Below, piece by piece: positions 1 through 64,000 of a stretch of DNA of 64,000 nt. The number at the start of each line of letters is the position of its first letter. Position 1 is the first letter of the stretch. The DNA is from Chthoniobacter flavus. GTDB lineage: Bacteria > Verrucomicrobiota > Verrucomicrobiia > Chthoniobacterales > Chthoniobacteraceae. The position numbers and the translations under genes were made by a program. The notes below the pieces were generated by a model, which worked only from the letters and a program-made list of their open reading frames with translations, ran no database searches and was not told where the DNA came from. The stretch covers positions 36,484 to 100,483 of the forward strand of contig CAMAUX010000010.1 in NCBI GenBank assembly GCA_945861435.1, read 5' to 3'.

Positions 1-2
1 AG

Positions 3-2600
3 TGTCTCGCAGCCATCGCCACGGAGTCTTCCGATGCACCCGCCGAGGATCTTCTCGCGTGGCGCGAGTATCTCGGGTTCGGCACCACAAAGCTCGAACC
101 GCTCCTTTCCAAGAAGATGGATGGCACTCCGGACTACGCGTTTATCAAGGGCTGGAATGGCGACAACGCGCTCAGCGTCCTCGCCAACTCCTCCGACGCC
201 ACCGTCCGCACCCCGGGCACCATGAAAGCCCACAGCGTTGCCACGCATCCCTCCCCAAAACAGGCTTCCGTCATCGCATGGAAGAACCCGGCGAAAGGAG
301 TCTACCGCATCTCGGGCGATGTGTCGCACGCTCACCCCGAATGCGGCAACGGCATCACCTGGGCACTCGAGATCCGGCGCGGAATGACCACGGAAGTGCT
401 CGCCTCGGGATTCTCAGAACGAGCGAAGATCCTGCCTCTCGGCCCGTTCGAAAAAGTCCCGCTCGATGCCGGGCAGGTCGTTGCGATCGTTATCGGCCCG
501 CGCGATGGCAACCATTCGTGCGACCTCACCGCGGTGAACCTCGCTGTTTCCGATGGGACCCGCACATGGGATCTGGCTGCGGATGTTTCTCCCGACATTC
601 TGAAGGGCAATCCGCATGGTCCATGGCACTTCCTGAGCCAGTCCGCGACGCAGGAGGCAGCTTCCGACCTGCCGGCGCCCATCGCTGCATGGCGCAGGGA
701 TCCCAGCGCAGCGAACGCCGCGAAAGTCCGCGCACACCTTCAGCAGGAGTTCCCCCTCACCAGCCGCCTCCTCTCGCGCTCGATCGCCAGCTTCCGGCCC
801 GCATTGAAGCCGGCGCCGATTTTTGCAAAGGCACCCTCCATCACCGAGATCCACATCCCAGCCGCACTCACCAACGGATCGGAGTTTGTGGTGACTGGAA
901 CCCTCGCCCCGGAATCCTCTGGGAGCGTCCAGCTCGGTGTCCTCACGAAGCGTCCGGAAGACAGCTCCCGTTTGATTGCTGGGCAGTCCCAGACCGTCCA
1001 GGCGAAGGGCCAGTGGAGCGACAACAACCTCGTCACTCACAACACCGCTCCAATCGTCGTGCGCGACAACTCGCCCGCACGGCAGCGCTTTGAAAAATCC
1101 TTCGAGCAGTTCCGCAACCTCTTCCCCGTAGCGCTCTGCTACACGAAAATCGTCCCCGTCGACGAAGTGGTCACCCTCACGCTCTTTTACCGCGAAGACG
1201 ATCACCTCAGGCGCCTCATCCTCTCGGACGATGAAGCGCGCGAGCTCGACCGCCTGTGGGACGACCTCCGTTTCGTCAGCGAAGCTCCGCTCAAGCAGGT
1301 CGCCGCGTTCGAGCAGCTCTGGCAGTTCGCGACACAGGACGCGAAGCCCTCCGCATTCGAGCCGATGCGGAGGCCGATCATGGAAGCAGCCGCTGCTTTT
1401 CAGACGCTCCGCGAGTCCGCGCAACCGCCGCAGAAAGAGGCCGTGGCTGCGCTCGCTGCACGCGCATGGCGGCGCCCCCTCACTGCGGAAGAATCCGCTG
1501 CACTGAACGCATTCCCGCCACATCTCATGCTCGTGCGCATCCTCACGTCGCCCGCATTCCTTTACCGCGCGGAGAAGGTTCCTCAAGAAACCGCGCTCGT
1601 TTCACCGCACGAACTCGCCACCCGTCTCAGCTACTTCCTCTGGGCTGCGCCGCCGGACCAAACGCTGCGTGCCCTCGCGGATTCGGGGCGGATCTCCGAG
1701 CCCGCAATCCTTGCATCGGAAGTGCGCCGTATGTTGAAGGACGAGCGTGTCCGCCGGCTTGCCACTGAGTTTGGCTGCCAGTGGCTCCATGTGCGCGATG
1801 TCGCCACCCTCGCAGAGAAGAGCGAGAGACACTTCCCTTCCTTCACCTCCGTGCGCGCTTCCATGCAGGAGGAGGTCATGCGCTTCCTCACGGATCTCAT
1901 CCAGAACAATGCGCCAGTCACCACCCTCCTCACCGCAGACCATACGTTTATCGACGGTCCGCTCGCGGCCCACTACGGCCTGCCGGAGGAGCAGTCGCAA
2001 TGGCACCGCGTTGAAGGGCTTCGCAAGATGGGCCGCGGAGGCATTCTTGGTTTCGCGGCCACGCTCAGCAAACAGTCCGGCGCATCGAGGACCAGCCCGA
2101 TTCTTCGCGGAAACTGGGTCAGTGAAGTCCTCCTCGGAGAGCGGCTGCCCCGCCCGCCGAAGGATGTGCCCGTCCTCCCCGAAGAAGCACCAGAGGGCCT
2201 CACCGAGCGTCAACTCATCGAGCGGCACTCCAGCGACGAGCGCTGCTCGGGATGCCACAAGCGTATCGACCCGTTCGGGTTCGCCCTCGAGGCTTTCGAT
2301 CCCATCGGCCGCACTCGGGACCGCGATTGCGTCACCACGCTCACGGACGGCACTCGCATCGACGGATTGTCCGGCCTGCGCGACTACCTCGCCGACACGC
2401 GCCGTCAGGACTTTCTCCGTCAGTTCAACCGCAAGCTGCTGGGCTATGCCCTTGGCAGATCCGTCCAGCTTTCTGATAAAACGCTCGTCGACGAACTAAC
2501 CCGCTCGCCCGACGCACGCTTCGGAGATCTCGTCGAACACATCGTCCTCAGTTCCCAGTTCCGCAAAATCCGCGGCGCAGCAGGCCAGAACGCTGAATAA
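3..2600 (+). CDS. DUF1592/DUF1588/DUF1585-family (PVC 'PSD'-type) protein, 5' end probably off-window
   Basis: The frame stays open from nt 3 with no stop upstream of the listed ATG at 117. The C-terminal half carries family hallmarks (HSSDERCSGCHKRIDPFGFALEAFDPIGR; LRDYLA...FNRKLLGYALGR tail). Its usual DUF1552 partner follows 17 nt downstream. Confidence 0.8.
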   Translation, partial: CLAAIATESSDAPAEDLLAWREYLGFGTTKLEPLLSKKMDGTPDYAFIKGWNGDNALSVLANSSDATVRTPGTMKAHSVATHPSPKQASVIAWKNPAKGVYRISGDVSHAHPECGNGITWALEIRRGMTTEVLASGFSERAKILPLGPFEKVPLDAGQVVAIVIGPRDGNHSCDLTAVNLAVSDGTRTWDLAADVSPDILKGNPHGPWHFLSQSATQEAASDLPAPIAAWRRDPSAANAAKVRAHLQQEFPLTSRLLSRSIASFRPALKPAPIFAKAPSITEIHIPAALTNGSEFVVTGTLAPESSGSVQLGVLTKRPEDSSRLIAGQSQTVQAKGQWSDNNLVTHNTAPIVVRDNSPARQRFEKSFEQFRNLFPVALCYTKIVPVDEVVTLTLFYREDDHLRRLILSDDEARELDRLWDDLRFVSEAPLKQVAAFEQLWQFATQDAKPSAFEPMRRPIMEAAAAFQTLRESAQPPQKEAVAALAARAWRRPLTAEESAALNAFPPHLMLVRILTSPAFLYRAEKVPQETALVSPHELATRLSYFLWAAPPDQTLRALADSGRISEPAILASEVRRMLKDERVRRLATEFGCQWLHVRDVATLAEKSERHFPSFTSVRASMQEEVMRFLTDLIQNNAPVTTLLTADHTFIDGPLAAHYGLPEEQSQWHRVEGLRKMGRGGILGFAATLSKQSGASRTSPILRGNWVSEVLLGERLPRPPKDVPVLPEEAPEGLTERQLIERHSSDERCSGCHKRIDPFGFALEAFDPIGRTRDRDCVTTLTDGTRIDGLSGLRDYLADTRRQDFLRQFNRKLLGYALGRSVQLSDKTLVDELTRSPDARFGDLVEHIVLSSQFRKIRGAAGQNAE

Positions 2601-2617
2601 AACCCACCTCCCCCATT

Positions 2618-3949
2618 ATGAGAAACAGCTCCCTCTCCCGTCGCACCTTTCTGCGCGGTCTCGGCGTCACCATGGCTCTTCCATGGATGGAATCCCTCAA
2701 CGTCTGGGGCGATGAATCCACGAAAAACAAACCTGCGAGCGAGGCTCCGTTGCGCCTTGCCGTGACGTTTTCGGGGAATGGCTTTCAATCCAAGGAATGG
2801 TGGGCAAAAGGCGAGGGGGCATCCATGGAACTCGGCCGCGTGCTTGCCCCCCTGCGGCCGTTCAAGGAAAAGCTGCTCTTCGTCCGCGGCCTCTACCATG
2901 AGGAGGCCCGCAAGGGGAACATCCACAGCTCGCAGACCGGCAACATTCTCTCCGGCGCACCTATCGCATCCGGCGGCGACATCCGCTCGGGCACGAGCTT
3001 TGATCAGTTGCTCGCCCAGACTTACGGGCGCACCACCAAAGTGCCGAGCCTTGTGCTCGCGTGTGAACAGTCGAACCCATCCGTTCACAAGAATTACTCG
3101 ATGCTCTACAGCTCCCACATTTCCTGGAGCTCACCCACCACGCCGACCCCGCTCGAACTTTACCCCGCCCTCGCATTCGACCGCCTCTTCAAGGACGAGA
3201 GTTCGCCCGCTGACAAGAGCGTCCTCGATGCCGTGCTCGCTGATGCTGCCTCCCTCCGGAGAACGCTTGGAAAAGCCGACCAGCGCAAACTCGACGAATA
3301 TCTCGAGAGCGTGCGCGACGTGGAGAAGCGGATTGCCAACGCTGGCAAACGAGGGGAACTCCAAGGCTGGCGACCCACTTTGGAAAAGCCGAATATCCCG
3401 CGTCCGGCGGACGGTTTCCCCCAGGACATCGGTGAGCACATGCGCCTCATGTCGGACCTCCTTGTGCTCGGATTCCAGACAGACACCACGCGCATCACCA
3501 CGCTCAAACTCAACAACGACCACAGCGCGCTCCGGTTTCCCAACCTCCCCAGCGTCCAGCAGGCCGGACACGGGATCGACTACATGATCCACCACCTCCT
3601 CTCGCACAGCGATGGCGAGGATTTCCTGAAGGTGAACCAGTTCTTCATGGAGCAGCTTGCCTACATCGCGGGCAAGCTCGACTCGATCCAAGAGGGGCCG
3701 CGGACCCTGCTCGACAACACCATGCTCCTGCACTGTTCCAGCATGATGGCCGGCGCCAAACACGACAACGACCAGCTGCCCATCATCGTGCTCGGCGGCG
3801 CCGGGGGCCGCATCAAGGGCGGTCGCGCGCTGGATTACACGGGGAAACCGGACCGCCAGCTCTGCCGTCTCTTTCTCTCCCTCATGGACAAGATGGACGT
3901 GCATCCGAAGACCTTCGGCGACGCGCACGGCATGCTCGAGGAAGTCTGA
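2618..3949 (+). CDS. DUF1552 domain protein with Tat-like signal
   Basis: 443-aa ORF with an N-terminal SRRTFLRGLGVTMALPWM twin-arginine-like signal. It sits directly after a DUF1592/1588 gene, which is typical for this family. Confidence 0.8.
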   Translation: MRNSSLSRRTFLRGLGVTMALPWMESLNVWGDESTKNKPASEAPLRLAVTFSGNGFQSKEWWAKGEGASMELGRVLAPLRPFKEKLLFVRGLYHEEARKGNIHSSQTGNILSGAPIASGGDIRSGTSFDQLLAQTYGRTTKVPSLVLACEQSNPSVHKNYSMLYSSHISWSSPTTPTPLELYPALAFDRLFKDESSPADKSVLDAVLADAASLRRTLGKADQRKLDEYLESVRDVEKRIANAGKRGELQGWRPTLEKPNIPRPADGFPQDIGEHMRLMSDLLVLGFQTDTTRITTLKLNNDHSALRFPNLPSVQQAGHGIDYMIHHLLSHSDGEDFLKVNQFFMEQLAYIAGKLDSIQEGPRTLLDNTMLLHCSSMMAGAKHDNDQLPIIVLGGAGGRIKGGRALDYTGKPDRQLCRLFLSLMDKMDVHPKTFGDAHGMLEEV

Positions 3950-4008
3950 TCAAAAGCCACTTCCGAGCTGGCGACCCTTTGTCCGGGCAACTGTCGGGCG
4001 TGGTGCGG

Positions 4009-6069
4009 TCACCATGTCGCGGTGATCATCCGTCTTTGGTTGCTTATGCGGGAAGGGAAGCCTGGGCCTTGTGTGTTGATGACATCGATGATGCGAGCCG
4101 CACGTTCGAGAGCGTTGATGCCGGCGTCCGTTACCGTGCTATCACCCACAACCACTTGGCGGAGTTTCCTGCAGTGCCTGAGTTGCAAAAAGCCCCCGTC
4201 AGTGATGTGACTGTTCGGGATGGAAAGGGATTTTAGATCCTTGATGTCCTTGAGGCAGGTGATGCACGAGTCATCGAAGGAATCACTGGAGGAGGAAATG
4301 CTTTCCAAGCCGTGAAGTCCCGCCAGCGCCTCCACGACGTTTGGGCGGAGACGGTTTCCGAGCAGATCGATGTTGCGGATGCGTTTGAACCCCTTCAGCG
4401 CCTCGATGTTGTCGATGCCGATCTCTGTCCCTGTGATAACGAGCCCGTTCAGCGAAGGGAGAATTTTCGCGAGACGTTCTGCCGCGAATGGGAAGGCAGG
4501 CATGTCGGTGGACAGGAACCCCAGCACATCGAGCTTGAGCCTGGAAAGCGGCGCAAGCCCCTCAAGTGAGACGCGGGTTCCGATGAGGCTCAGTTCTTTG
4601 AGCGTCGAGAGGGAGGCAAGCGCCGCGACGCCTTCATCCGTAATGTCTGTGTGGTTGAGAGACAGGCTCTGGAGATGCTTGAAATGGAGCAGCAAGGGGA
4701 TGCAATCGTCGCCGAGATTGGCCCCCGTGATCTGCAGGCTTTCCATATTGGGAAGCGTTCCCTTGAGCTGGGAGAGAAACCCGGAGGTGATGCCCTTGCA
4801 ACTCGCAAGCCTCAGATGCTTGAGGGACTGCAGGCGTGAAAGATGGACTGCCAGATCGTCGGTGACCAGGCCCGCCTCAATGGTGAGTGATTCCAGCGAC
4901 GTCCACGATTGAAGAAACTCAAAGGCCTCATTCCCCGCAGCAACTCCGATGAACCGAACCGATGCTGCCGTGCGAAGAGGTGCGAGATGGGCGAACGCAG
5001 GATCGGTAACTTCTCCGACGAGTCCTTTTCCCGAAAAAGCAATCTCTTCGATCTCAAGGCGTCCCTTCGGAATGTCTCTGGTGAGAACCACGGGCGCGCT
5101 CCTGCGCCCTTCCCTGAGCGTCAACTTGCCTCCGACCTTCAGCACCCATTGGATCGCCTCCTCAGTGCTGTTTGACGCCACTGCGGCCGGGGATTCTTTT
5201 GGGGGCGCCGGTTTCGTAAAAGGACTGGCCGGCAGCAGCCACTCCTTGGCGATCGCGCTGCGTTTGGCGTCGAGTACCTCCGCCTCAGAGCGGGCCTGTC
5301 GCGCGAGGAGTGATTCTGCGTTCCGATGCAGGAAGGCATCGTACCTAGCTTGGATGGGGCCGGTGTTAGACATCCGCTTTTGGTAAGCGGCGTTTACCTG
5401 TGCACGGAAAAGGCTGCGCGCCTCGGAAATAAAAGGCGAGGGTGAGTCGAGGTCCTCGGCAGGCACCATGCTTTCGCAGTCGAGAAACTTCTGGTGTTCG
5501 AACTGAAGAGCAGCGGCTTCTTCACATCTACCAGCCTGACACGCTGCGCCGCCTGCTGCGTCGATGCTTTGCAGGAATTTACGGCGGGCCTCCTCAAGTG
5601 CGATGGAGAAGGGGAGCGTGACCTGTTTCTCGTAAGCCGCCCTGAAATGCGAATCCACATGCGCCAGCCATCTCTCAGCCGCAGCCGCTTTCTCCGATGC
5701 CGCGGTTGCGGCTGCTGAAGTGGAGGCTGAAGGATCTGTGCTGGGCGGCGTTTCCACAAGCGGCCGCCCGGTGGGAAGTCCTGTGCGTCCGGGAATAGCC
5801 GTCGGGATCGCGAGGGGTGGGGCGAGAAGGCGCAAGGGGACGACCGGAACCACCGGTTGTAGGCCCCCTGGATTTTCCGAATTCTGAGCTGTTAGAGGCT
5901 GCAGCCACGCGGAGGCAAAGCAGACGAGGATCGCAGCGGCACCTCTTAGTGCGGCACGACGGGCGGGATTCCTCTGTGCCCAATTTACTCCTGGATAAAA
6001 GGAATTACAGGCGTGACGGCGCGATGCAGGGTAATTCGAGACCTCCGAGAACGGTGTAAATGAGAGCAT
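4009..6069 (-). CDS. secreted leucine-rich-repeat (RNI-like LRR) protein
   Basis: 686-aa ORF with a hydrophobic signal-like stretch (AAAILVCFASAWLQPLTAQ), a Pro-rich linker and a helical middle part. The C-terminal half has regular LRRs (LKHLRLASCKGITSGFL, LQSLSLNHTDITDEGVAAL, LKELSLIGTRVSLEGL, and others). The start codon is uncertain. Confidence 0.7.
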   Translation of the reverse strand: MLSFTPFSEVSNYPASRRHACNSFYPGVNWAQRNPARRAALRGAAAILVCFASAWLQPLTAQNSENPGGLQPVVPVVPLRLLAPPLAIPTAIPGRTGLPTGRPLVETPPSTDPSASTSAAATAASEKAAAAERWLAHVDSHFRAAYEKQVTLPFSIALEEARRKFLQSIDAAGGAACQAGRCEEAAALQFEHQKFLDCESMVPAEDLDSPSPFISEARSLFRAQVNAAYQKRMSNTGPIQARYDAFLHRNAESLLARQARSEAEVLDAKRSAIAKEWLLPASPFTKPAPPKESPAAVASNSTEEAIQWVLKVGGKLTLREGRRSAPVVLTRDIPKGRLEIEEIAFSGKGLVGEVTDPAFAHLAPLRTAASVRFIGVAAGNEAFEFLQSWTSLESLTIEAGLVTDDLAVHLSRLQSLKHLRLASCKGITSGFLSQLKGTLPNMESLQITGANLGDDCIPLLLHFKHLQSLSLNHTDITDEGVAALASLSTLKELSLIGTRVSLEGLAPLSRLKLDVLGFLSTDMPAFPFAAERLAKILPSLNGLVITGTEIGIDNIEALKGFKRIRNIDLLGNRLRPNVVEALAGLHGLESISSSSDSFDDSCITCLKDIKDLKSLSIPNSHITDGGFLQLRHCRKLRQVVVGDSTVTDAGINALERAARIIDVINTQGPGFPSRISNQRRMITATW

Positions 6070-6524
6070 GATTGTCTGATGTGTAGGGTTTTGTTCTGGG
6101 GAGCCGCTTCACAAGTTGGTAAACTTCCGTCGCGTGGTTCTCTTAGTCGGTCTGAGTGCATTGAGAGGCTCTTGAGCCACGCCTGATATGGGCGTCAGGC
6201 GCTCCCCCGATAAGGACGTCCCCTTTGGGCGAGAGCAGGGCGGCGGGAGTGGCCCGGGAGCTTCGCGTTACTATTACGTGCGTCAGCCCGAACCCACGTT
6301 GGATCAATTCCTCGCGGGCGCACGTCCCTGGTGAGCGCGGCATTAGTTAGGCCTGTTGCCTCCGTATGATGAGAAGGCCTTATCCGAGCCTTTATCGATC
6401 TGTGGGATGGCACACGAAACCGGCTCGAAGGTGAGGTGGCGCGGATTGCGCAGGATGACCAGTCCGTGAGTCGGGGATTGCGACTCGCCCCTTGCAGGCA
6501 GGAGGCGTAAGCTGGGCGGCCCCT

Positions 6525-8060
6525 ATGAAATCTCGACTGCTCCTCGTCCTTGCGCTGTGCGTTGCAGGCACCCTCGCCCCCCGGACCTCACTGGCAGGGG
6601 CCAGCCGGCCGAACATTGTGGTGATGCTCATCGATGACATGGGCGTGATGGACACCTCGCTTCCGTTCCTTCCCGGAGCCAACGGGCAGCCGGTGCGGCA
6701 TCCGCTCAATGAGTTCTACCGCACGCCGAACATGGAGCGTCTCGCAGCGCGCGGGATCCGTTTCAATCAGTTCTGCGCGATGAGCGTGTGCTCGCCGACG
6801 CGGATCTCGATCATGACCGGACAAAACGCCGCGCGGCATCGGACGACGAACTGGATTAATCCGGACAAGGACAATGCCGGGCCGCAGGGTGCCGTGGACT
6901 GGAACTGGCGCGGGGTGCAGCCAGGGGCCGTCACGCTGCCGGCGTTGTTGGGCAAAGCCGGTTATCGGACGATTCATGTGGGCAAGGGGCACTTCGGGCC
7001 GCGTCAGGAACCGGGCTCGGATCCTTCGAAGATCGGCTTTGATGTGAACGTGGGGGGCGCGTCGATTGGTCAGCCGGGGAGTTATTACGGGACCAAGAAC
7101 TACGGCAACGCCATCGGTGGGAAGGGCGGCGGAAGCGGGGTTCCGGGCCTTGAGAAGTACCATGGAACGGAGACCTTCCTGACGGATGCGTTGACGCTCG
7201 AGGCCAACGCGCACATGGAAGCGGCGGTGAAGGAGTCGAGACCATTCTTCCTCTACCTTGCGCATTACGCGGTGCATTCGCCGTTCAATGCGGATCCCCG
7301 TTTTGCGGACCATTACAAGGATTCCGGGAAGCCGGCGGCTGCGCAGGCTTTTGCGACGTTGATCGAGGGGATGGACAAATCGCTTGGCGACGTGCTGGAC
7401 CAACTTGAGAAGCTCGGCGTGGCGCAGGACACGCTGTTCTTCTTCCTAGGCGACAACGGCTCGGACGCACCGCTCGGGGCCGAGCACGGCGTGGCCTGCG
7501 CGGCTCCGTTGCGCGGCAAGAAGGCCACGCATTACGAGGGCGGCATGCGCGTGCCGTTTATCGCGGCGTGGGCGAAGCCGGACCCGTCGAATCCCTTGCA
7601 GAAGCGGCTTCCCATCACGCAGGGGGCGGTGCAGGGGCAGTTGGCAGCGGTGTACGATCTGTTCCCGACCGCGCTCGCAGCGGCCCGCGTGCAGAGCCCC
7701 GCGGAGCATGTGATTGATGGGCGTGCACTGGATCCGCTCCTGACCGGTGTCCGGGATCCGCAGCGTGACGAGATGTTTCTGATGCACTTTCCGCACGCGC
7801 ACCGGAGCAGTTACTTCACCGCGTTTCGTCATGGGGAGTGGAAGGTGGTTTACCATTACCTGCCGACGGAGAAGTCGGGGGGAGGTCACTATCAACTCTT
7901 CCATCTGGCCTCGGATCCTTATGAGCAAAAGGATCTGGCTTCGGAGAAGCCGGCCGAGTTGCGCCGGATGATGCAGGAACTCACTGCGGGCCTCGAGAGC
8001 CAGAATGCGGCTTATCCGCGAGATGCGGAGGGTAAGGTGTTGAAGCCGCTGGTGCCATGA
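6525..8060 (+). CDS. formylglycine-dependent sulfatase (arylsulfatase family)
   Basis: Signal peptide MKSRLLLVLALCVAG, then PNIVVMLIDDMG and the C-x-P-x-R sulfatase signature SVCSPTRISIMTGQ. I prefer the ATG at 6525 over the TTG at 6492. Confidence 0.9.
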   Translation: MKSRLLLVLALCVAGTLAPRTSLAGASRPNIVVMLIDDMGVMDTSLPFLPGANGQPVRHPLNEFYRTPNMERLAARGIRFNQFCAMSVCSPTRISIMTGQNAARHRTTNWINPDKDNAGPQGAVDWNWRGVQPGAVTLPALLGKAGYRTIHVGKGHFGPRQEPGSDPSKIGFDVNVGGASIGQPGSYYGTKNYGNAIGGKGGGSGVPGLEKYHGTETFLTDALTLEANAHMEAAVKESRPFFLYLAHYAVHSPFNADPRFADHYKDSGKPAAAQAFATLIEGMDKSLGDVLDQLEKLGVAQDTLFFFLGDNGSDAPLGAEHGVACAAPLRGKKATHYEGGMRVPFIAAWAKPDPSNPLQKRLPITQGAVQGQLAAVYDLFPTALAAARVQSPAEHVIDGRALDPLLTGVRDPQRDEMFLMHFPHAHRSSYFTAFRHGEWKVVYHYLPTEKSGGGHYQLFHLASDPYEQKDLASEKPAELRRMMQELTAGLESQNAAYPRDAEGKVLKPLVP

Positions 8061-8656
8061 TGCGCATGGTCAGGACCATCATCCTCGTCCTTGTCGGGAG
8101 CATTCTGCTCGCCGCGTGCGCATGGCTCGCCGGAACCTCGCGAGCGAACACGGAGTCGCCGCAGTACGAGGTTCTGCGGACCGAGGGCAAGTTCGAGCTT
8201 CGCAGTTATCCCGGGCTCACGGTGGTGACGACGCCGATGGACGGCGCGGGCACGAGCGGCGCGTTCGGTCGTTTGTTCCGTTTCATCACCGGCGGAAATG
8301 CGGGGCACGGCAAGATTGCGATGACCACGCCGGTGCTCATCGATGCAGCGGAAGAGCAGCGGACGATGAGTTTCATCATGCCCCGGAAGGCAACCGCGAC
8401 GGGCGTTCCCTCGCCGGAAGACGAGCGGTTGAAAGTGCGCACACTGGGGGCCGCCAAGTTCGCAGCGTTGCGCTTTAGCGGCGGGCGCTCGGCGGAGAAT
8501 GAGCAGGCGGCCGCAGAAGCCCTTCGCCGCTGGATTGGCGAGCAGGGTCTCATCGCGGAGGGCGGGGTGTTGTTTGCGTATTATGATCCGCCATGGACTC
8601 CAATTCCGCTGCGCCGCAACGAGGTGCTCGTTCGGGTGAAGGATGCCGCGCGCTGA
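8057..8656 (+). CDS. SOUL heme-binding family protein
   Basis: 199 aa. After the signal anchor the sequence reads ESPQYEVLRTEGKFELRSYP...AMTTPV...YDPPW...RRNEVLV, typical of the SOUL/HBP fold. Its ATG overlaps the sulfatase TGA (ATGA at 8057-8060). Confidence 0.8.
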   Translation: MMRMVRTIILVLVGSILLAACAWLAGTSRANTESPQYEVLRTEGKFELRSYPGLTVVTTPMDGAGTSGAFGRLFRFITGGNAGHGKIAMTTPVLIDAAEEQRTMSFIMPRKATATGVPSPEDERLKVRTLGAAKFAALRFSGGRSAENEQAAAEALRRWIGEQGLIAEGGVLFAYYDPPWTPIPLRRNEVLVRVKDAAR

Positions 8657-8741
8657 AGGGGCTGCGGCGTTGCATGAGCGGGTGGGGATCGGGAATACTG
8701 GAAGGTCTGAGGCGACTCCGTCGCAATCCCCCCGTCTTCCC

Positions 8742-9950
8742 ATGAACACGCTTCCTCCCCCACCCCGCATCGCCGTCCCCCGGCGACAGTTCATCGCCAC
8801 TGCAGCGTTTGCGGCCGCGGCTTCGGTGCTTGGTGCGGAGTCCGCGCCACTGTCCGTGGCGGTGATCGGACACACGGGGCGCGGCGGCTACGGGCACGGG
8901 TTGGACACGATGTGGTTGCAGCTTCCGGAAACCACGGTGGTGGCGGTTGCGGATGCCGATCCCAAGGGGCTTGCGGCGGCGCAGGCGAAGCTGAAAATTG
9001 GGAAAGGGTATGCCGATTACCGGCGGATGCTTGCGGAGGTGCGTCCTGCGATTGTGGCAGTAGGGCCGCGGCATGTGGACCAGCACCGGGACATGATCCT
9101 TGCCGCGGTGGAGGCCGGGGTGCGCGGGATTTACATGGAGAAGCCCTTTTGTCGGACACCCGCGGAGGCCGATGAAATCTGGGCTGCGTGTGCGGCGCGT
9201 GGCGTGCGTCTCGCGGTGGCGCATCGCAATCGATATCACCCGGTGCTGCCCGTGTTGGTGGAGATGATCTCCGGTGGTGCGATCGGGCGGGTGCTGGAGA
9301 TGCGTGCCCGCGGCAAGGAGGATCAGCGTGGCGGAGCGCTCGACTTGTGGGTGCTGGGATCCCACCTGTGCGACCTTGCAACGGTGTTCGGAGGGAGGGC
9401 TCTCACATGTTCGGCTACCGTGCTGCAAGACGGGAGGCCGGTCACCCAGGCGGATCTTCACGAAGGCGATGAGGGGGTCGGACTTCTTGCAGGCAACGAG
9501 GTGCACGCGCGTTATGCGATGGAGCGCGGGATGCCGTTCTTCTTCGACTCCGTGGCGAAGGCGGGTGTGGCCGCGGCAGGTTTCGGCCTGCAGTTGATCG
9601 GAACGGAGGGGATGATCGATCTGCGCGTGGACCGCGAACCCGTGGCGCATCTGCTGGCTGGCAGCCCATTTCAACCTGTGGCGGCGCCGCGGGCGTGGGT
9701 GCCGATCACCACGGGTGGAGTGGGGAAGCCGGAGCCGATGGCGAATTTGGGCAAAGATCTTGCCGGACATCTTGTGGCGGGACGCGATCTCGTGGCGGCC
9801 GTGCGCGAGGGGCGCGAGCCTTTGTGCGGGCCGGCGCAGGGGGCGGCGACGGTGGAGATGATCTGCGCCGCGTTTGAATCCCATCGCCGCGGCGGCGCGG
9901 GTGTGGAGTTGCCGCTTGCAGACCGCGGGAATCCGCTGGCCCGGCTCTGA
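8742..9950 (+). CDS. Gfo/Idh/MocA-family oxidoreductase with Tat signal
   Basis: From the ATG at 8742 the protein starts MNTLPPPPRIAVPRRQFIATAAFAAAASVLGA (twin-arginine). This is followed by the Rossmann segment VAVIGHTGRGGYGHG and a typical Gfo/Idh/MocA core. Confidence 0.8.
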   Translation: MNTLPPPPRIAVPRRQFIATAAFAAAASVLGAESAPLSVAVIGHTGRGGYGHGLDTMWLQLPETTVVAVADADPKGLAAAQAKLKIGKGYADYRRMLAEVRPAIVAVGPRHVDQHRDMILAAVEAGVRGIYMEKPFCRTPAEADEIWAACAARGVRLAVAHRNRYHPVLPVLVEMISGGAIGRVLEMRARGKEDQRGGALDLWVLGSHLCDLATVFGGRALTCSATVLQDGRPVTQADLHEGDEGVGLLAGNEVHARYAMERGMPFFFDSVAKAGVAAAGFGLQLIGTEGMIDLRVDREPVAHLLAGSPFQPVAAPRAWVPITTGGVGKPEPMANLGKDLAGHLVAGRDLVAAVREGREPLCGPAQGAATVEMICAAFESHRRGGAGVELPLADRGNPLARL

Positions 9951-9972
9951 CGCGGCGCGGAGATCTGAGCCG

Positions 9973-11175
9973 TCAGCGGGCTTTGGCGCGGAAGCGGCCG
10001 GGGGTGGTGCCCGTCTTCTTTTTGAAGATGACGCTGAGATACTCTGGATGCGTGAAGCCGCAACGCTCTGCGACGGTTTTGAGCGGGAGGTCGGACTCGG
10101 CGAGGAGCTGCTTGGCACGCTCGATTTGGACGCGGAGGATTTCGGCCTTTGGTGCGCGACCGAGGTGCGCATCGAATCGGCGTTCGAGAGCGCTGCGGGA
10201 GAGGGGCAGGGACGCGACCACATCGGCGACAGAGATGCCGGCACAGGCGTTATCCCGGATAAACTGGATTGCGGTGGCGACGTGGCGGTCGCTGACGGCA
10301 AGCACCTCGGTGGATCGGCGCGTGGCGACACCGAGTGGCGGGATGTAGGTCGTTCCAGCGGGCGCGGCTTCCCCCCGCATCAGGCGGTCGAGGAGAGCGG
10401 CGGCTTCGAAGCCGATGCGGTCCGTGTCGGGGATGACGCTGGAGAGCGGTGGGTCGGAGAGCTCGCAGAGCACGGTGTCGTTGTCGACGCCGAGGACTGA
10501 GACCTGCTCGGGGACTGCGATGTCGTGCTGGCGGCAGACGTTGAGAACCTGCTGTCCGCGGATGTCGTTGCAGGCGAGGAGGGCGAGCGGTTTGGGAAGA
10601 CTGCGGATCCAGCGACCGACATCGCCCTCGAGTTCGAGCCCCTGTTGCTCCTGCTTGAAGGACGCCTCCGAGCGGAGCCTGCGCGGTGGCTGGTACACAT
10701 GGCAGGGGGCTCCCTCCCGGTGGAGTCTCGCGGTGAAGAGCTCGGAGCGTACGTCGGAATAGTTTGCTCCCGGGAACCCGCAGAATGCGAAGTGGCGGAA
10801 GCCCCGGGAAAGGAGGTGCTCGGCGGCGGCATCGACGACGAGGCGGTCATCGGTCTCGATGAGTGGATGGGGGAGGTCGCGGAGAAGCCCGCGGAGGTCG
10901 ACAGCGGGGACCTTGAGGCGTGCGATGACTTTTGCGAGAGCGCGATCCTCCACCCGGGCGATGATGCCGTCGCCGCGCCACTGCGTGAGCCATGCGGGCG
11001 GGGGATCGGAGGCGCGGCGTTCTTGGAACGAGACGGACCATGGCCCATGGGTTCGGATGTAACGCGCGATGCCCTGCAGGAGGCCCCGGCCGTAGGCGCG
11101 GGACGACTCGATGAGGAGGGCGACCCGTGGGCGACTGGGTGTCCTGAAAGCACGGGCGCGTGGCATGGTTCCCAC
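9973..11175 (-). CDS. XylR-like transcriptional regulator (sugar-binding domain + AraC-type HTH)
   Basis: The N-terminal periplasmic-binding-protein-like domain begins RVALLIESSRAYGRGLLQGIARY. The C-terminal AraC HTH reads LPLKTVAERCGFTHPEYLSVIFKKKTGTTPGRFR. The start is either GTG 11175 or ATG 11166. Confidence 0.85.
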   Translation of the reverse strand: MGTMPRARAFRTPSRPRVALLIESSRAYGRGLLQGIARYIRTHGPWSVSFQERRASDPPPAWLTQWRGDGIIARVEDRALAKVIARLKVPAVDLRGLLRDLPHPLIETDDRLVVDAAAEHLLSRGFRHFAFCGFPGANYSDVRSELFTARLHREGAPCHVYQPPRRLRSEASFKQEQQGLELEGDVGRWIRSLPKPLALLACNDIRGQQVLNVCRQHDIAVPEQVSVLGVDNDTVLCELSDPPLSSVIPDTDRIGFEAAALLDRLMRGEAAPAGTTYIPPLGVATRRSTEVLAVSDRHVATAIQFIRDNACAGISVADVVASLPLSRSALERRFDAHLGRAPKAEILRVQIERAKQLLAESDLPLKTVAERCGFTHPEYLSVIFKKKTGTTPGRFRAKAR

Positions 11176-11210
11176 GGATACCCCATCGTGAACCGTTGCA
11201 AAACTTCAAT

Positions 11211-11243
11211 CCTGCACGGTCTTAGCCAGGCATTGCGTGCAGG
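11211..11243. promoter_or_regulatory. inverted repeat CCTGCACG-N17-CGTGCAGG in a divergent promoter region
   Basis: Perfect 8-bp arms at 11211-11218 and 11236-11243, between the XylR-like gene (-) and the beta-propeller gene (+). It is a candidate operator or hairpin; its function is not established. Confidence 0.3.
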
Positions 11244-11374
11244 GAAGAAAACAGCCTCCGCTTTGTTTTAATGGACAGCCGGAGCGATGGGGATGGTTGC
11301 AGCGAAGAACGCGGCAAAAACACAATAAACGAACGCAATAGCTCAATGACAGAGGCTCGGGAATCGGGCAGGGT

Positions 11375-12289
11375 GTGGGGATGCGCACCCCCCTGCTAGC
11401 CGCCCTCCTCTGTGCTGCCGTGGTTGAATGCCACGCAGCGGAACCCATCACGCACTCGCTGTTCATCGCCGGTGCGGAGACGAAGATCATCGACGGAGCG
11501 GGGAAGGAGCTGTGGCGTTATCCCGCGGCGACGCGCGATGGGTTTGTGCTCCCGAACGGCAACCTGCTTCTGGCGGTCTCGAAGAACAAAGATTACCCGG
11601 GCGGTGCGGTGGTCGAGATCACGCGGGAGAACAAGGTGGTGTTCGAGTGGAAGGGCACGCAGGCGGAGGTGAACACGGCGCAGCGACTGGAGAACGGCAA
11701 CACGATGCTGACGGAGGCCGGGGCCAAGCCGCGGATCGTTGAGGTGGATCCGGCGGGCAAGATTGTGGTGGAGGTGGCGCTGCAGTGTCAGACCGCGAAC
11801 GCTCACATGGAGAGCCGGATGGCGCGCAAGCTGGCGAACGGGAATTACCTGGTGCCGCAGCTTCTCGACAAGGTGGTCCGCGAGTACGCGCCGGACGGCC
11901 GGGTGGTTTGGGAGTTCAAGACGCCTGAGGAGCCGAAGGACAGCTGGCCGTTCACCGCGATCCGTCTGCCGAACGGCAACACGTTCGTGAACCTCACGCA
12001 CGGCAATCACAGTGTGGAGGTGGATCCGGCGGGTAAGATCGTGTGGCATGTCACGAACGCCGATCTGCCTGAGACGCCGCTCAAGGATCCATGCGGTGCG
12101 CAGGTGCTGCCGAACGGGCATGTGGTGATCGGCAGTTACGCGGCGCGCGGGGAAGCGGTGAAGATGGTGGAACTCGACCGGGACAAGAAGGTGGTGTGGA
12201 GCTTCAAGGATGGCGGGCCTGCGGGGATTCATGAGTTCCAAGTGCTCGACACCAACGGGGTGCCCCTCGAGGGGCGTCCGATGAAGTAA
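11375..12289 (+). CDS. secreted beta-propeller repeat protein (family not resolved)
   Basis: Signal peptide (LLAALLCAAVVECHA). A blade motif recurs about every 45-50 aa: LPNGNLLLA, LENGNTMLT, LANGNYLVP, LPNGNTFVN, LPNGHVVIG. The ATG at 11381 is an alternative start. Confidence 0.7.
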   Translation: MGMRTPLLAALLCAAVVECHAAEPITHSLFIAGAETKIIDGAGKELWRYPAATRDGFVLPNGNLLLAVSKNKDYPGGAVVEITRENKVVFEWKGTQAEVNTAQRLENGNTMLTEAGAKPRIVEVDPAGKIVVEVALQCQTANAHMESRMARKLANGNYLVPQLLDKVVREYAPDGRVVWEFKTPEEPKDSWPFTAIRLPNGNTFVNLTHGNHSVEVDPAGKIVWHVTNADLPETPLKDPCGAQVLPNGHVVIGSYAARGEAVKMVELDRDKKVVWSFKDGGPAGIHEFQVLDTNGVPLEGRPMK

Positions 12290-12305
12290 CCCTTGGGGGA
12301 TTTTT

Positions 12306-15300
12306 ATGCGCAGCTCCCCGTCAGCACGTCGTGTCCGGCCGGTGCTCCAGTGGGGACTGGCGTGCCTCTCCGGTGTGTGCGCGCTGCATGCGCCGGTCCT
12401 TGCGGCAGAACCCTCGGCACAGGAGCTGGAGTTCTTCGAGAAAAGGGTGCGTCCGGTTCTCACCGAGCATTGCTTCAAGTGCCATAGCGCGGATGCGGAG
12501 AAGCTCAAAGGCGGACTGATGCTGGACAGCCGGGAGGCGGTGCTCAAAGGGGGCGACACTGGTCCGGCGATTGTGCCAGGAGATGTGGAAAAGAGTCTGC
12601 TGGTGGAGGCGGTGCGCTGGAAGGATAGCGACACAGCGATGCCGCCGAAGAAGGCTCTCGCGCCTGCGCAGGTGGCGGATCTCGAGGCGTGGGTGAAGGC
12701 CGGCGCCCCATGGCCGGCGGAGCAGAAGGTCGCAGGGACGAAGCGGCCGCAGTTCGATCTGCAGAAGCGCCGAGGCGAGCACTGGTGCTGGCAGCCCGTG
12801 CAAGCGGCGCAGGCGCCGAAGGTGGGCGATGCAAAATGGCCCGTCTCGTCCTCCGATGCATTCCTGCTCGCGGCTCTTGAATCCAAGGGGATCAAGCCGG
12901 CCCCGGCCGCGGACCGTGCCACGTTGATCCGCCGTGCTTCGTTTGATCTCACGGGCCTGCCGCCGACTCCGGCGGAGGTGGAGGCGTTTGTGGCGGATTC
13001 CGCACCGGAGGCGTTTGCGAAGGTGGTGGATCGTCTGCTGGCGAGTCCGCATTTCGGGGAGCGCTGGGCGCGTCATTGGATGGACTTGGTGCGGTATGCG
13101 GAGACGCGCGGTCACGAGTTTGAGCCGTTGATTCCGAATGCGTGGCAGTACCGGGACTACCTTGTGCGGGCGTTCAACGCGGACGTGCCGTATCAGCAGT
13201 TTGCGATGGAGCATCTGGCCGGGGACCTCATTCCTGCGCGGGTGGATGCGAAGACGGGGGCGAACGAGTCGATTCTGGGCACGGGGTTCTGGATGCTGGG
13301 CGAGGAGGTGCACTCGCCCGTGGACATCCGGCAGGACGAGGCCGACCGGATGGACAACCGCATCGATGTGATGGGGAAGACCTTCCTCGGACTCACCATC
13401 GGATGCGCGCGGTGCCACGATCACAAGTTTGATGCCGTTTCGCAGAAGGATTATCACGCGCTCACCGGGTTCCTGATTAGCAGCGGATACCGGCAGGTTC
13501 GGTTTGAGAGCATGGAGGTTCACCGCGTCCTTGCTTCCGAGCTCGCACAGTGGAGGGCGGCCGCTGCTCCTCAGCTTGCAAAAGCGGCGGGGCGGGCGCT
13601 GCAGCCGGGGATCAATCGGGCTGCGCGATTTCTTCTCGCGGCGGCTGAGGTCCGGCGTGGTGGAGACGCGGCCGTGGTCGCGGCGCGCGAGCAACTGGCC
13701 GGCGAGGAGCTGCAGGGTTGGGTGGCGGAGCTTGAGAGCGCAGCGAAAGCGCCTGCGCATCCGCTGCATCCCTTTGCCGTGGCGAATCAAAAGCTCGGCG
13801 CGGATCCGGCGAAGTTTGCGGCGGGTGCGGCGCGGCTTGGCGCGGATCTCGCGGCGAAGCCGGGACAGGTGGAGGCGGAAGATACGGTGGTGGATTATGC
13901 GGCACTCAAGCCCGGGCAGTGGTTGCAGGATGGCGTGAGCTTTGGATCGGAGCCGTTGCGACCCGGGGCGCTGTTGTTCCAGACAGGATCGCCGTTCCCG
14001 CTCGCTGGCGTGAACACGCGGGGCGCTGCGGTGCGCGATGGATTCTGGTCCGGGCTCGAGGTGAAAGGCGCGGAGCGCGATCACGGGAAGCTTGGCGAGA
14101 AGGAGCGCGGGGAGCGGACGCTCCGGACTCCTGAGTTCACGATGAAGGGGGATCGGTTGTGGTATTTGGTGAAAGGCGCTGGGACGGCGTATGCGGTGGT
14201 GGACTCGCATCTGGTGGTTGCGGGGCCGTTGCACGGCGCGGTCATCACGGAATGGAAGGCGGAGGCGGCGGACGCCGGCTGGCGCTGGGTTTCGCAGGGG
14301 TTGGGTGCGTATGCGGGGCATCGTTTGCATGTGGAGTTCAATCCGGTCGGCGCGGGGGAGTTTGCGGTGGCGAAGGTGGTTCGTGGAGGAACGCGTCCGC
14401 CGCTGGGTGAGGCCGCGGTTGGTCTGATGTCCGGTGCGCTGCGGAGCGCGGGGTCGTTGGAGGGTCTGGCAGGCGCGGTGCAGGACATTCTTGCGAAGGC
14501 GGCGAAGCGGCTTGAGGAGAGCCATTGGGATCGGCCGGAAGAGGAGGCGCAATGGGCTGCAGTAGCTGACTGGCTGGTGCGCACACGCGCCCTGTGGATC
14601 CGGGCGGGAAGTGCGGAGGAACGGCAACTCCATGCGGACTGCGCGGAGTTCGTGGGCGGCCAGGAGAAGCTCGCTGCGCGGGTTCGCGTGAATTCAGCGA
14701 CTGCGCCCGCAATGTTCGACGGTAGTGGAGTGGATGACTTCCTGCTGGTGCGTGGTCAGGCGAAGACGCCTGGGGCGCAGGTGCCTCGCCGTTTCGTGGA
14801 GGCCTTGGCGGGGCCCGAGCCGATGGCGATCGCGCAGGGGAGCGGCCGTCTGGAACTGGCGCGTGCGGTGGCGTCTCCGGACAATCCGCTGTTTGCGCGT
14901 GTGGCTGTTAACCGGGTTTGGCAGCACCTTTTTGGGCGCGGCCTTGTGGCGACGGTGGACAACTTTGGGGTGCAGGGGGAGAAGCCGACGCATCCGGAAC
15001 TGTTGGATCATCTGGCGAAGCGTTTTGTTGGAGAGTTGAAGTGGTCGCTCAAGGGGCTGATGCGGGAGTTGGTGTTGTCGCGTGCGTACCAGATGGGGAG
15101 CGCGCCCACCGATGCGTTGGCGGAGATGGCGGATCCGGAGAATCTGTTGCTGCACCGGATGTCGGTGCGGCGGTTGGAGTCTGAGGCGATTCGGGATGCG
15201 ATCCTTGCGGTGTCGGGCCGACTGGAACGGAAGGTGGGCGGGCCGAGTGTGCCGGTGCATCTGACAGAATTCATGCAGGGGCGCGGGCGTCCCGGAAAGA

Positions 15301-15716
15301 ACGGGCCGTTGGACGGGGCGGGCCGTCGGAGTGTGTACGTGGCGGTGCGGCGCAATTTCCTTTCGCCGATGATGCTCACCTTCGACACGCCGATACCGTT
15401 CAACAGCATGGGGCGGCGTAATGTGTCGAATGTGCCGGCGCAGGCGCTGATCCTGATGAACGACCCGTTCGTGGTGGAGCAGGCGGGGGTATGGGCGCGG
15501 GGATTGGACCGAGCGGCGGGTGTGTCGGAGCGGATCCGCGCGATGTATCTGCGGGCGTTTGCGCGGATACCGACCGCGGAGGAGGCATCGCAACTGGAGG
15601 CTTTTGTGACGGGACAGGCGCAGTTGGAGCAGGGCGCGGATGTCCTTTCTGAGAAGGTCTGGGCGGATGTGGCGCATGTTCTGATCAACACGAAGGAGTT
15701 TATTTACCTGCACTGA
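12306..15716 (+). CDS. PSCyt (planctomycete cytochrome c)/DUF1549/DUF1553 protein
   Basis: 1136 aa. The N-terminal part reads FFEKRVRPVLTEHCFKCHSADAEKLKGGLMLDS (a CxxCH heme motif). A DUF1549-like segment (ATLIRRASFDLTGLPPTPAEVEAFV) and CARCHDHKFD follow, with a DUF1553-type C-terminus. Confidence 0.9.
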   Translation: MRSSPSARRVRPVLQWGLACLSGVCALHAPVLAAEPSAQELEFFEKRVRPVLTEHCFKCHSADAEKLKGGLMLDSREAVLKGGDTGPAIVPGDVEKSLLVEAVRWKDSDTAMPPKKALAPAQVADLEAWVKAGAPWPAEQKVAGTKRPQFDLQKRRGEHWCWQPVQAAQAPKVGDAKWPVSSSDAFLLAALESKGIKPAPAADRATLIRRASFDLTGLPPTPAEVEAFVADSAPEAFAKVVDRLLASPHFGERWARHWMDLVRYAETRGHEFEPLIPNAWQYRDYLVRAFNADVPYQQFAMEHLAGDLIPARVDAKTGANESILGTGFWMLGEEVHSPVDIRQDEADRMDNRIDVMGKTFLGLTIGCARCHDHKFDAVSQKDYHALTGFLISSGYRQVRFESMEVHRVLASELAQWRAAAAPQLAKAAGRALQPGINRAARFLLAAAEVRRGGDAAVVAAREQLAGEELQGWVAELESAAKAPAHPLHPFAVANQKLGADPAKFAAGAARLGADLAAKPGQVEAEDTVVDYAALKPGQWLQDGVSFGSEPLRPGALLFQTGSPFPLAGVNTRGAAVRDGFWSGLEVKGAERDHGKLGEKERGERTLRTPEFTMKGDRLWYLVKGAGTAYAVVDSHLVVAGPLHGAVITEWKAEAADAGWRWVSQGLGAYAGHRLHVEFNPVGAGEFAVAKVVRGGTRPPLGEAAVGLMSGALRSAGSLEGLAGAVQDILAKAAKRLEESHWDRPEEEAQWAAVADWLVRTRALWIRAGSAEERQLHADCAEFVGGQEKLAARVRVNSATAPAMFDGSGVDDFLLVRGQAKTPGAQVPRRFVEALAGPEPMAIAQGSGRLELARAVASPDNPLFARVAVNRVWQHLFGRGLVATVDNFGVQGEKPTHPELLDHLAKRFVGELKWSLKGLMRELVLSRAYQMGSAPTDALAEMADPENLLLHRMSVRRLESEAIRDAILAVSGRLERKVGGPSVPVHLTEFMQGRGRPGKNGPLDGAGRRSVYVAVRRNFLSPMMLTFDTPIPFNSMGRRNVSNVPAQALILMNDPFVVEQAGVWARGLDRAAGVSERIRAMYLRAFARIPTAEEASQLEAFVTGQAQLEQGADVLSEKVWADVAHVLINTKEFIYLH

Positions 15717-15721
15717 AGACC

Positions 15722-17149
15722 ATGGATTCCTGTCACAGACTGCTTCCCCGGGCGCTGAGCCGTCGCGAGATGCTCGCGCGTTGCGCAAATGGATTTGGTG
15801 CGCTGGCACTCGCGTCGCTCATGGGCGAGCGGGCGTTTGGCGTGGTGCCGGCATCGGGGCCGCTTGCACCGAAGCCGCCGCATTATCCGGCGAAGGCGCG
15901 TTCGGTGATCTTCCTGTACATGGACGGCGGGCCGTCGCAGGTGGACACGTTTGATCCGAAGCCGCGTCTGACGGCGGAGAACGGGAAACCGTTTGGGATG
16001 AAGATGGAGCCGACGCAGTTCAACAACAACGGGAGCACGCTGGGCTCGCCGTGGGCGTTTGCGAAGCACGGGCAGAGCGGGATTGATGTGAGTGAATTGT
16101 TCCCGCACGTGGCGGGCTGCGTGGATGACCTCGCTGTGATCCGGTCGATGACGAGCGAGTTTTCCGAGCACACGAATGCGAACTATTTTCTGCACACCGG
16201 GAGCGGCTTGCAGGGGCGGCCGAGCATGGGGGCATGGGCGGGATACGGGCTTGGAAGCGAGAACGCGGACCTGCCGGGATTCGTGGTGCTCAACGGCGGG
16301 CTGATACCGCCGGGGGGCCTGGACAATTTCAACAGCGGCTTCCTGCCCGCGAGTTATCAGGGCTCGGTGTTCCTGCCGACGGGCACCGGGGTGGCGAATG
16401 TGGCGCCGTCGGAGAAGCAGGCGGAGACGCAGGCGCGGAAGCTCGCGTTGATGAAGAAGCTGGACGAGGGGGTGGTGGGGCGGCTGGGCAGGCTGGATGC
16501 GGTGGAGAGCGCGATTGCGAATTACGAACTGGCGTTCCGGATGCAGGCCGCGGTGCCTGAATTGATGGAGGTTTCCAAGGAGAGCGAGGCGACGAGGAAG
16601 CTCTATGGATTCGACGCGCCGATGCCGCAGACGCGGATCTTTGCTCAGGAATGTCTTCTTGCACGGAGGCTGGTGGAACGTGGCGTGCGCTTCATCGAGC
16701 TCACCTGTCCGAGCGGTATGGGCGACCGATGGGATCAGCACGGGAACCTGCGGGACGGGCACGACAAGAACTCACGCGCGGTGGACCAGCCGATTGCAGC
16801 GCTGCTCAAGGATCTCAAGGCGCGCGGTCTGTTGGAGAGCACGCTGGTGATTTGGGGCGGCGAGTTTGGACGGACGCCGTTCGCACAGGGAAAGGACGGG
16901 CGCGATCACAATCCGTTCGGATTCACCATGTGGATGGCGGGTGCGGGGATCAAGGGGGGCACGGTCCACGGGGCGACCGACGAGTATGGGTACAAGGCGG
17001 TGCAGGACCGTGTGACGATCCATGATCTTCACGCCACGATTTTGCATCTGATGGGGATCGATCACACGCGGCTGACATTCCGGTTCAGCGGACGCGATTT
17101 CCGGCTGACGGACGTGTACGGCGAGGTGGTGAAGGAGATCCTTTCCTGA
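15722..17149 (+). CDS. DUF1501 domain protein (sulfatase/alkaline-phosphatase-like fold) with Tat signal
   Basis: 475 aa. SRREMLARCANGFGALALA is followed by VIFLYMDGGPSQVDTFDPKP and GRDHNPFGFTMWMAGAGIKGG, which are classic DUF1501 blocks. It starts 5 nt after the PSCyt gene. Confidence 0.9.
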   Translation: MDSCHRLLPRALSRREMLARCANGFGALALASLMGERAFGVVPASGPLAPKPPHYPAKARSVIFLYMDGGPSQVDTFDPKPRLTAENGKPFGMKMEPTQFNNNGSTLGSPWAFAKHGQSGIDVSELFPHVAGCVDDLAVIRSMTSEFSEHTNANYFLHTGSGLQGRPSMGAWAGYGLGSENADLPGFVVLNGGLIPPGGLDNFNSGFLPASYQGSVFLPTGTGVANVAPSEKQAETQARKLALMKKLDEGVVGRLGRLDAVESAIANYELAFRMQAAVPELMEVSKESEATRKLYGFDAPMPQTRIFAQECLLARRLVERGVRFIELTCPSGMGDRWDQHGNLRDGHDKNSRAVDQPIAALLKDLKARGLLESTLVIWGGEFGRTPFAQGKDGRDHNPFGFTMWMAGAGIKGGTVHGATDEYGYKAVQDRVTIHDLHATILHLMGIDHTRLTFRFSGRDFRLTDVYGEVVKEILS

Positions 17150-17206
17150 GCCGTACACGCGGATCGCGTGGGCCTGCGGTGAAGCGCTGAAGCGGAACGG
17201 CGCGCG

Positions 17207-19534
17207 TCACGCGTGCTTGCGCACGGTGACGACGACGGCTTTCGAGACGGGCGTGTTGCTGCGTTCGGCGACGGACTCGATGGGGACAAGCACGTTGGTT
17301 TCGGGGAAGTAGGTGGCGATGCAGCGCTCGGGAATGGGGTAGGCCACGACGATGAAGTTGCGGGCTGCACGTTCGCGGTTGCCGTGGTGATTGAAGAGAT
17401 CAACGGGGTCGCCGGCACGGAGACCATGGCGGCGGATATCGGCTTCGCTCATGAGGACGACGCGGCGTTCGTTGAAGATGCCACGGTAGCGGTCGTGGAG
17501 GCCGTAGATGGTGGTGTTGAACTGGTCATGACTGCGGATGGTCATCATGAGCAGTTCGCCCTCGCGCAGCTTGGGCCATGTGAGCGGCGAGGTGTGGATG
17601 CGTGCCTTGGCTCCGGGCGTGGAAAATCGGCCCTCGCGGTTTGCGTTGGGCAGGTAGAAGCCGCCCGGGATGCGGACACGGGCGTTGTATTTGGAGAAGC
17701 CCGGGATGGTCTGTTCGATCGCGTCGCGGATCGGGTTGTAGTGGGAGGCGAAGCGGGTCCAGTCGACGGGGCCGTCTTTGCCGAAGGTCGCTTGGGCGAG
17801 GCGCGCGACGATGGTGGGTTCGCTCAGGAGCGCGTTGGACACGGGCTTGAGGACGCCGCGCGAGGCTTGGACGACGCCCATGGAATTCTCGCACGTAACG
17901 AACTGGCGTTCGCCGCGGAGGGCGTCGATGTCGCTGCGGCCGAGTGTGGGAAGGATGAGAGCTTCGCGTCCGTGGACGAGATGGCTGCGGTTCAGCTTGG
18001 TCGAGATGTGTGCGGTGAGGGAGCAGCGGCGGAGGGCCTCGGCGGTGAGTAGCGTGTCCGGTGTTGCGGAGAGGAAGTTGCCTCCCATGGCGAGGAAGAC
18101 CTTTGCGCGGCCTTCGTGCATCGCCTTGATGGAGTCGACGACGTCGAGGCCGTGGGCGCGCGGGGGTTCGAAGCCGAAGACCTGGCGGATCTTGTCGAGG
18201 AACCCGGTGGAGGGTTTCTCGTAAATGCCCATGGTGCGGTCGCCTTGGACATTGCTGTGACCACGCACGGGGCAGGTGCCGGCGCCGGGCTTGCCGATGG
18301 AGCCCTTGAGGAGGAGGAGGTTGACCAAGTCCTGAATGGTGGCGACGGCGTTGCGGTGCTGAGTGAGGCCCATGGCCCAGCAGGCGATGATGCGCTGCTT
18401 GGAGCCGATGAGCGTTGCGGCGCTGCGGATCTGTTCGAGCGAGAGGCCGCTGGCCTCGGTGATGTCGGAGAAGGAGGTGCGGTCGAGTTCCGCGAAGAGC
18501 GCGTCTGCGCCTTCTGTATGGTCGCGGAGAAAGGCGAGATCGAAGAGGGAGCCGGGCGCGGAGCGTTCGGCATCGAGCCAGCACTTCATGATGCCCTTCA
18601 GGAGCGCCATGTCCCCGTTGATGCGGACTTGGAGAAGCAGGTCGCACAGTTCCGTGGTGATGCCGAGGGCGCCGCGGACGTCCTGTGGATTTTGGAAACC
18701 GAGGAGCCCGGCTTCCGGGAGCGGATTGACGGAGACGATGGTGCAGCCCTTTGCCCTAGCCTTCTGGAGGGCGGAGAGCATGCGGGGATGATTGGTGCCC
18801 GGATTCTGGCCGAGGATGAGAATGAGTTCAGCGTGGGAGAAATCGTCGAGGGTGACGGAGCCCTTGCCGATGCCGAGGGAGTCCGAGAGAGCCACGCCGC
18901 TGGACTCGTGGCACATGTTGGAGCAGTCCGGGAGGTTGTTCGTGCCGAACTGGCGGACGAAGAGTTGGTAAAGGAAGGCGGCCTCGTTACTCGTGCGACC
19001 TGAGGTGTAGAACACGGCTTCGTGCGGGGAGGCGAGGGCGTGGAGATGACGGGCGATGAGGGCGAAGGCGTCGTCCCATGCGATGGGGCGGTAATGAGAA
19101 GCCCCCGGCGGGAGGTGCATGGGCTGTGCGATGCGGCCCTGCTTGCCGATCTCGTAGTCATCCATGCGGGCGAGATCCGCGACGGAGTGTGCAGCGAAGA
19201 AGGCGGCATCGAGAACGCTGGTGGTGGCTTCCTCCGCGATGGCCTTGGCTCCGTTCTCGCAGTATTCGGCAAGACCGGAGCGTTCGTCGTCCGGGTCGGG
19301 CCATGCGCAGCCCGGGCAGTCGTAGCCGGAGGTTTGATTGAGCTGGAGGAGAGCCTGCGCGCCGCGTGCGAGGCCCATCTCGCTGAAGACGTGCTTCATG
19401 CTGCTAACCACGGCGGGCATGCCGGCGGCGACCTGCTTTGGGGCCTTCAGCTCGAGCGCGCGGAGGCGCTCTGGATTCTCAGCGTTCGGCGTCTCGGGCA
19501 GATGCGCGCGGCCGATGGGGGAATCGGTGTTCAT
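17207..19534 (-). CDS. FdhF/YdeP-family molybdopterin oxidoreductase
   Basis: 775 aa. The N-terminal GYDCPGCAWPDPDD...AEYCENGAKA reads like the YdeP-type Fe-S region, followed by a molybdopterin oxidoreductase core and a C-terminal MopB_CT-like barrel. Confidence 0.85.
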   Translation of the reverse strand: MNTDSPIGRAHLPETPNAENPERLRALELKAPKQVAAGMPAVVSSMKHVFSEMGLARGAQALLQLNQTSGYDCPGCAWPDPDDERSGLAEYCENGAKAIAEEATTSVLDAAFFAAHSVADLARMDDYEIGKQGRIAQPMHLPPGASHYRPIAWDDAFALIARHLHALASPHEAVFYTSGRTSNEAAFLYQLFVRQFGTNNLPDCSNMCHESSGVALSDSLGIGKGSVTLDDFSHAELILILGQNPGTNHPRMLSALQKARAKGCTIVSVNPLPEAGLLGFQNPQDVRGALGITTELCDLLLQVRINGDMALLKGIMKCWLDAERSAPGSLFDLAFLRDHTEGADALFAELDRTSFSDITEASGLSLEQIRSAATLIGSKQRIIACWAMGLTQHRNAVATIQDLVNLLLLKGSIGKPGAGTCPVRGHSNVQGDRTMGIYEKPSTGFLDKIRQVFGFEPPRAHGLDVVDSIKAMHEGRAKVFLAMGGNFLSATPDTLLTAEALRRCSLTAHISTKLNRSHLVHGREALILPTLGRSDIDALRGERQFVTCENSMGVVQASRGVLKPVSNALLSEPTIVARLAQATFGKDGPVDWTRFASHYNPIRDAIEQTIPGFSKYNARVRIPGGFYLPNANREGRFSTPGAKARIHTSPLTWPKLREGELLMMTIRSHDQFNTTIYGLHDRYRGIFNERRVVLMSEADIRRHGLRAGDPVDLFNHHGNRERAARNFIVVAYPIPERCIATYFPETNVLVPIESVAERSNTPVSKAVVVTVRKHA

Positions 19535-19624
19535 CAGGGGGAGGGGGATGCGGACTGGCGAGCCGCATGGTCAGGGGGCGGGCCGGGACAGGCGAGGCAA
19601 AATCTCGCACGGGAGCGGAGAGGA

Positions 19625-21292
19625 TCAGGGGGCTCTGAGGAGGGCGTCGGCGAGTCCTGAATCGCGGTGGATGGTGGCCGCGATGGCATCGCGGAGGACG
19701 TCCGGGCTGTGCCAGATTTCGACGGATCGGCGCGCGCGTGTGATGCCGGTGTAGACCAGCTCGCGGGTCAGGACGGGGCTCGGCTGGTCCGGGAGAATGA
19801 GGAGCACGTTGTCGAACTCGGAGCCCTGACTCTTGTGGACGGTCATGGCAAAGGCCGGCTCGTGTTTCGGCAGCCGGGCTGGGGAAACTTGCGACGGGGT
19901 TTCTCCGTTCGAAGCGAAACAGGCCATGGGTGCGGCGTCTCCGGATTTCCAGAAGATGCCGATGTCGCCGTTGAAGAGCCCGAGCTGGGAGTCGTTTTCC
20001 TGGATGAGGAAAGGGAGGCCGTGGATGGGCTCGACATCGCCTTCGGTGATGGATCGGTGGGGCGTTGCCGGCGGGAGCAGATCCTCCTCGCGGAGGATGC
20101 GGGTGATCAGCGTGTTGAGTTGTTCGACGCCGTACGGGCCGGAACGCAGCGCGCAGAGGACGCGGAACTGGGTGAAAGCTTCCAGTGCCGCGTCCGCGTT
20201 GGGGGCGGTGAGGACGGTGCGGAAGCCTTCGACGATCGGGCCGCGGAGGCTGGCGGCGAGGGCTTTTGGAGCTGGGATTTGGATGGAGCGGATGGTGCCG
20301 TCTTGTTCCGAGGCGGAGCGGAGCATCTCGAGTGCGTCGGCGTGGGAGCCTGTGCGGATGCTCTGGCAGAGGGCGTAGATGGGGCTCTCGTTCCCGAATC
20401 GATAGTTTTTCTCGAGGGTCACCATGCTGCCGGAAAGGGCGCTGCCATGGGTGGTGGCGGCGATGGCGATGTCGCCGAGAACGGAGCCGGGCTCGACGGA
20501 GGCGAGCTGATCGCGGTCGCCAAGAAGGAGGATGGAGGCGTCCGGGGCCAAAGCGTCGAGCAGCTTGGCCATGAGCGGAAGAGGCACCATGGAGGCTTCG
20601 TCGACCACGAGGAGGTCCACGGGAAGCGGGTGCGCGGCGTTGTGCCTGAAGGCGGGCGAGTTGTGGATGGAGCCAAGCAGCCGATGGATGGTCGACGCGG
20701 ATTCTGGAAGAGGAATCGTGAGCTGTTCGCGAGCGGCACCCTCGCGGATCGAGGTTTGAAGCCGCGCGGCGGCTTTTCCGGTCGGCGCGCAGAGGGCGAC
20801 GCGGAGCTGTGGACGCTGGGAAAGGAGGCGGGCGAGGATGCGGAGGACGGTGGTGGTCTTGCCGGTGCCGGGTCCGCCGGAGACGACGAGGAAACGGCGG
20901 AGTGTGGCGGCCTCGACAGCCTGCTGCTGGCGGTCTTCGAGGGCGGGAGGCGCATCGCCCGAACAGCGTTGGAGGATGGCGTGCGCGAGTTGCTGTTCGT
21001 AGGTCCAGTAGCGGCGGAGATAGAGGCGCGGGCCGTCGAGGACGAGAGGCTGGGTGCCCGCGGGGTCGGGACCTCCGATGGCTTTGCATTGGAGCAGGAT
21101 CTCCGCGGCGGGAGGATTGGGGAGGGAGGGAAGATGCAGGCAGGTGTGGCCTGCGCGCATGTGGGCGCTGAGAGTGGCGGCGGTGTTGCTGACGGTGGAG
21201 GCGGCGTGAGCGGGGGCGAACCGCGCGATGAAATCGGCGAACCGGAGGTCGAGTTCCTCGAACTCTTGGGACTGCGTATCAGCGGGATTCAT
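19625..21292 (-). CDS. recD: exodeoxyribonuclease V alpha subunit
   Basis: 555 aa with Walker A VVSGGPGTGKTTTV, VDEASMV and helicase motifs. It follows recB by 5 nt. Confidence 0.9.
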   Translation of the reverse strand: MNPADTQSQEFEELDLRFADFIARFAPAHAASTVSNTAATLSAHMRAGHTCLHLPSLPNPPAAEILLQCKAIGGPDPAGTQPLVLDGPRLYLRRYWTYEQQLAHAILQRCSGDAPPALEDRQQQAVEAATLRRFLVVSGGPGTGKTTTVLRILARLLSQRPQLRVALCAPTGKAAARLQTSIREGAAREQLTIPLPESASTIHRLLGSIHNSPAFRHNAAHPLPVDLLVVDEASMVPLPLMAKLLDALAPDASILLLGDRDQLASVEPGSVLGDIAIAATTHGSALSGSMVTLEKNYRFGNESPIYALCQSIRTGSHADALEMLRSASEQDGTIRSIQIPAPKALAASLRGPIVEGFRTVLTAPNADAALEAFTQFRVLCALRSGPYGVEQLNTLITRILREEDLLPPATPHRSITEGDVEPIHGLPFLIQENDSQLGLFNGDIGIFWKSGDAAPMACFASNGETPSQVSPARLPKHEPAFAMTVHKSQGSEFDNVLLILPDQPSPVLTRELVYTGITRARRSVEIWHSPDVLRDAIAATIHRDSGLADALLRAP

Positions 21293-21297
21293 GAGGT

Positions 21298-24200
21298 CTA
21301 AGGGAGCAGGAGTTTGCGCATGCCCTCGACGAGGGCGAGCGGCGGGCGGTCGAAGAAGATGCCTGAGTCGTTGGACTGCGGCTGGATGCCGCGGAGGAAG
21401 AGGTAGAAGACGCCGCCGAAGTGGTTGTCGTAATCGTAGTCGCGGACGCGGCGCTGGAGGTGGAGGTGCGCGGCGAGAGTGTAGAGGTGGTATTGGAGGA
21501 AGTAGGAGTGCTCGTGCATGGAAGCGCGGAGCTGTTGCTGCCCGTAGTCCTGAACGCTGCTGCCGAGCCTGTTGGACTTCCAGTCGAGGAGGTAGAAGCG
21601 GCCGTCGTGTTCGAGGAGCAGGTCGATGAAGCCGTGCAGATAGCCTTCCTCGAATTGCAGCCGGATGTTCTCGAGGGTGTCCGGGAACTTCTGCGGAATG
21701 GCGTCGCTGGCGTGTTTGCGGAAAAGTTCCGCAAGGCGGGAGCCTGTGTCAGAGCGGTTGCCGGGCTTGAGATGGATGTGGAATTCGGTTTCTGCGCGGC
21801 GGTGCGCCGGGGCGATGTCGGCGAGACGGAAAGACTTTGGATGGAGTGGAGTTTCGAGGAGTTCTTTGAGGGCGGTCTCGAGCTTGGGTTTCCAGAACTC
21901 CTTCTTCGCGATTTGGAATGCCGCGAGATTCTCGTCGAGCAGGGAGCCGAGGTTGTCGGCTTTCTGGAAGTCGAGTTTCTCGAGGATTTGGTGGAGGCAC
22001 TCGCCCGGGCGTGCGCCTGCAGGGAAGTCCGCGAGGGGGACGGGAGTCGGGTCCTTGATGGGCGGAAGAGTGGGTGCGGCGTCATCGCGGTCCATGGGAT
22101 TGTTTTCTCCGCCAGCGAGGGCGGAGTAACTGGTCATGGTGACGCGTCGGAGTTCGGAGCGGGTGATGGGGCGCGGTTTGAGGAGCGGCTGCGGAGCGCG
22201 GTCTGACTTGAATGCGGCGAGTGCCGCGTCGGCGTCCGGGTCGATCGACGAGTGTGCGAGGAGGGTGGGCTTTGCGTCCACGAGCGCCTGCATCGCTGAG
22301 GCGGGCTCCTCCTGGCCGAGGAAATGTGCGAGCGGCGAGTCGGCAAAGCCTTCGAAGTTGCCGAGGTAAACCGTGCAGCGGTGTTTGGCGCGGGTGAGTG
22401 CCACGTACAGGACGCGGAGGCTCTCCGTCTTCTTCTCCTCGAGTGCGAGACTGCGTGCTTCGGCGTCCTTTCCCGTGAGCTCGTAGGTGGAGTGATGGTC
22501 TTTTGCGGGATCGCGGAAGAGGGTGCCGCCTTTGTCTGAAATCCATGCGCCGCGCCAGAGGGAGGGACAGAAGACCATGCGGTACTCGAGGCCCTTGCAC
22601 TTGTGGATCGTGGCGACGACCACGGCGTCGCCTTCGGTGTCGAGGCGGAGCTGATGTTCTTCCGGCGCGGTGGTGTCGGAGTTTCTTTGAGCGACGAGCC
22701 AGTCGAGGAGGGTTTCCGGAGCGAGCCTGCGTTCGCTTGCCGCTTGGTGCAGGAGTTCTGCGAGGTGAAGGAAATTGGTGAGGCTGCGTTCACCGCCTTC
22801 GCACCCGAGGAGGCGGGTGCGGAGATGGAAGGTGAGGGAGAGGTGGCGGAACAGGGCCATGAACCCGGAGCGCTTCCACAGGAGGCGCGCGGCTGCGAGT
22901 TGATCGACCCATGTCTGCCAGCGGCTCTGGTCCTTTTCTGCATCGAGAATTTCCACGGCGTTGCAGCCGAAAAGCCGGGTGGCGAGACCTGCTTTGATGG
23001 TGCGCGTGTTGCGCGGTTCAAGGACGGCGGCCATCACGCGGGCGAACTCGGTGGCCTCTGGCGACTCAAAGACACTCTCGTCCGTCTTAAGCACGCAGGG
23101 GATGCCGCGTGCGCGGAAGAGGCGGTGGACGGCGGCTGCCTCCTTGTTGGATTGGACGAGAACGGCGAGGTCGCCGGTGTGCAGGGTTTTCTCCCCGACG
23201 GAGGGGGGTGCTTGTTGGAAGCGGATCACGTCGGCGACCACTGCTTCGAGGCAGAGCCGTTCGGCATCCCACCGGGAGATTGGCTCGTCCGAGAAAAGGT
23301 GGCGGAAGCGGAGGGGCGGTGAAGCGGGTGAAAGCTCCGTGATCTTTGGGGGCTTTGGAGGGTTGACTGGGATGTACTGGATCTGTGGATGGAGGAAGGC
23401 GCCGGCGGGGTTGGAGGTCTGGAAGAAGGCGTTGAGGGCGTCGAGCAGGGGGGCTTCGGAGCGGTAGTTGGTGTCGAGGGTGTACTGGTGGGAGGTGCTG
23501 CTGGCAGCCTTCAGGTAGGTGTGGATGTCGCCGCCGCGGAAGCCGTAGATGGCCTGCTTGGGATCGCCGATGAAGAAGGTGCGGCACGGTGGAGGGAAAG
23601 CTTCTGTGAAGATCTCGTACTGCACGGGGTCCGTGTCCTGGAACTCGTCGATGAGCGCAGCCTTGTACTTGGCGCGGAGGGTGGATGCGAGGGGGGCGTC
23701 GTCTTGCAGACCTTCGCGCATGTGACGCAGGAGATCATCGAAGCTGAGGGTGTTGCGGGCCTCCTTGCGAAGGGGAAGCTGCTGGCGCGCGAAGCGAGCG
23801 CACTCGTGGTCGAGTTCAATGCGGAGGGGTTTGAGGCTCTCTACGAACGTCTCGCAGGCGGAGAAGAAGGGGTGGGTGCGAAGTGCCTGGCCCTTGTTGG
23901 TGGCCTTGGTTAGTTTGGCCTGCGACAAGTGGGCGATGGCATCCACAACGCCCTCCTCAGGACCGCTTTCCGAGAGCGAGAGGAGCGAGTCGAGCGCGGC
24001 GAAGTGGCGGTCGTTTATTTTCTGGGAAAACTGGCGGCCGTTCAACCCGGGCGCGGCAATGATCGTCCGGATCGCGGCGCCCTCAGAGCCCCATGTTTTG
24101 GAGAGGCTATCGAGGGATTGGGTGAGGCCCTGTGCGAAGTTTTCAAAAGCCTTCCCATCGGTGTTACTCCCGAGGGTGCTTGCGGGCGTGAGGACAAGGT

Positions 24201-24804
24201 CGGGATGGTTGCTCAACTCGTTCAGCAGAGGGAGCCACCGGGAAACCTGACACTTGTCCGAAGCGGCCCAGATGCTGAGGAGGGCGGCGTTGCGTCCGTA
24301 GAAATGGTGGCGCCAGAAATCGTGGAGGACCTCGCGGAGGAGCGGCTTGGTGTCGGTGGAGAGTTCGGCGCCGAAACGCACGCCGCTCTCGAAGGCATGC
24401 TGCTGGAGCGTGCGCTGGCAGAAGCCATGGATGGTGAAGATCTGTGCCTCGTCAAAGGAGCGCAGTGCGAGGTCGAGCGCGGCCTCACCCTCTGCCGCTG
24501 GATGGCAGCGCAGGAATGCTGCAACGACAGGTTCCTTGCTGGAAATTGAATCGATTCCTGGCTTGCGGAGTTCCGTCAGCGCCTCGTGGATGCGCGTGCG
24601 GATTCGGTCACGCAGTTCGCGCGTGGCCGCGACGGTGAAAGTGACGACAAGAATCTCCGGGAGCCTGAGACGCTCTGTGAGGAGCAGCCGAAGGACGAGG
24701 GTGCCAATGGTGTGGGTTTTGCCGGTTCCCGCACTGGCCTCGATCAGTGTCAGGCCCTGATGGAGAGGAGTGTGGACGGCGTCGAAGGCAGGGTGCGGAT
24801 TCAC
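21298..24804 (-). CDS. recB: exodeoxyribonuclease V beta subunit
   Basis: 1168 aa. The N-terminal UvrD-type motif is EASAGTGKTHTI. The C-terminal nuclease block GFIDLLLEHDGRFYLLDWKSNRLG closely parallels the E. coli RecB D-x-K nuclease motif. The GTG start overlaps the recC stop (GTGA). Confidence 0.95.
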   Translation of the reverse strand: MNPHPAFDAVHTPLHQGLTLIEASAGTGKTHTIGTLVLRLLLTERLRLPEILVVTFTVAATRELRDRIRTRIHEALTELRKPGIDSISSKEPVVAAFLRCHPAAEGEAALDLALRSFDEAQIFTIHGFCQRTLQQHAFESGVRFGAELSTDTKPLLREVLHDFWRHHFYGRNAALLSIWAASDKCQVSRWLPLLNELSNHPDLVLTPASTLGSNTDGKAFENFAQGLTQSLDSLSKTWGSEGAAIRTIIAAPGLNGRQFSQKINDRHFAALDSLLSLSESGPEEGVVDAIAHLSQAKLTKATNKGQALRTHPFFSACETFVESLKPLRIELDHECARFARQQLPLRKEARNTLSFDDLLRHMREGLQDDAPLASTLRAKYKAALIDEFQDTDPVQYEIFTEAFPPPCRTFFIGDPKQAIYGFRGGDIHTYLKAASSTSHQYTLDTNYRSEAPLLDALNAFFQTSNPAGAFLHPQIQYIPVNPPKPPKITELSPASPPLRFRHLFSDEPISRWDAERLCLEAVVADVIRFQQAPPSVGEKTLHTGDLAVLVQSNKEAAAVHRLFRARGIPCVLKTDESVFESPEATEFARVMAAVLEPRNTRTIKAGLATRLFGCNAVEILDAEKDQSRWQTWVDQLAAARLLWKRSGFMALFRHLSLTFHLRTRLLGCEGGERSLTNFLHLAELLHQAASERRLAPETLLDWLVAQRNSDTTAPEEHQLRLDTEGDAVVVATIHKCKGLEYRMVFCPSLWRGAWISDKGGTLFRDPAKDHHSTYELTGKDAEARSLALEEKKTESLRVLYVALTRAKHRCTVYLGNFEGFADSPLAHFLGQEEPASAMQALVDAKPTLLAHSSIDPDADAALAAFKSDRAPQPLLKPRPITRSELRRVTMTSYSALAGGENNPMDRDDAAPTLPPIKDPTPVPLADFPAGARPGECLHQILEKLDFQKADNLGSLLDENLAAFQIAKKEFWKPKLETALKELLETPLHPKSFRLADIAPAHRRAETEFHIHLKPGNRSDTGSRLAELFRKHASDAIPQKFPDTLENIRLQFEEGYLHGFIDLLLEHDGRFYLLDWKSNRLGSSVQDYGQQQLRASMHEHSYFLQYHLYTLAAHLHLQRRVRDYDYDNHFGGVFYLFLRGIQPQSNDSGIFFDRPPLALVEGMRKLLLP

Positions 24805-27800
24805 GGGGAGGCGTGTTGGGCTGCAAGCAGCGGCTGGTAAATCTGGAGGGCGAGCTGCTCGAAGCGCTGGGTGAATGGGCGTGGCGGGAAGCAGAAGGTG
24901 TGCGCCGGCTCATCACACTCCTTGTGGTCCATGAAAGTGGGACTCCAGGCGGAGTCGGCATCCTTGAAGGTAGCGGCTGGGGACTTGCGCTTCGCGATGG
25001 CCTCGGCGTAGGCGAGCGAGGTTTTGCAGAAGAAGGGCAGAGGCGAGGAGAGCCCCTCCCAGAACAACTCGAGAAGGCCTTCAAGCAAGCATCGGGCGTC
25101 TTTCACAGGGCCGAACGCGGTGTTCTTCTTGAGGCCGATGATGGTGGTGGCCGCGGGCTCGGGATGCACGATGGCGTTCCATGCAAGGTGGTATACCCAT
25201 CCCTTGAGGAGGTCCTTTCCTCGGATCTCCGCGTGCCGATGCTGGATGCGCTGCGTCTGTGCACCGTCGGCAGATCGGTAGAGGCCGTCGACGCTGCCCG
25301 TCAGACGGAACTTCCCGATGGGCAGGTCGATGGGAAGGGGCGCGACGGCCTGCATGCCATCGAGGGTGGATATCACCTTTTGATGGAACGCGGTGTAGTC
25401 GCCGATCAGCTCGTTGAGAACAGTTTTTCCAGAGGGCCCCACGGGCACGGAGCCCCTTGCGAGCAGCGCTCCGGGCGCCGGCTGGAGGCCGTTTTGCAGC
25501 ATCCCGATGATGGTCCCGCCAAGCAGGTACTTCTGCAGGGAGTCCACTGAGAACGGCTCGTCATCTTCGAGAGTCGTGTCCTTCTCGCGGAGGTTGATGC
25601 CGAGACGCTTCTCCAAAAGAAACCGAGGCGGCGCAGCAAGAAACTCCACGAGCCTTTCGAGTTCGACGGTGCGCCACTCGTCGGGCGGTTCCGGCAGCGA
25701 GGGGGCGAAGAAGTCGACGGGAAGCGCCTTGTCGTGAAGGCGCGCGGCCGCGGTCGCGTTCTCCGCGGAGTAACTCCAGAGACGGGTGGAATGCTCGTGG
25801 AAGTACGATGGGTTGAAGGCCTGGAGCGGGTGTTCAGTGAGAAGAAAGGGGCGCGCCTTGGAGTCATCGGGAAACCGCACCGCCTGGTCCAAGTAGTCGA
25901 TGAGTTCGTTGACGACCACGGAGGGCGGGCTGGTCTCGTTGTCCTGCACGGATCGCCCGACGTAGCTGATGTGGAGACGCGCGCGCGCCGCGAGGATGAG
26001 TTCCAGAAAGAGCGCGCGGTCGTCGTTGCGGACCGAACGGTCTCCGAGCCGGCGTTTCTGGGCGATGCGGTCGAAGTCCGCGCCCTGGGGCTGGCGCGGG
26101 AATGCACCGTCGTTGAGGCCGAGCAGGCAGATCACCTGCGCGGGAACGCTGCGCAGAGGCTGAAGTGCGCAGAAGGTGATGCCGCCGTTGAGGAATCCAC
26201 CGCGTTGCCGGGGCCGCTCGAGGAGCTGGGTGAGCGCGTGCCGGACGATCGCGAAATCGAGTGGCCCGGTGAAGGAGTCGGCTGCTTTCTCGAGTTGTGC
26301 GAAGGCTTCCAAAAGCACGGCGATGCCCTTGGGATCACGGTGCACGGGGTCGTCGTCAGAAGGAAAGAAGGCCGCGGGGATCCCGCGCAAAGCCGTGATC
26401 CATTCTGCGAGCGCACGCGGTTCGGCAAATCCCGTGGCGATGTCGGTCATGCGATGGAGAGCTTTGAGGAAACGATTGAGGAGATCCGCCCCGCTGCCCT
26501 CGATGGGGTCGTGAGGGAGGATGCCTTCAAACGTGCGGATGCCACCGCCCTGCATGGCGAAGCCGAGGAGGAGACGGTCGATGCCGGCGGCCCAGCTGTT
26601 TTCGTGGAAGGCGCTGACTTCGCAGAGCGCGCGGTGTTGGGAGTCGATCCCCCAGCGGATGCCGGTCTCGTCGATCCATTCAGAAAGCTGCGTGAGTTCC
26701 TTGGAGGAAAACTCGAACTTCGCGCGGAGCGGTGCGCGGTCCAGAAGCGCGTGGATTTCGGAGGCGGTGAAGCGGCTGCCAGGAAGGTCGAGGAGGGCGA
26801 GGAATGCTTCCACGGTGGGCAGTTCGCTGCGCGGCGCGCGATCGGCGATGTCGTAGGGAATCCTGTGGGAATGGGACTCCGGGGAGCCGAACACGGCGTG
26901 GATGAGGGGTGCGTAGCGTTCGATTTCCGGGGTGAGGACGAGGATGTCGCTGGGTTGAAGCGCGGGGTCGGCCTGGAGCATTGCCAGAATCTGGTCGTGC
27001 AGGATCTCGACCTCGCGCATGGGCGAGTGACAGGAGTGGACAACGATGGAGCGGTCTTGCGGATCCGCAAGGGTCCAAGGTTCGACAATCCCGCCGTTTG
27101 CATCGCGCACTCCGCGTGCGAGGTCGTTGAGGATGTCGTGCTGAAGCATTCTCAGGAGCGACGCGGGGTCGGCTTCGACAAACGTGCCGTCGGGTTCGTT
27201 GGCGGAGTCGATGATGCGTTCGGTGAGATCCAGCTGGACGAGGAGTTGTTCGTGAATGAGCCGGCCGAAGGAGGAGAGCAGCGGGTTGCCCACCCATTCC
27301 TGCGGCGCGTGGGAGTCGGTCCCTTCCTCTGCGCAGAGAAGGGTGAGGCGTGTGCGCGCCTGCGTCTTCCATGTGGGGTTTTCCGCCGCGAAGTTCTTCG
27401 ACGGGCGGAGTCCGTAGTGGCCGATGGGGCAGTGGGGCGCGAGTTGAAACAGGATCTCCCAGTGTGCGGGCGCGAGGGAACTGGTGCCGAAGATGCTGAT
27501 GCGCTCGGGAAGTTCGAGGGTGGGTAGTGCGTCCGCAAGGCGTTGGGGAAATAGTTCCAGGGCGGCTGCGAAATGTGCGGGACGGCCCGGCCCGGCCACT
27601 GCGCGCCAGAGGATCGCCTGCCAGTCGTCGCGTTCTGCGCCGCGATGTTCCCAGTCGCGGATCATGTCGGGGCGGTAGAGGAGGTAGTTGTCGAAAAGCT
27701 CACCGACACGCTGGGCCCAGAGGTAGGCCATCATGCCGGACGCACCGGTGAGCTCGAGGGGCGCGCCAGAACCAAGGCCCATGTATTTGCGCACGGGCTG

Positions 27801-28124
27801 GAACGCAGGCGTGTGAATGAGATGGGGGATCTGGCTGAGAATCATCCAGCCCATGGAGTCCCGCGTGAATTTCCCGAGATCCGCCGATTTTCCAAAAGCC
27901 CACCCGAGGACCCGCGACATGAGTTCGGCCGGGAATGGGAACTCCACGTCCATGCAGATGCCGTGGCGGCGTGCGAGGGTGAGGGAGAGCCAGCGGTGCA
28001 TGCCGGCGCTCTGGACAACAATGGTCTCCGGCGCAAGGGCGTTGGAGAGCGGTTGCGCGGCGAGGTGTTGTCCGAGCAAATCAGCGAGGACTTCGAGGCG
28101 GTTGCTGGTGTGAAAAGTGAGCAT
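24801..28124 (-). CDS. recC: exodeoxyribonuclease V gamma subunit
   Basis: ORF 24801-28214. I prefer the ATG at 28124 (MLTFHTSNRLEVLADLL), which matches the usual RecC N-terminus. Size and position upstream of recB-recD fit RecC. Confidence 0.9.
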   Translation of the reverse strand: MLTFHTSNRLEVLADLLGQHLAAQPLSNALAPETIVVQSAGMHRWLSLTLARRHGICMDVEFPFPAELMSRVLGWAFGKSADLGKFTRDSMGWMILSQIPHLIHTPAFQPVRKYMGLGSGAPLELTGASGMMAYLWAQRVGELFDNYLLYRPDMIRDWEHRGAERDDWQAILWRAVAGPGRPAHFAAALELFPQRLADALPTLELPERISIFGTSSLAPAHWEILFQLAPHCPIGHYGLRPSKNFAAENPTWKTQARTRLTLLCAEEGTDSHAPQEWVGNPLLSSFGRLIHEQLLVQLDLTERIIDSANEPDGTFVEADPASLLRMLQHDILNDLARGVRDANGGIVEPWTLADPQDRSIVVHSCHSPMREVEILHDQILAMLQADPALQPSDILVLTPEIERYAPLIHAVFGSPESHSHRIPYDIADRAPRSELPTVEAFLALLDLPGSRFTASEIHALLDRAPLRAKFEFSSKELTQLSEWIDETGIRWGIDSQHRALCEVSAFHENSWAAGIDRLLLGFAMQGGGIRTFEGILPHDPIEGSGADLLNRFLKALHRMTDIATGFAEPRALAEWITALRGIPAAFFPSDDDPVHRDPKGIAVLLEAFAQLEKAADSFTGPLDFAIVRHALTQLLERPRQRGGFLNGGITFCALQPLRSVPAQVICLLGLNDGAFPRQPQGADFDRIAQKRRLGDRSVRNDDRALFLELILAARARLHISYVGRSVQDNETSPPSVVVNELIDYLDQAVRFPDDSKARPFLLTEHPLQAFNPSYFHEHSTRLWSYSAENATAAARLHDKALPVDFFAPSLPEPPDEWRTVELERLVEFLAAPPRFLLEKRLGINLREKDTTLEDDEPFSVDSLQKYLLGGTIIGMLQNGLQPAPGALLARGSVPVGPSGKTVLNELIGDYTAFHQKVISTLDGMQAVAPLPIDLPIGKFRLTGSVDGLYRSADGAQTQRIQHRHAEIRGKDLLKGWVYHLAWNAIVHPEPAATTIIGLKKNTAFGPVKDARCLLEGLLELFWEGLSSPLPFFCKTSLAYAEAIAKRKSPAATFKDADSAWSPTFMDHKECDEPAHTFCFPPRPFTQRFEQLALQIYQPLLAAQHASP

Positions 28125-28305
28125 GCGGGGTGGATGCGGGCCGAACTCCCATGGGGCGGGGAGAGAGCGCAGGGTGGCGGTGAAGAGTATCGCGGATCGC
28201 GGCCGCGGTCTCAATCACGCACAGAGAATGGCACAGGGGGTGGGACATTGGCTGACTTACCCATGCCGGGTCGTTCTTTTGGAGCCGGGGCGGTCGATCA
28301 GAACG

Positions 28306-30006
28306 CTACTTCCTCCCCGCCGGCGGGAGAACGGCTTCGAATCGTGCATCCAGCGGGCTGGGTGATGGAATGGCGAGGTCGGCCTTGAGCATCTGGAAGA
28401 ACTCGGCGAGGCGTTCCGCCTTGGCTTTGAGGAATTTGTCGGTCTCGAGTCGGGCGAGGAACTGCTGGTCGCCGCGGCCCTCGTCGGCGAGACGGGCGGT
28501 CATGAGACGGGCGTAAAGGGTGGCGCGGTCGTCGGTGGCGATGTTCATGCCGTAGGGTTCTGCAAAGCCCTGCCACTGGGTGTTGTCTTTGTAGAATGTG
28601 GCTTGGTTGGGGGCGCCGGTGTTGAGCGCGTTGACGCGACCGATCTTATAAGCAAACCCCTTCTCGTTGAGACTTTCCCAGTTGGCTCCGTGAATCGGAC
28701 CGCCTTCTTTAGAAAACGCTCTGTCGATGAGGTGGAGCACTTCGTGGTGGATGGTTCTTCGGAAGAAATCCCGCGATTTGGAATTGGCGGGGTCGAAGGT
28801 GCGGACGCCATAGGCAAAGGACACCTGTGGCAGCCAGCTCATGCCCTGCCCGGCAACGCCCGAGCCCCGGAATGTGAAGTCGTGGAGGATGTAGAGGTTC
28901 TTCACATGGAGCCCCGCGGTGATCTGTGGCGGATAAATCTCCAGCTGCTCGCGCGCCATCCGGACGAACTCCTTGAACTCCCGCAGCTTCTTGTCGGTGA
29001 AGTAAGAGTACTCCAGACGCACCTTCTGCGGCATGGGCGGAACGGGCGAGTCGGGCTCCCAAAAGACCTTGAAGCCCCACTGTTTCTCGAGTGCGCGGAT
29101 ATCCGCCTGAATTTCAGGATCGGCCTTGATCTGGTCGACGCTCTGCGTGTCTGCGGGATCGTTGAGGCAGACAGTTCGCTGATGTTCGGGGATGATGGCG
29201 AGGGTCGTCCAGAAGGCCTGGTCAAACTGTGGGTCGAGCTGGGTGAGAAAGGACTGCACGGTTCCCATGCGCTGCTTCAGGCGAGCGTCTTTCTTTGCGA
29301 GGGTGGTGAGTTCGTTGAACTCGAACGGGTCCCAAAACATTTTGTAGATACCCTCCCGTGAATTAGCCGCTTTGGTCAGCCGGGCGCTTTCGCCCTCGAG
29401 GGTTGCATCGTCAGATTCGAGCGTCTTCCAATGCGGCAGCGCGAGAAGGGAGTCGGGCGCCTTCAAGTCCGCGAGGAGGGAGGAGAACAGGGTGTAATGG
29501 AGGGAACCCCGCCCGAGAACCTCGGTCGCCGGAGTCAGCGTGGTGGGAATGGTGACAAGGATCGAGTCGCTCGCCTTCTCAAGGATGAACGTCGGCGAGT
29601 AATTCGCCGTGGTGCCTTTGGCCGTCTTGGAAATATAGGCGTTCGCAAGGACCAGATTCTTCGGCCCGTGCGCCTTGATGAAACCCGCCGGGTATCTCTT
29701 CCACTCCGCCTCCACCCAGCCAAGGAGGGAGAGAGCGTTCTCCACATGCTCCACCTTCAAGGGGGTGATGTCATAGCTTTTCGCCGTCACGGGCTCGTCG
29801 CTCTGCGCCAATCGGAGCGTGATACCGAAGTCTGCCTGGAACTGTTGGGCGACCGTGCTGAACCCCGGTTTTTGAGGGATCGTGGCTGCATCATCCGTGG
29901 GCGCGCTCTTCTCCGCGGGGCTGGCGGGCGCGGGCGCTTGAGCAAATGCCCAGTTGGCGAAAGCGACGACAATAGCGAGTCCGCGGAGAGCCATGGGGGA
30001 GGGCAT
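28306..30006 (-). CDS. secreted protein with a C-terminal HExxH metallopeptidase-like motif and an apparent internal duplication
   Basis: 566 aa with signal peptide LAIVVAFANWAFAQA. There is a single HExxH at FFRRTIHHEVLHLID. The N-terminal half shows a similar but motif-less module (see findings). The family was not recognised. Confidence 0.7.
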   Translation of the reverse strand: MPSPMALRGLAIVVAFANWAFAQAPAPASPAEKSAPTDDAATIPQKPGFSTVAQQFQADFGITLRLAQSDEPVTAKSYDITPLKVEHVENALSLLGWVEAEWKRYPAGFIKAHGPKNLVLANAYISKTAKGTTANYSPTFILEKASDSILVTIPTTLTPATEVLGRGSLHYTLFSSLLADLKAPDSLLALPHWKTLESDDATLEGESARLTKAANSREGIYKMFWDPFEFNELTTLAKKDARLKQRMGTVQSFLTQLDPQFDQAFWTTLAIIPEHQRTVCLNDPADTQSVDQIKADPEIQADIRALEKQWGFKVFWEPDSPVPPMPQKVRLEYSYFTDKKLREFKEFVRMAREQLEIYPPQITAGLHVKNLYILHDFTFRGSGVAGQGMSWLPQVSFAYGVRTFDPANSKSRDFFRRTIHHEVLHLIDRAFSKEGGPIHGANWESLNEKGFAYKIGRVNALNTGAPNQATFYKDNTQWQGFAEPYGMNIATDDRATLYARLMTARLADEGRGDQQFLARLETDKFLKAKAERLAEFFQMLKADLAIPSPSPLDARFEAVLPPAGRK

Positions 30007-30231
30007 ACGGAGCGCAAGCTAACCCGGGGTGGCGATTGCTACGATGGCATTCTTGGTCATTAGACATATCCGGCCGGTGGCTATGTTCCGTAGGCTCGGT
30101 GTCCATTCTACTCCGGGGTGGCGCCATTGCACAGACGGTGACCGTGGCATGCGGGTGATTTCGCACGGCTACTGCGTTGTGACGCTTTCTCGGCTGTGCG
30201 TGTGGACTTCTGGTCAGTGCCTTCCTTTTCC

Positions 30232-30245
30232 CAATGCCGGCATTG
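30232..30245. promoter_or_regulatory. perfect 14-bp palindrome CAATGCCGGCATTG upstream of the ATP-grasp gene
   Basis: Seen directly in the sequence, 35 nt upstream of the ATG at 30280. Related ATTGC-containing direct repeats lie at 30024-30039 and 30113-30130. It is a candidate operator. Confidence 0.35.
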
Positions 30246-30279
30246 CCTGCGCGTCTCGTTTGCAGAGAGTAGGGCCCGT

Positions 30280-31176
30280 ATGGAAACCCCCGATATCATC
30301 GTCCTCACTGACGAACGCTATGAAGTGGCGGATGAAACGAGCTGGTACGTGTCCCAACTCATCCACGAGGAACGGTTGTTGATGGAGGGGCTGGAGGCGC
30401 GCGGTTTGCGAACGGCCCGCGTGGCGTGGTCCAATCCCGGCTTCGACTGGCAGACAGCCCGCGCAGCGGTGTTCCGCTCGACATGGGATTACTTCGACCG
30501 GTTTGCGGAGTTCTCCGCGTGGATGGACCGCGTGGCAACGGTGACGCGTCTTTTTAATGCGCCGGATCTGGTGCGGTGGAATCTGGATAAGCATTACCTC
30601 CGCGATCTCGCGGGACGCGGTGTGCAGGTGCCCGTGACCCGGTTCTTGGAACGCGGGGACACAACGTCCCTGCGCGAGGCATTTGCGGCGTGCGGTTGGA
30701 AAGAGGCGATCCTGAAGCCGGCTGTGTCCGGTGCAGCGCGGCACACGTACAGGCTCCACAGCGGCAACATCGATGCGCATGAGGCGACGCTGCGCGCATT
30801 GCTGCGCGAGGAAGCGATGATGTTGCAACCGTTCCTCGGCAGTGTGCTCGCGCAGGGCGAGATCTCGCTCATCGTCATCGGCGGACGCTGCACCCATGCG
30901 GTCCGCAAGATTGCCAAGCCGGGTGATTTCCGGGTGCAGGACGACCACGGCGGCACGGTGCATCCGCACACACCGACCGCCGAGGAGATAGCCTTCGCGG
31001 AGCAGGCAGCGGCAGCGTGTCCGCAGGCGCCGCTCTACGCGCGCGTGGATGCGGTGCGTGATGATGCGGGCGCGCTTTCGCTCATGGAACTCGAGGTGGT
31101 GGAGCCGGAGTTGTTCTTCCGATTCCACCCGCCAGCGGCCGATGCCCTGGCTGCAGCGATCGTTGCGAGATTGTGA
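30280..31176 (+). CDS. stand-alone ATP-grasp domain protein (RimK/glutathione-synthetase-like), substrate unknown
   Basis: From the ATG at 30280: METPDIIVLTDERYE...FRSTWDYFDR...NLDKHYLRDL...ILKPAVSGAARHTYRL...GDFRVQDDHGG. This pattern matches a widespread orphan ATP-grasp family. Confidence 0.75.
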   Translation: METPDIIVLTDERYEVADETSWYVSQLIHEERLLMEGLEARGLRTARVAWSNPGFDWQTARAAVFRSTWDYFDRFAEFSAWMDRVATVTRLFNAPDLVRWNLDKHYLRDLAGRGVQVPVTRFLERGDTTSLREAFAACGWKEAILKPAVSGAARHTYRLHSGNIDAHEATLRALLREEAMMLQPFLGSVLAQGEISLIVIGGRCTHAVRKIAKPGDFRVQDDHGGTVHPHTPTAEEIAFAEQAAAACPQAPLYARVDAVRDDAGALSLMELEVVEPELFFRFHPPAADALAAAIVARL

Positions 31177-31265
31177 TCAGCGGCCGTCAGGCATTCGAAA
31201 TCCACTCGCGTGGGAGCATCGCAAGGGGCCGAAGGCGACAGGTGAGATCTCCCTCATCATGGTCG

Positions 31266-31393
31266 TTCTCGCGCCCGCTGCCGGGGCGCGGTGCGTGGCG
31301 GGACGAAATCCGGTGGTTCCCTTCGTCCGCGTTGCGGACTGCGTCCACCGACCGGCTATTAGCTCTCGTGCCTCCGGCACGGCGACGTGGAGG
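31266..31393 (+). repeat. structured repeat element, copy A (candidate ncRNA)
   Basis: It aligns without gaps to 33568-33695 (offset 2302), with 96 of 127 positions identical by my hand count. Hairpins: GCGCCC/GGGCGC (31271-31289), GTCCGC-GTT-GCGGAC (31325-31339) and GTGCC-TCC-GGCAC (31368-31380). An enclosing stem pairs CGGTGG (31311-16) with CCACCG (31345-50). Confidence 0.6.
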
Positions 31394-31452
31394 TTCGGTG
31401 GCAGGGCGGCATGACGCTGTGGCTGTCTCGCGAGCACCTGTCTCTTGATCGC

Positions 31453-31617
31453 GCCGAAAGGTGCGCGGCCGAAAGGGGCGCGGTCGAAAGGGGCGCGGTC
31501 GAAAGGGGCGCGGTCGAAAGGGGCGTGGCCGAAAGGGACGTGGCCGAAAGGGACGTGGCCGAAAGGGGCGTGGCCGAAAGGGGCGCGGCCGAAAGGGGCG
31601 TGGCCGAAAGGGCGGGC
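31453..31617. repeat. 15-nt tandem repeat, 11 units (consensus GYCGAAAGGGGCGYG)
   Basis: Units start at 31453, 31468, 31483 and so on up to 31603. Variation is limited to four positions and the last unit is degenerate. The unit length of 15 (5 codons) keeps at least the three + frames and one - frame open, so the ORFs listed here are not evidence of coding. Confidence 0.9.
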
Positions 31618-31762
31618 GTTATCCCCCTCTTTCGCAGCTTTGTGCCTTTGTGTCTTGGTGTGACAAAGTGCTCCTCAATCACACGAAAGCACCAGGGCAC
31701 CAGGAGGATGTCTGCGAGGGACGAGTCTTGTTCCCGCGCCTTACTCCCGCGTCTGGGGCTGC

Positions 31763-32344
31763 CTAGATGGGGTCAGGCTTCCGGCGCGGTTTGCTTGGGA
31801 ACTGATTCGGGAAGAACTCCGAGATCCCATGCCATTCGCGCTTCTCGCCAAAACGGACCCACTGTTCGGCGACCAATCCCACATGAATGATGCACTCCAA
31901 GAGTTCGGCCTCGGACAAGGGCCCTGTTTCCCCAGAGTCCTGTTTGAGGAAAATGCCGCACCCGGCGCACTCTGGAAGATTGGCGAGGGTCGCCGCGCCC
32001 AGTTTCGAAAGTACGAACGCACTGAGGCGGGGATCGATCAGAGCGGCGCGCTTTTGAAACTGTTGACGGACTTCCTCGTAGTCGTACTGACCGCCCGCGA
32101 CGGGCAGCGGAGTGCCCTTGGCATGCAGGGGGTTGGTCTCCCCTGAATCAATGCGGGTATGGGTGAAGGATTCTGAGTGGGTCCACGTGAGGGAGCGCTC
32201 GTCCCTTTCCTTGTCGTAACAAAGTTGAAAGCCGTAGATGCCGCCATCTGGCAGATACCAGATGATCAGATCCATGTACGCATCCATGAGCCACATCCGC
32301 GGACGGTCTCCGGTCACTTCTCGAATTGGGGAGGGCTTGAGCAT
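31763..32344 (-). CDS. hypothetical protein with a C-terminal GYF-like (DUF4339-type) domain
   Basis: 193 aa. The C-terminus CGIFLKQDSGETGPLSEAELLECIIHVGLVAEQWVRFGEKREWHGISEFF fits the bacterial GYF_2 pattern. The N-terminal ~120 aa (MWLMDAYMDLIIWYLPDGGIYGFQLCYDKE...) were not recognised. Confidence 0.55.
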   Translation of the reverse strand: MLKPSPIREVTGDRPRMWLMDAYMDLIIWYLPDGGIYGFQLCYDKERDERSLTWTHSESFTHTRIDSGETNPLHAKGTPLPVAGGQYDYEEVRQQFQKRAALIDPRLSAFVLSKLGAATLANLPECAGCGIFLKQDSGETGPLSEAELLECIIHVGLVAEQWVRFGEKREWHGISEFFPNQFPSKPRRKPDPI

Positions 32345-32505
32345 AGGCAGTCACCGCACGCTGAATAAACCTTTGGAACAGCGGGGCTGCAAGGGACTGC
32401 GAATGACTATTGCGCCCGGCGCACTCGAAGCGGCCGGATCGTGGGCGGACGCCGGCGTTTGACGTGGGCTACACGATTTTCGATGCATCTACCGCGGCCC
32501 GAGGG

Positions 32506-33264
32506 CTACTCGCCCAGCGCGCCGCGCAATTCAGCGAGTTCACGGCGCAACTGCTGCACCTCGGTCTCCAGTGCTTGGAGACGCTGTTCCACCTCTGCAG
32601 GAATGGTCACCGCGACCGTCATCGGCGCGACTACCACATCCGCCTCGGCTGCGACTGGCTCTCCTGAGAGCAGCTGTGCCCAGCGCGCCTCTTTCTGCCC
32701 CGCAAGTCTCGGCAACTTACGAACCAGAGGACCATTTTTCCACTCGCTCAATGCAGACACCAGCGCGTCCACCTCGGCTAATGAGGGCATCCCGAAAAGA
32801 CGTTCTGAATTCGAACGCACCGCAGCTGAAGTCTGGGGGCCGCGCACAAGCAGTTCGCAGAGGATGGCTCGTTCCACGTCGCTCAAATCAAACACCTCTT
32901 CGAGCCTGTGCTTGAACTTCTGGACCCTTGAATCAGCCCCCGAAAACATGGTCGCCAGACGCCCCGCCCTCAACTCATCCAGCGCGATCTCCACCTCACT
33001 TGCGGAGGCGGACACCACGGGGTCGCGGTTGCTGCGTTGATTGCATGCATTCGTCAGCGCATTGAGGGAAAGAGGATACAGATCCGGCGTCGCGAACTCT
33101 TTCTCGATCAGACATCCCAGGACACGCGCTGCGAGCGCGGACAGGGGCTGCTTGAGTGGCATCGCTGAACTGGTTCCTGCCGGCTCTGGGGAGTTTTCAA
33201 AAGTTTCCTGCGGGGCCTGTTCCATATCGGTCTCTTTTACCTCTTCCTCCGCAGCGAGCCCCAA
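32506..33264 (-). CDS. yceH: DUF480 family protein
   Basis: LSALAARVLGCLIEKEFATPDLYPLSLNALTNACNQRSNRDPV...LLVRGPQTSAAV...LPRLAGQKEARWAQLLSGE aligns block-for-block with E. coli YceH, including the C-terminal coiled coil. The true start may be an internal ATG (MPLKQP...). Confidence 0.85.
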   Translation of the reverse strand: MGLAAEEEVKETDMEQAPQETFENSPEPAGTSSAMPLKQPLSALAARVLGCLIEKEFATPDLYPLSLNALTNACNQRSNRDPVVSASASEVEIALDELRAGRLATMFSGADSRVQKFKHRLEEVFDLSDVERAILCELLVRGPQTSAAVRSNSERLFGMPSLAEVDALVSALSEWKNGPLVRKLPRLAGQKEARWAQLLSGEPVAAEADVVVAPMTVAVTIPAEVEQRLQALETEVQQLRRELAELRGALGE

Positions 33265-33567
33265 CTTTTTTGGTGGTCCGCTCCCTCAACCTCCTTCCTG
33301 AGCCTGCGGGCGACGACCTTTCAGGGCGGTGGCGATCTGAGGGCGGTGGTGGCAAGAAGGCCCAAGTCCATGTCAACCCCTTCGCCTCCAGCGTTCGATG
33401 AGCCAGCCCAAAACTGTGGAGCGGGCCGAGAGGGTCGAAAAGGACAGGCGTGAATGGCACTTAGATAATGGGTTTCGCCGTGGTATTTGAGGGGGGCGAC
33501 GCTGGCGGGCAGACGCCTGCAAACAATGGAGCCGACGGGGCAAGCAAGGTTTCCTCTATAGTCCTGC

Positions 33568-33695
33568 TTCTCGCGCCCCAGCCCGGGGCGCGTCGCGTGG
33601 GGAAATGGGTTCCGGTGGTTCCCTCCATCCGCTTTGCGGATGGCGTTCACCGACCGGCTCAGTTCTTTCATGCCTCCGGCATGCGGACGGTGAGA
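33568..33695 (+). repeat. structured repeat element, copy B (candidate ncRNA)
   Basis: Partner of 31266-31393. Hairpins: GCGCCC/GGGCGC (33573-33591), ATCCGC-TTT-GCGGAT (33627-33641) and ATGCC-TCC-GGCAT (33670-33682). The enclosing stem pairs CGGTGG (33613-18) with TCACCG (33647-52). Confidence 0.6.
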
Positions 33696-33975
33696 TCGAC
33701 TGTTTCGTGGCCACGTTACCCCATCGAGGCATGGCCGATGCCGTTATTATTGAGAATCGCGAAATAGGGTGACCGCGCAGCGTCCAGAGTATGGGCATTC
33801 CGGATGTCACCGTAATGTACGATGCCCAATAATCCGGCCACAAAACACCAGCGATCGCGCGGGTCGATTTGGTTGCGCTTCGGCAGTGCACATTAGCTTC
33901 ATTCCTCGCTCGCCGGGCATCGAGACACTGCGTGCAGCGCATCATTACCGCGGGTATTCAATGGCCGGATTAATC

Positions 33976-34081
33976 CTAAAAACGTAAATGGACGGCCCAC
34001 GGAATCCGCGGACCGCACGGAAGGAATGAGGGGGCTGAGAGTCTGTTGCTTGGTCCGTGCATTCAGTGCGTTCCGTGGGCC
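33976..34081 (-). terminator. long imperfect hairpin followed by a T-rich tract on the minus strand (possible terminator or sRNA 3' end)
   Basis: An 11-bp perfect stem pairs GGCCCACGGAA (33994-34004) with TTCCGTGGGCC (34071-34081). An inner 7-bp stem pairs GCACGGA (34015-21) with TCCGTGC (34054-60). On the minus strand the hairpin is followed by GTCCATTTACGTTTTTAGG. Confidence 0.3.
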
Positions 34082-34329
34082 ATTGGGAACTCTCAGGGTT
34101 CGGGCGACTGCTGAGTCCTATCAGTGCCTGGGTATTTGAGGGTAACAGCCCTGTCGTTACCGAATTTGAAGATCGCTGAAAGAGACTCCCCCAACGGGTG
34201 AGTTTGAAACGGGATGATTTTAAGCTGCAAATTCCGTTTCCACAGAAACTCAAATCAGATCCGACAAGTTTTCATCGCCGCATTGAGGTTAATAACACGT
34301 GCCATTCAGGACAGGCGAATTGGCCTCGA

Positions 34330-35493
34330 TTATCGTCCCTTCCCGGCACCCGTCCGCTTGAGCCACGCAAGGGCGGCGGCCTCGCCTTCGTTGCGCATCC
34401 GCCGGCTGTATTCCGAAAGGACCTCCTCGTTGCGACTTTGGATGACTGGTTCCAATCCACCGACCGCCTCGCGCACGTCCTGCTTGATCGCGTCGATTTC
34501 CGCACGCAATTGCGCCGGGCTGCTCGAGAGCCACTCCGGACGGGCATCGGCTGGCAACTCAGCCAGCACACGCGCCTCCATGGAAATCCCGACGAGCTGA
34601 CCGATGAGGTAGCGTGAGGCTTCCGGGGTCGCAAAGATGCGGCCGAGACCGTAGGTGAGCCGGAGGGCCTCATCGGCTGCCGCAGCGTCGCCGGAGTCCG
34701 CCGCTTTTTTGCGCCACTCCATCAGCATCCGTGCGGTCTGGTTGACCTCTCCTGCGGGAACAAACGTCAGACCAGTCATCGCGAAGAGACTGGCCTCGGT
34801 GGGATGTAAGCCCATGGTCTCATAAAGCTGCTGCGCTGCATCCATCCGTTCGGTGGAATAAGTATAGAATCCAGAGTGTTCCAAAGCCTCGCGAACCTCC
34901 GCGACCGCGTCCGCGCTCGGTCCCGCCTTGAATCGTTCCTGCGCAGAGTAAATCCATGGCAGCGGATTATTCGGATCCGCAGCCTTCCATCGTTCGATGA
35001 GATCCACACGCTCCGCGTCTGCTCCGTATTGTTGGCCGACCTGCGCGGGTTTCTGAGGAGTTCCATCGATCGCCGCCATGAGGACCAACGGACTGTTTGG
35101 GAAAAGCGCGAGTGCACGGTCGAGCAATCGGCGGTCCCGCGTCCTTTGAAAGGCCACGACCAGATTCTCCGCCGTTTCGCCGTGCTTTGCGAGAAACCGG
35201 GCAACGTCTCCGGAGCTGGGTGCCGGAAGGGCGGATGCATCGCCGCCGTTCATCAGGGCGCCCAATCGTTGCCAATTCATGGAGGGCTTTTTCCCCGCGC
35301 CTTCAGCTACGGTTCCGGAATCGGAGCTTCTCGTGGAAGGCGCCTGAGGGCTCGGGGGGCCGGACTGCAGGGTTCGCGGCTCAACTGCGGCCGGAACGGG
35401 ATCGCCCGTGCCCGTCACCGACTCGATGAAGAACCACGCAGACGCGGCGATCAGGGAGAGACCGGCGAGGGCGAGAAGGGCGCGGAGGTTCAT
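34330..35493 (-). CDS. hypothetical membrane-anchored helical-repeat protein
   Basis: 387 aa with an N-terminal anchor (MNLRALLALAGLSLIAASAWFF), a low-complexity linker and a helical, TPR-like remainder. No family was recognised. Confidence 0.6.
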   Translation of the reverse strand: MNLRALLALAGLSLIAASAWFFIESVTGTGDPVPAAVEPRTLQSGPPSPQAPSTRSSDSGTVAEGAGKKPSMNWQRLGALMNGGDASALPAPSSGDVARFLAKHGETAENLVVAFQRTRDRRLLDRALALFPNSPLVLMAAIDGTPQKPAQVGQQYGADAERVDLIERWKAADPNNPLPWIYSAQERFKAGPSADAVAEVREALEHSGFYTYSTERMDAAQQLYETMGLHPTEASLFAMTGLTFVPAGEVNQTARMLMEWRKKAADSGDAAAADEALRLTYGLGRIFATPEASRYLIGQLVGISMEARVLAELPADARPEWLSSSPAQLRAEIDAIKQDVREAVGGLEPVIQSRNEEVLSEYSRRMRNEGEAAALAWLKRTGAGKGR

Positions 35494-35803
35494 GGGGGTG
35501 CTGCGTGGAAAGACGCAGGCGACGGCGTGCTTTGTCTAACCAGACGGGCAGGTGTGCAATGCGAACCTGCTGCACATTACGGGCGGATCACGGATCGCCC
35601 GCGGTCACCACGCTGACCCCCGGCCCCGTCCCGTGGAGAAAGGGAATGGGAAGGACGAGGGCTCCGCGAGCGGCGTTCTCATTCCCGGCATGCGACTTGC
35701 GCGGAAGCCCCGTCCCGGGCTACTGCCGACAAATTGTTTCAAGTTTTCGCGCTCTGCGGGGTAGTCTTTCTGCGCGGTCTTCGTCGCCGCAAACCACCCC
35801 CAG

Positions 35804-37972
35804 ATGAAAGGCGCCCCCCAGCTCCTGCGCGGTCTTCTGTTCGCGCTTGCGTGCAACGGCATCACGGCTCTTTCCGCCGCGTCGCCCGCGCCGGACTTTG
35901 TTCACGATGTCGCGCCCGTCCTGAGTCGGTTTGGATGCAACGGTTCGGCGTGCCACGGGAAGGCCGAGGGGCAGAACGGATTCAAGCTGTCGGTTTTTGG
36001 CAATGATCCCGTTGCCGACTTTGAGGCGATGGTCCTCAGTGGCAGGGGCCGACGCGTGATGGCCGCGTCGCCGGATCAGAGCCTGCTGCTGCGCAAGGCG
36101 GTCGCTTCTGTGCCGCACGCGGGCGGGCCGCGGATGCGCGAAGGTTCCCGCGAATACAGCATTTTGCGCGAATGGATCGCGAGCGGGGCGGCTTACTCCG
36201 GTGGCGGCAAGGCCGAGATCCTCTCACTGCGGATGGAGCCCGCAGACGCTCTCCTTGGCTTTGAGCAGCACGAGCCTCTGAAGGTGATCGCCACGCTCTC
36301 CGACGGAAGCGAACAGGACGTGACGTGGCTCTCCATCTTCCACTCCAACAATCCCGCCCTCGCGGAAGTGGACGAAAACGGACGCGTCAAAACCGGTGCC
36401 ATCGTGGGGCAGGCGGCCGTCATGGGGCGGTACGCCGGAGCCATCGCGGTGCATCACCTTTCCATTCCGCGTCCGGGCGCGCAGGCGGCCTTCGAGGAGG
36501 CACCGCATTCCGGCGCGATCGACCGGCTCGTGAACGCGAACCTGCGCCGGCTCAACCTGAGTCCCTCGGAGAAGGTGGACGACGCGGGTTTCCTGAGGCG
36601 CGTGTACATTGATATCGCCGGGCGGCTGCCCACCCCGGCCGAAGCGCGGGCGTTTCTCTCGGACTCCCGTGCGCAGAAGCGTTCTCTGCTGGTGGATGCG
36701 CTGTTGGAAAGCCCGGAGTGGGCGGATCTCTGGGCTTTGAAATGGTCGGATCTTCTGCGCGTGGACCGGCGCACACTCGGGTTCAACAACGCTCACGCGT
36801 ACTTCCAGTGGATCCGTTCCTCGATGCAATCCAACCTTCGCTGGGACGAGTTCGCCCGCCAACTCCTGCAGGCGGACGGCCCGTTGCAGGAAAATCCCGC
36901 GGGTAACTTTTTCAAGGTGGCGAAGAAGCCCGGCGAGATGGCGGCGACGGCATCGCAGGCGCTTCTCGGCATCCGGATCACCTGCGCGGAGTGCCACCAG
37001 CATCCCTTCGATCGCTGGACCCAAGGGGACTACCACAGCATGCGCGCCTACTTCGAGCAGGTGAAGTTCAAGAAGGCGGGGGACGAGGAGGCGCTCGTGT
37101 CCGAGGGCGATCCGAAGGTGCTGCATCCGCGGACCAAGGAGGTGCTGCGCGCGCATCCCCTCGGCACTCCGAAGCCTGAAGCCGATCCGGAGGGAGACCG
37201 GCGTCGCGCGCTTGCGGACTGGCTTGTCGCGCCGGAGAACCCATGGTTCGCACGCAACATCGCCAATCGCATCTGGGCGCATTTTTTCGGGCGCGGCCTT
37301 GTCGAGCCGGTGGATGACGTCCGCGCCACCAATCCGGCTTCCAACCCGGAGCTGCTCGAGCATCTCGCCGGCTCGCTGGTGCGGGGCGGATTCCATCCGA
37401 AGTTGCTCATGCGCGAGATCGCCAACTCAGATACCTACCAGCGTTCCTCGGTGCCGAATTCGACCAACGCATCCGACGAACAGAATTTCTCCCGCAGCTC
37501 TTTCCGAAGGCTCACTTCCGAGGTGCTTCTGGACGCCATTTGCGATGTGACGGGCGTCCCCGAAAAATTCGCCGGCGTTCCCAAGGGTCAGCGTGCGGTG
37601 CAACTGTGGGACAGCGAGCAGCAGAGCTATTTCCTCAAACTCTTCGGCCGCCCGATGCGCACGACCGCGTGCGAATGCGAGCGGTCCGCTTCGGCCAGTG
37701 TTTCCCAAGCGCTGCACTTCATGAACTCTCCCGCGCTCCAGTCCAAGATCTCGAATGCGGGCGGTCACATCGCGCGCATGGTGGCTTCCGGGGCGGACGA
37801 TGCGCGGGTCGTCGAAGAACTCTACCTTGGATGTTTTGCCCGCATGCCCTCCACCACGGAACTCGCGGATGCGTGCGGATACCTCGGCGCACGCAAGGCC
37901 CGCCGGCAGGAGGCCGCGGAGGACCTGTGCTGGTCGCTACTCAACACGCTGGAGTTTGTCTTCAATCATTAA
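35804..37972 (+). CDS. DUF1549/DUF1553 protein with an Ig-like (BIG2) insert
   Basis: 722 aa with a signal peptide. Blocks seen: VAPVLSRFGCNGSACHGKAEGQNGFKLSVFG; a BIG2-like block (VIATLSDGSEQDVTWLSIFHSNNPALAEVDENGRV); the DUF1549 block (GFLRRVYIDIAGRLPTPAEARAFL); CAECHQHPFDRW; and a DUF1553 tail. Confidence 0.9.
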   Translation: MKGAPQLLRGLLFALACNGITALSAASPAPDFVHDVAPVLSRFGCNGSACHGKAEGQNGFKLSVFGNDPVADFEAMVLSGRGRRVMAASPDQSLLLRKAVASVPHAGGPRMREGSREYSILREWIASGAAYSGGGKAEILSLRMEPADALLGFEQHEPLKVIATLSDGSEQDVTWLSIFHSNNPALAEVDENGRVKTGAIVGQAAVMGRYAGAIAVHHLSIPRPGAQAAFEEAPHSGAIDRLVNANLRRLNLSPSEKVDDAGFLRRVYIDIAGRLPTPAEARAFLSDSRAQKRSLLVDALLESPEWADLWALKWSDLLRVDRRTLGFNNAHAYFQWIRSSMQSNLRWDEFARQLLQADGPLQENPAGNFFKVAKKPGEMAATASQALLGIRITCAECHQHPFDRWTQGDYHSMRAYFEQVKFKKAGDEEALVSEGDPKVLHPRTKEVLRAHPLGTPKPEADPEGDRRRALADWLVAPENPWFARNIANRIWAHFFGRGLVEPVDDVRATNPASNPELLEHLAGSLVRGGFHPKLLMREIANSDTYQRSSVPNSTNASDEQNFSRSSFRRLTSEVLLDAICDVTGVPEKFAGVPKGQRAVQLWDSEQQSYFLKLFGRPMRTTACECERSASASVSQALHFMNSPALQSKISNAGGHIARMVASGADDARVVEELYLGCFARMPSTTELADACGYLGARKARRQEAAEDLCWSLLNTLEFVFNH

Positions 37973-37988
37973 CCCCCCCGTCATTCCC

Positions 37989-39320
37989 ATGTCCTCCACT
38001 CCCCTTTCTTTCTGCGACGGAATGCGGCGCCGCGATTTTCTGCGGGTCGGCAGCGCGGGTCTCCTTGGGATGAACCTTTCGCTGGCTGGATTGCTTGGAA
38101 GCCGCGCGCACGGTGCGAATCCGTCGGTGGATCCCTCGTTCATCTACCTCTTTCTGCAAGGTGGGCTGAGCACGATCGACACGTTTGATCTCAAGCCCGA
38201 GGCGCCCAGCTCCGTGCGTGGCATCTTCAATCCCATCCGGACCAAGGTGCCAGGAATCCACATCTGCGAGCATCTGCCGTTGCTCGCGGGACAGACCGAT
38301 AAGTTTTCCCTGATCCGTTCGTTCACGCACAACGACGCCGGACACGGCGCTGCGGATCATCACATGCTCACGGGCTACCATCCGAACGCGGCGTTCAATG
38401 CGGGCCTGTCGCCCAACAACCAGCATCCCTCCTTCGGCTCGGTAATCGGCCAGCGCCTTGGCGCGCGCGGCGCCGTCCCGCCTTATGTGTGTCTGCCCGG
38501 AATGCATCCCAGTGCCAGTGCCGCCTATCTCGGCCCCAGCGCAGTGCCCTTTGTGATTGAAACCGATCCGAATTCGCCGGCCTTCGAGATCCCCGACATG
38601 CAGCCGCCTCTCAACGTCGATGCGGAGCGCATCGCCGACCGCCGCGCGCTCCTCGCCCGCGTGGACCGTTTCCAGCAGGCTGCTGAACTTCAGGTGAATG
38701 GAGCGGCCTCCGAGAGGCGCGTGTTTGCGGAGCGCGCGGTTTCGCTGATGACCTCGAAAGAGGCCAAGGACGCATTCGACATTCACCGGGAGGCGCCAAA
38801 AACGCGCGATGCCTATGGTCGCACGACGCTCGGCCAGAGCTGTCTGATGGCCCGCCGTCTTGTGGAAGCGGGCGTGCGCTGCGTCACCATCAACCATCAG
38901 AATTGGGACACGCACTCGAACGGATTCGCCACATTGAAGGACGATCTCCTCCCCAAACTGGATCTCGCACTTTCCGCCCTTTTGTCCGACCTCGCCGCGC
39001 GCGGAATGCTGCGCAGCACCGTGGTGGTCGTCACGGGCGAGTTCGGCCGCACGCCCAAGATCAACAAGGACGCCGGGCGCGACCATTGGAGCCGCTGTTT
39101 CACCGTGGCGGTGGCTGGTGGCGGCATTCAGGGCGGACGCGTGATTGGCAAAAGCGACGAGCAGGCGTCCGATCCGGCCGAGGCGCCTTTCGGCCCCGAG
39201 GACCTTGCTGCCACGGTTTACCATCTCATGGGCGTTCCCCCGCACGAGGAGATGCGGACGCAGGAAGGCCGTCCGGTGATGCTCACCAACTCGGGCCGTG
39301 TCATCCGAGACTTGCTCTGA
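37989..39320 (+). CDS. DUF1501 domain protein with Tat signal
   Basis: I prefer the ATG at 37989 (MSSTPLSFCDGMRRRDFLRVGSAGLLG). The blocks FIYLFLQGGLSTIDTFDLKPEAP and GRDHWSRCFTVAVAGGGIQGG are present. It is a paralogue of 15722-17149. Confidence 0.9.
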   Translation: MSSTPLSFCDGMRRRDFLRVGSAGLLGMNLSLAGLLGSRAHGANPSVDPSFIYLFLQGGLSTIDTFDLKPEAPSSVRGIFNPIRTKVPGIHICEHLPLLAGQTDKFSLIRSFTHNDAGHGAADHHMLTGYHPNAAFNAGLSPNNQHPSFGSVIGQRLGARGAVPPYVCLPGMHPSASAAYLGPSAVPFVIETDPNSPAFEIPDMQPPLNVDAERIADRRALLARVDRFQQAAELQVNGAASERRVFAERAVSLMTSKEAKDAFDIHREAPKTRDAYGRTTLGQSCLMARRLVEAGVRCVTINHQNWDTHSNGFATLKDDLLPKLDLALSALLSDLAARGMLRSTVVVVTGEFGRTPKINKDAGRDHWSRCFTVAVAGGGIQGGRVIGKSDEQASDPAEAPFGPEDLAATVYHLMGVPPHEEMRTQEGRPVMLTNSGRVIRDLL

Positions 39321-39327
39321 GGCCCCC

Positions 39328-41757
39328 ATGAATGCATCTGCCGCGCGGAGCATGAGGTTCCTCACCGCCGCTCTTTCTCTCGCTCTCTTCCCGGGCCTGC
39401 GCGTGGGCGCGGAACCGCCGGGCATCGCCTATCTCTTTCCTGCGGGTGCACAGCGCGGAACCTCCGTGGAGGCGCGCGTGGGCGGTTATTACTTCCACAA
39501 AGATGCCCGGATCCATCTGAGCGACGGGGGCCTCCATGCAGAGCCGCAGTTGGAGGAGATCGACACGGTCTTTTTCAACGGGCCCCTTGTGATGAAGCCC
39601 GCCTCACAGCAGCGCGAAGATTATCCCAAGGATTACCGCGCGCGCATTGTTGTGGGAAGCGATGCAGCGTTGGGAATCCGCTCCTGGTCTTGCTCCACCG
39701 TGCAGGGCGTCACCGCGGGAATGAAGTTCGTGGTGGGAGATCTGCCAGAAATCGTCGAAGACGAAATCGAGGGGCCGCAGGACCCGGTTGTCGTCTCGCT
39801 GCCCGTCACCATCAACGGGCGGGTGTTCCCGAGGGAGGACCTGGATGACTGGAGTTTCGTGCTCCGCGCGGGCACCCGCGTCACCTGTGAGATCCAGACG
39901 CGTGGATTCGGCTCACCTCTCCAGTCTGTCATGGAGCTTTTCGGTCCCGACGGAAAATCGATCACCGCTGTGGAATCGAGCGTCTCCCGTGCAGGAGATC
40001 CGGCGCTCGTCTTTGTGGCAGCGAACTCCGGAGCCTACCGCGTGAGGGTGCGGGAGGTGGCGTTTGGAGGGGGACAGGCGCACGTCTATCGACTTTCACT
40101 TTATGAAGGCGGACGGGTGCAAGCCGTGTTCCCGTTGGGGGCGAGAACCGGCGAGGAGGTGATTCTCAAGGTGCATCAGGCGGGATCAGAAAAGCCCGTG
40201 GAGCGTACCGTGCGCGCCCCTGCCACTTCCGGCGTGCATGCGATCGAGATCCCGCGTCAGCCGCGCGGGTGCAGCGGAGTCGTCTTTGATGTCTCCGATT
40301 TGTCTGAGGCCGTGCGGTGGTCTGCAACGGAGGTGTCTGGATTGAAGGACGGCTTTGCTCCAGTTCCAGGGGTTCTCAACGGATGCATTGCGAGTCCGGG
40401 CGAGACGCACGAGTGGCGCCTGCGCCTCGAACCCAACAGCATCCTGCGCGCTGAAGTGATTGCGTCCGCTCTCGGCAGCCGTCTGGATTCTGTGCTCACC
40501 CTCGTTGATGGGCAGGGGCGCGAGGTTGCAAAAAACGACGATGCGGTGGACGGTCGTCCGGACTCCTCCCTGCAATACAGCGCGGCAAAAGGGGGCGAGT
40601 TCAGCCTTCGCATCAGCGAACGGTTTGCAAGGCGTGGCGGCGTCGATTTCGGTTACCGGCTCCGGGTGAGATTGGAGACCGCGAACGAGTTTCAGCTGCG
40701 TCTCGCATCAGACTTTTTCAACGCCGTCCGCGCCAGTGGAGAACCCGCTGGATCCGGTGGCAAGCCGCCTCCGAAGCCGCCGGGCCTCAAGGTTGAACTG
40801 GTCGGGACGAGCGGATTGCCGAAGGAGATTCGGTTGGAAATCGCCGGACTTCCCGATGGCGTGGACTTCGAGCCGAAGGCGATTCCACCAAAGGCCAAGT
40901 CGGTGGATCTACGTTTCAGCGCCGGCGAAAAGGCTGCGTTGGGTGCTTATCCCATCCGCATCAGCGGGACGTTCGGTGAAGGGGACGCGGCACTGCGTCG
41001 CACGGCTGGATTTGCCGGTGCCGTGGGCGCGCAGGACCCGACAGCAGTGCGTCTGGCGGTGGTGCCGCACGTGCCGTTCCGGTTCGTGGGGGAATACTGG
41101 GTGACGAACGACCAGCCTGCCGGCACCAGCATGCGGCGCACTTATCGCATCGAACGCGGAGGATACGAGGGGCCGCTGCGCGTGATGCTTTCCGACAAGC
41201 AGATCCGCTGTCTGCAACGGCTCACGGCCAGACCCATCGACGTCGCACCGGGGGCGGACAGTTTTGAATTCACCGTGGATTATCCGACGGAGGTGCAGCT
41301 GGGATGGACCAGCCGCGTCCAGCTCATGTTGGTGGGGACCTTCCGCGATGAGGAAGGAAGGGAGCGCCCCATCAGCTACACGTCCTTCGACGTGGATGAT
41401 CAGATGATCTCCGTCGTTGCGGCGGGCTTGCTTGGGGTCAGCCTTGAGCGCGCCTCCTTTCCGGCTACTCCGGGAACCGTGGAGATTCCGGTGCGCGTGC
41501 GTCGTCATGAGATGCTGAGCAACATCGCGGTGCGTCTGGGATTGCGGGTGCCTCCGCACATCAAGGGTGTGCATGCATCGGAGGTATGTCTCGGTCCCGC
41601 CGAGAGCGAGGGGGTTTTACGCGCGCGTCTGGATCCCGGGGCAGGCCCCTTCAACATCCCCATGGAGATCGTCGCCACGACAATCCCCGGCGGGCCTGCG
41701 CAAGCCCCGCACACAGCGGCCCTGCCGATTGAATTTATTCAAGCAGCGGGACGCTGA
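39328..41757 (+). CDS. secreted protein with two pre-peptidase C-terminal (PPC)-like domains
   Basis: The ATG at 39328 lies 8 nt after the DUF1501 stop, and the protein starts with a signal peptide (MRFLTAALSLALFPGLRVGA). Two PPC-like modules are visible: DLDDWSFVLRAGTRVTCEI...AYRVRV and GETHEWRLRLEPNSILRAEV...EFSLRISE. The large C-terminal part is unassigned. Confidence 0.7.
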   Translation: MNASAARSMRFLTAALSLALFPGLRVGAEPPGIAYLFPAGAQRGTSVEARVGGYYFHKDARIHLSDGGLHAEPQLEEIDTVFFNGPLVMKPASQQREDYPKDYRARIVVGSDAALGIRSWSCSTVQGVTAGMKFVVGDLPEIVEDEIEGPQDPVVVSLPVTINGRVFPREDLDDWSFVLRAGTRVTCEIQTRGFGSPLQSVMELFGPDGKSITAVESSVSRAGDPALVFVAANSGAYRVRVREVAFGGGQAHVYRLSLYEGGRVQAVFPLGARTGEEVILKVHQAGSEKPVERTVRAPATSGVHAIEIPRQPRGCSGVVFDVSDLSEAVRWSATEVSGLKDGFAPVPGVLNGCIASPGETHEWRLRLEPNSILRAEVIASALGSRLDSVLTLVDGQGREVAKNDDAVDGRPDSSLQYSAAKGGEFSLRISERFARRGGVDFGYRLRVRLETANEFQLRLASDFFNAVRASGEPAGSGGKPPPKPPGLKVELVGTSGLPKEIRLEIAGLPDGVDFEPKAIPPKAKSVDLRFSAGEKAALGAYPIRISGTFGEGDAALRRTAGFAGAVGAQDPTAVRLAVVPHVPFRFVGEYWVTNDQPAGTSMRRTYRIERGGYEGPLRVMLSDKQIRCLQRLTARPIDVAPGADSFEFTVDYPTEVQLGWTSRVQLMLVGTFRDEEGRERPISYTSFDVDDQMISVVAAGLLGVSLERASFPATPGTVEIPVRVRRHEMLSNIAVRLGLRVPPHIKGVHASEVCLGPAESEGVLRARLDPGAGPFNIPMEIVATTIPGGPAQAPHTAALPIEFIQAAGR

Positions 41758-41997
41758 CCCGGCGGCGCGCTCGACAACGGCGAACTGAACGAACTCCCGC
41801 TCGACGAAGGTGTGTTCCGTGAGGTCGGCCCAGTCCTGCGCGGTGAACTCCACGGCGAGTTTGCTGCTCGGGGCCATTCGTTTGCGACTCATCGTGGCAG
41901 GCGCATGGAGGGCCTCAACGACCCGTGCGAGCGCCGAGTGGTTTCGGGTTGGAAGACCAGAGCTGAACCGATCATCCCCGTTCGCGCCAGCGCATGA

Positions 41998-42263
41998 TCA
42001 CGCCCACGGCCTGTCTGGTTTCTTTGCATACCACTGAATCAATCCGCAGGTTTCGCAAACAACGCCGTACCGGATTTGTCGATCCAGTTGAGATGGGCGA
42101 ACGTGGCGACGGTTGTGTTGAGCAGAGCTTCCTGCGCTTGGAATGTCTCCCCCTTGCAGTGCGTGCAACGAACCGGGATGCCTGCGGCCTGCTAACGAGC
42201 CGGTTCAAACGATTTCGCGAAGCCCTCGGCTCCGGCTTTTAATGCGCGGACAATCCTTTTCAT
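41998..42263 (-). pseudogene. disrupted small double-CxxC zinc-ribbon gene (in-frame TAG plus frameshift)
   Basis: My own translation from ATG 42263 gives MKRIVRALKAGAEGFAKSFEPAR-TAG(42192-42194)-QAAGIPVRCTHCKGETFQAQEALLNTTVATFAHLNWIDKSGTAL. The sensible continuation CETCGLIQWYAKKPDRPWA-stop (41998) is in another frame, with the shift near 42055-42065. Confidence 0.5.
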
Positions 42264-42375
42264 CAATGCCTTCAAAATCAGCCCGAGCTCAGGCAAGGCG
42301 GCGACGGGGGGCGGCGATGACAACTGCGAAGGCCCATGGCCGTTCGGTCCAGCGCATGGTGAGGCTCTTCCTGGC

Positions 42376-42792
42376 TCATGAGTAAAGGTGTCGTCCCATA
42401 CTCACCATGTCGTTGCGAGTGAAACCGAGCCGCTCGTAAAAGGCGCATGCAGAAACGTTGTCAGTGCTGACGAACAAGTTGAGTTTCGGGCATCCGCGCT
42501 CGTGAAGGATATCCTGTAGATGCGCAACGATGGCGCGGCCGTAGCCGTTGCGTTGGTGCTCGGGAGCAACCGCCAAGTAATAGAGGTAACCTCTGTGCCC
42601 GTCGTAGCCTGCCATGCCCGACGCGACAATCACGGAGTCCAGCGTGCCGACGAGAAACAGTTCTGGTTGCACGGCGAGTTTACGGTGGATATCCGCCAGC
42701 GGATTGCTGTCGGCCGAGACCAACTGACAGCGCGTCCAAAGGGCGAGGACGGCAGTCTCATCTTTGGGTTGGTATGCCCGGATTTCAAACAT
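42376..42792 (-). CDS. GNAT N-acetyltransferase, YpeA-like
   Basis: 138 aa. MFEIRAYQPKDETAVLALWTRC...GYDGHRGYLYYLAVAPEHQRNGYGRAIV...GCPKLNLFV...YERLGF parallels E. coli YpeA along its whole length. Confidence 0.85.
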   Translation of the reverse strand: MFEIRAYQPKDETAVLALWTRCQLVSADSNPLADIHRKLAVQPELFLVGTLDSVIVASGMAGYDGHRGYLYYLAVAPEHQRNGYGRAIVAHLQDILHERGCPKLNLFVSTDNVSACAFYERLGFTRNDMVSMGRHLYS

Positions 42793-42820
42793 GCGGGGAA
42801 TTGCCTAACGTGCCCCAATC

Positions 42821-43378
42821 TCAGCGACGGTCATTCGGATGGAAGCTTTTAGCCATCCGCACCACGGGGAGCGTGAGGCTGTCGGAAAGCGGAACCTCGT
42901 AACGCTCGGCAACGGTGTAACCGAACGACGCATAAAGCGGCTCGCCTGCGAGCGTGGCGACAAGAACGGCATCGCGGAAGCCGGCGGCGCAGATAGCCGA
43001 TTCGCAGGCGGAAAGAATGCAGCGACCAATGCCGCGACGCGCCCAATCGGGGTGAACGAAGAAGGCGCGGATGCGAGCCGGATCGTGTGCTGGGTCGAGA
43101 GCGGCGTCGGCTGCGAGCCGTGCGCGTTCGCCGCCGAAGACTGCGCTGCGACGACTCCAGCCGCCACAACCAACGACGTGGCCGGAGTGCTCGACGACGA
43201 AGTAAGTGCCATCGGCGATCAGTTGGCGGTCCACGCCGAAGACGGGGCCAAGTGCTGCATCCATCTGCGCGGACGAATAGAACGGAGCCTGCAAAGCACG
43301 TACGGAAAGCGGAATGAGAACCTCCAAAATCTGGATGTCGCTCTCTCTCGCAAGACGTATTGAAAAGGCTTCAGTCAC
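42821..43378 (-). CDS. GNAT family N-acetyltransferase
   Basis: 185 aa. The acetyl-CoA binding block FFVHPDWARRGIGRCIL and the overall GNAT layout are present. Confidence 0.8.
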   Translation of the reverse strand: MTEAFSIRLARESDIQILEVLIPLSVRALQAPFYSSAQMDAALGPVFGVDRQLIADGTYFVVEHSGHVVGCGGWSRRSAVFGGERARLAADAALDPAHDPARIRAFFVHPDWARRGIGRCILSACESAICAAGFRDAVLVATLAGEPLYASFGYTVAERYEVPLSDSLTLPVVRMAKSFHPNDRR

Positions 43379-43485
43379 GCGGGGTGGTCCGCAGCAGCCA
43401 GCGTGACGCCCGGAGCATTTCGCTGCAGCGCTTTGTTAGCCGTTGCGGGTGTTGGGAGAAAGGTCATCAGGGTTGGCATGCCTCG

Positions 43486-44115
43486 TTACTCTCCGGGCTT
43501 CGGTAAATCGGCTGGAAGGTTCTGTAGCCGCTCAATGCTGCGCAGTTCGGTTCGAATGCGTTCCTTGCCGTCCTTGCCTAGCAGAACACACTTCGATGGG
43601 ACTCTGGTTCCATCCACTTCGACGGGGTTGGAAAACGTGAAAACCTGCGCGCGCCAGTCGATGCGCACCAAATCTTCAGTGTTTGCGTCAAAGAAGGCGG
43701 TGATTGAGGGTTCAATCGTGCCGCTGACCCTGAGGCCGTGTGCCAGCTTTCCTTCGACGTCTATATCCGGGACGATTTCGAGCTTGGTGTTCGGGTCGAT
43801 GAGTGGAGCCAGTGTCCACATCCATATATCTTGGCATACCGAGCCTTTGCCGCTGTTGGAAACCCGCTCAGTCTTGCCGACATACCAGAGGTTCGGCGGT
43901 TGAATCATTGAGGTTCTGTCGGTGCCCTTCTTTGTCAGGTCGCCGCCCATGTAATACGTCTCGGAAAACTTGAAAATACGCAGGAGCTTGTCTGCTCCGC
44001 CATGATTGGAGACGATTTGGTGAGCATAAGCTTTTGCGTCGAGCGGTTGCTCTCCAAAAGCCGGGGGTAAAAGTGAGATAAATGCGAACGCGGCAAGGAT
44101 GACGGGTGTTTTCAT
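43486..44115 (-). CDS. hypothetical secreted protein (A/T-richer gene)
   Basis: I prefer the ATG at 44115 (MKTPVILAAFAFISLLPPAFGEQ signal peptide). There are no recognisable motifs. The base composition is visibly less G+C-rich than the flanks. Confidence 0.6.
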   Translation of the reverse strand: MKTPVILAAFAFISLLPPAFGEQPLDAKAYAHQIVSNHGGADKLLRIFKFSETYYMGGDLTKKGTDRTSMIQPPNLWYVGKTERVSNSGKGSVCQDIWMWTLAPLIDPNTKLEIVPDIDVEGKLAHGLRVSGTIEPSITAFFDANTEDLVRIDWRAQVFTFSNPVEVDGTRVPSKCVLLGKDGKERIRTELRSIERLQNLPADLPKPGE

Positions 44116-44238
44116 GGTGAGAAACTGAGCGATGGCAAACGTCAAAGATGAGCCACGAGCGCGGCCGGCGCGACTCCTGCGCCAGCAGGAGGCGTGACGG
44201 ACGTGATCATTAGCTCTAGCGCCTTGTTGGGCCTTTTT

Positions 44239-44529
44239 TCATTTCGGTGACTGTGGCTCCTGCGGGTCGGAGGATGCAGGAATGAAACGATAATCCTTCT
44301 TCGCGTCGAAATCGAAACGACCGAGATACTCTCGCTTCTTCCGTGTGGTCGCGGCTAACGGGCGGGAAAACTGCACACCGCCGATGTCCTTCACTTCAAG
44401 ACTCCCGCGGTCAGCAGCGACCACAACCCACGCGTAACCTCCGGTGTCTGGAAAGATCTCTTTCTTCTCAACTTTGCCATCACCCTCAACCTCAAGAAAC
44501 CGCTTATACTCCGCTAGCAGCCCGTCGGA
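44239..44529 (-). pseudogene. possible gene remnant (open frame without a usable start)
   Basis: The frame is open from the TAG at 44530-44532 down to the stop at 44239, but the first ATG/GTG/TTG is the GTG at 44424, leaving 35 upstream codons without a start. It lies in a decayed, A/T-richer patch. Confidence 0.3.
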
Positions 44530-44612
44530 CTAAGGCCATTTTTGAGCGAAATCACCAATTTTTTACCATCAAATCACCTTGCCTGAAAATTAGAGGTGCC
44601 TTAACGGGCATT

Positions 44613-44801
44613 TTAGAGCGTTGATTTTAGTACGCATACGTAAGTCCGACAGGCTCCTAGGAATGGGTGCATGTGCTTCAAGCCGACGCGAACAGTGAGG
44701 CCCTCGACCTTCGTCTCGGCGACGTAGTCATATTGAGCTCCACAACCGGAGACGACTAACAAACACAAGAGGAAGGTGGCCGACTTCATTTTGCCCAACA
44801 T
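44613..44801 (-). CDS. small putative lipoprotein (possibly truncated)
   Basis: MKSATFLLCLLVVSGCGAQ is a lipoprotein signal with a VSGC lipobox, and only ~40 residues follow. This is a weak call. Confidence 0.35.
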   Translation of the reverse strand: MLGKMKSATFLLCLLVVSGCGAQYDYVAETKVEGLTVRVGLKHMHPFLGACRTYVCVLKSTL

Positions 44802-45107
44802 GTATTAGGCGGCCGCCGCGGAAATGTGCGGTTGCCGCAGTTGGGAGTTCATGGTGCAAGTCGTATGACAGGGTTCAGGCTGGCCGCGAGTTGAAAGCGG
44901 CGGACGATGCCGCGCCCCATCCGCCACGCGATGGCGCCCCATGGGGAAGGATTCACACTGCGCATTCCCGCCGGGGAACCGGATGCATGGCTCCCAGCGC
45001 GCTTGCTGCGGGCGTTGCGCCGCGGGCCGGCGTTCCATCGCACGGCATGCACGTCCGCTCTGCGGCAGGATTTGCCATGCCGCCCTTGGAGGGTGGAGAC
45101 TGCGGGC

Positions 45108-47933
45108 ATGAAGTGCACGGTCCTGCCAGTCCTCACCACCCTCCTCCCTCTGGTGCTCTGCCTCGCGGCCCCCGGTCTTTCCGTGGCTGCAGCAGAGAGC
45201 GCTGCAACACCCCAGCCGGTTGGCGGGATCGTGACGGCCGAAGGCATCACGTTTCTGCGCACGGTGGGGGGCATCGGCGAGTACCGGCTCGATTCCAACG
45301 GGCTGCGCATCCTGCTGCTTCCCCAGGAAAACGCGCCGGTGGCGACGTTTATGGTGACCTACCATGTCGGGTCGCGCAACGAGGTCACGGGGACCACGGG
45401 CGCCACGCATCTGCTTGAGCATCTCATGTTCAAGGGCACGGGGAAATACGACCGCAGCAACGGCACGGGGTTTGACCAAGTGCTGGAGCGGGTGGGCGCG
45501 CAGACGAATGCCACCACATGGCTGGACCGCACCAATTACTTCGCCACCGTGCCGACGCCCTCGCTGCCGCTGCTCATCGAGGTCGAGGCCGACCGGATGC
45601 GCAACCTCGCGCTGCGCGAGGAGGATCGGCAGCCCGAGATGACGGTGGTCCGCAACGAGTTCGAGCGCGGTGAGAACACGCCTTCCGAGGCGCTCGCCAA
45701 GGAGGTGCGCGCCGCGGCGTTTCTCGCCCATCCGTACCATCACGACACCATCGGCTGGCGGAGTGATATCGAGCGGGTGAGCATCGAAAAGCTGCGCGCC
45801 TTTTACGACACGTTCTACTGGCCGGACAACGCGACCGTCACCGTGATCGGCGCCTTTGATCCGGCCGCGACGCTGGCCGCGATTCGCACGCATTACGGGC
45901 CGATCCCGCGCGCGCCCCATGCGTTCCCGGAGATGTACACGGAGGAGCCGGAGCAGACTGGCCAGCGGCGGGTGATTGTGCGGCGGAGCGGCGAGATCGG
46001 TGTGGTGTCCATCGCGCACAAGATCCCACAGGCGACGCATCCCGACTGGCCGGCGATCGCGGTGCTGAGCGCGGTGCTGGCGGAGGGGCGTAACAGCCGC
46101 TGTTACCGCGCGCTCACGGACAAGAACCTGACACTCGAGGTGAGCGCTGCTGCGGGGTTTCAGCGAGACCCATCGCTCCACACCCTCGATGCGCAGCTGG
46201 CTCCGGGGGTGAAGCACGAGCAGGTCGAGAAGCAGCTGATGGCGGAGGTGGCGCGGATCGTGAAGGGCGGGGTCACGGAGGAGGAGGTACGGATGGCCGT
46301 GGCGGGTCTCACCGCGCACCATGAGTTCCTGCGGGACGGTTCGTTTGCGCAAGCCAGCGAGATCAACGAATGCATCGCGGTGGGGGACTGGACGCTGTTC
46401 TTCTCGCTGCCCGAGGTCTGGAAGGCGGTCACGCCCGCCGATGTGCAGCGCGTTGCGCGGGCCTATTTCATTGAGCGGCACAGCACGGTGGGATGGTTCG
46501 TTCCCGCCACTGCCGGAGATCAGGACCCGGCTTCGCATCCTGCGGGGAAGGGTGCGGACGCAGGACCGCAGGCCTTTGAACCGAAGGCTGTGGTCGCGCC
46601 GAAAGCGCCTGCTCAGGAAACCGCATTCGTTGCGCCCGATCTCGCACGCCGCGTGATCCGCGAGGAGGTGGCGGGCATCGACGTGATGGCCTGCCCCACA
46701 AAGGCCAGCGGGATTGTCACCCTGCGTTTCTCGATCCCGGCGGGCGAGGGGCTTTCCGGGAACCGGACGCTGGCGCATCTCACGGCGGGGATGCTTGAGC
46801 GCGGGACCCGCAAGCACAACCAGTTCGCGCTCGCGGCCCTGCTGGAAAAAGCGGGTGCGACACTTGAGTCGACGGTCGGCAACGACAGCGTTCTCTTTTC
46901 TGCCAAGCTGCTCTCCCGCGACTTGGGCCTCGTGCTGGGTGTGCTGGCCGAGGAAGTGCGCGAGCCGGCGTTTTCCGCCGAGGAATTCGCCAAGGAGAAG
47001 AAGGAGTTTGCGGGCGAAGTCCGGCAACTGCTTGAGGAGCCGGGTGAGATGGCTGCCATCGCCTTCACGCGTGCGGTGTTCCCGGCCGGACATCCTGCCC
47101 GCAAAAGCACTGTGGAAGAGCTTCTCAAGGGTATCCAGAAGGCGACGATTGCTGATGTGCGCGCCTTTCATGCCGCGCATTACGGTCCGGCCGAGGGCTC
47201 GAAGAAAGAGGCTGCTGCGGCATCTGCGGCGCGTCCGGGACTGCGCCTTGTCGCGGTCGGCGACCTCGACCCGGAGGTCCTCAAGACAGAGGTGCGCAAG
47301 GCATTTGGCGGATGGAAACCGCGCAGCGGAGCACCCGCGCCCACGGTGCAGGCGGAAGTGGCACGGACTCCCGAGGTGATCGTGGCGATGCCCGAGAAGG
47401 CGAGCGTGAGCGTCATTCTGGGCCAGGCCGGTGCCGTGGCCGCCTCGGATCCCGATGCGCTTGCGTTGCAGATCGCCACGCACGCGCTGGGTTCCGGATT
47501 CACGAGCCGGCTCACGGGCAACGTGCGCGATCGCGAGGGGCTTACTTACGGCATCGGCGCGGCCATCAGCGAAAACACGCGGCGGCCCGGCGCATGGGCG
47601 GTGACGGCCACCTTTGCTCCAGACCTTCTGGAGAAGGGGATCGCCAGCACGCGCCGCGAGATTGATGCATGGTGGAAGGAGGGTCTGAGCGAGGACGAAC
47701 TGGCTTATCGCAAGAGCGCGATCACGGGTCATTACCTCGTGGGCCTTGAGACCACCGAGGGCCTCGCCGGCGCGCTTCTGCTCTGTGCGGAACGCGGTTT
47801 CGATCTGCAATGGGTCGACGAGTTCCCGGCAAAGGTCGCGGCGCTGACGCTTGCGGAAGTCAACGAGGCGATCCGCAAACATCTGGATCCAGCCGTGCTG
47901 ACCACGATCAAGGCCGGCACGCTTGGGAAATAG
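45108..47933 (+). CDS. fused two-unit M16 (pitrilysin/insulinase) family zinc peptidase
   Basis: The ATG at 45108 gives the signal peptide MKCTVLPVLTTLLPLVLCLAAPG. The first unit has the inverted zinc motif HLLEHLMFKGT. The second unit has HLTAGMLERGT at the equivalent place, so it is a non-catalytic partner-like unit. Confidence 0.9.
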   Translation: MKCTVLPVLTTLLPLVLCLAAPGLSVAAAESAATPQPVGGIVTAEGITFLRTVGGIGEYRLDSNGLRILLLPQENAPVATFMVTYHVGSRNEVTGTTGATHLLEHLMFKGTGKYDRSNGTGFDQVLERVGAQTNATTWLDRTNYFATVPTPSLPLLIEVEADRMRNLALREEDRQPEMTVVRNEFERGENTPSEALAKEVRAAAFLAHPYHHDTIGWRSDIERVSIEKLRAFYDTFYWPDNATVTVIGAFDPAATLAAIRTHYGPIPRAPHAFPEMYTEEPEQTGQRRVIVRRSGEIGVVSIAHKIPQATHPDWPAIAVLSAVLAEGRNSRCYRALTDKNLTLEVSAAAGFQRDPSLHTLDAQLAPGVKHEQVEKQLMAEVARIVKGGVTEEEVRMAVAGLTAHHEFLRDGSFAQASEINECIAVGDWTLFFSLPEVWKAVTPADVQRVARAYFIERHSTVGWFVPATAGDQDPASHPAGKGADAGPQAFEPKAVVAPKAPAQETAFVAPDLARRVIREEVAGIDVMACPTKASGIVTLRFSIPAGEGLSGNRTLAHLTAGMLERGTRKHNQFALAALLEKAGATLESTVGNDSVLFSAKLLSRDLGLVLGVLAEEVREPAFSAEEFAKEKKEFAGEVRQLLEEPGEMAAIAFTRAVFPAGHPARKSTVEELLKGIQKATIADVRAFHAAHYGPAEGSKKEAAAASAARPGLRLVAVGDLDPEVLKTEVRKAFGGWKPRSGAPAPTVQAEVARTPEVIVAMPEKASVSVILGQAGAVAASDPDALALQIATHALGSGFTSRLTGNVRDREGLTYGIGAAISENTRRPGAWAVTATFAPDLLEKGIASTRREIDAWWKEGLSEDELAYRKSAITGHYLVGLETTEGLAGALLLCAERGFDLQWVDEFPAKVAALTLAEVNEAIRKHLDPAVLTTIKAGTLGK

Positions 47934-48168
47934 CGGGGAAGCACTGCGGCGCTTGGGTGGGGTGGCGAGGAAACTCCTGCGGCGCTTTCACCGCCGAGGG
48001 CGAGGGGATTTCGCGCCAAGGCACCAAGGAAAATGGCGCAAAGCAGCGGGGGAACGGCGGCGTCTTCGGGGGCTCGGGTTGCTGATTCACTTCGGCGCGG
48101 ACCGGAGCCCCCCGACAAATCCTCGGCGGTTGCCAATGCGCACACGGACAGCTAAGGGATGGGGTCCC

Positions 48169-49371
48169 ATGTTTTTTCTGACCCCACGGCATATCAAGCA
48201 GGCCCGGGAAATGGCCAAGGAAGCGCGCAAACTCCTCGCCTACAAGCGGGACCTCTGGGCTGCGAAGGGAAGTGGGACGGTGGAGGAGTTCGAGGCTGGG
48301 ATCCGCACCTTGGAGACAGCGACGCAGTCGCGCAAAAAAGAAGCCATCGAGGAAGCGGGTCGGAAGCTGGAAGAGTTGGCGTCCGCGCGGCTTGAGCCTG
48401 TGAGCAATCCGGGCTGGCGGGAGAACTGCGAGGTGTTCCTTGTGGCGATTGTGGTGGCGCTCGGAGTGCGGACGTATTTCCTGCAGCCCTTCACGATTCC
48501 CACGGGGTCGATGCAGCCGACGCTCAACGGGATCATCGGGTACAAGACGCAGGAGTCGCCGCCGAACATTTTGGTGCGGACGTTGCAGGCGGTGACCCAT
48601 GGGCGCACATGGGTCGAGGTGGTGGCGGAGGAGGATGACATGATCACGAGTGTCACGGAGACCAGCACCCTGGGATTTTTCACCAAGACGCACCTCAAGG
48701 GACAGAAGAGCGAGTACAGCGTGAACTGCCCGCAGGACACGCTGATGCGCTACTTCCTGCCTCAGGCCGGCCCGTTCAAGAAGGGGGACGTGCTGGTGCG
48801 GGGATACTACGAGACGGGTGACCACGTTTTCGTGGATAAGATCTCCTATCACTTCCGCAAGCCGCGCCGGGGTGAGGTGTTCGTGTTCAACACGCAGAAC
48901 ATTCCGACTCGAGAGAACCGGAATTCGGGGATGCAGGGGCCTTCCCAGTATTACATCAAGCGTCTTGCGGGGTTGCCGGGCGACAAGCTCCAGATCCAAC
49001 CGCCCAAGCTCTTCATCAACGACGGCGAAGCGCAGGGGGCGAACTTTGGCCGGGTCATGGGGGCCCAGAACGGCTACCGCGGTTATTCCAACGAGAGCGA
49101 AGGCGCGCCTGATGCCCGCGGCTATGCGCCGCGCTTTCCGCTGAACTGGACGCTGCGCGAACCCAAGGAGATCTTCAAGGTCCCTTCGAAGGCGGCAGGG
49201 GATGAGGAGGACTGTTACTTCGCCCTCGGAGACAACAGTTTCCACAGTTCCGACAGCCGCGATTGGGGTCCGGTCCCCCAGCGCAATCTGATGGGCTGCG
49301 GACTGCTGGTTTACTGGCCCTTCGCGAAGCACTGGGGCCCCATGGACGGTTGGACGATGGGGGGCAAGTGA
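48169..49371 (+). CDS. lepB: signal peptidase I (S26) with an N-terminal extension and a large insertion
   Basis: Catalytic Ser box PTGSMQPTL, then GDHVFVDKISY, Lys box YYIKRLAGLPGDKLQI, and YFALGDNSFHSSDSRDWGPVP. The start is taken at ATG 48169; 48136 is also possible. Confidence 0.9.
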   Translation: MFFLTPRHIKQAREMAKEARKLLAYKRDLWAAKGSGTVEEFEAGIRTLETATQSRKKEAIEEAGRKLEELASARLEPVSNPGWRENCEVFLVAIVVALGVRTYFLQPFTIPTGSMQPTLNGIIGYKTQESPPNILVRTLQAVTHGRTWVEVVAEEDDMITSVTETSTLGFFTKTHLKGQKSEYSVNCPQDTLMRYFLPQAGPFKKGDVLVRGYYETGDHVFVDKISYHFRKPRRGEVFVFNTQNIPTRENRNSGMQGPSQYYIKRLAGLPGDKLQIQPPKLFINDGEAQGANFGRVMGAQNGYRGYSNESEGAPDARGYAPRFPLNWTLREPKEIFKVPSKAAGDEEDCYFALGDNSFHSSDSRDWGPVPQRNLMGCGLLVYWPFAKHWGPMDGWTMGGK

Positions 49372-49474
49372 GCCGGGTTTGGGGGAGCCCAGCCATCCAC
49401 AGGCACGGCCCTCCAAGCTGCCGCATCGGGGGTTTTGCCTTGAGCAATCTCAGGCGGGCGATAGTTGTCGGAGC

Positions 49475-50596
49475 ATGAACGGCCCCGAAGAGGGAAATAC
49501 GGCGCCCCCCCCCGCCAACAACCCGCTCCGTGCTGGAGGTCTGCAAAAGACCATCACCATGGCGCAGATCGCCAAGGCAGCAAAGGTTTCACAAGGAGCC
49601 ATCTCCTCGCTGCTCAACGATCGGGACTACGGGATCCGCGTCAGCGAGAAGACCCGGGAGCGGGTGTTCAAGGTGTGCCGTCAGTTGGGTTATGTCCCCA
49701 ACGACCTCCGCGCCGTGGTCCGTATGTATCCTGAGTTTGGAGACTTCTGCCTTCTGCTCGCGGACGACATTCCCGGCGGCCTGCAGAACCCCATGGCGAG
49801 TCGGGTGGCGGCCCATTTGCAGGGCCGGGTGGGCTCGTACTCCTTTTCCGTCGGCAGATACAATCCTCTCACCGATTACTCTGACCCGGAGCATTCGCTG
49901 CCCGATCCTGTTCCGACCGGCGTGAGCTCCAAAGTGCTGCTGCTGGGAACTTACAACGCGAGCCTTGCAGAGGAACTCAGCCGCAGGAGCGTCCCTGCCG
50001 TCTGTATCGGTGCGAGCGTGCATAGCGACTGCGCCCCTTGTTTCGCTCAGGACTACGCGCAGGCCGCCGACCTCGCTCTCACCCAACTCGCTCAACTCGG
50101 ACATCCTGATCCAGTCGTGATTGTGCCGCCTGCGGAGTCGTCTCCGGAGGGGCCGCACATTCTTGCCGTAGCCGAGGCGATGGTGGCACGGGCGGGCAGG
50201 GGGGCTGAGGGTTTGCTGATTGCGCCGACCACGGCAGCAGGCGGTGCGCAGGCATTGAATTGGCTGAGAGGCATCAGTCCCAAGGCGACTGCGGTTTTTT
50301 GCTGGTCGGAGGAAACCGCCACCGGGCTGGCCTGTGCTGCACAGGGAGCTGGCGTCCCATTGGGTGGGGAACTCAGTATTGTTGCGTGCAGCGGCGGGCA
50401 GGCGGGGGCTTTGACGCGGGTCGAGATGCCCTTCGAGAGCATGGTGGCTGAGGCGGTTTTGGTTCTGGAAAGCTTGGCCGCCGCATCGGACTCCGCCCGT
50501 CGTAAAGCCTTGGCGAGAGCCCCGCTGCGGACATTCCCGGCGCGCTGGATCGAGGGTTCCACTGCGGGGGTTCACCCCAATCGTGGGGCTTTGTAA
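49475..50596 (+). CDS. LacI-family transcriptional regulator
   Basis: HTH ITMAQIAKAAKVSQGAISSLLNDR...SEKTRERVFKVCRQLGYVPN, followed by a periplasmic-binding-like domain. The start is taken at ATG 49475. Confidence 0.85.
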   Translation: MNGPEEGNTAPPPANNPLRAGGLQKTITMAQIAKAAKVSQGAISSLLNDRDYGIRVSEKTRERVFKVCRQLGYVPNDLRAVVRMYPEFGDFCLLLADDIPGGLQNPMASRVAAHLQGRVGSYSFSVGRYNPLTDYSDPEHSLPDPVPTGVSSKVLLLGTYNASLAEELSRRSVPAVCIGASVHSDCAPCFAQDYAQAADLALTQLAQLGHPDPVVIVPPAESSPEGPHILAVAEAMVARAGRGAEGLLIAPTTAAGGAQALNWLRGISPKATAVFCWSEETATGLACAAQGAGVPLGGELSIVACSGGQAGALTRVEMPFESMVAEAVLVLESLAAASDSARRKALARAPLRTFPARWIEGSTAGVHPNRGAL

Positions 50597-50625
50597 GCTC
50601 CCGTCTGCGGTCCGCCGGGCCTGTT

Positions 50626-50643
50626 CCACAGGTATCCCTGTGG
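50626..50643. promoter_or_regulatory. palindrome CCACAGG-TATC-CCTGTGG between the LacI-type gene and a small membrane-protein gene
   Basis: Perfect 7-bp arms, immediately followed by TGGTTTGACTCTTGACGG, which contains TTGAC -35-like hexamers. It could be an operator or the regulator gene's terminator hairpin. Confidence 0.3.
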
Positions 50644-50692
50644 TGGTTTGACTCTTGACGGCCCCCCCCTCCTCCGCGAGAAAAGGGGGCTG

Positions 50693-51064
50693 ATGAACAT
50701 TCCCTCCTTCCTCCCGATTGCAGCGACCGGCGTGAGCTTGTTGCTCAGCCTCTGGCTCTTTGTGGTCAGCAACACCAATTCCAGCCTGCAAGGCGACCTG
50801 CAGAAGAAGCAGACCGATCTTCAGAAGGAGCAGCAGGAACTCCAGATGCAGGTGCAGCAGTTCCAGAATCAGCAGCAGCAGATCAACACCGGGGTCCGTC
50901 TGGCCAAGGAAATCGGGCCCACCGTGCTGCGTGAACTCGGCAATCTTGCCGTGCAGAACAAGAACGACGCCATCAAGAAGCTCCTCGCCAAGCACGGGGT
51001 GAACATTCAGGAAAACCCGGATGCTGGAAAACCTGTGAAGCCGGCCCCGACACCCGCTCCCTAA
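50693..51064 (+). CDS. small single-pass membrane protein with a Gln-rich coiled coil
   Basis: The ATG at 50693 is preceded by AAGGGGG. One TM helix (FLPIAATGVSLLLSLWLFVV) is followed by LQGDLQKKQTDLQKEQQELQMQVQQFQNQQQQ and a conserved tail shared with the next gene. Confidence 0.65.
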   Translation: MNIPSFLPIAATGVSLLLSLWLFVVSNTNSSLQGDLQKKQTDLQKEQQELQMQVQQFQNQQQQINTGVRLAKEIGPTVLRELGNLAVQNKNDAIKKLLAKHGVNIQENPDAGKPVKPAPTPAP

Positions 51065-51091
51065 CGTCTCTCGTTCCACCCTCCCTTCCCT

Positions 51092-51553
51092 ATGAACTCG
51101 GATGACTCTTCCTTTCAAGAGCGCCCCGCCAAGCACACCGGCTCCCCCTCTCCCATGAACTCCAACGAATCTTCTTCGAACACCCTCTCTACAGCCATTT
51201 TCCTTCTGGCCCTGAGCGCCGTGGTTTATCTCGCGGCCCAGATCGGCATGGCCAAGCGTGGTGGCGACACCATGCGCTGGCAGTTGACGGAATTGGACAG
51301 CCTGATCGGCAAGCATCAGGAGCAGAAGAAGCTCACGGCCGATGCGGTCATCAAGAACGAGGATCAGGTGAAGCAGTCGAATCAGTTGCAGACGTCCTAC
51401 AGCAACCTCTTCAACGACATCATCGACCTCGCCAAGACCGATGCCGATGCCAAGAAGATCGTCGACGCTTTCGGTATCCAGCGCCAGAACCCCGAAGGTG
51501 CACCCGCGGCCGAAGCGAAGCCCGCGGACGCCAAGGCGCCTGAGAAGAAGTAA
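51092..51553 (+). CDS. small single-pass membrane protein, paralogue-like to 50693-51064
   Basis: The architecture is TM helix, coiled coil, then the tail FNDIIDLAKTDADAKKIVDAFGIQRQNPEG. The neighbour's tail is LRELGNLAVQNKNDAIKKLLAKHGVNIQENPDAG. Confidence 0.65.
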   Translation: MNSDDSSFQERPAKHTGSPSPMNSNESSSNTLSTAIFLLALSAVVYLAAQIGMAKRGGDTMRWQLTELDSLIGKHQEQKKLTADAVIKNEDQVKQSNQLQTSYSNLFNDIIDLAKTDADAKKIVDAFGIQRQNPEGAPAAEAKPADAKAPEKK

Positions 51554-51582
51554 CGGCTCAACGCATCCAACCTTTCATCCAC

Positions 51583-51618
51583 GGCACACGTTCTCCGGAG
51601 CGTGTGCCGTGTTCTTTT
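51583..51618 (+). terminator. Rho-independent terminator
   Basis: A perfect 8-bp stem pairs GGCACACG (51583-90) with CGTGTGCC (51601-08) across a 10-nt loop, followed by GTGTTCTTTT. It lies 30 nt after the stop of the preceding gene. Confidence 0.65.
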
Positions 51619-51622
51619 CCCC

Positions 51623-52312
51623 ATGCACCTCCTCCTCTTCGACATCGACGGCACCCTGATCGCCAGCGGAGGCGCCGGGGAGAAGGCCCTTCGCATCGCA
51701 CTTCGCGAACAGTTCGCCGTCGAGGACGACTTCCGCTCCATCGAGATCGCCGGCAGAACAGACTCCGGCATTGCACGGCGGATTCTGGAAAGGCACCAGA
51801 TCCCTGCGACGGAACAGAACGTCAGCCGTTTTCTTGAGGGCTACTTGGCCCAACTCAGCCTGCTCCTTCCGCAGGTGCCGGGGCGCGTTCTCCCGGGCGT
51901 GGTTGCCATGCTGGACGCGCTTCGCACGCGCAAGGATTTTGCCGTGGGCCTTCTCACGGGCAACCTAGTGCGCGGAGCCCAACTCAAACTCGCGCATTAC
52001 GGACTCTGGCACCATTTCCCCTTTGGCGCGTTTGCGGACGACCATCACGAACGCAATCACCTCGGTCCCTTCGCCCAAAGCCGCGCCCAAGCACACCACG
52101 GCATCGCTTTTCCGCCGGAGAAGATCTGGATCCTTGGAGACACCCCGCACGATATCGCCTGCGCTCGCGCGATTGGCGCCCGTGCTCTTGCGGTGGCCAC
52201 GGGCATCTTTTCCCTCGATGCACTGGAACCCCACCAGCCGGATCTGCTCCTTGAGGACCTTTCCGAAGGGGCCGCTCTGCTCGACACCCTCTGCTCTCCC
52301 TCAGCCCGCTGA
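51623..52312 (+). CDS. HAD-superfamily hydrolase (phosphoglycolate-phosphatase-like)
   Basis: MHLLLFDIDGTLIASGGAG contains the DxDGT motif I, and GDTPHDIACARAIGA is motif IV-like. I prefer the ATG at 51623 over the GTG at 51602, which lies inside the terminator stem. Confidence 0.85.
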   Translation: MHLLLFDIDGTLIASGGAGEKALRIALREQFAVEDDFRSIEIAGRTDSGIARRILERHQIPATEQNVSRFLEGYLAQLSLLLPQVPGRVLPGVVAMLDALRTRKDFAVGLLTGNLVRGAQLKLAHYGLWHHFPFGAFADDHHERNHLGPFAQSRAQAHHGIAFPPEKIWILGDTPHDIACARAIGARALAVATGIFSLDALEPHQPDLLLEDLSEGAALLDTLCSPSAR

Positions 52313-52333
52313 ATTCCTGACAGCTCTCCCTCG

Positions 52334-53176
52334 GTGAACAGCCCATCCGCCACCCAGTCGCTGAAGCTCGCCCGGTTCAGGAAAGGGGCGGCTGTGGCCG
52401 ATGTCCGGGATCTTGTGGCAGTCGAAGCCCCCATGGAAATCCGGGTGGAGGGTCACAGTCTCGCGGTGTTGATGCGCACCCCCGGCCGCGACCGGGAGCT
52501 GACGGCTGGATTTCTCCTTAGCGAGGGGGTGATTCGTTCGTCCCGGGACCTTTTTGAAATCAGCCTTTGCGGGGGGGAAGCCGGCGCTCCGGCGCAAGTC
52601 GCTGAGGTTCATTTGCGCAACCCCAGCAAGTTTGCCCCGGAGAAGCTCACGCGGCATCTGCTGACTTCTTCCAGTTGCGGGGTGTGCAGCCAGACTCTCC
52701 TCGCATCGGTTCTGAGACGTCGCCGACCACTCAAAGGGTCCGCGCGGATCGCACCAGCGGAACTCCAGCGGATGCCAGACATGCTGCGGGAGGCGCAGGC
52801 TGTGTTTGCGGTTACGGGCGGTCTGCATGCCTGTGCGCTGGTGGAAGCTGGGGGCGACCTTGTTGAGGTGTGTGAGGATGTGGGGCGGCACAACGCCCTC
52901 GACAAACTCATTGGCAACCGTCTGCTCAACCGCCAGCTCCCATTGGACTCCCACGTGCTCCTGCTCAGCGGCCGCACCTCCTTCGAGATGGTGCAAAAGG
53001 CCTATGCGGCTGGGATCGTCTTCGTCGCCGCCATTGGCGCGCCGAGCTCCCTCGCGGTGGATTTCGCCCGCAAGAGTGGCCAGACGTTGGTGGGCTTCCT
53101 GCGGGAGGATTCCTTCAACACTTACAGCGGATCGCGGCGCTTGCAGACGCAACGGCGCGGGCCCGGAACGGCCTGA
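52334..53176 (+). CDS. fdhD: formate dehydrogenase accessory sulfurtransferase
   Basis: 280 aa with a GTG start. Blocks seen: VAVEAPMEIRV, RTPGRDRELTAGFLLSEGVI, SSCGVCS, GGLHACAL, EDVGRHNALDKLIG and LLSGRTSFEMVQKAYAAGI. Confidence 0.9.
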   Translation: MNSPSATQSLKLARFRKGAAVADVRDLVAVEAPMEIRVEGHSLAVLMRTPGRDRELTAGFLLSEGVIRSSRDLFEISLCGGEAGAPAQVAEVHLRNPSKFAPEKLTRHLLTSSSCGVCSQTLLASVLRRRRPLKGSARIAPAELQRMPDMLREAQAVFAVTGGLHACALVEAGGDLVEVCEDVGRHNALDKLIGNRLLNRQLPLDSHVLLLSGRTSFEMVQKAYAAGIVFVAAIGAPSSLAVDFARKSGQTLVGFLREDSFNTYSGSRRLQTQRRGPGTA

Positions 53177-53216
53177 TCACACAAACCGCGGAAATGGGAT
53201 CAGCCGGCAATCCCGC

Positions 53217-53627
53217 TCAGGGGTTGACGAAGATCCTGTCGGTATAAGGATCGATCACTTCGGAGCGGTGGGGAAGGCCGCGCACATCCACAATGCGGTA
53301 GGGTTGATAGGGGCTGCGCACGAAGCCCGACTGCCCGGTCGGCCGGCCCCACGGATAACGCGAGCGCCCCTGTCCGGAGCTCCCCGCCATATAGCCCCGC
53401 TCGTAGCCGACGCGCCTTTGATCCTGCGCGGCCTTGCCCAGAAGATAACCTGCGCCGGCGCCGATCACGGCCCCACCGACTGCATCGCTGCCCCGCCCAT
53501 GCATCAATCCGCCGATCGCTGCACCCAAGCCCGCGCCAGCCAAGGCGCTGTCGCCTGGGGTTTCACAGGAGGTCATGCCGAGAACCAGAACCAGCGCAGC
53601 GGACGTAACAGCGATGAGCTTCTTCAT
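53217..53627 (-). CDS. glycine-zipper lipoprotein
   Basis: MKKLIAVTSAALVLVLGMTSC is a lipobox signal. It is followed by GAGLGAAIGGLMHG...GGAVIGAGAGYLLG glycine-zipper repeats. Confidence 0.75.
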   Translation of the reverse strand: MKKLIAVTSAALVLVLGMTSCETPGDSALAGAGLGAAIGGLMHGRGSDAVGGAVIGAGAGYLLGKAAQDQRRVGYERGYMAGSSGQGRSRYPWGRPTGQSGFVRSPYQPYRIVDVRGLPHRSEVIDPYTDRIFVNP

Positions 53628-53678
53628 AAGACTTCCTTTGTAACCATGATACCGACCAAATTAAAGTCCGGATCTCGC

Positions 53679-55232
53679 CTACCTCCAACCCCGGCGGGCC
53701 TCACGGATGAGATCGGCATAGGCTTCGGGGGCGCGATCCCCGAGATGGTCCGACGCCACTCGGCCCAGGCCCTCGTCGTAATTGAGGGTGTAAAGGCCGA
53801 ACCGCGGGGTGTACGTCCCCCACTCGTAATTGTCGAAAAGCGACCAGTGCAGGTAGCCCAGGAGCGGCACCCCCTCTTTCACGATCCGGGCCACCTCGTG
53901 CACCTGCAGGCGCAGGAAGTCGCTGCGCTTGAGCCGGTCCCGCCTGTGCCGATGCCACTCCTCCCCGCGCCTTCGGCGAAGGGCCATGCCATTCTCCGCA
54001 ATCAACACTGGCCGCCCGAAGTCCCGCGCGTACTCCTTGCAAAAAAAGTGGAGTCCCCGAGGCAGCACCCGCCAGTCCCACCACTTGCTGGTTACCGTCG
54101 CCATCACCCAGGAGGGGACCGAGCCATGCCGGAACTCATGGTCCCATAGCACCGGCAACCGGAGCAGGTGTGCGAGGAACGGGTCGTAGTAATCCAATCC
54201 CACAAAGTCGAGGCATCCGCTTTGTGGCATTTCCTCCACCGCATTCAGTACCGGCGCAAAATCCTCCGCCCGGAACTTTTGTATCCCCAGCCAGTCCACC
54301 ACCCGCTTCGCGGCAGAGCCCAGATGGAAGGCAAAGTCGTGGTGCAACGGGATCCGGGCTTCGCGGAAAGCCGTTGCGAACTGGGACGCCTTCTCGCGGA
54401 TGTGCGTGTCCAGGCCCGCCCGGGGCACACGGCGCTCGCGGAAGCAGAGGAGATCGAGCAGCATTTTGTCGGACCAATACAGGTCGCTGCAGTAATTGTT
54501 GAAGCTCACCTGCGGGGCCGCCCAGCCCCGATCCCGGTAAAGCTGGTGAATCACTCCGTAGGCGAGCACATGCGCACGCAGCAGCTCGGAGATCGCACGC
54601 ACCGCCGATCCAAGGCCCCCCGCGGCTGCCCGCGGAAACAGGCCGCCAAGGTAGGTGTTGAGCACGAGCATGTTTGGCTCATTCACCGTGATCAGCCAGC
54701 GCAGCGGACGCTCCAAGCGCGGATTGATATACTCCAGCAGCCTCCGCACATGGCTGGCAAAAAGCGGCGCTGTCGATTCCTCCAACCACGGGTCGCTCCC
54801 CAGCCATGATGGGTGGGTAAAGTGATGGAGCGTCACCACCGGCTCCAGTCCGCGGCGCATGCACGCCCGCAGCATCCGCACATATCCGTCCAATGCGGCG
54901 ACGTCGTACGGACGAGTCTTCTCCGTCCCGTCCGCAGGCGGGCGCAGAACATCGATCGGACTGCACGAGAGGCCGGCCCGTGCGGGGATCCGCTCCGGCT
55001 GGACCCGCGCCCATTCCACCCCCAGTCGGAATGCGTTGAGACCCAGTCCTGCTGCGAGGGCGAAGTCCTCCTCGTATCGGTGCCAGAAATCCGCCGCGTC
55101 CCCGCAGACCGCAACCTCCCCGCCGGCCTCGAGTTCGCCCCAGTTGTTCTGCGGACCATCGGGCCGATTGTAGCCGCCCTCCGCTTGGTAGGCCGAGGTC
55201 GCCACGCCCCACAAAAATTCCGTCTCACGCAT
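53679..55232 (-). CDS. glycoside hydrolase family 1 (beta-glucosidase-like)
   Basis: FLWGVATSAYQAEGG, TLHHFTHPSW, acid/base ITVNEPN and nucleophile IAENGMA are all present. I prefer the ATG at 55232 (MRETEFLWG). Confidence 0.9.
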   Translation of the reverse strand: MRETEFLWGVATSAYQAEGGYNRPDGPQNNWGELEAGGEVAVCGDAADFWHRYEEDFALAAGLGLNAFRLGVEWARVQPERIPARAGLSCSPIDVLRPPADGTEKTRPYDVAALDGYVRMLRACMRRGLEPVVTLHHFTHPSWLGSDPWLEESTAPLFASHVRRLLEYINPRLERPLRWLITVNEPNMLVLNTYLGGLFPRAAAGGLGSAVRAISELLRAHVLAYGVIHQLYRDRGWAAPQVSFNNYCSDLYWSDKMLLDLLCFRERRVPRAGLDTHIREKASQFATAFREARIPLHHDFAFHLGSAAKRVVDWLGIQKFRAEDFAPVLNAVEEMPQSGCLDFVGLDYYDPFLAHLLRLPVLWDHEFRHGSVPSWVMATVTSKWWDWRVLPRGLHFFCKEYARDFGRPVLIAENGMALRRRRGEEWHRHRRDRLKRSDFLRLQVHEVARIVKEGVPLLGYLHWSLFDNYEWGTYTPRFGLYTLNYDEGLGRVASDHLGDRAPEAYADLIREARRGWR

Positions 55233-55376
55233 TGCAGAAAAAGGCGCTTCTAATCTGGAGAAGCTGCGTTCGCATTTGGGGCATCCCGGCATTTGTGAGG
55301 AGTGTTCGGCCCTGACGCCAAATCACCACGCTCCCATGTCTGCGCGTTGCATTGGGTTTCGTGCATGCTGGTTTGA

Positions 55377-56687
55377 TCACCCGCGGGCAGTGGCAAGAGC
55401 GGACTCCTCGCACTTCCCGCGACCGAACATCTCCGGCAAAAGTCCGCCGTCGGCATCCTCCAGTACCTGCTGCACCACGCAGCGTGCAGCCTCTGGGCGC
55501 CCCATGCGAAGGGCTCTGGCGGCCATGGCGGCGAGGCGGTCGGGATCCTTGAGCAGCATGCCGAGTTTGTAGGGAAGGGAAGTCATCTCGTTGCACCGGA
55601 TGGCGACTCCCTCCTCAAGAAGATGGTCGCTGTTGCGCTCCTCCTGCCCGGGGATGGGCGCCACCACGACCATCGGCAACCCGCAGGCGAGCGCCTCGGA
55701 GCTCGTCATCCCACCAGGCTTGCCCACGAGCACATCGCACGATCGCATCAACTCGTGGATCCGCGTGCTGTAACCGAGGACCCGGAATCCCGGGCGCCCC
55801 CGGACCATCTCTGCGATTCGCGAGCGCAGGGGCTCGCTGCGGCCGCAGACAACGACCACCTGGGCGGAGTCTTCCAGCTCGCACAGGCGCTCAACGAGTA
55901 GTTCCATCGGCCCCACGCCAAGTGCCCCGGCTGATGCGAGAACCGTCCTGCGGCCGGGATCGAGCCCCATCGATCCAAGGACTGAGCTCCGGTCCACTTC
56001 ATGGCCGAACGCCGCACTTACCGGGATCCCGCTGGCAGTGATTCTGTCCGCAGGAAACCCGAGGGCCTCCAGATGCGCACGAGTTTCCCCGAGCGCGACA
56101 AAGTAACGGTGAAAGACCCTGGTCAGCCACATGGCATGACAGTCGAAATCCGTCACCACGATGGAGAGGGTTCCCGCGAACTCGCCGCGTGCAAGCAGGC
56201 CGGCGACCAGTCCCGCGGGCATGAAATGGGTGCACACCACCACATCGGGTGCGAAATCCCGTAGCAGTCGCACCAGAGGCTGGGTGTTGAGCCGGTCGAA
56301 CCGCAGTCGCAGCGCCTCGTTGCGCCAGGGCTCGTCGCTCACATGGTAGGCTAGGCCCAGCAGCGTGGGCGCGCTTCTCACAAGGCGCGTGTAGAGGTCC
56401 GAGTATAGCTCCCGGAACAACCGAGTGCAGTGCTCCAACGCGTCCTCATGGCGCACCTCCGCCACCCGCCCGTCCCGGACAAACGCCTCCCTCAGCGCAT
56501 CTCCGCAGCGCACATGACCGGTGCCTGCGCTGGCCGAAAGCACCAGGACGCGCCTTCCAGGAGCGGCTATCCGCCCCCCGTGCCCCTCGAGCCCCCCGCG
56601 CTCCTCATTCCGCGAGGTTTCGCCGGAAGATGCCTCTTCCCTGTCCGTTTCCCGACATTCTGTCCCATCAAAAATTTCCAAACCCAA
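55377..56687 (-). CDS. MGDG-synthase-like / GT28 glycosyltransferase (UgtP-type diacylglycerol glycosyltransferase family)
   Basis: RVLVLSASAGTGHVRCGDALREAF is the MGDG_synth N-terminal block, and VGKPGGMTSSEALACGLPMVVVAPIPGQEERNSDHL is the GT28 C-terminal block. The start is uncertain: the listed start is a TTG and the first ~45 aa are low-complexity. Confidence 0.8.
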   Translation of the reverse strand: MGLEIFDGTECRETDREEASSGETSRNEERGGLEGHGGRIAAPGRRVLVLSASAGTGHVRCGDALREAFVRDGRVAEVRHEDALEHCTRLFRELYSDLYTRLVRSAPTLLGLAYHVSDEPWRNEALRLRFDRLNTQPLVRLLRDFAPDVVVCTHFMPAGLVAGLLARGEFAGTLSIVVTDFDCHAMWLTRVFHRYFVALGETRAHLEALGFPADRITASGIPVSAAFGHEVDRSSVLGSMGLDPGRRTVLASAGALGVGPMELLVERLCELEDSAQVVVVCGRSEPLRSRIAEMVRGRPGFRVLGYSTRIHELMRSCDVLVGKPGGMTSSEALACGLPMVVVAPIPGQEERNSDHLLEEGVAIRCNEMTSLPYKLGMLLKDPDRLAAMAARALRMGRPEAARCVVQQVLEDADGGLLPEMFGRGKCEESALATARG

Positions 56688-56940
56688 AGCAACGCCTCCC
56701 TACCCGTTTCCGCCTTCTTTTTATCCGCTTTGAAAAATCAACCGGTCAACGTCTCTTCCATGTCTCCATGCGCTCTACGAGGCCCGCATGCCGCGTCTCC
56801 AGCGGTCCCGAGAATGGGGCCCGGAATGCATGCAGAGACTCCCGAAGCACTCGTATCCACGGTTCATTCCCGCGGACCATCTTGGACCCACTCTTCTACC
56901 CCTTGGATTCCGCCTTTCACCAAGCGCACAGTGTCCATTT

Positions 56941-57025
56941 CCACCCCTTTTCTTTTTTTTCCCGGTTTTTTCCTCTTTTTCCGCCTTTTTTTTGCTCCTT
57001 TATTGCTCCTTTCTGCTTTCTGCCC
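56941..57025. repeat. polypyrimidine (plus strand) / polypurine (minus strand) low-complexity tract
   Basis: The sequence is ccaccccttttcttttttttcccggttttttcctctttttccgccttttttttgctcctttattgctcctttctgctttctgccc. It has two T8 runs plus T6 and T5 runs, and TTGCTCCTTT occurs twice. This is very atypical for the surrounding G+C-rich DNA. Confidence 0.85.
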
Positions 57026-57098
57026 GGCTCACGCCTGCTCTGTTTTAACTCCCCCCACATATAGAAGATCGCGGGCGGCGCACCGGGCGGACGCTTCG

Positions 57099-58901
57099 TT
57101 AAGGCAGACAGGCCCGAAGATTCCAACCCGCCGCCTCCAAGCGCGCCCGAGCCTCCTGCGCCGATACACTCATCGCCGCCACCAGCGACCGCACCGCACG
57201 CTCCTGCAGCTTCTGGTTGGACACCCCAAGGTCCGCCATCGTGTTCCCCCGGACGCGCCCCAGCCGGACCATGGCCCCGGTGCTGATCAAGTTCAGCGCC
57301 ACTTTTGTCGCCGTACCCGCCTTGAGGCGCGTCGAGCCTGTCACTAGTTCCGGCCCTGTCGGCAGATCCACCTCCACATCCCATTCCGCGCCGGAGCGCA
57401 CCCTTGCAGGATTGCAGCTGAGCAGGATGGTGCGGGCGCCGTTCTCCCGGGCCTTCGCCAGCGCCCCGAGGACGAATGGCGTGCGACCGCTGGCCGTGAT
57501 CCCACAAACCACATCGCCACTGCGCACCCCGCGTTCCTTCACGGCCAGTGCGCCTGCCTCAGGATGATCTTCGGCCCCTTCCACCGCGCCCTGCAGCGCA
57601 GCGGCCCCGCCGGCCATGATTCCCTGCACACGCTCCGGCGGCATTCCGAAGGTGGGTGGAATCTCGCTCGCATCGAGCACGCCGAGTCGGCCGCTTGTGC
57701 CTGCGCCCACATAAAAAAGGCGGCCTCTTCCCTGCAGGGCCGCTGCCGCCACGTCCAGTGCGCGCCCGAGCGGTTCCTGTGCAGCCTGTAAAGCGCGGGC
57801 CACCATCTCCTCTTCGGTGACAAAGAGAGCCACGAATTCACTGGTGGAAAGTTCATCAAGACGTTCCGAGCGCGGGTTGGACTGCTCCGTGGCGGCCCCC
57901 GCCAGTTCCCGTTCCAATGCCTCGCGCGCACCTGCGGCGCCGCCGTCTGCTGCCGCTGCGGATAACGCGACAGCCCTGTCTAGCGGCCCTGTGGGATTCG
58001 CGGAGATGAAGGAAACTGCAAAGCGGGAGGCCAGCCACGCGGCGCCACGTGCGCCCGGCTCCGTACAAATGGCCACGGTGGCCTTCGGCAGCAGCACGCT
58101 GAGCCGATAACTATACAGCGCGCGATAGTCCGGGTGATGCGCAAACAGCCCCCCGAACAACCGCACCTGGGGCGCCGTGACGCCGAGGCGGACTGCGACC
58201 GCGTGAGTGTACTCGGCAAGCACACCTGCATCGGCTTGCAACACCTGCAGCATCTCGGCCTCCCCCTCGCGTGCGGCGGCAAAGATGCAAGGGGCGAGCC
58301 GTGCCACGGACATCTTGTCTGCCTGCATCACCCATTGCACCAGATCCTGCAGGCGGTTGAGTCCGAGCGTCCGCAGAATGGTCTCCGCCAACGGGGTGAT
58401 CCTCTGGTGGAGGTCGTAAAGGTTCAGCACCTTCCGCAGCCCCTGCATCGCGATGTGGTAGCCGCCTCCGAGATCCCCGAGCAATTGCCCCCAGCCGCCC
58501 GCCTTCTCCACGCGCCCACCTGCGCGCCCATGAACGGCGGCGCCCGTCCCCGCGATCACCGCGATGCCGTCCCCGTCGCCAAATGCCGCCGCCATCGCCG
58601 AGTCTCGGTCGCTTCCCACCCATGCGGGGATCCCGGGCCAGCGTTCCTGCACAAGCCCCTGCAGACGGCTCCGGTCATCCTCTGTGGCGCAGCCTGCGAG
58701 GCACGCGCCCACCGCATCCACATCCCCCGGAAGTTCACGGAAAAGAGTGCGCAGCGCCTCGTCCGTCGTGAGGCGCAGGTTGGACGCCGGGAGCCGTCCC
58801 CCCGCCTCCACACGCCATCCGTCGCCCTCCTGCACCTCCTGCACCCATTCGGTTTTAGTGCCGCCGCCTTCTATCCCTAGGACGCGCTTTGGACTTTGCA
58901 T
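57099..58901 (-). CDS. murQ: fusion of a BadF-type sugar kinase (MurK/GlcNAc-kinase-like) and N-acetylmuramic acid 6-phosphate etherase
   Basis: I prefer the ATG at 58901 (MQSPKRVLGIEGGGTKTEW, the BadF/BadG/BcrA/BcrD ATPase motif). The C-terminal ~300 aa are MurQ/SIS: GRLFYVGAGTSGRLGVLDASEIPPTFG, GITASGRTPFV, TGSTRLKAGTATKVALNLISTG. The upstream 65 codons of the listed ORF are antisense to vanZ. Confidence 0.85.
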   Translation of the reverse strand: MQSPKRVLGIEGGGTKTEWVQEVQEGDGWRVEAGGRLPASNLRLTTDEALRTLFRELPGDVDAVGACLAGCATEDDRSRLQGLVQERWPGIPAWVGSDRDSAMAAAFGDGDGIAVIAGTGAAVHGRAGGRVEKAGGWGQLLGDLGGGYHIAMQGLRKVLNLYDLHQRITPLAETILRTLGLNRLQDLVQWVMQADKMSVARLAPCIFAAAREGEAEMLQVLQADAGVLAEYTHAVAVRLGVTAPQVRLFGGLFAHHPDYRALYSYRLSVLLPKATVAICTEPGARGAAWLASRFAVSFISANPTGPLDRAVALSAAAADGGAAGAREALERELAGAATEQSNPRSERLDELSTSEFVALFVTEEEMVARALQAAQEPLGRALDVAAAALQGRGRLFYVGAGTSGRLGVLDASEIPPTFGMPPERVQGIMAGGAAALQGAVEGAEDHPEAGALAVKERGVRSGDVVCGITASGRTPFVLGALAKARENGARTILLSCNPARVRSGAEWDVEVDLPTGPELVTGSTRLKAGTATKVALNLISTGAMVRLGRVRGNTMADLGVSNQKLQERAVRSLVAAMSVSAQEARARLEAAGWNLRACLP

Positions 58902-58910
58902 GATCCCACT

Positions 58911-61599
<2,689 letters not shown>

Positions 61600-61651
61600 A
61601 ATCCGAAGGCGCGCGGGGCGATGAGTTCTGCGCGAGGAGAGCGCGGTTCTC

Positions 61652-62110
61652 TCATTCCGCCTCTGAGTGCTTCGCCGGCTTGCGTTGCGGGTAGACGTGC
61701 CATGCGAGCCGGACGCGCGAGCGTGGATTCACGATGATCTGGTCGTGGATCACGCCATCGATGAGCGCGAGGGCGTGTCCTGTGGCGCAGACATAAAAGC
61801 GGCCTTTGGGATGCAGTTCGACGAACCGTTCGACGGTGATGCGGCCGGGCTTTGGGAGCCGCACAATCCGTGAGCGGATGCCAATGCGACGAGCTTCGTG
61901 GATGATGCATCCAGAGCTGAAGCCGGTGCCGCGTCGGCGACCGACGGCGACTCCGAGGGAATAGGCGAGCTTGTACGAGATGCGTCCCGCCACGGCGATG
62001 GCCACGATGGTGCAATTGTGTCGATCGACGATGCCAGAGCTGCTGAGGCCGCCGTCGGTGATGCGGGTGGGGAGCATGGTGCGCGCATCTTGCGGAGGAG
62101 GGTGGGACAA
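61652..62110 (-). CDS. hypothetical small protein with a Cys...His papain-like pattern
   Basis: 152 aa (or a start at ATG 62077). It contains DRHNCTIVAIAVA and, about 90 aa later, FYVCATGHALALIDGVIHD. The family was not recognised. Confidence 0.5.
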   Translation of the reverse strand: MSHPPPQDARTMLPTRITDGGLSSSGIVDRHNCTIVAIAVAGRISYKLAYSLGVAVGRRRGTGFSSGCIIHEARRIGIRSRIVRLPKPGRITVERFVELHPKGRFYVCATGHALALIDGVIHDQIIVNPRSRVRLAWHVYPQRKPAKHSEAE

Positions 62111-62203
62111 ATGATGTCCGTTGCTCCGGGCGGGGGCGGTTCGTAGGAGCCGGAGCGGCTCGGCCGCTGGGGAGGGGCGCGTGGAGCGGCGTTCGCGCGC
62201 TAT

Positions 62204-64000
<1,797 letters not shown>

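Follow-up and report, generated by a model that had tools for sequence, protein, structure and literature searches.

Two related elements in the window

Here, we describe a direct repeat in a stretch of DNA of 64,000 nucleotides (the window, i.e., the whole stretch that was analysed). A repeat search over the window returned 31266-31392 and 33568-33694 as its sole long repeat, a gapless pair of 127 nt with a spacing of 2302 and 76% identity, which agrees with the 96 of 127 identical positions counted by hand in the preliminary description. Covariance models from relatives score the two copies, A and B, at 134-150 bits (E ~1e-40 or lower) and have no other match in the window, also with the filters off. 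Since the pair is the sole long repeat and reaches such scores, its likeness is not due to chance. Copy A is identical in four further assemblies of the same locus. Both copies are non-coding, as proposed earlier: they lie outside open reading frames whose GC3 is coding-like and overlap none of the genes called on a near-identical contig (L079), and copy B runs antisense to the genes on either side. The odd sequence noted 3' of each copy is also there, namely a 15-nt array of 10.7 units after A and four palindromic modules after B (Table 1).

Several simple identities of the pair were considered and rejected. The copies are not attL and attR of an island with the 193-aa and DUF480 genes, because their identity is only 76% and further copies of the repeat lie at dozens of unrelated loci; nor are they the TR/VR pair of a diversity-generating retroelement, because the mismatches are not adenine-specific and a reverse transcriptase is absent. 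By eye, the minus-strand frames differ between A and B, against a conserved coding frame or type I toxin, and the peptides read from the + strand ATG in P4 have no conserved length or sequence.

Table 1. Positions of the two cores, their helices and the surrounding modules in the window.
Feature	Position	Strand	Remarks
Copy A upstream box	~31225-31253	+	Diverged version
Copy A core	31254..31399	+	146 nt by covariance model; model R2 137.6 bits, E 1.8e-44
P1, copy A	31270..31290	+	CGCGCCC 31270-31276 with GGGCGCG 31284-31290; 7-nt loop
P1b, copy A	31291..31308	+	31291-31295 with 31304-31308
P2-P3 extended hairpin, copy A	31310..31355	+	Internal loop UCC
P2, copy A	31310-31317 with 31347-31355	+	CCGGUGGU with ACC(G)ACCGG; G31350 bulged
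P3, copy A	31321-31330 with 31334-31343	+	Double changes in 7 of 10 pairs
Linker and P4, copy A	31356..31381	+	Linker CUAUUAGCUCU 31356-31366; P4 31367-31372 with 31376-31381, loop UCC
15-nt tandem array	31453..31612	+	GCCGAAAGGGGCGCG x 10.7; starts 54 nt 3' of copy A; TRF score 243
Imperfect hairpin "tail" module	31638..31706	+	3' of the 15-nt array
Copy B upstream box	33527..33555	+	GAGCCGACGGGGCAAGCAAGGTTTCCTCTATAGT; family consensus GCCGATAGGGACAGGCAAAATCTCCTCTCATCAT
Copy B core	33556..33701	+	Model R2 150 bits, E 1.1e-48
Helices, copy B	P1 33572-33592; P2/P3 33612-33657; P4 33669-33683	+	Copy A coordinates + 2302
Copy B 3' extension	33702..33745	+	Common to ~20 family members
Spacer 3' of copy B	33746..34245	.	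Nest of four palindromic modules, X, Z, Y and W
Module X	33746-33833
Module Z	33830-33972
Module Y	33994-34081
Module W	34151-34245

Fold of the core

The core of ~146 nt consists of four consecutive stem-loop units with five helices, in the order P1, P1b, the extended P2-P3 hairpin, a CUA linker of 11-12 nt and P4 with a UCC triloop. Across the family alignment 89.1% of all helix cells are paired, and double changes are found in 23 of the 36 pairs. By helix, 96.5% of cells are paired in P4 (double changes in five of six pairs), 88.9% in P1 (five of seven) and 78.8% in P1b (five of five); P1b is weak in both window copies, where three of its five pairs form. P2 is invariant in most copies as a result of their ascertainment by exact pattern. 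The covariation score is 0.143, versus 0.076 +/- 0.005 in shuffled alignments (0 of 500 reach 0.143) and at most 0.053 with the partners slid. The folding energy of the single sequences is only weakly better than that of shuffles (z = -1.3 and -2.25); it is the covariation, not the energy, that argues for structure. The conserved + strand structure with compensatory changes, which had been proposed from copies A and B only, is thus supported. The two double changes it was built on were verified base by base, i.e., GTCCGC-GTT-GCGGAC (31325-31339) to ATCCGC-TTT-GCGGAT (33627-33641) and GTGCC-TCC-GGCAC (31368-31380) to ATGCC-TCC-GGCAT (33670-33682), and in the 5' hairpin all four A/B differences lie inside the loop.

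The enclosing stem needs to be redrawn. It had been given as CGGTGG/CCACCG, but the register CCGGUGGU/ACC(G)ACCGG is better supported, on the basis of RNAalifold, of L009b (U:A to A:U) and of L039b and L050a, which lose the bulge. The G-U argument made for this stem therefore rests on a register that distant homologues do not favour. Its conclusion as to the strand stands: the helix cells hold 60 G·U versus 23 A·C, an excess which indicates that the + strand is the folded one. This wobble asymmetry also speaks against CsrA-type GGA hairpins on the minus strand. The unpaired GGUUCC, CUA and CCUCC are invariant, including in the homologues from Verrucomicrobium sp. and the metagenomes Ga0265327 and Ga0213850. 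Two other pairings, the alternative helix CCCCAUG/CGUGGGG and a P1-loop to P4 interaction, are by eye broken in the CCCGCUG subfamily without compensation and were discarded. A long-range closing helix UCUCGC/GCGAG is possible, but it would overlap P1 and shows little variation in its 5' strand.

Modules around the cores

In an alignment anchored on the core start, an upstream GATAGGGACAGGCAA box is found in ~60% of the copies; the ~40% lacking it include the four tandem units at L066. The box end, CATCAT/TATAGT, lies a few nt 5' of the start of core conservation. Judged by its letters, the box is only loosely promoter-like, with xxGACA and CATCAT/TATAGT ~15 nt apart. A few upstream-box copies read GGTAGGGAC, and no palindrome follows them. 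On the other side, the 3' extension of copy B ends in a hairpin, GGCAU-GGCCG-AUGCC (33728-33742), followed by GUUAUUAUU. Pairing in this hairpin is 85%; its single double change, U:A to C:G, is not significant, and the hairpin appears terminator-like in a consensus scan. RNAalifold gave no further P5 helix in the extension.

The 15-nt array 3' of copy A is the only strong array that TRF finds in the window, and its unit number and type vary among assemblies. There are ~9 short-period arrays in 179 kb, of which seven follow a core at 0-230 nt and one precedes a core, with different unit sequences. The tail module recurs downstream of cores at three other loci (L057, L065 and L074) and also at L042. 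In the spacer modules 3' of copy B the inverted-repeat arms measure 21-28 nt. Other family contigs also contain X, Z and Y, with X and Z in both orientations. The four modules are palindromic and abut at TAAT/TTAA, unlike the core.

Family size and distribution

An exact-pattern scan yielded 45 metagenome loci, of which ~33 are true members, and the covariance model R2 detects 51 copies at E <= 1e-6 in 170,635 bases of metagenome contigs. Head-to-tail arrays are common, with four copies ~207 nt apart at L066, three at L055 and two each at L036, L071, L064 and L050; inverted pairs are seen at L054 and L039. The unit, with its optional modules, measures 146-300 nt, and the boundaries of the family are ragged and modular. 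Copies diverge from each other by 10-25%, and four are clearly decayed. A reading of the pair as a two-copy RNA gene thus gives way to a different picture: the family is a high-copy interspersed repeat carried by a freshwater lineage of Verrucomicrobiota. As to the hosts, L009 belongs to Verrucomicrobium sp., and the flanking proteins have their closest relatives in Opitutaceae, Chthoniobacter and Prosthecobacter MAGs. Distant copies occur in Verrucomicrobium sp. BvORR034 and in the metagenomes Ga0265327 and Ga0213850. Of 33 matches in a scan of a genome collection, 32 are chance matches, mostly in Actinobacteria, and two patterns gave no match in viral contigs. Two loci, L004 and L019, were rejected as members, sharing P2 words only (16 bits).

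Likeness to Acido-Lenti-1

The element falls below the gathering score of every Rfam 15 family, and the whole window has no match at the gathering thresholds. This supports the earlier statement that it is not tRNA, tmRNA, SRP RNA, RNase P RNA or a riboswitch. A complete unlikeness to known RNAs is not borne out: the 3' half is built like Acido-Lenti-1 (RF01687), the only Rfam family that every copy matches, consistently below the 37-bit cut-off (22.6 bits over 31348-31381 in copy A, 21.8 bits over 33650-33683 in copy B, and 18.6-25.1 bits in fourteen copies at other loci). In an E-value search of the region and ten loci Acido-Lenti-1 is the only recurrent Rfam match, and it is the top nhmmer match too; a RAGATH-12 match at 34200-34276 (E 1.6) and a CRISPR-DR12 match are noise.

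Acido-Lenti-1 was described in Acidobacteria and Lentisphaerae, was judged non-cis-regulatory by its authors, and in Lentisphaerae is sometimes near group II introns (Weinberg et al. 2010, PMC2864571). Rfam classes it as sRNA. In its seed, a 12-nt CUA linker joins an 8-bp hairpin to one of 5 bp with a UYC triloop, and there are many copies per genome, with head-to-tail periods of 69-200 nt; seed hosts include Lentisphaera and Rhodopirellula, of the PVC superphylum, and Geobacter. The family shares the ~8-bp hairpin abutting a CUA-initial linker (11-12 nt here), the following UYC-triloop hairpin of 5-6 bp, the multiple copies in head-to-tail arrays and the lack of a fixed gene partner. It differs in that the tetraloop of the first hairpin is replaced by an internal loop and a 10-bp P3, the stem has a bulged G, and P1, P1b, the upstream box and the 3' extension are added, giving 146-300 nt in place of 46 nt. 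The Verrucomicrobiota hosts are outside the published range, though part of the seed comes from the PVC superphylum to which they also belong. The family appears to be a larger relative of the Acido-Lenti-1 motif, which would correspond to the 3' half of the core.

Genomic context and variation among copies

Copies are found in both orientations and in every kind of intergenic region, beside unrelated genes (AlaRS, aldolase, LarA, TspO, Na+/H+ antiporter, XerC/D-like and DnaB-like), at 41 to ~500 nt from the stop codon. The constant place 5' of functionally related genes that marks a riboswitch or cis-leader was not seen among them. Stem variants differ in how often they preserve pairing according to the number of copies carrying them: 35% of those private to one copy, 52% of those in 2-3 copies and 77% of those in at least four, counted on metagenome consensus contigs in which some private variants may be assembly errors. 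Private variants are equally frequent in stems and loops. It looks as if copy-specific stem mutations are neutral and the shared ones preserve pairing.

In ~155 kb (partly redundant) sampled from relatives, whose flanking proteins are 62-85% identical to those of the window, no copy was found. Downstream of the orthologous ATP-grasp gene the relatives lack the element, but the gene that follows is different as well. Synteny with the relatives breaks exactly at the element sites; because it is not conserved, exact insertion boundaries are not available, and a search by orthologues of both flanking genes found no clean filled-versus-empty site with defined ends.

Interpretation

We consider that copies A and B are members of a lineage-amplified, modular, interspersed Verrucomicrobiota repeat family that acts via its folded + strand, a reading to which we give a probability of roughly 0.5. 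A propagating structured repeat of the REP/BOX/MITE kind is favoured by the unrelated neighbours, the decayed copies, the neutral-looking private stem mutations and the copy-free regions of relatives, and fits better than dozens of individually selected sRNA genes. A few source lineages would keep the fold and give rise to new copies, by dispersal or duplication, and individual copies would drift afterward. Such maintenance followed by drift suggests that a trans-acting factor recognises the fold, together with the invariant unpaired motifs GGUUCC, CUA and CCUCC, during propagation; alternatively, fold and motifs may be needed by only a subset of copies. A copy transcribed by read-through or from its own box might give a stable structured RNA segment, by analogy with REP, BOX and ERIC. 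Against the propagating repeat, the copy A core unit showed no terminal inverted repeats, target-site duplications were not found, and the 20 proteins scanned beside the copies include neither a transposase nor a RAYT or reverse transcriptase; the filled-versus-empty site is missing as well, and 10-25% divergence is old for an active MITE. The unpaired motifs conserved across very distant hosts, and the promoter-like box and terminator-like hairpin in many copies, fit discrete functional RNAs equally well.

Pneumococcal BOX, enterobacterial ERIC and Neisseria Correia elements are intergenic repeats of 100-200 nt with optional modules and dozens to hundreds of copies; they give stable RNA folds when transcribed and affect neighbouring transcripts. 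Of these, ERIC and Correia elements form long, imperfect palindromes bounded by terminal inverted repeats. The present family is likewise an intergenic repeat of that size built from optional modules, but it has no sequence relationship to them and its core is without terminal inverted repeats. REP/BIME and REPIN elements are GTAG- or CGTC-tagged palindromes of 20-40 nt, usually in inverted pairs and RAYT-linked (PMC3733652), and REPs have been reported as abundant in the verrucomicrobium Opitutus terrae. Common to both are high copy number, a strictly intergenic and often clustered location, compensatory change and lineage-specific abundance. The core described here, however, is 146 nt with five helices and not one palindrome, lies mostly in direct arrays, has long invariant unpaired motifs and no tag adjoining a stem, and comes without a RAYT among the neighbouring proteins scanned. 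The BrickBuilt MITE of Porphyromonas gingivalis is intergenic, with a leader, an internal minisatellite of variable unit number, a tail and small inverted-repeat ends, the minisatellite being in every copy (PMC4596501). Copy A has the same layout (core, 15-nt array, tail hairpin); most copies here, in contrast, lack an array, and unit sequences differ between copies. The terminal inverted repeats and target-site duplications of a MITE were not seen. The family is not a described repeat family, but it behaves in a REP/MITE-like manner, which the preliminary description had named as evidence against novelty.

A less probable reading is that the copies are paralogous genes for trans-acting sRNAs, in which the box would serve as promoter, the 3' hairpin as terminator and the core as a scaffold that binds a protein or an RNA; the tandem arrays would then supply dosage, in analogy to Qrr, LhrC and Sib. 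The covariation of five helices on one strand, the unpaired motifs invariant even in distant homologues, the conserved box ends just 5' of core conservation, the terminator-like hairpin after many copies and the sRNA class and non-cis-regulatory judgement of Acido-Lenti-1 all agree with it, as do the copies in divergent or antisense contexts, where read-through gives no transcription. Yet the box is missing in ~40% of copies, its -35-like to -10-like spacing of ~15 nt is outside the sigma-70 range, the covariation of the terminal hairpin is not significant, some copies are decayed and private stem mutations look neutral, and a very high copy number in one lineage goes with zero in the sampled regions of relatives. 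An anti-Shine-Dalgarno role of the C-rich loops is unlikely, since gene starts in this organism are without Shine-Dalgarno motifs.

We regard as unlikely that the element is a locally selected cis-acting module of the host transcript, i.e., a 3'-end protector, processing site, terminator or insulator, as has been suggested for REP/BIME and ERIC. Where the flanks are known, most copies do follow a co-oriented gene or sit between convergent genes, but in convergent regions either orientation matches one neighbour, so this bias is uninformative there; orientation is mixed in tandem and divergent regions, copy B is antisense on both sides, and the distance from the stop codon varies widely. The stable, GC-rich hairpins and the terminator-like 3' hairpin would suit such a module, which leaves the invariant unpaired motifs and the five helices unexplained by a simple protective hairpin. 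The occasional proximity of Acido-Lenti-1 to group II introns bears on this reading as well, in that some group II introns may target terminator-like stem-loops.

Still less probable is that the family, and perhaps Acido-Lenti-1 as a whole, is a SINE-like retroelement, in which the folded + strand RNA would be recognised and copied into intergenic DNA by a reverse transcriptase of group II intron type or other, encoded elsewhere. The selected strand matches an RNA (the G·U excess), the structural constraint covers the whole core and not the ends alone, the variation follows a source-lineage pattern, head-to-tail arrays are common, amplification is patchy and lineage-specific, and the group II introns near Acido-Lenti-1 would fit too. 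Variable simple-repeat tracts lie 3' of several copies (seven of the ~9 arrays), but this enrichment is marginal because arrays and cores are both confined to intergenic DNA. The 15-nt array of the window varies as an ordinary VNTR, so slippage explains it, and it sits in a larger unit that is present elsewhere without an array. A reverse transcriptase was not found near any copy, the element lacks a sharp 3' boundary, and we know of no bacterial precedent. A one-off segmental duplication or chance similarity, suggested by there being only two window copies, 2.3 kb apart in the same orientation, is refuted by dozens of copies beside unrelated genes in other contigs and taxa and by the compensatory changes that the copies carry.

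If the preferred reading, a propagating structured repeat, is right, a well-supported structured family with five helices and dozens of copies would be added to the Verrucomicrobiota, in which, to our knowledge, almost no non-coding RNAs have been described. The orphan Acido-Lenti-1 would then represent the conserved kernel of a broader group of structured repeats that amplify across the PVC superphylum. The GGUUCC/CUA/CCUCC motifs and the P2 helix would offer a handle on the recogniser of the element, and the family a way to test DNA versus RNA spread of bacterial structured repeats; it has not yet revealed a new mechanism. On the practical side, these repeats break metagenome assemblies: many contigs end within an element, and four of five assemblies of the copy A locus end in or just before it. 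The near-identical contig L079 has an extra copy after 34085, which could be a repeat-induced misassembly. The VNTRs associated with the family could serve strain typing.

A family of elements around the repeat pair

Repeat search and alignment reproduced the gapless look-alike pair of the preliminary description as the single long direct repeat in the window, 31266-31392 (copy A) and 33568-33694 (copy B), 127 nt with 76% identity at a constant offset of 2302. The hairpins quoted there and the differences between the copies were checked on the sequence and are right in both coordinates and description. The two copies are also non-coding as claimed, overlapping neither open reading frames of coding-like codon-position GC nor the gene calls taken for comparison from L079, a near-identical public contig (99.7%). 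With filters off, the covariance model matched only A and B in the window and no third copy.

An exact, two-part search pattern from the most conserved stretches of the element was scanned against 185,579 species genomes and gave one true homologue, in Verrucomicrobium sp. BvORR034 (locus L009); the remaining 32 matches, mostly in Actinobacteria, were chance. In metagenomes a similar exact pattern matched 45 loci, mostly from three related JGI data sets, with two to four copies on several contigs, and ~33 are clearly the same element. The source lakes are represented by JGI Ga0114969, Ga0114971, and Ga0209596 and by ENA ERZ27280299. The pair is real and its structural reading was largely right, but what had been taken for a two-copy element is, with its relatives, a family, for which a covariance model trained on 34 copies gave 51 matches at E <= 1e-6 within 171 kb of pattern-found loci. 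Among the matches without the search pattern are a diverged second copy in L009, a further copy each in L039 and L040, and four copies that are visibly decayed (L054 1465-1602, L066 870-1017, L055 1949-2094, and L050 829-972). Arrays are mostly head to tail, with four units ~207 nt apart in L066 and three in L055; inverted pairs occur in two loci.

Folded structure and strand

Folding energy alone proves little, since single copies on the + strand beat their shuffles only modestly (z = -1.3 for A and -2.25 for B). With the 51 copies aligned under guidance from the model, 89.1% of cells in the five helices are paired, with double changes in 23 of 36 pairs and a covariation score of 0.143 versus 0.076 +/- 0.005 in shuffles, numbers that are flattered because the alignment was fitted to the covariance model; 0 of 500 shuffles reached the observed score, and slid-partner controls gave at most 0.053. 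Double changes were found in 5/7 pairs of P1, 5/5 of P1b (a new helix, absent from the preliminary description), 1/8 of P2, 7/10 of P3, and 5/6 of P4. A plain MAFFT alignment agrees for P1, P3, and P4. P1b is good in most copies and weak in A and B, where three of its five pairs are formed.

Because ACCG is present twice, the stem enclosing P3 has two possible registers. RNAalifold pairs this stem (P2) as CCGGUGGU/ACC(G)ACCGG, and this register is favored because three informative homologues agree with it: a U:A to A:U change in the second L009 copy fits it and breaks the register described earlier, and one copy each in L039 and L050 (L039b and L050a) lack exactly the bulged G. L039b also has a short P3 stem. 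The helix cells contain 60 G·U versus 23 A·C, indicating that the folded strand is +. The + strand, first deduced from a G-U wobble in the enclosing stem, is therefore confirmed, but the wobble pair cited belongs to the disfavored register.

Comparison with Acido-Lenti-1

The element had not been recognized as any familiar RNA family. None of the Rfam 15 families attained its gathering threshold. In a permissive search every tested copy matched Acido-Lenti-1 (RF01687) at the same place, scoring 19-25 bits where the cut-off is 37. A sequence-only profile of the published Acido-Lenti-1 seed ranked the element's homologous site first in 120 kb (E 0.05-1). The seed, from Lentisphaera, Koribacter, and Rhodopirellula hosts, consists of an 8-bp hairpin with a tetraloop, a 12-nt linker starting with CUA, and a second hairpin of 5 bp closed by a UYC triloop; copy numbers reach the dozens in a single genome, and tandem copies repeat every 69-200 nt. 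Its authors gave no function and noted that in Lentisphaerae it can lie close to group II introns (PMC2864571). Likewise, in the favored register, P2 of the element (8 bp) abuts CUA, the linker is 11-12 nt long, and P4 has 5-6 bp and a UCC loop. Unlike Acido-Lenti-1, the element has P3 where the tetraloop stands, plus P1 and P1b at the 5' side. We consider that the element is probably related to Acido-Lenti-1 and works like it; it is not filed as a member since it falls short of the formal threshold. REP/REPIN (no tagged short palindrome, no inverted pairing) and a canonical MITE (no terminal inverted repeats) were ruled out.

The description that fits best is that of a multi-copy structured repeat of the Acido-Lenti-1 type, in a new and enlarged variant that was amplified in a single freshwater lineage of Verrucomicrobiota. 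This adds a new, solidly supported structured family and connects it usefully to an orphan motif, without demonstrating a new mechanism.

Probable propagation, neighborhood, and hosts

The most likely account, to which we assign a probability of about one half, is that of an intergenic repeat that propagates and is recognized through its folded + strand. In 30 intact copies, minor stem variants were binned by the number of copies sharing them: pairing is preserved by 35% of those seen in one copy (about the neutral expectation), 52% of those in two or three, and 77% of those in four or more. Private variants, which metagenome consensus errors would inflate, are equally common in paired and unpaired columns (0.36 versus 0.31 per column). 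Terminal branches are ~1% per site and pairwise divergence is ~20%. As pairing rises with sharing and private variants are the same in stems and loops, the fold is kept along lineages spawning new copies; its maintenance is not detectable in individual copies. A family of paralogous sRNA genes, which could also carry a conserved + strand fold, is less probable and ranks next; the variant pattern is the one expected for a propagating repeat and not for dozens of individually selected genes.

The 20 neighboring proteins that were scanned show no relationship to one another (AlaRS, class II aldolase, LarA, TspO, DUF1501, Na+/H+ antiporter, XerC/D-like, DnaB-like, and PIN proteins, among others), and copies lie in either orientation between convergent, tandem, and divergent genes, which rules out a cis-regulator; copy B is antisense to both neighbors. 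A locally selected cis-acting RNA module is unlikely. A coding element was ruled out, as no reading frame is common to the copies. Two pattern scans of viral contigs found no element, which is not phage-borne as far as these scans show. An RNA-propagated, SINE-like element would multiply as a folded RNA and is the least probable of these accounts; neither transposase nor reverse transcriptase was seen adjoining any copy in the sampled loci.

Named homologues of the flanking proteins belong to Opitutaceae (Rariglobus, Lacunisphaera, and Didemnitutus; 59-62% identity) or to MAGs of Chthoniobacter and Prosthecobacter (73-81%), which places the host, at phylum level, in Verrucomicrobiota. Five assemblies contain the copy A locus, and four of these break off within the element or immediately ahead of it. 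The orthologous regions sampled from relatives, ~155 kb with some redundancy, contain no copy; the flanking proteins of these relatives are 62-85% identical to those of the window, and a different gene follows their orthologous ATP-grasp gene within 0-186 nt. Together, the distribution data describe an element that is abundant in a single lineage, is missing from those regions of relatives that were sampled, and is low-copy in distant Verrucomicrobiota.

Just 5' of copy A (21298-31176) are genes for a UvrD/PDDEXK helicase-nuclease, a recC-like protein, an unknown 566-aa protein, and an ATP-grasp protein (DcsG_N/RimK); the divergent pair of the latter two is kept in relatives, and nothing 3' of the ATP-grasp gene is. 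Sequences upstream of likely start codons (e.g., 2618, 35804, 51092, and 19534) are without GGAGG-type Shine-Dalgarno motifs and often C-rich (ccacctccccc); judging from these, translation initiation in this organism may proceed largely without SD pairing.

Associated modules

Features of the two element loci (window positions) and short arrays at other loci (L-numbers, positions within the locus)
Feature	Position	Strand	Remark
ATP-grasp ligase gene	30196-31176	+	flanking gene
15-nt x 10.7 array	31453-31612		3' of copy A
Tail module	31638-31706		imperfect hairpin (TTTGTGCC...GGCACC) after the array; recurs 3' of cores in L057, L065, L074, L042
193-aa gene, function unknown	31763-32344	-	flanking gene
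DUF480/YceH gene	32506-33264	-	flanking gene
Upstream box of copy B	33527-33555		ends in TATAGT
Terminal hairpin of 3' extension	33728-33742		copy B
Module X	33746-33833
Module Z	33830-33972
Module Y	33994-34081
Module W	34151-34245
387-aa gene, function unknown	34330-35493	-	flanking gene
Short arrays	L040 2779-2853 and 2258-2291; L078 1-50; L042 1382-1418; L066 602-666; L034 331-383

A conserved box, GCCGATAGGGACAGGCAAAATCTCCTCTCATCAT, stands 5' of ~60% of copies, in a diverged version at copy A. About 20 copies, B included, have a common 3' extension that ends in a GGCAYGNCCGAUGCC hairpin and then U/A-rich sequence, the covariation of this hairpin being not significant when tested; copy A is of a subtype lacking the extension. 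The best sigma-70-like match of the region (AGGACA-17-GATAAT, 33441-33469, + strand) is ~100 nt 5' of copy B, in sequence repeated 5' of other copies too (L045, L051, and L073).

The 15-nt array varies in unit number and type among assemblies of the copy A locus, with one unit fewer in L079 and different unit variants (GGGGCGGGGCC) in L089, so it is regarded as an ordinary VNTR inside the repeat unit. The tail module follows other cores that have no array; in the window the array separates it from copy A, and the BrickBuilt MITE (PMC4596501) is a precedent for this layout of core, array, and tail. The array's + strand has a GGGG run every 15 nt and could form a G-quadruplex. Short arrays with unrelated units (7, 6, 9, 11, and 6 nt) are located 0-230 nt 3' of cores; of ~9 in 179 kb, seven follow a core and one precedes a core. 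The L066 unit (GGTGAAAGGCG) is similar to that of the window (GGCCGAAAGGGGCGC).

Copy B is followed by the 630-nt structured spacer that had been called unusual, and this resolves into four nested palindromic modules (X, Z, Y, and W). These are MITE-like, with inverted-repeat arms of 21-28 nt, and meet or overlap at TAAT/TTAA; other contigs also contain X, Z, and Y, with X and Z in both orientations there. These features suggest small elements targeting AT-rich sites within a genome of 64% GC. L079 (reverse strand, last ~650 nt) departs from the window at 34085, right after GGGCCATTG, and continues with a further full element copy (identical to that of L047) and a second module Y to the contig end. 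The difference reflects either polymorphism between strains (a tandem element-plus-Y unit) or an assembly join induced by the repeats. In the module Y loop, 34023-34031 differs from L079 by an 18-nt indel of GGGGGAAT-like units, a second small VNTR between assemblies. In L009, a module TGCAGSCAAKGTRGAAGAGCCGTCCCGGCTCTTGG (4832-4853 and 5318-5340), containing an 8-bp hairpin with a UCC triloop, precedes each of the two tandem cores; 5' of the module's second copy stands GATAGGAC, which is similar to the upstream box in the window's family.
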